The notes under the pieces were generated by a model. The model made no database searches, was not told the DNA's origin, and saw nothing but the letters and a program-made list of their open reading frames with translations. Shown one piece after another: positions 1 through 32,000 of a stretch of DNA of 32,000 nucleotides (position 1 is its first letter; each line of letters opens with the position of its first letter). The stretch spans positions 5,370,001-5,402,000 of the forward strand of contig NC_003272.1 in assembly GCF_000009705.1 (NCBI RefSeq), written 5' to 3'. Both the position numbers and the translations under genes were made by a program. The stretch is from Nostoc sp. PCC 7120 = FACHB-418. Its GTDB lineage: Bacteria; Cyanobacteriota; Cyanobacteriia; Cyanobacteriales; Nostocaceae.

Positions 1-1
1 C

Positions 2-205
2 GCTATCGTGCCACCCCAGGTAAAACCATTTTTACTGTTGAATCCACTAACACCTATTATTGAAAGTTTGCGTCAAATTACACTATCAGGAAATTTACCG
101 GATTTAAGTTTAATTTGGGGTGGTTTACTCGGCGGCATAATTATTTTGTCATTGGGATGGTTTTGTTTTCAGTTGTGGCGACATCAATTTATGGATCTGC
201 TGTAG
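2..205 (+). CDS. C-terminal fragment of an ABC-2 type polysaccharide export permease (Wzm-like); 5' end lies outside the window
   Basis: The frame is open from the window edge to TAG 203-205. It ends in a hydrophobic TM-like segment (LLGGIIILSLGWFCF). The stop abuts the ATG of the ABC ATPase (TAGATG at 203-208), the usual permease-ATPase arrangement. Confidence 0.6.
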   Translation, partial: AIVPPQVKPFLLLNPLTPIIESLRQITLSGNLPDLSLIWGGLLGGIIILSLGWFCFQLWRHQFMDLL

Positions 206-946
206 ATGGAAGTAATTCGTCTGGATAAAGTTTCGCTATGGCGGCGAACCCAAGAAGAGTTTTCTTATGACCTCAAGAAAACTCTCCTATCTTTGATAGA
301 AGGTAAATATCGTAAGCCAGCGAAAAAATTGGTTTTAGACAACGTCGATTTAGTTGTTGAAAAAGGCGACAAAATTGGTATTATTGGCGCAAATGGATCT
401 GGTAAATCAACTTTATTGAAGATCATTTCTGGTATACTTCAACCAACGACTGGCACAGTCAGAGTCAAAGGGCAAGTTGCACCTTTGATTGAACTAGGTG
501 CTGGTTTTGATGCAGAAATATCTGTAATGGATAATATTCTGCTCTATGGTGTATTACTGGGATTTTCGAGGGCGGAAATGAAAGAAAGGGCGAACTCAAT
601 ATTGGAGTTTGCAGAATTACAGGACTATGCTTTAGTTCCTGTAAAAGGACTTTCTTCTGGTATGGTTGCTCGTTTAGGGTTTTCCATTGCCACAGATGTG
701 CAGCCAAATATCTTAATTTTAGATGAGGTCTTATCGGTAGGAGACGAAAATTTTAAAAATAAATGCAAGCAAAGAATTGATAATTTTTGGAATGGAGATG
801 CAACAGTTTTAGTAGTTTCCCATGATTTACAGTTTGTTAAACAATATTGTAATCAGTTGGTTTGGTTATCTCATGGAAAGATAGAGTTTATAGGCGATTC
901 AGGAGAGGCAATTCAACATTATTTAAGTACATTAACATCCACATGA
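206..946 (+). CDS. wzt: Polysaccharide/O-antigen export ABC transporter ATP-binding protein (Wzt/TagH/KpsT-like), nucleotide-binding domain only
   Basis: Walker A GANGSGKST, ABC signature LSSGM, Walker B ILILDE and H-loop VSHD are present. At 246 aa it has no C-terminal extension. It immediately follows the permease fragment. Confidence 0.9.
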   Translation: MEVIRLDKVSLWRRTQEEFSYDLKKTLLSLIEGKYRKPAKKLVLDNVDLVVEKGDKIGIIGANGSGKSTLLKIISGILQPTTGTVRVKGQVAPLIELGAGFDAEISVMDNILLYGVLLGFSRAEMKERANSILEFAELQDYALVPVKGLSSGMVARLGFSIATDVQPNILILDEVLSVGDENFKNKCKQRIDNFWNGDATVLVVSHDLQFVKQYCNQLVWLSHGKIEFIGDSGEAIQHYLSTLTST

Positions 947-956
947 ATATCTAAAC

Positions 957-3947
957 ATGGATACTTTCAATTATCAAAATTTTTATAATCAAGAATATTA
1001 TCTAAATATGGTACCGGGTATTCCTTATGATAGGGAAGCTCATGGTGGACACTGGTTACGTTTTTTCAATACAGTTGCAGATAGGTTAATTAACTATGTT
1101 TCACCCACCTCTGTTCTAGATGTGGGATGCGCCAAAGGTTTTTTGCTGGAAGCATTTTACAATCGAGGCATTCTAGTACATGGTTTCGATTATTCAGAAT
1201 ACGCCATATCTTGTGTACGAGAAGATTTAAAACCCTTTGCTTTTGTTGCTTCGGCTGCCAATTCAAACGCATTTCTAGAGAAACAGGATAGTTATGATTT
1301 GATAACTTGTATTGAAGTAGTTGAACATATGCCACGGGATGAGGCATGGTTGGCAATTAAAAATATGTGCCAGTCTGCTAAATCAATATTCTTTTCATCT
1401 ACATCAGATGATTTTGCTGAACCGACTCATTTGACTGTTTTACCCCGTATTTACTGGCTAGAAACTTTTCTTTCATTTGGCTTTGTACCAGATTACAAGT
1501 TTGATATACATGATCTCATACCACACGGAATTCTACTACGAAAAATAGATGATAATCTGACAGCATTCAAAATGCTTATTGAAGTAAATGAAACAAACTT
1601 AGAAGTAATAAAACAGCAAAAAATAGATATAGAAAAATTAAACTCAGAAAAAGTTAATTTAGAGAATAAATTACAACAAACTCAGACAGAGTTAGAGCGA
1701 TCGCACTCCCAACTACAGCAGACTCAGACAGAGTTAGAGCGATCGCACTCCCAACTACAGCAAACTCAGACAGAATTAGAGCGATCGCACTCCCAACTAC
1801 AGCAGACTCAGACAGAGTTAGAGCGATCGCACTCCCAACTACAGCAGACTCAGACAGAGTTAGAGCGATCGCACTCCCAACTACATCAGACTCAGACAGA
1901 ATTAGAGCGATCGCAATCTCAACTACAGCAGACTCAGACAGAACTGGAGCGATCGCAGTCCCAATTGCAACAAATTCAGATGGCTTTGACTTTGCCTCAG
2001 TCCCAACTATACCAAATGCAGACAGAGTTAGAACATTGGAAAAACCTTGTCGACTGGATGGAGGGAAGTAGATTCTGGAAGTTACGAGCCTTATGCTTGA
2101 GTCTAAAGAAAAAAATAATAAATTTTCCTATCATTAAGCTTGACTTTGGCAGTTTGCCTGTTTTTCGTAAAAACAACTATCCCATATTTGTCAAGCGTAC
2201 AGGTAAGCTGATAAAGAATCAGATCATGAGCTTTCGCACTCAAAATGATTTCGCTGATGAAATATTAGCAGGAGTGCTACAAAGCTTTGCTGAATCTCCA
2301 GAATATAGTCAATGGATTAAAGATTATGAAGCAAAAAACGATGAATTGAAGGAACAAAGAATCAATGCTGCATCGTTTCCGTATCAACCTGTCTTAAGTA
2401 TAATTCTTCCAGTTTATAAACTACCACTAACTGTCTTACAAGAGACAATCAATAGTGTTATTCAACAAACTTACTCCAATTGGGAGCTATGTATTGCTTT
2501 TGCAGATATAGATAATTATCAAACAATTGATTATTTAAAAACCTTGAGTTTACAAGAAAAACGAATAAAGCTTAAGGTGATGGCGGAGAACAAAGGGATT
2601 TCTGGTAACTCTAATGTTTCTCTAAATATGGCTTCGGGCGAATTTGTAGCTTTACTCGATCATGATGACTTATTAGCACCTTTTGCCTTTTATGAAGTCA
2701 TCAGTGAATTGAACAAGCAACCAGATTTAGACTTTATCTACTCAGATAAAGACTGTATTAGTGCCAACAGCATGGTAAGGTCAAGGCTCTTACTCAAACC
2801 AGAGTGGAGTCCAGAAATCCTATATTCCGCTAATTATTTAACTCATTTGTGTATTGCTCGTCGCACACTTTTGGAAAAGATTGGTGGCTTTCGTCCAGAA
2901 ACAGATGGCGCGCAAGACTGGGATTTATTTTTACGTATCACAGAAAATACATCGCGTATTGCTCGAATTAATTCTGTACTTTACCATTGGCGGATTATAC
3001 AAGGTTCAACTTCCTTGGGAATAGATTCCAAGCCATACGCGCTTGAGGGACAACTGCGTTCTATTCAAGATCATCTAACTAGAACAAAATTGCCGGCCAC
3101 AGTTTCACCACATCCTGAATCTGGTTTTCGCTTAGAATGGCAAGCCTCATCTGCGGAGGTATCAATTTATATTGATGGTGATGTGTCCTGGGATTCTCTA
3201 TCAGCTTGTATTCATGCTGTTTCCGAATTTGCTGATCCCAAATTACACAAAGCAACAATAGTTTTAGCCGAACACACGTATACTTCCAAAGCTACTGAAA
3301 GAGAAAATCTTATAACAGCAGTCAATTTACCTATTGATTGGCTACCGATTAAAGAAGGAGATTCTAAATTAGCTACTTTAGCTAACACTATAAAACAAGA
3401 TAAGACTGATGTAGTTGTGTTTGTATCAGGTCTAGTTAAGAAGTTTACCGAAGGATGGATACAAGAACTAAGTGGATGGGTGCTTAACCACCCAGATATT
3501 GGATTTGTGTCCTCACTTGTTTTAACCGATAACAATTTAGTCGTAGAAGCTGGACTAGTCGTTGACCAATATAATAATGGCTCTCCCTTAATGCGAGGAA
3601 ATTTCTTATATTCCTGGGATATTTTTGGTGGGGCTTTATGGTACAGAAATTGTAGTGCTAGTTCTCCTTGGTCTATAGCTTTTAGTTATAAAAATTACTT
3701 AGAGGGAGGAGGATTACCATCTAACTCTCCTTCTCTATCACACTCGATGATTAAGCTTTGTCAAGCTATCCGTGTGAATAATAAACGAGGCTTGGTCAAC
3801 CCTCATGCTCGTGCATTTTTGCAGGATTTACCAAAAAATGATATTCCAGAATTTGACGATTCTCTAGGAAATGATCCTTATTTTCATCCTGCCTTTAGTT
3901 CAGTTGTTCCTTTAAAATTAAGAGTTAAAAATGGTAAAAAAAATTAA
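957..3947 (+). CDS. Multidomain glycan-assembly protein: N-terminal class I SAM methyltransferase, about 160-aa coiled coil, GT2 glycosyltransferase, and a second divergent GT2-like domain
   Basis: 996-aa ORF with an ATG start. MT motif I is LDVGCAKGF, with CIEVVEHM further on. The 14-aa unit QQTQTELERSHSQL is repeated with Leu every 7th residue. The GT2 N-terminus is LSIILPVYK and the DXD is LDHDD. The C-terminal region HPDIGFVSSLVLTDNNLVVEAGLVVD resembles a second GT-A domain. Confidence 0.85.
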   Translation: MDTFNYQNFYNQEYYLNMVPGIPYDREAHGGHWLRFFNTVADRLINYVSPTSVLDVGCAKGFLLEAFYNRGILVHGFDYSEYAISCVREDLKPFAFVASAANSNAFLEKQDSYDLITCIEVVEHMPRDEAWLAIKNMCQSAKSIFFSSTSDDFAEPTHLTVLPRIYWLETFLSFGFVPDYKFDIHDLIPHGILLRKIDDNLTAFKMLIEVNETNLEVIKQQKIDIEKLNSEKVNLENKLQQTQTELERSHSQLQQTQTELERSHSQLQQTQTELERSHSQLQQTQTELERSHSQLQQTQTELERSHSQLHQTQTELERSQSQLQQTQTELERSQSQLQQIQMALTLPQSQLYQMQTELEHWKNLVDWMEGSRFWKLRALCLSLKKKIINFPIIKLDFGSLPVFRKNNYPIFVKRTGKLIKNQIMSFRTQNDFADEILAGVLQSFAESPEYSQWIKDYEAKNDELKEQRINAASFPYQPVLSIILPVYKLPLTVLQETINSVIQQTYSNWELCIAFADIDNYQTIDYLKTLSLQEKRIKLKVMAENKGISGNSNVSLNMASGEFVALLDHDDLLAPFAFYEVISELNKQPDLDFIYSDKDCISANSMVRSRLLLKPEWSPEILYSANYLTHLCIARRTLLEKIGGFRPETDGAQDWDLFLRITENTSRIARINSVLYHWRIIQGSTSLGIDSKPYALEGQLRSIQDHLTRTKLPATVSPHPESGFRLEWQASSAEVSIYIDGDVSWDSLSACIHAVSEFADPKLHKATIVLAEHTYTSKATERENLITAVNLPIDWLPIKEGDSKLATLANTIKQDKTDVVVFVSGLVKKFTEGWIQELSGWVLNHPDIGFVSSLVLTDNNLVVEAGLVVDQYNNGSPLMRGNFLYSWDIFGGALWYRNCSASSPWSIAFSYKNYLEGGGLPSNSPSLSHSMIKLCQAIRVNNKRGLVNPHARAFLQDLPKNDIPEFDDSLGNDPYFHPAFSSVVPLKLRVKNGKKN
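1674..2051 (+). repeat. In-frame 42-bp (14-aa) tandem repeat: 7 near-perfect units (1674-1967) plus 2 degenerate units (1968-2051), each good unit containing a HIP1 site
   Basis: Direct reading shows units 2, 4 and 5 are identical 42-mers (cagcagactcagacagagttagagcgatcgcactcccaacta). Units 1-7 differ by only a few nt. GCGATCGC recurs at exactly 42-bp spacing. Confidence 0.95.
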
Positions 3948-6075
3948 ATTACCCAAATTTCTCAAAGACATAATTAAGGAAAACATCATCGTAGATAGAT
4001 ACATAAGAGATGCTACCGCACTTGCGGGTATCATGGATTTCTCTTGTGCAGATATTTCTGAAATACAGCAGCATCCTGAGCGAGTCAATCAATCAGGCAG
4101 TCAAACTATCAATTGGTATGTACCACCATTTGAAAACGCTTTTTATGGTGGTGTTATGACCATACTCCGCACTGCTGATTATTTACATCAGCATGGAAAA
4201 ATCAAACAAAGATTTCTGATTTGTGGAGATAGTAATGCTGAAGTGATGCTTACTAAGATTACTAATGCTTTTCCTAATTTGAATACTGCTGAAGTAATCA
4301 TTCTCAACTCCATGGAGGCTATTCAGAACATTCCACCATCAGACTTCTCAATAGCTACCCTTTGGACAACAGCTTATGTCCTATTAAAAGTAAACAATAC
4401 TGGCTTAAAATTTTATTTTATACAAGATTTTGAACCCCTGTTTTATCCTGCTGGCTCAACTTACGCTCAAGCTGAGGCAACTTACCGTTTTGGGTTCTAT
4501 GGAATTGCTAACACTATCAGTTTAAGAAAAATATATGAAACTGAATATGCTGGCATAGCGACTCATTTTACACCATGTGTAGATACAAAGGTCTTTTATC
4601 CTGACAGTAGCATCAGGAAAAATGATACTTCCAAGCGCGTATTTTTTTATGGAAGACCAGGACATCCACGTAATGGATTTGAGTTAGCAGTTGAAGCAAT
4701 GCGTAAGCTGAAAACCCGTTATGGTTCTCAGATAGAAATATTATCTGCTGGTGCTAATTGGAATCCTAAAGAATATGGTTTAGAAGGAGTTATAGAAAAC
4801 CTGGGACTATTAAGTTATGAAGAAACAGGAAATTTGTATCGTTCTTGCCATATTGGACTTTCAATGATGATGACCAAACACCCATCTTATTTACCTTTTG
4901 AGATGATGGCTTGTGGTGTATTGGTGGTATCGAATATTAATTCGAGTACACAATGGTTATTGAAAGACAGGGAAAATTGTCTATTATCCCACCCTAGTGC
5001 TAGTTGTATCGCTGAAACAATATCAGAAGCTATTGATAAGTATGATGATTTTGATTTAATCAGAAACAATGCAGTTAATTGCATTAAATATAACCATGCT
5101 GATTGGTCTGTTGAGATTAAGAAAATCACCGATTTTATTCAATATCATGCAATCAAATACAGTAACTGTTTAGTGCAGTCTAATGGAGATATTTTTGGTT
5201 CTGCTGTTTTTGTTGTAAACAATGGGTATCGTCATTATGTGCCAGATTTAGACTGGATAATCCAACATGGATTCATTTGGCCAACCGATGTTCAAGTTGT
5301 TAGTGATGAAGTGTTACTTAGTCTGCTGCCAGGTCGTCCTGCTCCGCACAAATGGACATTGGAAAATTGGGTAAACCCACCTAGAGATGTCAGCATGACG
5401 ATAATAAGAGAAATTGCTGTGTCTAGACTGAGTGGGAATGGCGTAGAATTTGGCGCGGCGGCATCTCCTTTCCCGATACCGTTACATTGTGATGTCAAAT
5501 ACGCTGATATTTGTCCTACAAATGAACTGCAAAAAAAACTGTATCCTGGACAAGTAGTTTATAGCTTGATTGAACCCGATGTTATTACTGATTTCAACAC
5601 TTTGGAAGGGATTGAAGACGATAGTCTTGACTTCATAGTTGCTTGTCATGTGATTGAACATACTAGAAATCCTATTGCTGCTATAGAGGCATCTTATAAA
5701 AAACTACGTATGGGAGGGTCTCTTGTTTTAGTAATACCGGATAAAGATAGAACTTTTGATAAGCAGCGTGACTTAACTACCTTAGAACATCTAATTCTAG
5801 ATTATGAATCTCCCTTGAGAGAAAGAGATAAGGAACACTATTTTGAATTCTTTAAACTTGCATTTCCCGTCTTAGAAGAAAATTTTATTTCCACAGTAGA
5901 AAAAAATTTCCAGGAACAAGCGGATATTCACTATCATACATTTACTTATGAAAGTTTTAGTGTACTAATAAGTCATGTATGTAAAAATATTTCCCCTTGG
6001 TCGTCAGTATGGTCACAACCTACGTTATCTAACCCAATAGAAGATATAGAATTTTACTTTGTATTAACTAAATAA
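3931..6075 (+). CDS. Bifunctional glycosyltransferase (GT-B, WsaF-like rhamnosyltransferase-type N-terminal half) plus C-terminal class I SAM methyltransferase
   Basis: 714-aa ORF. The N-terminal half has motifs typical of WsaF-like/GT4 enzymes (FFYGRPGHPRNGFELAVEA, PSYLPFEMMACGVLVV). The C-terminal half has MT motifs (VEFGAAASP, LDFIVACHVIEHTRNP, GGSLVLVIPD). Its ATG overlaps the upstream stop by 17 nt. Confidence 0.8.
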   Translation: MVKKIKLPKFLKDIIKENIIVDRYIRDATALAGIMDFSCADISEIQQHPERVNQSGSQTINWYVPPFENAFYGGVMTILRTADYLHQHGKIKQRFLICGDSNAEVMLTKITNAFPNLNTAEVIILNSMEAIQNIPPSDFSIATLWTTAYVLLKVNNTGLKFYFIQDFEPLFYPAGSTYAQAEATYRFGFYGIANTISLRKIYETEYAGIATHFTPCVDTKVFYPDSSIRKNDTSKRVFFYGRPGHPRNGFELAVEAMRKLKTRYGSQIEILSAGANWNPKEYGLEGVIENLGLLSYEETGNLYRSCHIGLSMMMTKHPSYLPFEMMACGVLVVSNINSSTQWLLKDRENCLLSHPSASCIAETISEAIDKYDDFDLIRNNAVNCIKYNHADWSVEIKKITDFIQYHAIKYSNCLVQSNGDIFGSAVFVVNNGYRHYVPDLDWIIQHGFIWPTDVQVVSDEVLLSLLPGRPAPHKWTLENWVNPPRDVSMTIIREIAVSRLSGNGVEFGAAASPFPIPLHCDVKYADICPTNELQKKLYPGQVVYSLIEPDVITDFNTLEGIEDDSLDFIVACHVIEHTRNPIAAIEASYKKLRMGGSLVLVIPDKDRTFDKQRDLTTLEHLILDYESPLRERDKEHYFEFFKLAFPVLEENFISTVEKNFQEQADIHYHTFTYESFSVLISHVCKNISPWSSVWSQPTLSNPIEDIEFYFVLTK

Positions 6076-6113
6076 TGAGACACTTAATTAAGTGAGATAC
6101 CTGAAGCTAGCTA

Positions 6114-6659
6114 ATGAACTTCATTCATACAAAAATTCCTGCTATTTCCCTCCTCGAACCGCAAGTCTTCAGTGACTCACGCGGCTTATTCTTTGAATCT
6201 TACAATCAGCAAAATTTTACAGATAAACTTGGTATCACCGTAAACTTCGTTCAAGATAACCATTCATTTTCCCAACATAACGTCCTGCGTGGACTGCACT
6301 ATCAAATCATTCAACCCCAAGGCAAATTAGTCCGCGCTGTCGTGGGGACAATTTTTGATGTTGCTGTAGATATTAGAAAAAGCTCTCCCAGTTTCGGACA
6401 ATGGGTAGGTTATGAACTTAGCGCCGAGAACAAACGCCAATTGTGGGTACCTCCAGGCTTTGCTCATGGCTTTCTCGTACTGTCTGAAGTTGCCGAAGTT
6501 ATTTACAAAACTACAGATTACTATGCGCCTGGTGGCGATCGCACTATTCTATGGAATGATCCTGATTTAGCAATAAATTGGCCTCTCAAAGAACCACCAA
6601 TTTTATCAGCCAAAGATAGCCAGGGTCAGCCATTTAAAAGTGCGGAAGTATATGAATGA
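6114..6659 (+). CDS. rfbC: dTDP-4-dehydrorhamnose 3,5-epimerase
   Basis: 181 aa with RmlC cupin signatures: DSRGLFFE, RGLHYQ, GKLVRAVVGTIFDVAVDIR, VPPGFAHGF. Confidence 0.9.
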   Translation: MNFIHTKIPAISLLEPQVFSDSRGLFFESYNQQNFTDKLGITVNFVQDNHSFSQHNVLRGLHYQIIQPQGKLVRAVVGTIFDVAVDIRKSSPSFGQWVGYELSAENKRQLWVPPGFAHGFLVLSEVAEVIYKTTDYYAPGGDRTILWNDPDLAINWPLKEPPILSAKDSQGQPFKSAEVYE

Positions 6660-7536
6660 ACCAATCCTACTACTAGGTAGCAACGGTCAAGTAGGTCAAG
6701 AAATCCAAAATCTCCTTGCACCTAGATACAAAATTATCTCAGTCGCACGACCAAGGATAGACCTGACTCAAGCCGATAGTCTGCGTCAAATCATCAGAGA
6801 AGTCCAACCACAGATAATTATTAACGCCGCCGCTTACACTGCTGTAGACAAAGCCGAAACTGAACCCGAAATAGCTACAGCTATCAATGCTACAGCACCC
6901 CAAATTATCGCCGAAGAAAGCCAAAAACTCGGCTCGTTCTTAATTCACATATCCACAGATTACGTTTTTGATGGTCAGCAAAGTCACCCTTACCAAGAAA
7001 CTGACCCCACTAACCCCTTAAGTGTTTATGGTAAGACCAAACTAGCCGGAGAAATAGCCATTCAACAAACTCACCCTCATCACATTATTCTGCGTACAGC
7101 TTGGGTTTATGGCAGTTTTGGTAAAAGTAACTTTGTCAAAACCATGCTGCGACTGGGTGCAGAACGCCAAGAAATTCGGGTAGTAAAAGATCAAATTGGC
7201 TCCCCTACTTGGGCGCAAGATATCGCTGACACCATAGCCCAAGTGATACCCCAAATACCAGAAATTTCTGGGACTTACCACTACACAAATACTGGTGTAA
7301 TTAGCTGGTACGAATTTGCTGTTGCTATTTTTGCAGAATCTCAAAAACTAGGTTTTCCTCTCACAGTCCAACAAATTATTCCTATTACCACCGCCGAATA
7401 TCCGACTTTAGCTCCCCGTCCTGCCTATTCTGTCCTGGCTTGTGAGAAGATGTCACAAGTTCTGGGAACTGCTCCCCCTCATTGGCAACAAAGACTGCGG
7501 TTGATGCTGCAAGACTGGCTCTCCAAATATTCTTGA
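6652..7536 (+). CDS. rfbD: dTDP-4-dehydrorhamnose reductase
   Basis: Rossmann motif LLLGSNGQVG, the RmlD motif STDYVFDG, and YGKTK catalytic residues. I prefer the ATG at 6652, which overlaps the rfbC stop (ATGAATGA), over the GTG at 6640 given in the ORF track. Confidence 0.88.
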   Translation: MNEPILLLGSNGQVGQEIQNLLAPRYKIISVARPRIDLTQADSLRQIIREVQPQIIINAAAYTAVDKAETEPEIATAINATAPQIIAEESQKLGSFLIHISTDYVFDGQQSHPYQETDPTNPLSVYGKTKLAGEIAIQQTHPHHIILRTAWVYGSFGKSNFVKTMLRLGAERQEIRVVKDQIGSPTWAQDIADTIAQVIPQIPEISGTYHYTNTGVISWYEFAVAIFAESQKLGFPLTVQQIIPITTAEYPTLAPRPAYSVLACEKMSQVLGTAPPHWQQRLRLMLQDWLSKYS

Positions 7537-7538
7537 TT

Positions 7539-8615
7539 ATGAAAGCACTAATTCTCTCTGGCGGTAGAGGTACACGTCTACGTCCACTCACCTATACTGG
7601 AGCAAAGCAACTTGTCCCAGTTGCGAACAAGCCTATTTTATGGTACGGGATTGAAGAGATGGTCGCGGCTGGTATTACTGATATCGGTATAATTATCAGC
7701 CCAGAAACAGGGGCAGAAGTACAAAGTAAAACTGGAGATGGAAAACTTTTTGGAGCGAACATCACCTATATTTTACAAGAACAGCCTGCCGGCCTAGCTC
7801 ATGCCGTTACTGTTGCTCGTCCCTTCTTAAAAGATTCACCTTTTGTCATGTACTTGGGTGATAACCTAATTCAACAAGGCGACTTAAGCAACTTTTTACA
7901 AAAGTTTATTCAAGAACAACCTGATGCTCTAATTCTCTTGCGTGAGGTTGTCAACCCTAGCGCCTTTGGTGTAGCTAAGGTAGATGATACGGGGCGGGTA
8001 CTACAATTAGTCGAAAAACCCAAAGTTCCTCCATCCAATCTAGCTCTAGTAGGCGTTTATTTCTTTTCCCCGATTATTCATGATTCTATTGCTCGTATCC
8101 AGCCTTCAAGCAGAGGAGAACTGGAAATTACTGATGCTATTCAACGCTTAATAGACGATAAAAGACAAGTATTAGCTTGTAATTTATATGGTTGGTGGTT
8201 AGACACCGGTAAAAAAGATGATTTATTAGAAGCTAATCGCTTAATTTTAGATACCTGTTTAACAACGTCTAACTTAGGGGAAGTGGATGCTAAAAGTCAA
8301 ATCATTGGACGAGTTCAAATCGGAGTCAATTCCCAGATCATCAATTGTACAATTCGTGGCCCCGTGGTTATTGGCAATAATTGTTATTTAGAAAATTGCT
8401 TTATTGGCCCTTATAGCAGCATCGCCAACAATACAACACTCATCGACTCAGATTTAGAACATAGCGTAATTTTAGAAGGTGCTAAAATATCCGGAATTGA
8501 TCAGCGAATCATTGATAGTGTAATTGGACAACGAGCGCAACTAACAATTGCCCCCCGTCGCCCAAAAGCCTTACGCTTTTTGATTGGTGATGATTGTCAA
8601 ATTGAACTGACATAA
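7539..8615 (+). CDS. rfbA: Sugar-1-phosphate nucleotidylyltransferase, long form with a C-terminal left-handed beta-helix domain; probably glucose-1-phosphate thymidylyltransferase
   Basis: The N-terminus MKALILSGGRGTRLRPLTY carries the GGxGTRL signature. The C-terminal third has hexapeptide-like repeats (IGxNxxI). The ATG at 7539 lies 2 nt after the rfbD stop. The upstream part of track ORF 7482 overlaps rfbD and is not credible. Context with rfbC and rfbD supports a dTDP-sugar role. Confidence 0.78.
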   Translation: MKALILSGGRGTRLRPLTYTGAKQLVPVANKPILWYGIEEMVAAGITDIGIIISPETGAEVQSKTGDGKLFGANITYILQEQPAGLAHAVTVARPFLKDSPFVMYLGDNLIQQGDLSNFLQKFIQEQPDALILLREVVNPSAFGVAKVDDTGRVLQLVEKPKVPPSNLALVGVYFFSPIIHDSIARIQPSSRGELEITDAIQRLIDDKRQVLACNLYGWWLDTGKKDDLLEANRLILDTCLTTSNLGEVDAKSQIIGRVQIGVNSQIINCTIRGPVVIGNNCYLENCFIGPYSSIANNTTLIDSDLEHSVILEGAKISGIDQRIIDSVIGQRAQLTIAPRRPKALRFLIGDDCQIELT

Positions 8616-8787
8616 CCCCTAATAGAGTTAGGGCAAAAATAAAGCTACGTTAAGCAAGACAAGGTTTTTACATCGGCTTGTAGTAGGTTTCAACTTGCGA
8701 TATTCTCCTACGTGCCTGTAGAACTGATTCTAATTATGTAGCAAATAATACAAACCCTCAATTATCTAGGTTGTCTTACTTAAGATA

Positions 8788-9816
8788 ATGCAGTTTATAG
8801 AAAAAATCGGTATTGTTTTAGCCACATATAATCCCAATCTAGAATATTTTGAGAAACAAATACAGTCTATTAAACAACAAAGTTGGAAAAATTGGGTTTG
8901 TCACATTGTAGATGACTGTTCTCACTCAGAATATCAGGTGGGCATCAAGAATATTATTGATAACGATCCACGTTTTATTTGCCATTTCCACAGTCATAAT
9001 CTCAACCACTATTATAACTTTGAACGAGGTCTAAAATATTGCGCCCAAGATAAATCTATTACTGCGATATCTCTTGCTGATCAAGATGATATTTGGCATG
9101 ACGACAAGTTAAAGATTTTATTAAAAAAACTACGTTCACAAAAGGCAGTCTTAATACATTCTGATTTAGAATTAATTAATAGTTACGACCAAACTATTCA
9201 CCCATCTGCCTGGGATTTTGAAGGGCGTAAACCACATAAATTATCCCACGATTTATTGTTACTTCGCAACGTGGTAACAGGATGCTCTGTATTATTTTGT
9301 ACTTCTCTGCTCACGGATGTATTACCATTTCCACCACAAAATAAAATTAGCTGGTATCACGATTGGTGGATAGCCTTAGTCGCATCACATAGAGGCAAAA
9401 TTGTGCATATCCACAAACCTTTAGTTTGGTATAGAATTCATAATGCCAATAATGTCGGTGTTCTCAAAGACTCAGGCAAAATACATTGTGAGTTATTGCT
9501 TTTATGTCGCAAGAAATTTAAAATCAATGGCAATAGTTATTTAGTTCACAGAGACTTTAGTAAAGCATTTTATCGTCGATTTAAACGAGAACTGAACGAG
9601 CTAGGTTATACCAACCCTTTTGATGATAGAAAATTGGATTTTGGTTGGCATATTCTTAAATTGTTGTATAAAAGTTTGCTTGTAGGCTATAATTCAGAAG
9701 GTGCGGCATTAAGAATTGGGGTCTTAAAATTAATTTTCGATATCCAAAGGAGTTACAGAATCATACTTTATCATTGTTTAAAAACGTTCAAAAGTTATTA
9801 TAAAAACAGTCAATAA
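8788..9816 (+). CDS. GT2 family glycosyltransferase
   Basis: GT-A N-terminus IGIVLATYNPNLEYF, then DDCS, with DXD-like ADQDDIW. 342 aa. Confidence 0.8.
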   Translation: MQFIEKIGIVLATYNPNLEYFEKQIQSIKQQSWKNWVCHIVDDCSHSEYQVGIKNIIDNDPRFICHFHSHNLNHYYNFERGLKYCAQDKSITAISLADQDDIWHDDKLKILLKKLRSQKAVLIHSDLELINSYDQTIHPSAWDFEGRKPHKLSHDLLLLRNVVTGCSVLFCTSLLTDVLPFPPQNKISWYHDWWIALVASHRGKIVHIHKPLVWYRIHNANNVGVLKDSGKIHCELLLLCRKKFKINGNSYLVHRDFSKAFYRRFKRELNELGYTNPFDDRKLDFGWHILKLLYKSLLVGYNSEGAALRIGVLKLIFDIQRSYRIILYHCLKTFKSYYKNSQ

Positions 9817-9818
9817 GT

Positions 9819-10706
9819 ATGTCCGAAGGGTCAAATGTTCTAGTATCAATTATTTTAGTTAACTATAATGGCGCTGATATTTTACCAGATTGCTTAAATT
9901 CTATAGATAAATTTATTTCTAAAGATAACTGCGAGATCCTTCTAGTTGATAATGCTTCTCAAGATAATAGCTATGAGTTAGTTGCTCAGGATTTTCCTGA
10001 TGTAAAAATAGTTAGATTGCCGAAAAACTATGGTTTTGGCGCAGGAAATAATGCTGGTGCAAAAATCGCTAAAGGTAAATTTTTACTATTATTAAATACT
10101 GATACGATACTAACTACTAATATTTTACCGCATCTGATTGATTTGATGAGAGAAAATCCGGATGTGGGTATTATTGGTACTAAATTAGTTTTTCCAGATG
10201 AGACATTTCAGATTTCTTTTGCATATACAATTGGTATCAAGGGAGAATATAAATCTAGAAAACTCCATGAATACGCCGAAGACAAATCTAAGTTAAATAG
10301 CTTGGAGCAGGAATTCAACACGATTAAAGAGGTGGATATTGTTGTCGGAGCAGCCTTATTTATTCGTGCAGATTTATTTCATAGTGTGGGTGGTTTTGAC
10401 GAAAAGTTTTTTATCTATTTTGAAGATGCAGACTTATGTAGACGAGTGCAAAATCAAGGATATAAAATTTTATATACACCTCAAGTGTCTTTAATACATA
10501 TAAGAGGCCACTCTATGAAAAAAAACGCCAATGCTACGGTGGTGGAATATAGACGTAGCCAACTTTATTATTACAAAAAACATTGTCCTGTATGGGAGAG
10601 AATTATTTTAAGAATATATCTATTTGCTAAATTCTTGCCTGAGTTTTTGGCAACAAGAAATCCTTACAGTTTAGAAATAATAAAATTATTATTCGTAATA
10701 GCTTAA
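9819..10706 (+). CDS. GT2 family glycosyltransferase (rhamnosyltransferase-like subfamily)
   Basis: VSIILVNYNG, VDNASQDNS, LLLNTDT and FIYFEDADLCRR are typical of WbbL-like GT2 enzymes. It starts 2 nt after the previous stop. Confidence 0.85.
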   Translation: MSEGSNVLVSIILVNYNGADILPDCLNSIDKFISKDNCEILLVDNASQDNSYELVAQDFPDVKIVRLPKNYGFGAGNNAGAKIAKGKFLLLLNTDTILTTNILPHLIDLMRENPDVGIIGTKLVFPDETFQISFAYTIGIKGEYKSRKLHEYAEDKSKLNSLEQEFNTIKEVDIVVGAALFIRADLFHSVGGFDEKFFIYFEDADLCRRVQNQGYKILYTPQVSLIHIRGHSMKKNANATVVEYRRSQLYYYKKHCPVWERIILRIYLFAKFLPEFLATRNPYSLEIIKLLFVIA

Positions 10707-10743
10707 ATATACTAAGCTATTTTGATACTTAATTTAGCCAGTT

Positions 10744-11811
10744 ATGACTGTATTGGTAAACTTATCTTTTGCACCCTTAAAGCCAACTGGATGGTTAACC
10801 TATAGTCTCAATTTGTTACCACATATTAAATCTTTAGGTATTAATGTTGTCAGTCCCATTGCAATTGACAATATAAAAGTTTATTCATCCCCAACTAATA
10901 TTACAACTGAGGGAGGAATTAAAGGACATTTTCAAAGGTTGATGTGGGTGCAGTTGCAACTACCTAGTTTTTACAACCGATTAAAGTCTCGATTATTATT
11001 TTCACCTATTCCTGAAGTTCCTTTATTTTCTAGTTGTCGCAGTGTTGTTACTATTCATGATTTAATCCCTTTAAGATTTCCCCAGGAATTTTCTGCGGCG
11101 CAACTTTTTTACTGCCGTAATTATCTACCTGCGGTGATTAAGCAGTCAGAGCATATTATTTGTAATTCCTTGATTACGGCTCATGATATCCAGCGTTTTC
11201 TAGGTGTTTCAGAAAAGAAAGTAACTGTAATTCCTTTAGCTATTGATCAGCAAAATTTTCGTTTTTTGGACTTGCCGAGAAAAAATTATTTCTTGTATTA
11301 TGGGCGACATAATATTTATAAAAATTTAAATCGAATTATTGCCGCTTTTGCTGCTTTACCAAATAAGGATTATGAACTGTGGTTAGCAGGGCCGACTGAT
11401 GCACGTTATACCCCGACGTTGCAGGCAAAAGTTGAGGAACTAGGGATAACTGATCGTGTGAAGTTCCTTGATTATGTTTCTTATGATGAATTACCTATCA
11501 TTATTAATCAAGCGATCGCACTTGTTTTCCCCAGTCTTTGGGAAGGCTTTGGTTTTCCAGTCTTAGAAGCCTTGGCCTGCGGTACTCCTGTCATTACCTC
11601 TAACCTCTCTTCCTTACCTGAAGTGGCTGGAGATGCAGCCATCCTCATCAACCCCTACAACACAGCAGAAATCACAGATGCCATGCAGACTATAGCTAAT
11701 GATGTCAAATTGCAATCCCATCTGTCTCGCCAAGGAATCGCTAGAGCCAATCAATTCAGTTGGGAAAGAACAGGTAAAGCAACGAGTGAAGTCTTATCTC
11801 GTTATCTTTGA
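10744..11811 (+). CDS. GT4 (GT-B) family glycosyltransferase
   Basis: The C-terminal EX7E region reads PSLWEGFGFPVLEALACGTPVITSNLSSLPEVAGDAA. 355 aa. Confidence 0.85.
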   Translation: MTVLVNLSFAPLKPTGWLTYSLNLLPHIKSLGINVVSPIAIDNIKVYSSPTNITTEGGIKGHFQRLMWVQLQLPSFYNRLKSRLLFSPIPEVPLFSSCRSVVTIHDLIPLRFPQEFSAAQLFYCRNYLPAVIKQSEHIICNSLITAHDIQRFLGVSEKKVTVIPLAIDQQNFRFLDLPRKNYFLYYGRHNIYKNLNRIIAAFAALPNKDYELWLAGPTDARYTPTLQAKVEELGITDRVKFLDYVSYDELPIIINQAIALVFPSLWEGFGFPVLEALACGTPVITSNLSSLPEVAGDAAILINPYNTAEITDAMQTIANDVKLQSHLSRQGIARANQFSWERTGKATSEVLSRYL

Positions 11812-11842
11812 ATTAGGGACTGGGGACGAGAGGAAGAAAAAC

Positions 11843-11877
11843 TATTGACCATTGACTATTGACTAATGACTAATCCA
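11843..11877. repeat. STRR-like heptamer array (TATTGAC/CATTGAC/TAATGAC, 5 units) between the convergent GT4 and pcrA genes; it overlaps the pcrA stop codon
   Basis: Direct reading: tattgac cattgac tattgac taatgac taatcca. Confidence 0.7.
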
Positions 11878-14188
11878 CCTTTTGTAATTGGGCGACTCTA
11901 GGGTCAACAATTTTCTGACCCAAGCTCGTAAATTTAATAGCCACAGAAAGCTTGCTACCAGCACCAAAAACGTGGGTTATTTCCCCAATCCCAAAACTTT
12001 TGTGTAATACTCTGTCCCCTACTTGCCAATCTTGATTGGCTGTTTCTTTACCATTGGTAGTAGATGGGGGTCTAGTATAAGTTTGCCGGACTTGGTATTG
12101 GGTTGTGATTAATTCGGCTGGTAATTCATCGAGAAATTGTGATCGCATGGCGGGTTCTCGTGAGCCGTATAAGCGGCGTTCACGGGCGAAGGATAAATAC
12201 AGCCGTTCTTGGGCGCGAGTAATCCCTACATAACAGAGGCGACGCTCTTCTTCTAAGGCTGCGGGGTCACTTAGTGAACGGTAGCCGGGGAATAATCCCT
12301 GTTCTAAACCTACCAAGAAGACTACAGGAAATTCCAAACCTTTGGAAGCGTGCAGAGTCATGAGGGAAACGGCTGTTTGACCTTCCTTGAGGTTATCTAA
12401 ATCAGAACTAAGGGCTGTACTTTGCAGGAAAGCTGTTAAAGAAACATCTTCATTCTCTTCTTGGAATTGCAAGACAGCGTTATAAAGTTCCTGTACGTTT
12501 TGGATGCGGTCTTCAGATTCGTCTGTTCCTTGGCTTTGTAAATCTTGTACGTAACCAGAATCTTCTAAAATCCCCATAACTATTTCTGTAACTGGGGCTG
12601 TAGCTATTTGTTCTTGCCAACGGTTAATCATTTTGGCAAAGTTATTCACCCCTTTTGCCGATCGCCCAGCCAATGTATTGACTGATGTTTCATCACTTAA
12701 GATTTCCCAGAGAGTAGTACCTAATTGTTGGGAAGCATTGATTAAGTTATCAATAGTTGCTTTACCAATACCGCGCCGAGGGGTGTTGATTACTCGTAAT
12801 AAACTAACTGTATCCGAGGGGTTAGAGATCGCTCTTAAATAAGCTATAACATCTTTAATTTCTTTGCGGTCATAGAATTTCATCCCACCCACAACAGTGT
12901 AAGGAATCTGATTCCTCACTAACAATTCTTCAAAGGGACGAGATTGGGCATTTGTCCGATACAAAATTGCAAAGCTTCCCCAATCCAATTCCGGGTTTTG
13001 ATGTTCTAATGTGCGGATTTGACGAATTACAAAATCAGCTTCTTCTAATTCATTATCTGCCTTGTGACAGTAAATTTCTTCGCCTGCTCCCCGCGTTGGT
13101 TTGAGGACTTTATCGATTCTTTGAGTATTATTTTCAATTAGTTCGTTAGCAACTTGGAGAATGTTTTCACAAGAACGATAGTTTTCTTCCAACTTCACCA
13201 TTGTGCGGGTGTCTTCATCTGGCAAACCATCACCAAACTGATTCTGAAAATCCAGTAATATGGTGAAATCTGCCATTCTAAAGCTGTAAATAGATTGGTC
13301 TGCATCACCTACAACAAAAACAGAGCGATTTTGCCACTCCCATGCACTTTTTTTCTCTTCGCCATTAGTTGTCAACAGACGAATTAGGTCATATTGAGTG
13401 CGGTTAGTATCTTGATATTCGTCTACAAGAATATGACAGAACTTGCGATGCCAGTAACCTAAAACCTGCTCATTTTGTTGAAATAATCTCGTAGGAATTA
13501 AAATTAAATCATCAAAATCAAGAGCGTTGTTTTCTGCTAGTTTATCTTGATAGCGATTATAGACATCAGCAATTACTCTCCCACGATAATTTGGTTGGTC
13601 TTTTTCAAATTCCTGGGGTGAAAGTCCTTGATTTTTTGCATTACTAATGGCGTAGCGGACAGAACGAGGCTCAAACTTCTTATCATCGAGATTTAATTGT
13701 TTAGTGACGATTTCTTTGATGAGACCCTGTACATCAGATTCATCAAAAATGGAAAAATTTCGGTTCCATTGTCGCCCTTTTTCATCTTGGTATTTTTCGA
13801 TATCAAAGCGGAGAATACGGGAAAACAAACTATGGAAAGTACCACACCACAGTTCTTTAATAGTAGTTTTATAAACACGCGATCGCAATTTAGTTTGTTC
13901 GTGTTCTGGTAGTAAATCTAAACGCTTTCCATGTTCTGTCAATGCTAATTGTTCTGCAAACAGCCGTTGAATCCGTTCTTTCATCTCCCTGGCGGCTTTG
14001 TTGGTGAAAGTCACCGCCAAAATATTTTCGGGAGCAACACGGTGCTTCAGTATTAAATTAGCAATCCGATAAGTTAACGCTCGTGTTTTACCGGAACCAG
14101 CACCAGCAACAACTAACAAGGGGCCGCAATAGTGTTCCACGGCTTGACGTTGGCTGGGATTCAGATGACTGAGAAAGTCGGTAGTCAT
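11870..14188 (-). CDS. pcrA: ATP-dependent DNA helicase PcrA/UvrD (SF1)
   Basis: 772 aa. Motif I is AGAGSGKT, motif II is VDEYQDTN, and further SF1 motifs are present (VGDADQSIYSFR, LEENYRS, TLHASKGLEF, CYVGITRA). Confidence 0.92.
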   Translation of the reverse strand: MTTDFLSHLNPSQRQAVEHYCGPLLVVAGAGSGKTRALTYRIANLILKHRVAPENILAVTFTNKAAREMKERIQRLFAEQLALTEHGKRLDLLPEHEQTKLRSRVYKTTIKELWCGTFHSLFSRILRFDIEKYQDEKGRQWNRNFSIFDESDVQGLIKEIVTKQLNLDDKKFEPRSVRYAISNAKNQGLSPQEFEKDQPNYRGRVIADVYNRYQDKLAENNALDFDDLILIPTRLFQQNEQVLGYWHRKFCHILVDEYQDTNRTQYDLIRLLTTNGEEKKSAWEWQNRSVFVVGDADQSIYSFRMADFTILLDFQNQFGDGLPDEDTRTMVKLEENYRSCENILQVANELIENNTQRIDKVLKPTRGAGEEIYCHKADNELEEADFVIRQIRTLEHQNPELDWGSFAILYRTNAQSRPFEELLVRNQIPYTVVGGMKFYDRKEIKDVIAYLRAISNPSDTVSLLRVINTPRRGIGKATIDNLINASQQLGTTLWEILSDETSVNTLAGRSAKGVNNFAKMINRWQEQIATAPVTEIVMGILEDSGYVQDLQSQGTDESEDRIQNVQELYNAVLQFQEENEDVSLTAFLQSTALSSDLDNLKEGQTAVSLMTLHASKGLEFPVVFLVGLEQGLFPGYRSLSDPAALEEERRLCYVGITRAQERLYLSFARERRLYGSREPAMRSQFLDELPAELITTQYQVRQTYTRPPSTTNGKETANQDWQVGDRVLHKSFGIGEITHVFGAGSKLSVAIKFTSLGQKIVDPRVAQLQKVD

Positions 14189-14279
14189 TAGTTATTAGTC
14201 AGTGGTCAGTAGTCAGTAGTCAGTAGTCAGTAGTCAGTAGTCAGTAGTCAGTAGTCAGTAGTCAGTAGTCAGTAGTCAA
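14182..14279. repeat. STRR-like heptamer array, 14 units of TAGTCAG (12 near-perfect), forming the region immediately 5' of pcrA and including its start codon
   Basis: Direct reading: tagtcat tagttat tagtcag tggtcag (tagtcag)x9 tagtcaa. The pcrA ATG is the cat at 14186-14188, inside the first degenerate unit. Confidence 0.9.
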
Positions 14280-14290
14280 CAATTAATGTG

Positions 14291-14408
14291 ATACTAATTT
14301 GAGAAAAGAATGGGACAGATACATACGGACATATCCTTATTCTGTCTGGCTTTCCTAATTTTGAATTTTGTTGGCGCAGCCTTGCCGTAGGCTATTTTGA
14401 ATTGGTAT
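14291..14408. mobile_element. MITE-like small dispersed repeat, copy A (imperfect terminal inverted repeats, internal hairpin)
   Basis: The left end is atactaatttgagaaaa. The right end is tattttgaattggtat, whose reverse complement is ataccaattcaaaata. The core gacagatacatacggacatatccttattctgtc is about 75-80% identical by eye to 17283-17372. Confidence 0.5.
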
Positions 14409-14446
14409 GATTTGTTCTCCTGGCCTCCCCATCTACTACTCTACCT

Positions 14447-16174
14447 TTAACTTTGCTCCTGAAGTGGCAGGTAGACGGTAAAAGTCGAACCCAAACCCAG
14501 TTGACTTTTGACGATAATTTCCCCTCCCATCATCTGGCAAAAGTGGCGGCTAATTGCTAAACCTAGTCCAGTACCGCCATATTTTTTCGTGGTTGAGGTG
14601 TCACCTTGAGTAAAGGGTTGAAATAACTGTTGCTGCTGACTTGGAGACATCCCAATACCTGTATCGCTAACTGTGAAGGAGATCGCACCAAAGGGCATTT
14701 CTGGTAAAAAGTCTTCTTTTTCTCGCCTAACTGTCAGTTTGATTCTGCCGTTAGTGGTAAATTTAGCAGCATTACTGAGTAGATTTAATAATACTTGCCG
14801 CATCCTGGTTTGATCAGCATACATTGTACCCAGGTGTTCATCACAATATATTTCTAGAAGGTTGTTATTTTTTTCTATAGTCGGTTTGACGGTTACAACA
14901 ACATTATTGATGAGTGTAACAACATCAAATATCTCTGGATAAAGGGTCATTTTACCCGCTTCGATTTTTGACAAATCCAGAATGTCGTTAATCAGTTCCA
15001 GTAGATGTCTACCCGCAGAATTGATGGTTTCCAGATCACTGGTGAATTCTCCCGACAAATTCAGATCAGCCGCATCGTCTTTGAGGAGTTGGCTTAAGCC
15101 AATTACAGCGTTTAAAGGTGTACGCAACTCATGACTAACATTGGCAAGAAATATACTTTTTGCTTTGCTGGCTGCTTCAGCTAGTTCTTTGGCCTGTTCT
15201 AGTTCTTTAGTACGCTCAGATACACGCTCAATGAGACGATTGAGGGATTTAGCCAGTAAGCCGATTTCATCTTCTGTCGTGACAGGAGCGCGTAAATCAA
15301 AATTTGGTTTGCGAGCTACTTGTTCTGCTACTTGGGTGACCATAATTACTGGTTCAGCGATCGCTCGACTAGTCCGCCATGCTACGATGGCAGCGATCGC
15401 CACTGACACCAGCATACTCACCATCACAATTAATCTCTCAACGCTTTTGGCTTCTTCAACATCTCTTTGTCTCTGACGCTCTTTCGATTCAGCAGTTTGT
15501 AAGATATTGGATAACTTCTGTGAGAGTTGCTCTAGCTGCATGGCTGTTTCGCCGCGCATAATCTCCAATAACTTCGCTCTGACTTCGGCTGCCTGTTTTG
15601 GTGGTACAGGCTGCTGAATTTCTGCTACGACAGCATCTATTTGCTGCACATAAGAATCTAAATAAAACGCATAATCTTGTAATAGAGCTTTTAAGTTGGC
15701 ACTAGTTGCAGCTAAGTCTTTAGGTCTACCATCTATAAACTTGGCAATTTTTTGTTCATCAGTTTCGGCTTTTTTGACATCCCTCAAGAAATCGGCTTTT
15801 TTCATCGGTAAGCGCTGGGGATCTTCCAAAAATGCCACAATATTAGAGCTATGCAGTTGCGCTCCAACAACAGCATTCTTGTAATCAGTCAATAATTGTC
15901 TTTGTTCTTGAGCTTGATTAAATTCCCTAATTTCTTTGCCTCGGTAGTAGTTGGCAATCACTAATCCTGTGAGTGAGCCAAAAAAGCCAATTCCAATTGC
16001 CACAAAGTACCCATACCCAATTTTCTGATGGATACGCCAGGAACTTGCTTTGAGTTTCCCTCGTGAAGGAAATTCTATAGTTGGGAGTTCGTCTGTCGAT
16101 GTTGATGGCTCTTCTAATGACACTTCTTTGCTGTCTGAACTGCTGTCAACAGGGATCGGCTGCTGAGTTTGCAT
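14447..16174 (-). CDS. Membrane-bound sensor histidine kinase (two TM segments flanking a helical extracytoplasmic region, then HAMP-like linker, HisKA and HATPase_c); no adjacent response regulator
   Basis: H-box [14 protein letters not shown]-box [13 protein letters not shown]-boxes DTGIGM and [13 protein letters not shown] segments are [22 protein letters not shown] and [19 protein letters not shown]. Confidence 0.85.
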
Positions 16175-16600
16175 CCCTCAAATCTCCTTACCCTCCCGCA
16201 AAAACCACTAAACCACCCTCATTTGTATAACCACTACAAATGTTTATAAACACCTGTATTATCTTGGCTGATAAGAAATATAAGTAATTCACCTTTTAGA
16301 TAATTCGCATGACTTCATAGTGTTTGAGTAGTTTTGATATGAATGTTTACATGGTGACTTGCTAGTATCAAATAACAAGTATTCTGCCGATTTTTTAGTA
16401 GTTTCCCTGATTATTTGTCAGAATCCTGTTAGTCTAGCCAAGTCCTTTGTTGGTTCTGGATAAAAAAACTAGCTAATAGCTTCTAACCTATAATCCCTTT
16501 TCCATCGGGAATGTTGGAAGAAATAATCTTTAGCAATCGGTTTCTATTCTAGATGACAAACCAGCTTCATAACCAGCGATACACTAAATTCTGTCGTAAA

Positions 16601-17203
16601 TTATAGAAACTTTTCTGGTACACCCACTGGTGAAAGACCAGCGATCGCTCGTAAGTTTTGGCAACGAATCAAAGCGATAAAATCTAAGCTAGAACGCCCT
16701 TCTATCTTGGCCACTGACTCAATCGCCCATAGTAAATTTTGTGCTGCTTCGGCTTCAGAATAACCACGGCGTTGAGCAACTTTAATCGCTGCTATGTCAG
16801 CATTTAACTCAAATTCTGGAGATTTGTTGCTACGCCAGATCCGCAACAAAGCGATCGCACTCAATCCCCCAGCGATCGCCACACCCACCACATCAGCCTG
16901 TGCAGATTCCACCAATCCGCCCAAAAGTCCTGCTAACACCACACCCTGATAAATATTTGGTGTAAACCACCTGACCCCTGTCAACCAAGCAACCTTTTGC
17001 AAGATTAGCAAATCCCGTTGTGGTTTGGTCAAGCGTTCCCATAAATCGAAGTTTATATATATTAGCCTCTCTTGATTCCAGGGCAAGGGAAAAATCGGGT
17101 CAATTACTTGATTTTGTTCTGGTTTGCTGACAATTTTAATCGTCATCCTACCAGAAGCTGGCATCACTTCAAATAAACGGCGTATCTCAACTTTTGGCTC
17201 CAT
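16601..17203 (-). CDS. Conserved hypothetical protein with a Gly/Ala-rich membrane segment (function unknown)
   Basis: 200-aa ORF with an ATG start and no competing ORF. The hydrophobic stretch is GVVLAGLLGGLVESAQADVVGVAIAGGLSAIALL. I do not recognise a characterised family. Confidence 0.55.
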   Translation of the reverse strand: MEPKVEIRRLFEVMPASGRMTIKIVSKPEQNQVIDPIFPLPWNQERLIYINFDLWERLTKPQRDLLILQKVAWLTGVRWFTPNIYQGVVLAGLLGGLVESAQADVVGVAIAGGLSAIALLRIWRSNKSPEFELNADIAAIKVAQRRGYSEAEAAQNLLWAIESVAKIEGRSSLDFIALIRCQNLRAIAGLSPVGVPEKFL

Positions 17204-17282
17204 AGGAATAATTTGTAATTCGTGTTTCGTAATTAAGATACAGAGTTTTCTGTACCTTGGTGGCTTCTAGGTTTAAAAAGTT

Positions 17283-17372
17283 ATACCAACTTGAAAAAAA
17301 ATACGACAGATACGTATGGACACACCTTTATTTCTGTTGAGCTTTGCTAATACGCGAATTTTTAATTGGTAT
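17283..17372. mobile_element. MITE-like small dispersed repeat, copy B
   Basis: The left end is ataccaacttgaaaaaaa. The right end is tttttaattggtat, whose reverse complement is ataccaattaaaaa. The core gacagatacgtatggacacacctttatttctgt is homologous to copy A. Confidence 0.5.
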
Positions 17373-17425
17373 TAACTCTATTATGATGAAATACAGTGTA
17401 TGAAAAAACACTGTAAAAATTTCTA

Positions 17426-17453
17426 AATTACGAATTACGAACTACGAATTATC
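17426..17453. repeat. STRR-like heptamer array (AATTACG x2, AACTACG, AATTATC); reverse-complement units (TGTAATT, CGTGTTT, CGTAATT) lie at 17214-17234
   Basis: Direct reading of both tracts. They flank MITE-like copy B in inverted orientation. Confidence 0.5.
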
Positions 17454-17455
17454 AC

Positions 17456-17716
17456 ATGGATGCGTTTGCTCCCACCCCGCCCGAATGGACACAAAAGGCA
17501 GTTCATGCTTACGAGTTTTGCTGTCCAACCTGCCACGCCAGTAGTTTAGAAGCTTCACAAGTTTGGATTAATCGGCGATCGCCCGTGCTAACAACAGACC
17601 ATCGGCGTAAATGGCAAGAGTTTTATCATTGCCAATGTGGTTGTGTTTGGTGGGCATGGAGTAGCGATCGCCCTCCATCCAATTTGTCTCAACCACAAGA
17701 TTCTGATTTGCAATAA
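17456..17716 (+). CDS. Small Cys-rich hypothetical protein (possible zinc-ribbon)
   Basis: 86-aa ORF with an ATG start. Cys clusters are CCPTCH and CQCGC. It is followed by a hairpin at 17719-17742. Confidence 0.5.
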   Translation: MDAFAPTPPEWTQKAVHAYEFCCPTCHASSLEASQVWINRRSPVLTTDHRRKWQEFYHCQCGCVWWAWSSDRPPSNLSQPQDSDLQ

Positions 17717-17718
17717 AA

Positions 17719-17742
17719 AAAGCCCTCTATCAAGAGGGCTTT
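17719..17742. terminator. Bidirectional intrinsic terminator between the convergent 86-aa ORF and the porin gene (stronger on the minus strand)
   Basis: The 10-bp stem aaagccctct / agagggcttt has a 4-nt loop. The A7 run upstream gives a U7 tail on the minus-strand transcript. Confidence 0.7.
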
Positions 17743-17771
17743 GGTTAACATTAAGTAGTTAAATACTTAAC

Positions 17772-19412
17772 TTAGAAAGTGAATGTAGTACGGAGTGTAC
17801 CTACATAAATAGTATCGTTGTTGTTGTTATTCTCTGGGTTGAAGATCACCAATAAACCAGGAGTAACGAGAATATTGTCAGATAATTTCAGCTTGTAAAG
17901 ACCTTCTAAATGATAAGAAGTACCGTTTTCTGAAGCAATATTGTTACCACCAGTGATTTTAGGTGGCTGACCAAAGATCAAACCCAATGTATTCCCTTCT
18001 CTACCAAAGTCTCTGATACCAAGGCTAGCAGCCCAATACCAAGCATCTGCGTCTCTGTTATCCTGTAGAGAATCAACAGTGGTGTAGCCTACCCAACCAC
18101 CAAGGGTCAGCGTAGAACTGGGTTGGAATGTGGCTTGAATACCGTAGTGGTTTGCTTCGGTTTTAGCATTTCCAAAGGGTCTGTTGGCAAAGGCACTGCC
18201 TGTATCCCCAAAGACCGCTCCATTTTGTTGATAAGTACGAGCGTAAGCAAAACCAAGGTTAAGAGCTTGGTTTGGTTTGAAAGCAATTTGACCAAAAATG
18301 GTGCTATCACCCTCGAATAATCCACCTTCTCTTCCAGCCGCTATCAGCCCAGGATTAGCCGCACTATTCCGGCCTGTTGCCATATAAGCTGCTGTAAATG
18401 TCAAAGGCCCACTGGGATTAACGTTGACTGTGATACCAGCACCATCATAGGCTTGGCGGTAGATAGGACTAAAGCGTCCGTAGCGGGAGAGAGCGCCAGA
18501 ACCACTACTTCTAAAGTCAGGGTTGAACACATTGGCGTTTTCGTTTAACTCAGCACCAGTAGCATCAATTTTGACACGGATAGCATCGCTGAAGTTGAAT
18601 GCGTAGTTGAGTTTATCGATGGAAACACTGTTATCAGTACCGCCGTCATAACCCAAGCGAGTCATGTTAGTACCCGTGGAAGCATTACCTATGTTATTGG
18701 CATTGTTAGAAATAATGTTTCCAGCATTTAACCGAGTTTGCAATTGATCTGTGCCGGTGAAGCTGCTGTTTAAGGTTAAACGTACCCGGTTAGCAAAAGT
18801 CAGGTTAGAATCTAAATCGCTTCGGGCCGCTTGAGAACCTGAAGGTAGCGCTCTTGTGTCACCAAAAGCCTGAGACACACTGAAGATTGCTTCTCCAGAA
18901 AGCTTGGTAGTAGTAGAGAATTGATTAGCTTCTAACTCAGCAGTACGAGCTTCTAAAGCATCAACCCGACCGCGTAAAGTTGCTAATTCAGCAGAGAATT
19001 CTTCTTGTAAACGCTGTAAAGTAGCTAAATCTTGCTTGGTAACTAAATCAGCTGTTGCTGTAGCAATCAGTTCGTTAACTCTGTCTAAACAAGCATTCAA
19101 GCCAGCCGCAAACTCATAGCGGGTCAAAGCACGATTACCACGGTATGTACCGTTGGGATAACCTGCGATACATCCATAGCGCTCAACGAGAGATTGTAGT
19201 GCTTGGAATGCCCAATCGGTAGGTTGCACATCTGAAAATTGTGATACAGATGTTACCTGGCCAATGTTTTGAGATTCAGAAGCTTGTGTTAATTGGGAAA
19301 CACTCATTACTGGCTCGCCAGCTTCAACTGCTAAGGCGCTATTAGTAGCGAAAAAGGTCGCAGCAAAAAGAACTGGGCTAAATTTTAAAGCGTTCCAGAA
19401 TAGTTTTGTCAT
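17772..19412 (-). CDS. Outer-membrane porin with an N-terminal SLH domain, a coiled-coil linker and an OprB-type beta-barrel
   Basis: The signal peptide is MTKLFWNALKFSPVLFAATFFATNSALA. The SLH motif is TDWAFQALQSLVERYGCIAGYPNGTYRGNRALTRYEFAAGLNACL. A coiled segment follows (LQRLQEEFSAELATLRGRVDALEARTAELE). The remainder is Gly/Asn/Thr-rich alternating sequence ending in TFTF. Confidence 0.85.
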   Translation of the reverse strand: MTKLFWNALKFSPVLFAATFFATNSALAVEAGEPVMSVSQLTQASESQNIGQVTSVSQFSDVQPTDWAFQALQSLVERYGCIAGYPNGTYRGNRALTRYEFAAGLNACLDRVNELIATATADLVTKQDLATLQRLQEEFSAELATLRGRVDALEARTAELEANQFSTTTKLSGEAIFSVSQAFGDTRALPSGSQAARSDLDSNLTFANRVRLTLNSSFTGTDQLQTRLNAGNIISNNANNIGNASTGTNMTRLGYDGGTDNSVSIDKLNYAFNFSDAIRVKIDATGAELNENANVFNPDFRSSGSGALSRYGRFSPIYRQAYDGAGITVNVNPSGPLTFTAAYMATGRNSAANPGLIAAGREGGLFEGDSTIFGQIAFKPNQALNLGFAYARTYQQNGAVFGDTGSAFANRPFGNAKTEANHYGIQATFQPSSTLTLGGWVGYTTVDSLQDNRDADAWYWAASLGIRDFGREGNTLGLIFGQPPKITGGNNIASENGTSYHLEGLYKLKLSDNILVTPGLLVIFNPENNNNNDTIYVGTLRTTFTF

Positions 19413-19541
19413 GGTTTATAAATCACTCACACCAACTAATTCACACTCATGGTGATATATTTAACCCTTTCATGTTTGCGGGTATATACACATGATATCT
19501 GTAATCACTATACATCTTTAGAAGTACCAAAGACAAGATAG

Positions 19542-20168
19542 TTACTTATTTTTTAAGTTCATATTCATAATTGTTTTATTTGGTAAACATAGAATAATAC
19601 GACGTTTATAACGTACTAGCAAGCCTTCATTTTCAAACTGCTGTAGTAACCTTGTTACAGTCACTCTTGTTGTATTCAAGACCTCTGCTATTTCTTGATG
19701 AGTAATATACATCTCAATGAGTTTGCCGTTTTCTAAGTTACGCCCAAACTTTTGACTTAGCCAAACAAGAAATTGCCATAAACGTAGGGAAAGAGGTTTA
19801 CGGTGGACTATGCTTAAAAGCTCCTCTGAACGTTGAATATGCGTCAGCAGATTATTAGTGTATTGATACCAAAGATGCTGGGGTATAATAATAGCCTCTA
19901 CGCTTGTCAGGCATTCAATTTGATATGGATTTACCTTGGATAAAGGATAACCAATCACATCTCCTACTCCCCAATACCCCAAAGTAATAAATGAGCCATC
20001 CTCACTCCAGGTGAGAGTCCGAACAGCCCCACTCTCAATGCGCCAAAGTATGTCTTTACAAGGTGGGATGACTTCTTTACGTGTAAATAGTCTTTGTGTT
20101 AAATGCTCATTTAGATTTGAGTCATTCAAGATAGCAGTAGAAGTTTGAGGCAAAATTATAGAAGACAT
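19542..20168 (-). CDS. Crp/Fnr family transcriptional regulator
   Basis: 208 aa. The N-terminal part is a cNMP-binding-like beta-roll (ILWRIESGAVRTLTWSEDGSFITLGYWGVGDVIG). The C-terminal HTH is THQEIAEVLNTTRVTVTRLLQQFENEGLL. Confidence 0.8.
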   Translation of the reverse strand: MSSIILPQTSTAILNDSNLNEHLTQRLFTRKEVIPPCKDILWRIESGAVRTLTWSEDGSFITLGYWGVGDVIGYPLSKVNPYQIECLTSVEAIIIPQHLWYQYTNNLLTHIQRSEELLSIVHRKPLSLRLWQFLVWLSQKFGRNLENGKLIEMYITHQEIAEVLNTTRVTVTRLLQQFENEGLLVRYKRRIILCLPNKTIMNMNLKNK

Positions 20169-20849
20169 TATATGAGCATTTTCTAGAGGAGAAAAAATGA
20201 ATCTTCAAATAAGTTGGGTTTTTGCAGTTACATGGACATCTGAATAAGTATTGTGATTGATAAATCTTTAATAAGCTTAGTGTTTTAAAATATAAACGCA
20301 AAATTTTAAGGTAATATTTAATTTTTTGATTATCTTATGGTAGCTATTTTCAAACATGAGTATAACTATTATATTTTTCTATAAAAAAGTAATTATTAAG
20401 GTATTTTTACTGAAAAATACTTTATCTTTAAGAGTCTATATTTATGGTTTGTAAGTAATTGTTAAATTGCTATTTTAGAGTTAAATCATAGGGTCTTTAT
20501 ATATTGATATTTATCAGATAGCTGTATTTTAAGCACCTAAAACCAGGACAAGTATAATCCTTGCTGATGAATAACATAAGATTACTCAATTTTGTTTTTT
20601 CTTCCTTTCGCGTTAAACACTCATGTGATAATTACGCAATAAGAGAATGAAAATTTCTTTTCTCTCTACCTAATAGTCTCTAATTCCTACGTTGAGGTGA
20701 GAGTCTGGTGATGATAAGCAACTAAAGCCTTATTCAAGACTTTTAGTTAAAAATAATACTCTCTACTATGTGTTTAGCTGTCGTTACAAGCTAATTTAGG
20801 TCTGCAAGTTTAAGAAAAGATAAACGATTGGTAAAATATCACCTTTAAT

Positions 20850-20881
20850 AAAAAAAATCCCACCCCTGGGAGGGATGGGAT
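20850..20881 (-). terminator. Intrinsic terminator of phoU
   Basis: On the minus strand, auCCCAUCCCU-ccc-AGGGGUGGGau forms an 11-bp stem. It includes one G-U pair that works only on this strand. A U7-8 tail follows. The hairpin lies 25 nt after the phoU stop. Confidence 0.75.
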
Positions 20882-20906
20882 GAGCTTAAAAATACTCCAG
20901 CTATAA

Positions 20907-21575
20907 TTAGGCGCGTTGACCAGTAACGATATATGCTACTCGTTGACCGATGTTAGTTGCATGATCAGCCATACGTTCTAAACAACGAATTGCCAGTGCT
21001 AGCAGTATAATTGGCTCAACAACGCCTTGCACATCTCGTTGCTGGGATAAAGTTTGATAGAGGTGATCATAGGCATTATCTACAGCATCATCTAAATGCT
21101 TGATACTACGTCCACCGGCTTCATCTAAATCTGCCAAAGCCACTAAGCTAGTGGCTAGCATAGCTTGGGCGTGATGCGCCATGACAGCAATTTCCGGTAG
21201 AGATGGGTGAGGCGGATAAGGAAAGATTTTGACTGCTATTTGAGCTAAATCTTTGGCATAATCACCAATACGCTCTAAATCTCTGACTAATTGCATAAAG
21301 GCACTCAAACAGCGCAAATCTTGGGCTGTAGGTGCTTGTAATGTCATTATGGATGTACAATCTGATTCTATTTGTCTATAAAAACGGTCTATTTTTTTAT
21401 CTAATCGGGGAAGTTCCTCAGCAGCTTTTAAGTCGCGGGAGAATAAGGCTTGGTGGCTAAGGCGGAATGATTGTTCTACCAAAGCTCCCATGCGTAATAC
21501 ATCCCGTTCTAAACGCCTAATGGCTCGTGCTAACTGGGGATTTTCAGGGTTGGGACTATAAACGACAGCTTTCAC
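20907..21575 (-). CDS. phoU: Phosphate signalling complex protein PhoU
   Basis: 222 aa with two PhoU repeats (ERIGDYAKDLA, ERMADHATNIG). The N-terminus RDVLRMGALVEQ aligns with the enterobacterial PhoU N-terminus. The start is a GTG at 21575. Confidence 0.9.
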   Translation of the reverse strand: MKAVVYSPNPENPQLARAIRRLERDVLRMGALVEQSFRLSHQALFSRDLKAAEELPRLDKKIDRFYRQIESDCTSIMTLQAPTAQDLRCLSAFMQLVRDLERIGDYAKDLAQIAVKIFPYPPHPSLPEIAVMAHHAQAMLATSLVALADLDEAGGRSIKHLDDAVDNAYDHLYQTLSQQRDVQGVVEPIILLALAIRCLERMADHATNIGQRVAYIVTGQRA

Positions 21576-21624
21576 ACTTGTAGTCTCAAACGTGAAGATA
21601 TCTTTAACTATAGTCTTGGCGTTG

Positions 21625-22929
21625 TCAGTTTGCCACTACTTCAGGTATATGAAGTTGTATCCATGCGCCACCAATTTCTGAATGGTTCATGGCTTTGATG
21701 GAACCTCCGTGAGCTAAGATAATTTGCCTGACAATAGCTAAACCTAAACCATTACCGACAATATTAGTATCCTGCAAAGCTGAGTGTGTCCGGGCTTTAT
21801 CTCCTCGATAAAATCGCTCAAAAACATGGGGTAAGTCTTCATCTGCAAAACCTTTACCAGCATCAATCAAATTTATTTCGAGGATGGGAGGAGCAGAATT
21901 AGCTTCATGATTCTTCTTAAAGGATAAGATTTCCGCTTGAATTTGAATACTGGTATTGGGTGAGCTGTACTTAATACTGTTATCTAACAAGTTGAGAAAC
22001 ACTTGATAAATCCGGGCTGAGTCGGCTTTAATCAATAGTTGTTCTGGGCCGGAGTAGGAGAGAGACAGATTTTGACGCTGTGCTAGAGGTTCTAGGGTTT
22101 CCCACACTGAAGTGATGAGCGATCGCAATTCTACCGTTTCCATCTGCAACTGCATGGTAGGATTTGCTTCCATTTGAGTCAGTTCTAGCCAGCTTTGGAC
22201 TAAGTTAACCAGTCTGTCCACTTCCTGCATCAAACGGTCAACCCAACGATTTAAGGGTGGTTCCAGACGATTTTGCAGGGTTTCTGCAACCAAGCGAATG
22301 GAAGTTAGGGGTGTGCGTAATTCATGGGCTAAATCAGAAAAAGACCTTTCCCTAACTTGATTCAAGTCTAAAAGGGGTTGGCGATTTTCCAGAAAAACTC
22401 CCACTTGTTCATTGGGTAGTGGTAAGCTAAACGCCCTTAACATCATGGATTTGATGGTGGGCATTTCTGCGGCGTTATCACAAGAGGGATGAAATACCCA
22501 CTCTTTAGTCTGGGGTTTTTGGCGATCGCGTGTTTGCTCAATTAAGCGGTCAAGTTCATAGGAACGCACCAATTCTAGCAACAAACGCACCTGTCCCGGT
22601 TGCCATCTTTGTAAATATAAGATTTCTCTGGCTTGCTGATTACACCACAGCAATTGATTTTCTTCATCGACCTGCAAATAGCCCACTGGTGCGAATTCCA
22701 GTAGGTCTTGGTAAGTTTGCAGCGACTGTTGCAAATCTAGTCGATGCTGTTTGAGAGCAGCAATTTCTCGTTGCAGACGAGGAAGCAACGGCAACGCCAC
22801 TTTCAGCTTAGAAGTATGGGAGTGGAGGGGTTGGGTAACTCGCGTCAGGTAGCGGTTTAGTTGAATCTGTTGCCAAATCCATAACCCAATACCTACCGCC
22901 AAACCCAGAAAAAATCCCAATAAGAGCAT
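21625..22929 (-). CDS. sphS: Phosphate-sensing histidine kinase (SphS/PhoR type)
   Basis: It has a single N-terminal hydrophobic segment and a PAS-like region. The H-box is LAHELRTPLTSI, followed by NLLDNSIKYS, DAGKGF and GNGLGLAIV. It is in an operon with an OmpR-type regulator and phoU. Confidence 0.82.
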   Translation of the reverse strand: MLLLGFFLGLAVGIGLWIWQQIQLNRYLTRVTQPLHSHTSKLKVALPLLPRLQREIAALKQHRLDLQQSLQTYQDLLEFAPVGYLQVDEENQLLWCNQQAREILYLQRWQPGQVRLLLELVRSYELDRLIEQTRDRQKPQTKEWVFHPSCDNAAEMPTIKSMMLRAFSLPLPNEQVGVFLENRQPLLDLNQVRERSFSDLAHELRTPLTSIRLVAETLQNRLEPPLNRWVDRLMQEVDRLVNLVQSWLELTQMEANPTMQLQMETVELRSLITSVWETLEPLAQRQNLSLSYSGPEQLLIKADSARIYQVFLNLLDNSIKYSSPNTSIQIQAEILSFKKNHEANSAPPILEINLIDAGKGFADEDLPHVFERFYRGDKARTHSALQDTNIVGNGLGLAIVRQIILAHGGSIKAMNHSEIGGAWIQLHIPEVVAN

Positions 22930-22987
22930 TTGAGTTTAAGTTGTTAGTTGCGGGTGATTAATAAAAACTAACAACTATCTCAATAGC

Positions 22988-23740
22988 TTATCCGAATCGA
23001 TATCCAAATCCTCTTACAGTCACAATATATTCTGGGTGACTGGGGTCTTGTTCCAATTTCTCTCGCAACCAACGAATGTGAACATCCACTGTTTTGCTAT
23101 CGCCGACAAAATCCGGCCCCCAAACCTGGTCTAGCAACTGTTCCCGTGACCATACTCGACGGGCGTAACTCATGAACAGTTCCAACAAGCGAAACTCTTT
23201 GGGTGAAAGATTTACCTCTTGTCCTCGTACCAAGACCCGACACTCTTGAGGATTTAAAGTCACATCTTTGAATTTCAGTACAGGTAATTGGGGTAAAGTG
23301 ATGAGACGCTGACGACGGAGTAAAGCGCGACAACGTGCCACCAACTCCCGCATACTAAAGGGTTTAGTTAAATAGTCATCTGCCCCTACTTCTAAACCTA
23401 ACACGCGATCGGTTTCACTACCTTTGGCACTGAGCATCAAAATCGGTACTGGGTTGCCTTGATGACGCAACAAACGGCAGATATCTAAGCCATTAATTTG
23501 GGGTAACATCAAATCGAGAATCACCAAATCAAAGGGAAAATCTCCTCCGTTTGGGTCAAAACTTTTGAGATACTCTACAGCTGACCTGCCATCAGCAGCC
23601 GTTACTACCCCATAACCTTCCTCTTCCAGTGCTACTGCTAGCATTTCTTGGATGAGTTCTTCATCTTCCACTACCAGAATCCGACTGGTTTGTCCAATCT
23701 CTGTTCTAGCCGAATACTTGATCGATTCACTGGTGTACAT
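22988..23740 (-). CDS. sphR: OmpR/PhoB-family response regulator (SphR/PhoB type)
   Basis: The receiver domain shows ILVVEDEE, LVILDLMLP and LSAKG. The winged-helix C-terminus shows VDVHIRWLREKL and TVRGFGYRF. I prefer the ATG at 23740; the track start at 23749 is a GTG. Confidence 0.85.
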   Translation of the reverse strand: MYTSESIKYSARTEIGQTSRILVVEDEELIQEMLAVALEEEGYGVVTAADGRSAVEYLKSFDPNGGDFPFDLVILDLMLPQINGLDICRLLRHQGNPVPILMLSAKGSETDRVLGLEVGADDYLTKPFSMRELVARCRALLRRQRLITLPQLPVLKFKDVTLNPQECRVLVRGQEVNLSPKEFRLLELFMSYARRVWSREQLLDQVWGPDFVGDSKTVDVHIRWLREKLEQDPSHPEYIVTVRGFGYRFG

Positions 23741-24282
23741 TGATATCACAAAAGTTCAGGCCCTGTGGTTGTATCAATATGGTGGTTAGAGTTGATTATC
23801 TGTTTTTCACTACATTCACACTTTGGCGATCGTGAATGATTCTGCAAGTAATATATGTAACATTGCCAAATATACCATAAATCGCTCTAGCTACACGCCC
23901 AGAGCAATTTCTGGGGTGCAATAGCTCTACACAAAATTTAAAATACACCACAGATAGCTCCGATAGATACAAAATTCCAAAATTCTACAGGATTTTGGAT
24001 TGAGCCTAAATCCAATATTGTCAAATAAAATCACAAATTGCTTGACAGGTATCGATTGGTTTGGATATATTTCTATTAGTACAAAAATACTAATAAATGC
24101 AAAACAATAATAAAACTCACCGCATAAAATAACATTTATGTCAAGTAATATTTGTTGCTTTATTACAGTATTTGCACTGCACCTTAAATGTATATTTAGG
24201 GGCTACCATCATGTGTGCATGGAGTAGTTACTGGTATTGCTGACTACTCGATTAATCATTATCTAATCAAGGGAGTTGAAAT

Positions 24283-25266
24283 ATGACGACAGTTGCACTC
24301 AAAGATAGTAAGCAGCAACTAATGCAAGCATTTCAACAAATTTTAGCAGAACAGAGAAAACTAGAATCCAAAATAGCCACTAAACAAGAAGAAGCAGATA
24401 AGGCAAAAAATCAAGAAATTTTGGCAATTGCTTCTCAATATACTGTTGATAGTATTGTCAAATCTTTAGCAGATTTACAATTAGAATTTGGTAGTACGGT
24501 TAATGAACTCTCTACAAAATTGGCTAAAGAAAACTCTAAATTAGATGAGTTAAACCAATCTATAGAAATTGAAACAAAGCATTTACAAGAGTTGCAAAGA
24601 ATTAGAATTGTTGCAGATACTTTAGATATTTTGACCCAAGAACACCAGGAAAAATTAAAAACTCTAGAGCAAGATACGGCTAGTAAAAGAGAAGCTTTAG
24701 AAAAAGAAATATCAGCTAGACGTAAAGAGTGGCAAAAAGAGCAAGTAGAATATGCAGAATCTCTACAAGCTTACAATGATATTTTAGCGAAAGAACGCCA
24801 ACAGGAAGAAGAAGAATATCGATATAAATTAGAAACAACTCGTAAACTAAACACAGATATATACGAATCTAAGAAACGCAATTCAGAAAGAGACATTCAA
24901 GAAAAAACTCAACAAAAAGAAAAAGATTGGTTAGAAAGAGAGAAACTTAATACTGAACGTCAAACCATCTTTGCAGAATATCAACAAAAAGTAGCTGCAT
25001 TCCCAGCAGAATTAGAAGAAGCAGTGAAAAAATCTAGAGAGGAAGCAATTAAAGATACCAGTCAGAAGGCTAAGATTGAAGCAGATTTATTTGAAAAGGA
25101 GTGGGAAGCCAGTAAGCAAAGTTACGAATTGAAAATTAAATCACTGGAAGAAACAATTCAAAAACAAACTGAACAAATAGAAAGTATTTCTGCTCAATTG
25201 CAAACAACACTAAAACAATCACAAGATTTAGCAATGAGAGCTTTTGATAGTTCTACGGCTAAATAA
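24283..25266 (+). CDS. Coiled-coil-rich protein (E/K/Q-rich, no TM segment or signal peptide), paralogue of the next gene
   Basis: 327-aa ORF with a good SD (GGGAG, 8 nt upstream of the ATG). Heptad-rich charged sequence runs throughout. It shares colinear motifs with the downstream ORF (LQLEFGSTVNELS / QLGFGSAVNELS; EYRYKLE / EYKYDLE; the C-terminal QLxxxLKQxQDLAxxA). Confidence 0.8.
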   Translation: MTTVALKDSKQQLMQAFQQILAEQRKLESKIATKQEEADKAKNQEILAIASQYTVDSIVKSLADLQLEFGSTVNELSTKLAKENSKLDELNQSIEIETKHLQELQRIRIVADTLDILTQEHQEKLKTLEQDTASKREALEKEISARRKEWQKEQVEYAESLQAYNDILAKERQQEEEEYRYKLETTRKLNTDIYESKKRNSERDIQEKTQQKEKDWLEREKLNTERQTIFAEYQQKVAAFPAELEEAVKKSREEAIKDTSQKAKIEADLFEKEWEASKQSYELKIKSLEETIQKQTEQIESISAQLQTTLKQSQDLAMRAFDSSTAK

Positions 25267-25305
25267 ATATTAATTTTGGGAAATTTGCAATAAATAGAGG
25301 TTTTT

Positions 25306-26385
25306 ATGGCAGTCAAAAAGTTAACAGACAAAAACACCAAAGCAGAAATTTTACAGGCTTATGAAGATTTGACTAAAGAAACCGTATCTCTTAAGTCTCA
25401 ACTTAGTCAAGCATCTAAAGAAACACCAACTATCAAGAAAGAACAACCAAAACCAGAACAAGCTCACATAATAAATCAGCCTTATACCATCCAACAAAAA
25501 ATGAATTATACAATTGAGAGTTTAGCAAAAATTCAGTTGGGATTTGGTAGTGCAGTAAATGAATTATCGGAAAAGCTAACTACACAAGCTTCAAGATTAT
25601 CTGGAATTAGCGAAGGGGTGGCAACAGAAGTTGAGCAATTAAAAAACTTACATGGCTTAGAAGTTTCTGAAAATACATTAGATACACTTATTACTACTTA
25701 TGAAGAAAACGCAAAAGCCTATCAAGATGAGTTTAATCAGCGCTATGAAATACTGTCACAAGAAATTCTTGAACAAAGAATAAATTGGCACAAAGAACAA
25801 GAAGAATACCAAAGCAATATCAAAGAACGGAATGACAATCAAAATAAATCTCGACAACGAGATAATGCCGAGTACAAATATGATTTAGAACTTGCTCGTC
25901 AATTGGCAACAGATGGCTATGAACAACAGCAAAAAGCTTTGTATAAACAATTAGAAGAATTACAACAAGATGCAGAAAAACAGTGGAATGATCGGGAAAA
26001 AGTAATTGCTGAAAGAGAAAAGCAATTTGAAGATTTTAAAACGAAAGTAGAAGTATTTCCTAAAGAGAAAGAAGCTGCTATTAAGAAAGCTACAGAAGAA
26101 GGGAAAGGGATTGCTTACTACCAAGCTAAAGTTAAATCTGATTTATATGCTAAAGAAGTAGAAGGACAGAAACGCTTCTATGAACAGAGACTCCAGTCTT
26201 TGGAACAAACCATTAACAATCAAGAGACGCGACTACAAAACTTATCTAAACAGCTTGATTCTGCACTCAAGCAAGTTCAAGATTTAGCGGTAAAAGCTAT
26301 TGAAGGTACTGCTAATGTCAATTCTTATCAAGCAATCAAGGAAATAGCTTTAGAACAGGCAAAAAGTCAAGTGAAAAATAAATAA
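25306..26385 (+). CDS. Coiled-coil-rich protein, paralogue of the previous gene
   Basis: 359-aa ORF with SD GAGG upstream. It starts 39 nt after the previous stop, so it is probably co-transcribed. A terminator follows at 26408-26437. Confidence 0.8.
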   Translation: MAVKKLTDKNTKAEILQAYEDLTKETVSLKSQLSQASKETPTIKKEQPKPEQAHIINQPYTIQQKMNYTIESLAKIQLGFGSAVNELSEKLTTQASRLSGISEGVATEVEQLKNLHGLEVSENTLDTLITTYEENAKAYQDEFNQRYEILSQEILEQRINWHKEQEEYQSNIKERNDNQNKSRQRDNAEYKYDLELARQLATDGYEQQQKALYKQLEELQQDAEKQWNDREKVIAEREKQFEDFKTKVEVFPKEKEAAIKKATEEGKGIAYYQAKVKSDLYAKEVEGQKRFYEQRLQSLEQTINNQETRLQNLSKQLDSALKQVQDLAVKAIEGTANVNSYQAIKEIALEQAKSQVKNK

Positions 26386-26407
26386 AATACAAATAATAAA
26401 AATAAAT

Positions 26408-26437
26408 AAAAAGACGTAACGAAAATTACGTCTTTTT
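26408..26437. terminator. Bidirectional intrinsic terminator after the coiled-coil gene pair
   Basis: The stem aaaaagacgtaa / ttacgtcttttt has 12 bp and a 6-nt loop, with A and T runs on either side. Confidence 0.7.
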
Positions 26438-26672
26438 AAGATGTAAACACATTTAATTAAAAATATTATTGGTCTGTTTTATCTGGTTTTCCATTATTTA
26501 GTGGTTTTTTTCTATTCTTGTTGCTTGCCTTTAAATTTTTATTGGATGGTTGATTGGGATTAGGTTGTTGGCTAGCCATAGAATGCAATCTGCTAATGAG
26601 TAATAATTGTATCTTCATTTAGCATATTACTATTTCCAGAAATCAGTCAATAAATTTACATAGTAAAATAAA

Positions 26673-26702
26673 ATAGAGACGTTATAATATTTACGTCTCT
26701 AT
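26673..26702. other. Stem-loop related in sequence to the 26408 hairpin (shared ACGTCT core)
   Basis: The stem atagagacgt / acgtctctat has 10 bp and a 10-nt AT loop. On the minus strand it is followed by an attttatttt run. It could terminate hisA read-through. Confidence 0.4.
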
Positions 26703-27007
26703 GTCCAAGGAAACCCATTATTTGTAGTTGTTTTAAGAACTGAAAGATTTGTCAGAATAAATTATTCAGTATTTTAAGCTACTTCCTATAGATAGTTGCT
26801 CGGCAGGTTAATTTGATTACAACCAAATGTTTTAAACGAGTCAAAGGGAAACGCTAACTGCCGATGAACTTATATACCTAACTACAATCTGGTATTGAGG
26901 ATTCCGGAAATTAAAAAATACTATGGCAGTTTACAGGTGATCTTTGTGTTCACATAGTATCTTGTAAAGACCCTACGCAAACACCATTAGCCTCAAGTTG
27001 AATTATC

Positions 27008-27781
27008 TTAAGCAAAGGAAGAGAAGTCTAAATTCGGTGGTATGTCTTGAATACGTCCTGGGCCGATCGCCTGCAATGCCTCTTTTAAGCTAATATCACC
27101 CGTATACAATGCACGTCCCACAATCACACCTGTCACGCCTTGGGGTTCCAACGCCAACAAACTCAACAAATCGGTGACAGAACTCACCCCACCAGATGCA
27201 ATCACAGGGATGGAAATGGCTGCTGCTAGTTCTCGTAGTGCGTCTAAATTCGGGCCTGCAAGAGTCCCGTCACGGTGGATATCTGTATAAATGATGGCTG
27301 CTGCACCCATTTCCTGCATCTGTATAGCCAATTGAGTGGCTAAAACCTCAGATGTTTCCAACCAACCACGAGTAGCTACTAGTCCGTTACGGGCATCAAT
27401 ACCGATAATAATTTGTCCGGGGTATTGTTGACAGAGTTCTTGTACAAGCTGGGGTTGTTCTACGGCGACAGTACCGAGAATTGCCCACTGTACACCTAAA
27501 TTAAACACCTGTTCCACACTAGAACGATCGCGCAATCCGCCACCAATTTCAATCGGTATAGAAATAGCTTGAGCGATCGCTTCAATTGCTCCTAGATTTA
27601 CTACTTTACCTGCTTTTGCACCATCTAAATCTACTATGTGCAGACGTGTTGCACCCTCATCTACCCACTGTTTAGCAACATCAACAGGATTTTCGCTAAA
27701 CACTTGTGAGCGATCGTAGTCTCCCTGATAGAGTCGCACACAACGACCTGCTAGTAAATCAATTGCTGGAATTACATCCAT
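27008..27781 (-). CDS. hisA: 1-(5-phosphoribosyl)-5-[(5-phosphoribosylamino)methylideneamino]imidazole-4-carboxamide isomerase
   Basis: [35 protein letters not shown] and ASGGVSS are classic HisA (beta/alpha)8 motifs. I prefer the ATG at 27781; the track start at 27829 is a TTG. Confidence 0.9.
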
Positions 27782-27837
27782 CTCAATTCCCCTGTATTTA
27801 ATGCCATGAAGAGTGCCAATTTTGTGCAAATCCCGAT

Positions 27838-28128
27838 TTAGTTTTTCGCTTTTAGTTGTCTGATAGCTTGTGCGAAACCCACTACAATCAAGATGTTAGA
27901 AAGAGTCAAAAATACTTCTGCGCCACCGTGTAACCAGTCTACATTAGCTAAGGCTTCACCATAATGAACTTTGGCATAAATGCCGGCGGGAATAGTAACA
28001 CCTACAAAAACAAGAGTACCGTAAAATCCATATAGGGATAAACGAGGCATCAGCTGACTGCGGTGGATAAACCACAAGAAACCCAAATAGGGAAATAGGG
28101 AAAGGGCAAATAGGGTTTCTTTAGACAT
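27838..28128 (-). CDS. Small integral membrane protein (3 predicted TM segments; I believe DUF3593-like)
   Basis: About 96 aa and hydrophobic ([55 protein letters not shown]). The ATG is at 28128; the track GTG is at 28134. Confidence 0.6.
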
Positions 28129-28141
28129 AATCACTGTTAAT

Positions 28142-28162
28142 TTGGTAATTGGTAATTGGTAA
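28142..28162. repeat. STRR-like heptamer array (TTGGTAA x3)
   Basis: Direct reading: ttggtaa ttggtaa ttggtaa. It lies between the two small membrane-protein genes. Confidence 0.55.
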
Positions 28163-28204
28163 TAGGGGGAAGATTTTCACTCGTTTACCTTCTCTCCCTT
28201 ATCT

Positions 28205-28513
28205 CTAATCCCTAACTTCTATTTTCGCAGAACGCCAAATCAACCATGCTGCTGCCAACAGGGTAAAATTCCCTACTAAAGTCATGGTTGCTTGCAACGT
28301 CACTATCCATTCTAGAGATTCGGAGTTATCGAAATAATGCCATGTACAAGCACACATAGCACTAATCAAGGCTGGTAACATTGCTAGGGACAATCCCCAC
28401 CAGCTGCGGTTAGCAGTGAGTTCGCCATAAGTCCAGATTAACCAAATAGCGGCAATCCACTCGATAACGCTAGAAACATGAATAATCCAGGTGGGAATTG
28501 AGAGAACGTTCAT
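28205..28513 (-). CDS. Small integral membrane protein (3 predicted TM segments; I believe DUF2499/Ycf49-like)
   Basis: 102 aa with an ATG start. Trp-rich TM helices are IPTWIIHVSSVIEWIAAIWLIWTY, WWGLSLAMLPALISAMCACTW and TLVGNFTLLAAAWLIW. Confidence 0.6.
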   Translation of the reverse strand: MNVLSIPTWIIHVSSVIEWIAAIWLIWTYGELTANRSWWGLSLAMLPALISAMCACTWHYFDNSESLEWIVTLQATMTLVGNFTLLAAAWLIWRSAKIEVRD

Positions 28514-28517
28514 AAGA

Positions 28518-28552
28518 TAGTCAGTAGTCGTTAGTCAACTGTCAACTGTCAA
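28518..28552. repeat. STRR-like heptamer array (TAGTCAG, TAGTCGT, TAGTCAA, CTGTCAA x2)
   Basis: Direct reading. It lies immediately upstream of the 28513 start codon and belongs to the same unit family as the pcrA 5' array. Confidence 0.6.
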
Positions 28553-28668
28553 CACTCCCTTCATCTTCCCATAGGTAAATTCATATTTTTTGCGATATGA
28601 CTGACATCTCGCCAACAGTTGAGAAAATATTGATAATCTAAAATCCAACATCCAAAATTTTAAATGGA

Positions 28669-29718
28669 ATGCGGGCATTATTATCTGGGTATTACGGTAA
28701 AGGAAATGGTGGTGACGAAGCTTTATTGGCAACACTGCTGCAAATGTTACCATCTCATGTTACACCTGTGGTGCTGTCTGGTAATCCAGAGGAAACCAGC
28801 GATCGCTATGGTGTAGAATCTCACAATCGGATGTCTCTGACATCTGTGTTGCCAGCTTTACGTTCTTGTGATGCTTTTATTTGGGGTGGCGGGAGTCTAA
28901 TTCAGGATGTCACCAGCAGTATTAGTCCTTTTTACTATGGGGGACTGATGGCGTTAGCCCAAAAAATAGGTTTAAAGACTGTGGCTTGGGCGCAAGGGAT
29001 TGGCCCCCTAGTGCGTCCCCAGACTCGCTGGTTAGCACAACAGAATTTTACTGGTTGTACAAAAGTTAGTGTACGCGATCGCGTGAGTGCTGCATTATTA
29101 GCTGATTGGCAGATTCCCCATATCCTTGCACCAGACCCAGTTTGGGCGCTACAGGCAAAACCATTTCCAGAACTTGCCGATTTACCCACCCCTAGAATTG
29201 CTGTCACCTTAAGAAACCATCCGCAGTTAACAGCAGCAAGGTTAGCTAACTTAACTCAAGCCTTGGTGAATCTGCAAAAATCTACCCAAGCCTTTATTTT
29301 ATTACTACCATTTCAAAAAAGCGAAGATTTAGCGATCGCCCAAGCAATACAACCACAATTAAAAGATGTTAGCGAAATTTTCTGTATAGAAGACCCGCAG
29401 ATTTTAAAAGGCGTATTTCGTGGCGTTGAAATGGCGATCGGCATGAGGCTACACAGTTTAATTATGGCAGCAAGTGAAGGTTGTCGCTGTTTTGCCTTGA
29501 GTTATGACCCCAAAATAAATCGTTTGATGGAAGATTTGGCAATACCCGGATGGGATTTAGTAAATTTACCAGATAACGCAAATGTCATTAGTAAAACATG
29601 GATAGAGTTTTACACTAACGTTCAACCTTTAGCATCTGAGAAAATCACAACCTTAGTAGAAGGCGCTTTTATGCACAGAGAATTATTGAGTAAAGCACTA
29701 GGGTGTGTCATCAATTAG
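28669..29718 (+). CDS. csaB: Polysaccharide pyruvyl transferase CsaB
   Basis: The N-terminus MRALLSGYYGKGNGGDEALLATLL is characteristic of CsaB-type PS_pyruv_trans proteins. GGGSLIQDVTS and GMRLHSLI are also present. 349 aa. Confidence 0.8.
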   Translation: MRALLSGYYGKGNGGDEALLATLLQMLPSHVTPVVLSGNPEETSDRYGVESHNRMSLTSVLPALRSCDAFIWGGGSLIQDVTSSISPFYYGGLMALAQKIGLKTVAWAQGIGPLVRPQTRWLAQQNFTGCTKVSVRDRVSAALLADWQIPHILAPDPVWALQAKPFPELADLPTPRIAVTLRNHPQLTAARLANLTQALVNLQKSTQAFILLLPFQKSEDLAIAQAIQPQLKDVSEIFCIEDPQILKGVFRGVEMAIGMRLHSLIMAASEGCRCFALSYDPKINRLMEDLAIPGWDLVNLPDNANVISKTWIEFYTNVQPLASEKITTLVEGAFMHRELLSKALGCVIN

Positions 29719-29842
29719 GTAAGCTGAGATTAAAACTGCGAAATCTAGGATAAACAACGGGAAAAAGATGACGGGTAGATACTCACTCAGAGATAAGCTG
29801 TGGGAGAGATTGAACCTCGCGCGACTTCGAGTTGTGTGAGGT

Positions 29843-30832
29843 TCAAATCAGATTCTCTTGCCAGCAACGTACACCAAAGGAACGACGGATATCACGCCAA
29901 ATCTGTGTAGCAGCTAAAGCACCATCGCCAGCAGCAATCACGACTTGATTTAAACCAACCTTCAGATCGCCAATGGCAAAAATACGTGGGTGGGAGGTGC
30001 GACACATCTTATCTGTGACGAGATTACCCCCTTTTAACTCTAGGTCGATTCTTTGCAAATAGGTATTGTGATAGCGAGAACCCATTGAGATTAAACCAGT
30101 TTCTAACTCAACTACCGTACCATCTACCAATTCCACACCTGACATATGATGACTTTGACCTAAAAACTGCTTAATTGGTGTTTCCACTAAGCGATAACCA
30201 TACTGCTGTAATTTAGAACGTAATTCTGTACTTACAGTAAATAATCCATGAGTAAAGATAGTAATGTAAGGTGTAAACCAACTAAGATTAAACACCATTT
30301 CCTCAATACTGGCTTCACTCCCCGCAAAAAAGCCGCACTGTTTATCTACCATTTCATAACCATCACAAACCATACAAACGTGCAAATTATAGCCAGCGTA
30401 TTCAAAAACATTCTGCATATTTTCTAAGGATGGTAGATGGTCAATAATGCCACTAGCTGCAATCAAATACTTAGAATGCAACACAAAGTAAGTACTATTT
30501 TGACGACCAACTTTCACTCGTACAGCAAAAGTATCACCTTCGTCCACAACCTCTTCAACGTAGGCGGTTAAAGAATCTCCAGCCAATGATTCATAATGTT
30601 TTTTCCCTTGTTGTAACAACACACGACCGGGAGTGTCTGGAGGCAACCCTAAATAGTTATGTAATTCCTGCATCCAAAAAGAACGCGCCTTACCTTTATC
30701 AATAATTAGGCTAGAAAGACGGTATCTTTGTAAGTAGATTCCAGCAGATAAACCACCAGCACCACCACCAACAATAATTGCATCATAAACATGGTCAAGA
30801 CGTTCCGAAATATTAGTCTTTGATATTTGCAT
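29843..30832 (-). CDS. Thioredoxin-reductase-like FAD-dependent disulfide oxidoreductase lacking canonical NADPH-binding motifs
   Basis: The FAD motif is AIIVGGGAGGLSAG. The redox CxxC is HVCMVCDGYE, aligning with the CATCDG of TrxR. The C-terminal motif is IFAIGD. The second dinucleotide motif is degenerate (FFAGSEAS where GGGNTA is expected), and THG replaces HRR. Confidence 0.8.
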   Translation of the reverse strand: MQISKTNISERLDHVYDAIIVGGGAGGLSAGIYLQRYRLSSLIIDKGKARSFWMQELHNYLGLPPDTPGRVLLQQGKKHYESLAGDSLTAYVEEVVDEGDTFAVRVKVGRQNSTYFVLHSKYLIAASGIIDHLPSLENMQNVFEYAGYNLHVCMVCDGYEMVDKQCGFFAGSEASIEEMVFNLSWFTPYITIFTHGLFTVSTELRSKLQQYGYRLVETPIKQFLGQSHHMSGVELVDGTVVELETGLISMGSRYHNTYLQRIDLELKGGNLVTDKMCRTSHPRIFAIGDLKVGLNQVVIAAGDGALAATQIWRDIRRSFGVRCWQENLI

Positions 30833-30918
30833 ATTCTGGCTTTTTTGTATTTATGTGGGTAATTAATGCGGTAAGCCATGTTTTCAAAAATTATCTTTTA
30901 GTAGCTTGCTCTTAAAAA

Positions 30919-31455
30919 TTAAACCCACCAAGGTTTTTCACCAGTACGGGGATCTGTTTCTTGCCAGGGCGAAATCCAAATGTAATCATCTTTAACCTGG
31001 ACTTGAACTAACTTCAGAGGACGGTTAGCAGGCCCACGTTCTACAGAACCTTGGGCGTCATAGCGTGAACCGTGACAAGGACATTGAAACTGTTGATCAA
31101 CAGGATTCCAAGGGAAGGTACAACCCAAATGAGTACAGTTATTAACAATACCCATCGGATCAAGAGTGCCATCTTCCCTAACAGTTAAATAGGTAGGCTC
31201 ACCAGCTAGTCCAGCAATTAAAGCCCGTGTTCCTGATGCTTGGGCTAAAATTTGGCTGGCTGGGATGGGATGACCGATTTTGTCTTGAGCGAGGATACCA
31301 CCTTCTGCGTCCGTACTTTCGGCTGGAGGCATAAAAAACTTAGTCGCTGGATATATGGCCGCACTAGCCGTAGTTGCCACAATAGCTCCAGTGAAGAAAT
31401 TCAGGAGTTGACGCCTGGACATGGAAGGATTGGCCTGATTCAACGTATCGTCCAT
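30919..31455 (-). CDS. petC: Rieske [2Fe-2S] protein of the cytochrome b6f PetC family, stand-alone copy (no adjacent petA)
   Basis: The Rieske boxes are CTHLGCTFPW and CPCHGSRYD. The N-terminal Tat-like SRRQLLNF is followed by a TM helix. I prefer the ATG at 31455 (178 aa); the track start at 31467 is a GTG. Confidence 0.85.
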   Translation of the reverse strand: MDDTLNQANPSMSRRQLLNFFTGAIVATTASAAIYPATKFFMPPAESTDAEGGILAQDKIGHPIPASQILAQASGTRALIAGLAGEPTYLTVREDGTLDPMGIVNNCTHLGCTFPWNPVDQQFQCPCHGSRYDAQGSVERGPANRPLKLVQVQVKDDYIWISPWQETDPRTGEKPWWV

Positions 31456-31742
31456 AAACTTTCTCACCTTTTCATTAAATTATATTTACACTATACTACT
31501 ATATAGTTATATGATGGGAAAATCCGAAAGAATTTTATTTTCCTTACTTCGTTTTTTACAGTCTGTAGCTTCATTAACAGCTATACAAGAGTTCTGATAG
31601 CGGACAAATAATAATGAGCAGAATCAATCTATGCTAGGGAATTTGAAAATCGAGTATAAAAAACACACACGACATCACAAACCCCAGTCTCTCAACCTTC
31701 ATTTTTGCTAATCAACAATCAAATATTCGGAGATTTCCTGCA

Positions 31743-32000
31743 ATGGCTCACATTGTTATCGTCGGTGCAGGGTTGGGTGGTTTACCCACCGCTTATGAAT
31801 TACGGCATATCCTCCCCAAACAGCATCAAGTTACCGTCATTTCAGAAACCCCTTACTTTACATTTATTCCTTCATTGCCTTGGGTAGCAATGGGTTTAAC
31901 TTCCCTAGAGTCAATTCAGGTTAGTCTGCAACAACGGCTAAAGCAAAAGGGCATTAATTGGATACTAGGGCGAGTAGATTACTTGAATCCTCAAAACCAA
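31743..32000 (+). CDS. sqr: 5' part of an FAD-dependent sulfide:quinone oxidoreductase-like protein (3' end lies outside the window)
   Basis: The frame is open from the ATG at 31743 to the window end (86 codons, no stop). It reads MAHIVIVGAGLGGLPTAYELRH...SETPYFTFIPSLPWVAMG. This matches the GxGxxG motif plus the PYFxFxPxxPxxAMG pattern of type I SQR N-termini. It is absent from the ORF track, which lists an overlapping 60-aa ORF in another frame. Confidence 0.6.
   Translation, partial: MAHIVIVGAGLGGLPTAYELRHILPKQHQVTVISETPYFTFIPSLPWVAMGLTSLESIQVSLQQRLKQKGINWILGRVDYLNPQNQ

Follow-up and report, generated by a model that had tools for sequence, protein, structure and literature searches.

The alr4485-alr4494 gene cluster

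The window analyzed here, a 32,000-nt stretch of Nostoc sp. PCC 7120 DNA, begins in a cluster of forward-strand genes with the order wzm-wzt-alr4487-alr4488 (WsaF-like)-rmlCDA followed by three glycosyltransferase (GT) genes, in which alr4487 takes the third place. The window edge cuts wzm (alr4485), which encodes an ABC-2 permease, so that only its 3' end is present (nt 2 to 202; the frame-2 translation ends in GWFCFQLWRHQFMDLL and a stop codon); the full-length protein at this locus (L001) has 268 aa and matches PF01061. The following gene, wzt (alr4486; nt 206 to 946), encodes an ABC transporter ATPase of 246 aa that consists of the nucleotide-binding domain only (PF00005, aa 44 to 175) and finds its best NCBIfam matches in the 244-aa galactan exporter Wzt/RfbE and in TagH. 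Neither Pfam nor NCBIfam detected a C-terminal carbohydrate-binding module (CBM) in alr4486, and Pfam found no CBM-like gene anywhere in alr4485-alr4494. Wzt is equally short (244 to 247 aa) at all syntenic cyanobacterial loci, including those at which the protein corresponding to alr4487 carries a different head domain.

The last 17 nt of alr4487 are also the first 17 nt of alr4488 (nt 3931 to 6075). Its product combines a WsaF-like GT-B rhamnosyltransferase (aa 34 to 387) with a methyltransferase domain (about aa 499 to 613), as judged from Pfam matches to WsaF_C (E 2.3e-32), WsaF_N, and Methyltransf_23. The C-terminal methyltransferase is homologous to that of the Bacillus protein P0028 and unrelated to the methyltransferase of alr4487. 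Fusions of the alr4487/alr4488 type occur among relatives, which argues for a functional link between the two proteins. The preliminary description had placed alr4487 after wzm/wzt and before the rhamnose-precursor genes; this holds, except that alr4488 intervenes before rmlC (nt 6114 to 6659; Pfam dTDP_sugar_isom, 1.4e-70), rmlD (nt 6640 to 7536; RmlD_sub_bind, 6.9e-108), and an rmlA-like nucleotidyltransferase gene (nt 7539 to 8615; NTP_transferase, 2.8e-65). Next come alr4492 (GT2), alr4493 (GT2), and alr4494 (GT4), assigned by Pfam (nt 8788 to 11811), all three encoding probable primer/adaptor or side-chain enzymes. They close the cluster, beyond which lies a uvrD/pcrA-like helicase gene in convergent orientation. 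Pfam and the gene calls revealed no rmlB in the cluster and likewise no O-antigen ligase or initiating phosphoglycosyltransferase.

Domain organization of alr4487 and its methyltransferase head

The gene alr4487 (nt 957 to 3947) is a single ORF of 996 aa whose translation exactly matches BAB76186.1 of Nostoc sp. PCC 7120. All four parts that had been read from the sequence alone were recovered, namely, a methyltransferase (aa 30 to 196), a run of heptads (aa 197 to 371), a GT2 domain with a DHDD motif, and a divergent GT-A domain. Profile searches, proposed in the preliminary description as a check on the methyltransferase and GT2 assignments, matched for both.

The intact head (aa 30 to 196; nt 1044 to 1544) is matched by Pfam Methyltransf_23/25/11/31/12 at aa 49 to 140 with E values of 1e-10 to 4e-8, all above gathering scores. 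In agreement with the class I SAM-methyltransferase claimed previously, the AF2 model of aa 1 to 238 adopts this fold with a pLDDT of 93, and its Foldseek neighbors are class I methyltransferases, including sugar methyltransferases (E about 1e-9). Motif I, LDVGCAKGF, lies exactly where it had been placed (aa 54 to 62; nt 1116 to 1142), with DVGCAKG at aa 55 to 61 and D78 after strand 2 of the Rossmann-like fold. G57, E123, H124, and H158 never vary among 71 homologs, and at least 90% of these retain D55 and G61.

The head had also been labeled WbdD-type, a label that fits, if at all, only the chemistry. No WbdD structure is among the 50 best Foldseek neighbors of the head, WbdD chains align only with aa 49 to 88, that is, with motif I (E 0.3 to 0.55), and in the AF2 model no domain, a kinase included, intervenes between the end of the methyltransferase at aa 196 and the start of the helix at aa 200. 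On these grounds, a specific relationship of the head to the WbdD methyltransferase is not supported.

The heptad rod and its DNA tandem array

The uninterrupted heptad pattern described for the region behind the head is borne out by 25 heptads (aa 197 to 371; nt 1545 to 2069), with a hydrophobic residue in column 1 of 23 of the 25 rows. Pfam and NCBIfam give compositional coiled-coil matches over this rod, and aa 197 to 365 contain a single proline (P347) and no glycine. Each heptad has only one leucine. Within the repeats, Thr/Ser fill the "d" positions, so that the hydrophobic core is atypical. The AF2 monomer model contains helices at aa 200 to 287 and 295 to 370, with a break at aa 285 to 297 where pLDDT falls below 50. 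If the rod forms a straight coiled coil, its length would be about 25 nm.

At the DNA level, the rod core is a tandem repeat, a feature absent from the preliminary description. TRF reports 7.0 copies of a 42-nt unit at nt 1672 to 1964 with 94% matches, and a unit-by-unit listing resolves seven near-identical in-frame units (about nt 1671 to 1964) with the repeat sequence LQQTQTELERSHSQ, which encodes the 14-residue peptide LQQTQTELERS[HQ]SQ. Units 2, 4, and 5 are identical in DNA sequence, and two degenerate units extend the array to nt 2048. Such an array is far beyond chance. Every one of the seven units contains a HIP1 site (GCGATCGC), and the array thus holds 7 of the 23 HIP1 sites of the window.

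In ten orthologs, the distance from the end of the methyltransferase to the FWKLR motif that follows the rod is 84, 84, 91, 98, 112, 140, 154, 168, 182, and 182 aa, corresponding to rods of 12 to 26 whole heptads. The linker is mostly 109 to 113 aa long (76 in P0010), and the GT half is near constant at 510 to 516 aa among full-length proteins. The multiple-of-7 rule is broken by P0008, a close relative. The head itself is exchangeable: syntenic loci carry either a methyltransferase or, in its place, a GT4-like or sulfotransferase-like domain, and overall the same rod-plus-polymerase chassis carries methyl-, sulfo-, or pyruvyltransferase or GT heads, all capping-type chemistries. In ARAD, the head-swap junction falls inside the tandem array.

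Linker, glycosyltransferase domains, and C-terminal tail

Between the rod and the GT half (nt 2070 to 2381) lie an (S/R)FWKLR motif with a basic linker (aa 372 to 427) and a helical pre-GT region (aa 409 to 471). At least 90% of sequences retain W374 of the motif. The segment of aa 372 to 427 is strongly basic and poorly ordered (pLDDT below 50 at aa 382 to 414), and aa 366 to 407, examined for a membrane-binding amphipathic region such as WbdD has at the polymerase-proximal end of its coil, show a low hydrophobic moment (0.07 to 0.24).

GT2 domain 1 (aa 476 to 712; nt 2382 to 3092) is modeled with pLDDT values exceeding 95 and is matched by PF00535 at aa 481 to 596 (E 6.6e-16); the best sequence match of the GT half is the A2 domain of K4CP (E 2.5e-15). 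Both motifs noted previously are present, LSIILPVYK at aa 480 to 488 and LDHDD at aa 567 to 571, the latter at nt 2655 to 2669, one base from the position given before. The acidic motifs, the DXDD motif D568-H-D570-D571 (nt 2658 to 2669) and Q653-D654-W-D656, are universal among 121 homologs. By these motifs, domain 1 is catalytically intact.

The divergent second GT2-like region that had been proposed for the C terminus is supported by a GT-A-like AF2 fold over aa 714 to 960 with pLDDT above 90 (domain 2, aa 713 to 960; nt 3093 to 3836), although Pfam gives no match here, whereas canonical relatives show two GT2 stretches. Where relatives have NND/NDD or DGx, alr4487 has S824-G-L826 (nt 3426 to 3434), and ND(V/I)DLC is replaced by HSMIKLC. 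Alignment and motif census thus find neither an NXD/DXD motif nor the second acidic motif, which makes a two-site polymerase within alr4487 alone doubtful. We infer that domain 2 is non-catalytic or non-canonical, possibly with a scaffold or acceptor-binding role. The C-terminal tail (aa 961 to 996; nt 3837 to 3944) contains the conserved DPYFHP, of which D973 and P974 are kept in at least 90% of sequences.

Phage resistance and the glycan product

Loss-of-function mutations in alr4487 confer resistance to cyanophages A-4L and AN-15 (PMC12507012, PMC10811720). The published cluster comprises alr4485-alr4494, within which 35 resistant strains were mutated, and the resistance mutations include the single mutation Q704* in alr4487 (PMC12507012, PMC10811720). 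Two further mutations fall on homopolymer runs that we find in the gene. An A7 run in the linker region (nt 2109 to 2115) is a recurrent frameshift site of resistant mutants, reported as (A)7->8 at 1159/2991 (PMC10811720 supplement), and an A6 run near the tail (nt 3833 to 3838) coincides with the resistance-conferring frameshift at 2882/2991 (PMC12507012 supplement). According to work that is cited in the phage-resistance papers, the cyanophage sensitivity of PCC 7120 depends on lipopolysaccharide (LPS). In the related Anabaena variabilis, rhamnose and methyl-rhamnose are O-antigen sugars, and the O antigen includes the methylated rhamnose L-acofriose (PMC4148955). The cluster has also been named among biofilm-related genes (PMC12267927).

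A proposed capping and ruler mechanism and its alternatives

On balance, we favor the view that alr4487 holds the central place in assembling an ABC-exported, L-rhamnose-containing glycan, most probably the LPS O antigen, that serves as the receptor, or part of it, for A-4L and AN-15. In this mechanism, the C-terminal half of alr4487 together with the WsaF-like alr4488 would elongate a rhamnan carried on polyprenol on the cytoplasmic side of the membrane, while a homo-oligomeric coiled coil would keep the methyltransferase about 25 nm distant. Upon reaching the head, the non-reducing end would receive an O-methyl group without phosphate, in the manner of WsaE and of E. coli O8-type caps. The cap would halt elongation, and modal chain length would consequently track rod length. 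Export by Wzm/Wzt would follow and would be blind to the cap, as we propose from the lack of a CBM in Wzt. The layout of head enzyme, coiled coil, and GTs has been put forward by Whitfield and coworkers as a mark of terminator/molecular-ruler systems (PMC11231755).

The preliminary description had arrived at a similar terminator, ruler, and polymerase in one polypeptide. The head-rod-GT layout beside wzm/wzt and the dTDP-rhamnose genes speaks for it; the CBM-less Wzt and the motif-less second GT-A domain speak against it, and we regard it as plausible but unproven. Neither the layout nor the variation of the rod by whole heptads shows a ruler function, and the variable rod length could reflect lack of constraint instead of tuning. 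The misfit of P0008 to the multiple-of-7 rule also counts against the mechanism.

A less probable but serious alternative is that the head decorates and the coil serves only to oligomerize the enzyme and arrange the complex. The methyltransferase would then act on internal rhamnose, giving 3-O-methyl-rhamnose in the repeat unit, or duplicate the methyltransferase of alr4488, and chain length would be set by a cap-blind Wzm/Wzt, as in Klebsiella pneumoniae O2a. Every characterized terminated system has a Wzt with a CBM, and in CBM-less exporters such as that of O2a chain length is set without a terminator; stoichiometry-controlled chain length is known for the CBM-less O1/O2 transporter (PMC11231755). 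The Wzt studied here is CBM-less and equally short at loci with differing heads. Moreover, with two methyltransferase domains at one locus, methylation could be internal, which weighs against capping, and acofriose counts among the constituent sugars of the O antigen in A. variabilis, beyond a trace terminal group (PMC4148955). Set against this are the placement of the head beyond a rod of about 170 residues, which among characterized cases is described only for terminators (PMC11231755), and the terminal 2-O-methyl cap made by the N-terminal methyltransferase of WsaE (PMC2943079). Likewise, the exchange of unrelated head chemistries on one chassis is easier to reconcile with a terminal cap than with an altered repeat unit.

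A separate question concerns the product rather than the mechanism. The glycan might instead be some other polymer of the envelope, for instance, an exopolysaccharide or a protein- or cell-wall-linked rhamnan, in which case alr4487 would be WsaE-like. We consider this unlikely, despite the missing O-antigen ligase and initiating phosphoglycosyltransferase, the biofilm association (PMC12267927), and the fact that WsaE/WsaF, the closest characterized system by gene order, makes an S-layer protein glycan (PMC2943079): the A-4L and AN-15 resistance of cluster mutants (PMC12507012, PMC10811720), the cited LPS dependence of phage sensitivity, and the A. variabilis O-antigen sugars (PMC4148955) argue for the O antigen. 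Least likely of all, and improbable in our view, is an antiparallel helical hairpin or interaction stalk that would hold the head beside the GTs and serve as a docking arm (for instance, for alr4488 or the transporter), with repeat number drifting neutrally through replication slippage; the split AF2 helix, the weak hydrophobic core, and the homogenized, lineage-variable arrays expected of slippage-prone DNA are consistent with it, but the break lies inside identical repeats without Gly/Pro at pLDDT <50, a pattern typical of artifacts in monomer folding, single-heptad length steps (84, 91, and 98 aa) preserve register, and solved and characterized relatives of this layout are described with coiled-coil oligomers (PMC11231755).

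Comparison with known systems

The best structural matches of aa 450 to 960 are the tandem GT-A polymerases K4CP chondroitin polymerase (2z86) and PmHS2 heparosan synthase (8vh8), aligned by Foldseek over both GT-A domains (E 1.8e-18 to 1e-13). In these enzymes, however, both sites are catalytic with DXD motifs, the sugars are different, and there is neither a methyltransferase nor a coiled coil. With the prototype molecular rulers WbdD (E. coli O9a/O8) and WbbB (K. pneumoniae O12), alr4487 would share the concept of a terminator kept from the polymerase by a coiled coil and, with WbbB, the presence of everything in one polypeptide. In contrast, WbdD has no GT modules of its own and relies on a separate, recruited WbdA, and in O9a it contains a kinase; WbbB terminates with a Kdo transferase and polymerizes with GTs of other families. 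Both systems have a Wzt with a CBM, unlike alr4486.

Closer counterparts are WsaE and K. pneumoniae O7 ORF6, with which alr4487 was compared by their published descriptions. WsaE of Geobacillus stearothermophilus NRS 2004/3a has an N-terminal 2-O-methyltransferase and two rhamnosyltransferase domains (PMC2943079, PMC9415975). As in alr4487, two GT domains, one central and one C-terminal, follow an N-terminal methyltransferase, which in WsaE is an O-methyltransferase that caps the terminal rhamnose with a simple methyl group without phosphate. The two clusters also share their gene order, which is wzm, wzt, wsaE, wsaF, rml in Geobacillus (PMC2943079, PMC9415975), and alr4488 is a true WsaF homolog (PDB 2x0d, E 1.6e-25). 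On the other hand, WsaE serves a Gram-positive protein-glycosylation system whose S-layer glycan is a poly-L-rhamnan, both of its GT domains are reported active, whereas domain 2 of alr4487 lacks catalytic motifs, and its descriptions (PMC2943079, PMC9415975) mention no ruler or coiled coil. Homolog searches with alr4487 returned no match named WsaE; two Bacillus relatives, P0028 and P0029, align collinearly with it at 31 to 33% identity.

In ORF6, a single polypeptide unites a methyltransferase(-kinase) terminator with two GT2 rhamnosyltransferases and a coiled coil (Kelly et al., J Biol Chem 2024, PMC11231755), and its authors noted cyanobacterial orthologs of the terminator part (PMC11231755). 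Common to both proteins are an N-terminal SAM-methyltransferase (in alr4487 a putative terminator), a coiled coil (predicted in alr4487), two C-terminal GT2-type modules (which in ORF6 use dTDP-Rha), and an ABC-transporter-dependent cluster; the first GT has DXDD in ORF6 and DHDD in alr4487. In addition, CgnL (7pd7), the closest structural neighbor reported for the methyltransferase of ORF6, is also among the neighbors of the alr4487 head. ORF6 differs in its length of 1414 aa, with an extra kinase and an Ig-like domain between methyltransferase and coil that are both absent in alr4487, and in its methyl-phosphate cap. The second GT of ORF6 needs an NXD motif, where alr4487 has SGL, and a Wzt with a CBM, present in every characterized terminated system, has no counterpart in the CBM-less alr4486.

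The combination of methyltransferase, dual GT2, and coiled coil in one polypeptide, which had been thought uncharacterized, is hence not new, since both WsaE (2008) and ORF6 (2024) have been characterized as rhamnan enzymes that join a methyltransferase to two GT2 domains, and ORF6 has a coiled-coil ruler. In conclusion, alr4487 probably belongs to a class of enzymes, already known, that assemble sugar chains of the cell surface and probably also measure them, and what sets it apart is the CBM-less Wzt, a rod encoded by a 42-bp array, exchangeable heads, a motif-less second GT-A domain, and the lack of a kinase.

A methyltransferase head on a four-part protein

On balance, we favor the view that alr4487 is a terminator, molecular ruler, and polymerase in a single polypeptide, in which the rod would set the distance between head and polymerase and the head would cap the chain. 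Its layout and the variation of its rod in whole heptads fit this view, whereas a Wzt without a carbohydrate-binding module (CBM), a second methyltransferase in the neighboring gene, and an atypical rod core do not. The open reading frame, Pfam searches, and an AF2 model agree with the preliminary description of a four-part 996-aa protein encoded at nt 957 to 3947 (+), which is identical to BAB76186.1 of Nostoc (Anabaena) sp. PCC 7120 (published locus tag, alr4487).

Class I SAM-methyltransferase families match aa 49 to 140 (among them Methyltransf_23, 1.3e-10; Methyltransf_25, 2.3e-10; Methyltransf_11, 6.3e-9), all above the Pfam gathering score, and motif I (LDVGCAKGF) lies at nt 1116 to 1142, as first described. 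In the full-length AF2 model (mean pLDDT, 82.6; 75 aligned sequences), the pLDDT of the methyltransferase domain exceeds 90. A separate model of aa 1 to 238 (pLDDT, 93) matched generic class I SAM-methyltransferases in Foldseek (E, ~1e-9), including the sugar methyltransferases EvdMO1 (N-terminal domain), KijD1, and TylM1, and also CgnL. Across 71 homologues, G57, E123, H124, and H158 of the head are invariant, and at least 90% of these proteins share D55, C58, A59, G61, G76, and D114. Given these families, this fold, and these residues, the head is a bona fide methyltransferase, but not specifically a WbdD-like one. The WbdD-type character proposed earlier applies to the chemistry at most, since the sequence match of WbdD to alr4487 covers only the surroundings of motif I (E, 0.3 to 0.55), WbdD is not among the best 50 structural neighbors of the aa 1 to 238 model in Foldseek, and no kinase domain lies between head and rod.

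Two GT-A domains, one with degenerate motifs

Pfam detects GT2 at aa 481 to 596 (PF00535, 6.6e-16); the LDHDD motif is present, at nt 2655 to 2669, one base off its original placement. AF2 predicts confident GT-A domains at aa 480 to 710 and 714 to 960, the latter being the second, divergent GT2-like region expected at the C terminus. The best PDB matches in Foldseek were tandem GT-A polymerases, namely, PmHS2 (8vh8; E, 1.8e-18), with K4CP (2z86/2z87) at E values of ~1e-13 to 2e-14, and several of these alignments cover both domains (~545 to 637 columns).

All 121 family members that were aligned carry LLDHDD and QDWD in domain 1, and the DXD equivalent of domain 2 is NND, NDD, or NSD in 96 of them; the second motif of domain 2 reads ND(V/I)DLC in the canonical members inspected. 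In the alr4487 clade (18 sequences), the first motif is replaced by SG(Q/L/K/E), and neither Asp position of the second is acidic (HSMIKLC in alr4487). The first motif is also missing in two Bacillus relatives, and Pfam recognizes two GT2 stretches in canonical relatives and one in alr4487. Since these acidic motifs are absent and mutation of NXD in the second GT of Klebsiella pneumoniae O7 ORF6 abolishes the activity of that domain (PMC11231755), domain 2 of alr4487 is, by the usual criteria for such motifs, non-catalytic or non-canonical. It is not decaying, as its identity within the clade is 64 to 71% (versus 80 to 84% for domain 1) and phage resistance results from Q704*; another resistant strain combines a codon 961 frameshift with one further mutation. 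Exhaustive HMMER searching with domain 2 yielded only 235 representative proteins at E values of ≤0.001, many of the remoter ones with D-G-x in place of the S-G-L of alr4487. A word-indexed search with the same domain returned two matches and missed known orthologues, so that its negatives warrant caution.

Gene cluster and a second methyltransferase

The cluster comprises wzm (alr4485; cut by the window edge), wzt (alr4486; 246 aa), alr4487, alr4488, rmlC, rmlD, an rmlA-like gene, two GT2 genes, and one GT4 gene, with a convergent UvrD-type helicase gene after it and unrelated genes upstream. The order noted earlier, after wzm/wzt and before the rhamnose genes, thus holds, with alr4488 (nt 3931 to 6075) lying between alr4487 and rmlC and its start overlapping alr4487 by 17 nt. 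A promoter and terminator scan of the cluster gave counts at chance level. Along nt 6114 to 8615, where rmlC, rmlD, and the rmlA-like gene are located, rmlB (dTDP-glucose 4,6-dehydratase) is absent; the rmlA-like product has a C-terminal hexapeptide-repeat (LbH) extension, unusual for RmlA, and extra epimerase/dehydratase-type genes occur at the Trichormus variabilis ARAD locus and at a further locus, L084.

Residues 34 to 387 of alr4488, a WsaF-like GT-B protein, are homologous to the solved beta-1,2-rhamnosyltransferase WsaF (2x0d; E, 1.6e-25). The C-terminal methyltransferase domain of alr4488 is a homologue of the extra C-terminal methyltransferase of the Bacillus zanthoxyli protein P0028 (29% identity over 205 aa; E, 2e-13), and in Paenibacillus, methyltransferase, GT2, and WsaF domains are joined in one chain of ~1,300 aa. 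Such fusions favor joint action of alr4487 and alr4488 as a single machine. We rejected the idea that the methyltransferase domains of alr4487 and alr4488 are paralogues (22% identity; E, 0.05). Going by this domain content, there are probably two different methylation steps, and an alternative in which the head methylates internal rhamnose and the rod is only a scaffold thereby stays alive. We consider such a decorating role possible but rather doubtful, and continue to prefer termination at a distance set by the rod.

Among 80 other loci from many phyla, Wzt genes encode proteins of either ~240 to 300 aa or 400 to 490 aa. A short Wzt is thus not a family-wide trait, but all five cyanobacterial loci in which Wzt was found have one.

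Elsewhere in the window, two adjacent ORFs (nt 24283 to 25266 and 25306 to 26385, +; 327 and 359 aa) had no Pfam match at an E value of 0.01. An OprB-family carbohydrate-selective porin with an N-terminal SLH domain (nt 17772 to 19412, -) is followed by a Crp-family regulator, PhoU, and a two-component gene set (nt 19542 to 23749); the porin and regulatory genes appear unrelated to the alr4487 finding.

A rod encoded by a 42-nt tandem array

The heptad pattern is indeed uninterrupted and extends over aa 197 to 371, with column 1 hydrophobic (mostly Leu) in 23 of 25 rows of seven; aa 197 to 365 contain a single Pro (P347) and no Gly, and the Pfam coiled-coil matches at aa 206 to 358 are compositional only. 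A feature absent from the preliminary description is that the rod core is a DNA tandem repeat (nt 1672 to 1964), with 7.0 copies of a 42-nt unit at 94% matches. The unit encodes LQQTQTELERS[HQ]SQ, and units 2, 4, and 5 have the same DNA sequence. Every unit contains the cyanobacterial HIP1 octamer GCGATCGC; the whole window has 23 HIP1 sites, 7 of them within the array. The "d" positions of the array heptads are Thr or Ser, and the hydrophobic core would therefore be thin.

The AF2 monomer model places rod helices at aa 200 to 287 and 295 to 370 (pLDDT, 45 to 72), followed by a disordered basic stretch at aa 382 to 414 and a helical segment at aa 409 to 471. The interruption at aa 285 to 297 would suit an antiparallel helical hairpin or interaction stalk, but because it falls within identical repeats devoid of Gly and Pro, at a pLDDT of <50, we read it as a monomer-folding artifact and regard either architecture as improbable. 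The analogy with WbdD had suggested that an amphipathic membrane helix might lie at the FWKLR motif, but the hydrophobic moment there is low; we dropped this idea and retain the term basic linker.

Among close orthologues, the distance between HGILLR (end of the methyltransferase domain) and (S/R)FWKLR (after the rod) is 84, 84, 91, 98, 112, 140, 154, 168, 182, or 182 aa; all ten values are multiples of 7, corresponding to 12 to 26 heptads. Calothrix NIES-2098 and Dolichospermum are among those with short rods. The linker to GT2 measures 109 to 113 aa (76 aa in the orthologue P0010), and the GT half measures 510 to 516 aa except in one truncated protein. P0008 departs from the multiples of 7 (166 aa between the two motifs, irregular register), and the corresponding distances in P0018 (137 aa) and P0019 (123 aa) differ by exactly 14 residues. 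Each orthologue has its own 42-nt array with an internal identity of 94 to 97%, and the unit sequence is species specific, a combination that points to concerted evolution. P0017 has a shorter unit, of 7 aa. As evidence of copy number polymorphism within one strain, the 968-aa P0001 was rejected because its assembly (metagenomic, k = 127; flanks 99.95% identical) may have collapsed the repeat, and with the same caution the 954-aa P0127 is unreliable as a variant of the PCC 7120 lineage. In the literature searched, we found no report of tandem-array-encoded, length-variable rulers.

Exchange of heads at one locus

Three strains share a syntenic locus (UbiA-ArsA-Tsr0524-Uma2-wzm-wzt-X-WsaF-like) in which the head of the protein at position X differs each time: a methyltransferase in PCC 7120, a GT4-like domain in T. 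variabilis ARAD, and a sulfotransferase-like domain in a Nostoc sp., the latter two just below the Pfam gathering score. Wzt is 244 to 246 aa in all three. At the DNA level, ARAD is 97% identical to the window across wzm and wzt up to nt 950, is unrelated in the head region, is 92% identical from nt 1821, within the repeat array, to nt 5155, differs at the position of the alr4488 methyltransferase domain, and is 94% identical from rmlC onward. Its WsaF-like protein has only 406 aa and no methyltransferase domain; with the head also replaced, both methyltransferase domains are therefore missing from the ARAD locus. A four-gene insertion (nt 14497 to 19380 of the ARAD locus L083, against nt 5156 to 6132 of the window) takes the place of the alr4488 methyltransferase domain and encodes a 435-aa protein without a Pfam match, a GtrA-like/GT2 fusion, and two epimerase/dehydratase-type proteins. 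Because of this insertion and the replaced head, the locus, judged from these alignments, behaves as an O-antigen locus of variable serotype would, with two or more cassette sites.

The head of P0018 is 76% identical to that of alr4487, while its polymerase is 43% (domain 1) and 16% (domain 2) identical, and in more distant cyanobacterial relatives Pfam identifies the head as a pyruvyltransferase (E, 1e-27), Methyltransf_24 (1e-26), or GT1. By comparison with ARAD and P0018, and given these varied heads, the rod is the joint of a modular system of heads and chassis. About 17 kb from the cluster, nt 28669 to 29718 (+) encode a polysaccharide pyruvyl transferase that stands alone (PF04230, 8e-36), and PF04230 is also the N-terminal head of the alr4487-like proteins P0092 and P0120.

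Phage resistance and wider meaning

Resistance of Nostoc 7120 to cyanophages A-4L and AN-15 arises recurrently from mostly loss-of-function mutations in alr4487, alr4488, and their neighbors (PMC12507012, PMC10811720). Q704* in alr4487 is the sole mutation of its resistant strain, an (A)6→7 change at position 2882/2991 causes the codon 961 frameshift in a strain with one further mutation (PMC12507012), and (A)7→8 at position 1159/2991 occurs in many resistant strains (PMC10811720). The (A)7 run at nt 2109 to 2115 and the (A)6 run at nt 3833 to 3838 of the window are the sites of these published frameshifts and may be slippage-prone switches that turn the receptor glycan on or off. In the related A. 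variabilis, L-rhamnose and 3-O-methyl-L-rhamnose are both sugars of the O antigen (PMC4148955).

Tentatively, we propose a plug-and-play system by which, under pressure from phages, a phage-receptor glycan would be diversified in its length as well as in its terminal epitope. The rod would be a genetically unstable, lineage-homogenized 42-bp array with HIP1 in each unit. Its copy number (12 to 26 heptads) would tune the chain length of the surface glycan, and the array would also act as a recombination junction through which unrelated capping heads (methyl-, sulfo-, or pyruvyltransferases or a GT) are placed on one polymerase chassis. Any new head might be tolerated at once, because the exporter has no cap-reading module. 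No such combined system for coiled-coil ruler enzymes was described in the literature searched.

If the terminator/ruler reading is correct, PCC 7120 offers a system that is amenable to genetics and in which rod length varies naturally; the proteins of related strains, collinear in other respects, have 12 to 26 heptads, so that the ruler idea becomes testable beyond enterobacteria. Termination would then be uncoupled from export, as Wzt lacks a CBM, a case outside the current model based on Klebsiella and E. coli; in E. coli O9a, chains that are not terminated stay unexported. The surface glycan is moreover an already known cyanophage receptor, and variation in rod length and head would bear directly on phage-host coevolution in bloom-forming cyanobacteria. 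If it is wrong, alr4487 is an ordinary multidomain glycan-modifying enzyme.

Comparison with known systems

The combination of a methylating terminator with an all-in-one layout had been thought uncharacterized, a claim overtaken by WsaE and K. pneumoniae O7 ORF6. In Geobacillus stearothermophilus WsaE, an N-terminal methyltransferase makes a terminal 2-O-methyl cap and is followed by two rhamnosyltransferase domains; its partner is WsaF, in a wzm-wzt-wsaE-wsaF-rml cluster (PMC2943079, PMC9415975). Our homology searches returned no match named WsaE, and alr4487 is likened to it by description. ORF6 joins a methyltransferase-kinase terminator and a coiled coil to two GT2 rhamnosyltransferases (DXDD and NXD), and its authors note cyanobacterial orthologues of its terminator portion (PMC11231755). 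They regard a coiled-coil protein as the mark of the terminator strategy and find a Wzt CBM in every terminated example; they describe CBM-less transporters in K. pneumoniae O1 and O2, where chain length is not set by a terminator (PMC11231755).

The Bacillus protein P0028 was rejected as a WsaE-like gene product of an ABC transporter cluster, since its locus (L002) has no wzm/wzt; proteins of the alr4487 type are therefore not confined to such clusters. P0028 is collinear (methyltransferase, short coil, GT2, degenerate GT-A, methyltransferase), and its neighbors encode a TylF-type methyltransferase and a Glyco_trans_1_2 (PF13524) protein.

Compared with WsaE and ORF6, the alr4487 system is new in four respects: its exporter is cap blind, its methyl-only head is joined directly to the rod, its second GT-A domain is degenerate, and its rod is repeat encoded and variable in length and is at the same time the junction at which heads are exchanged.
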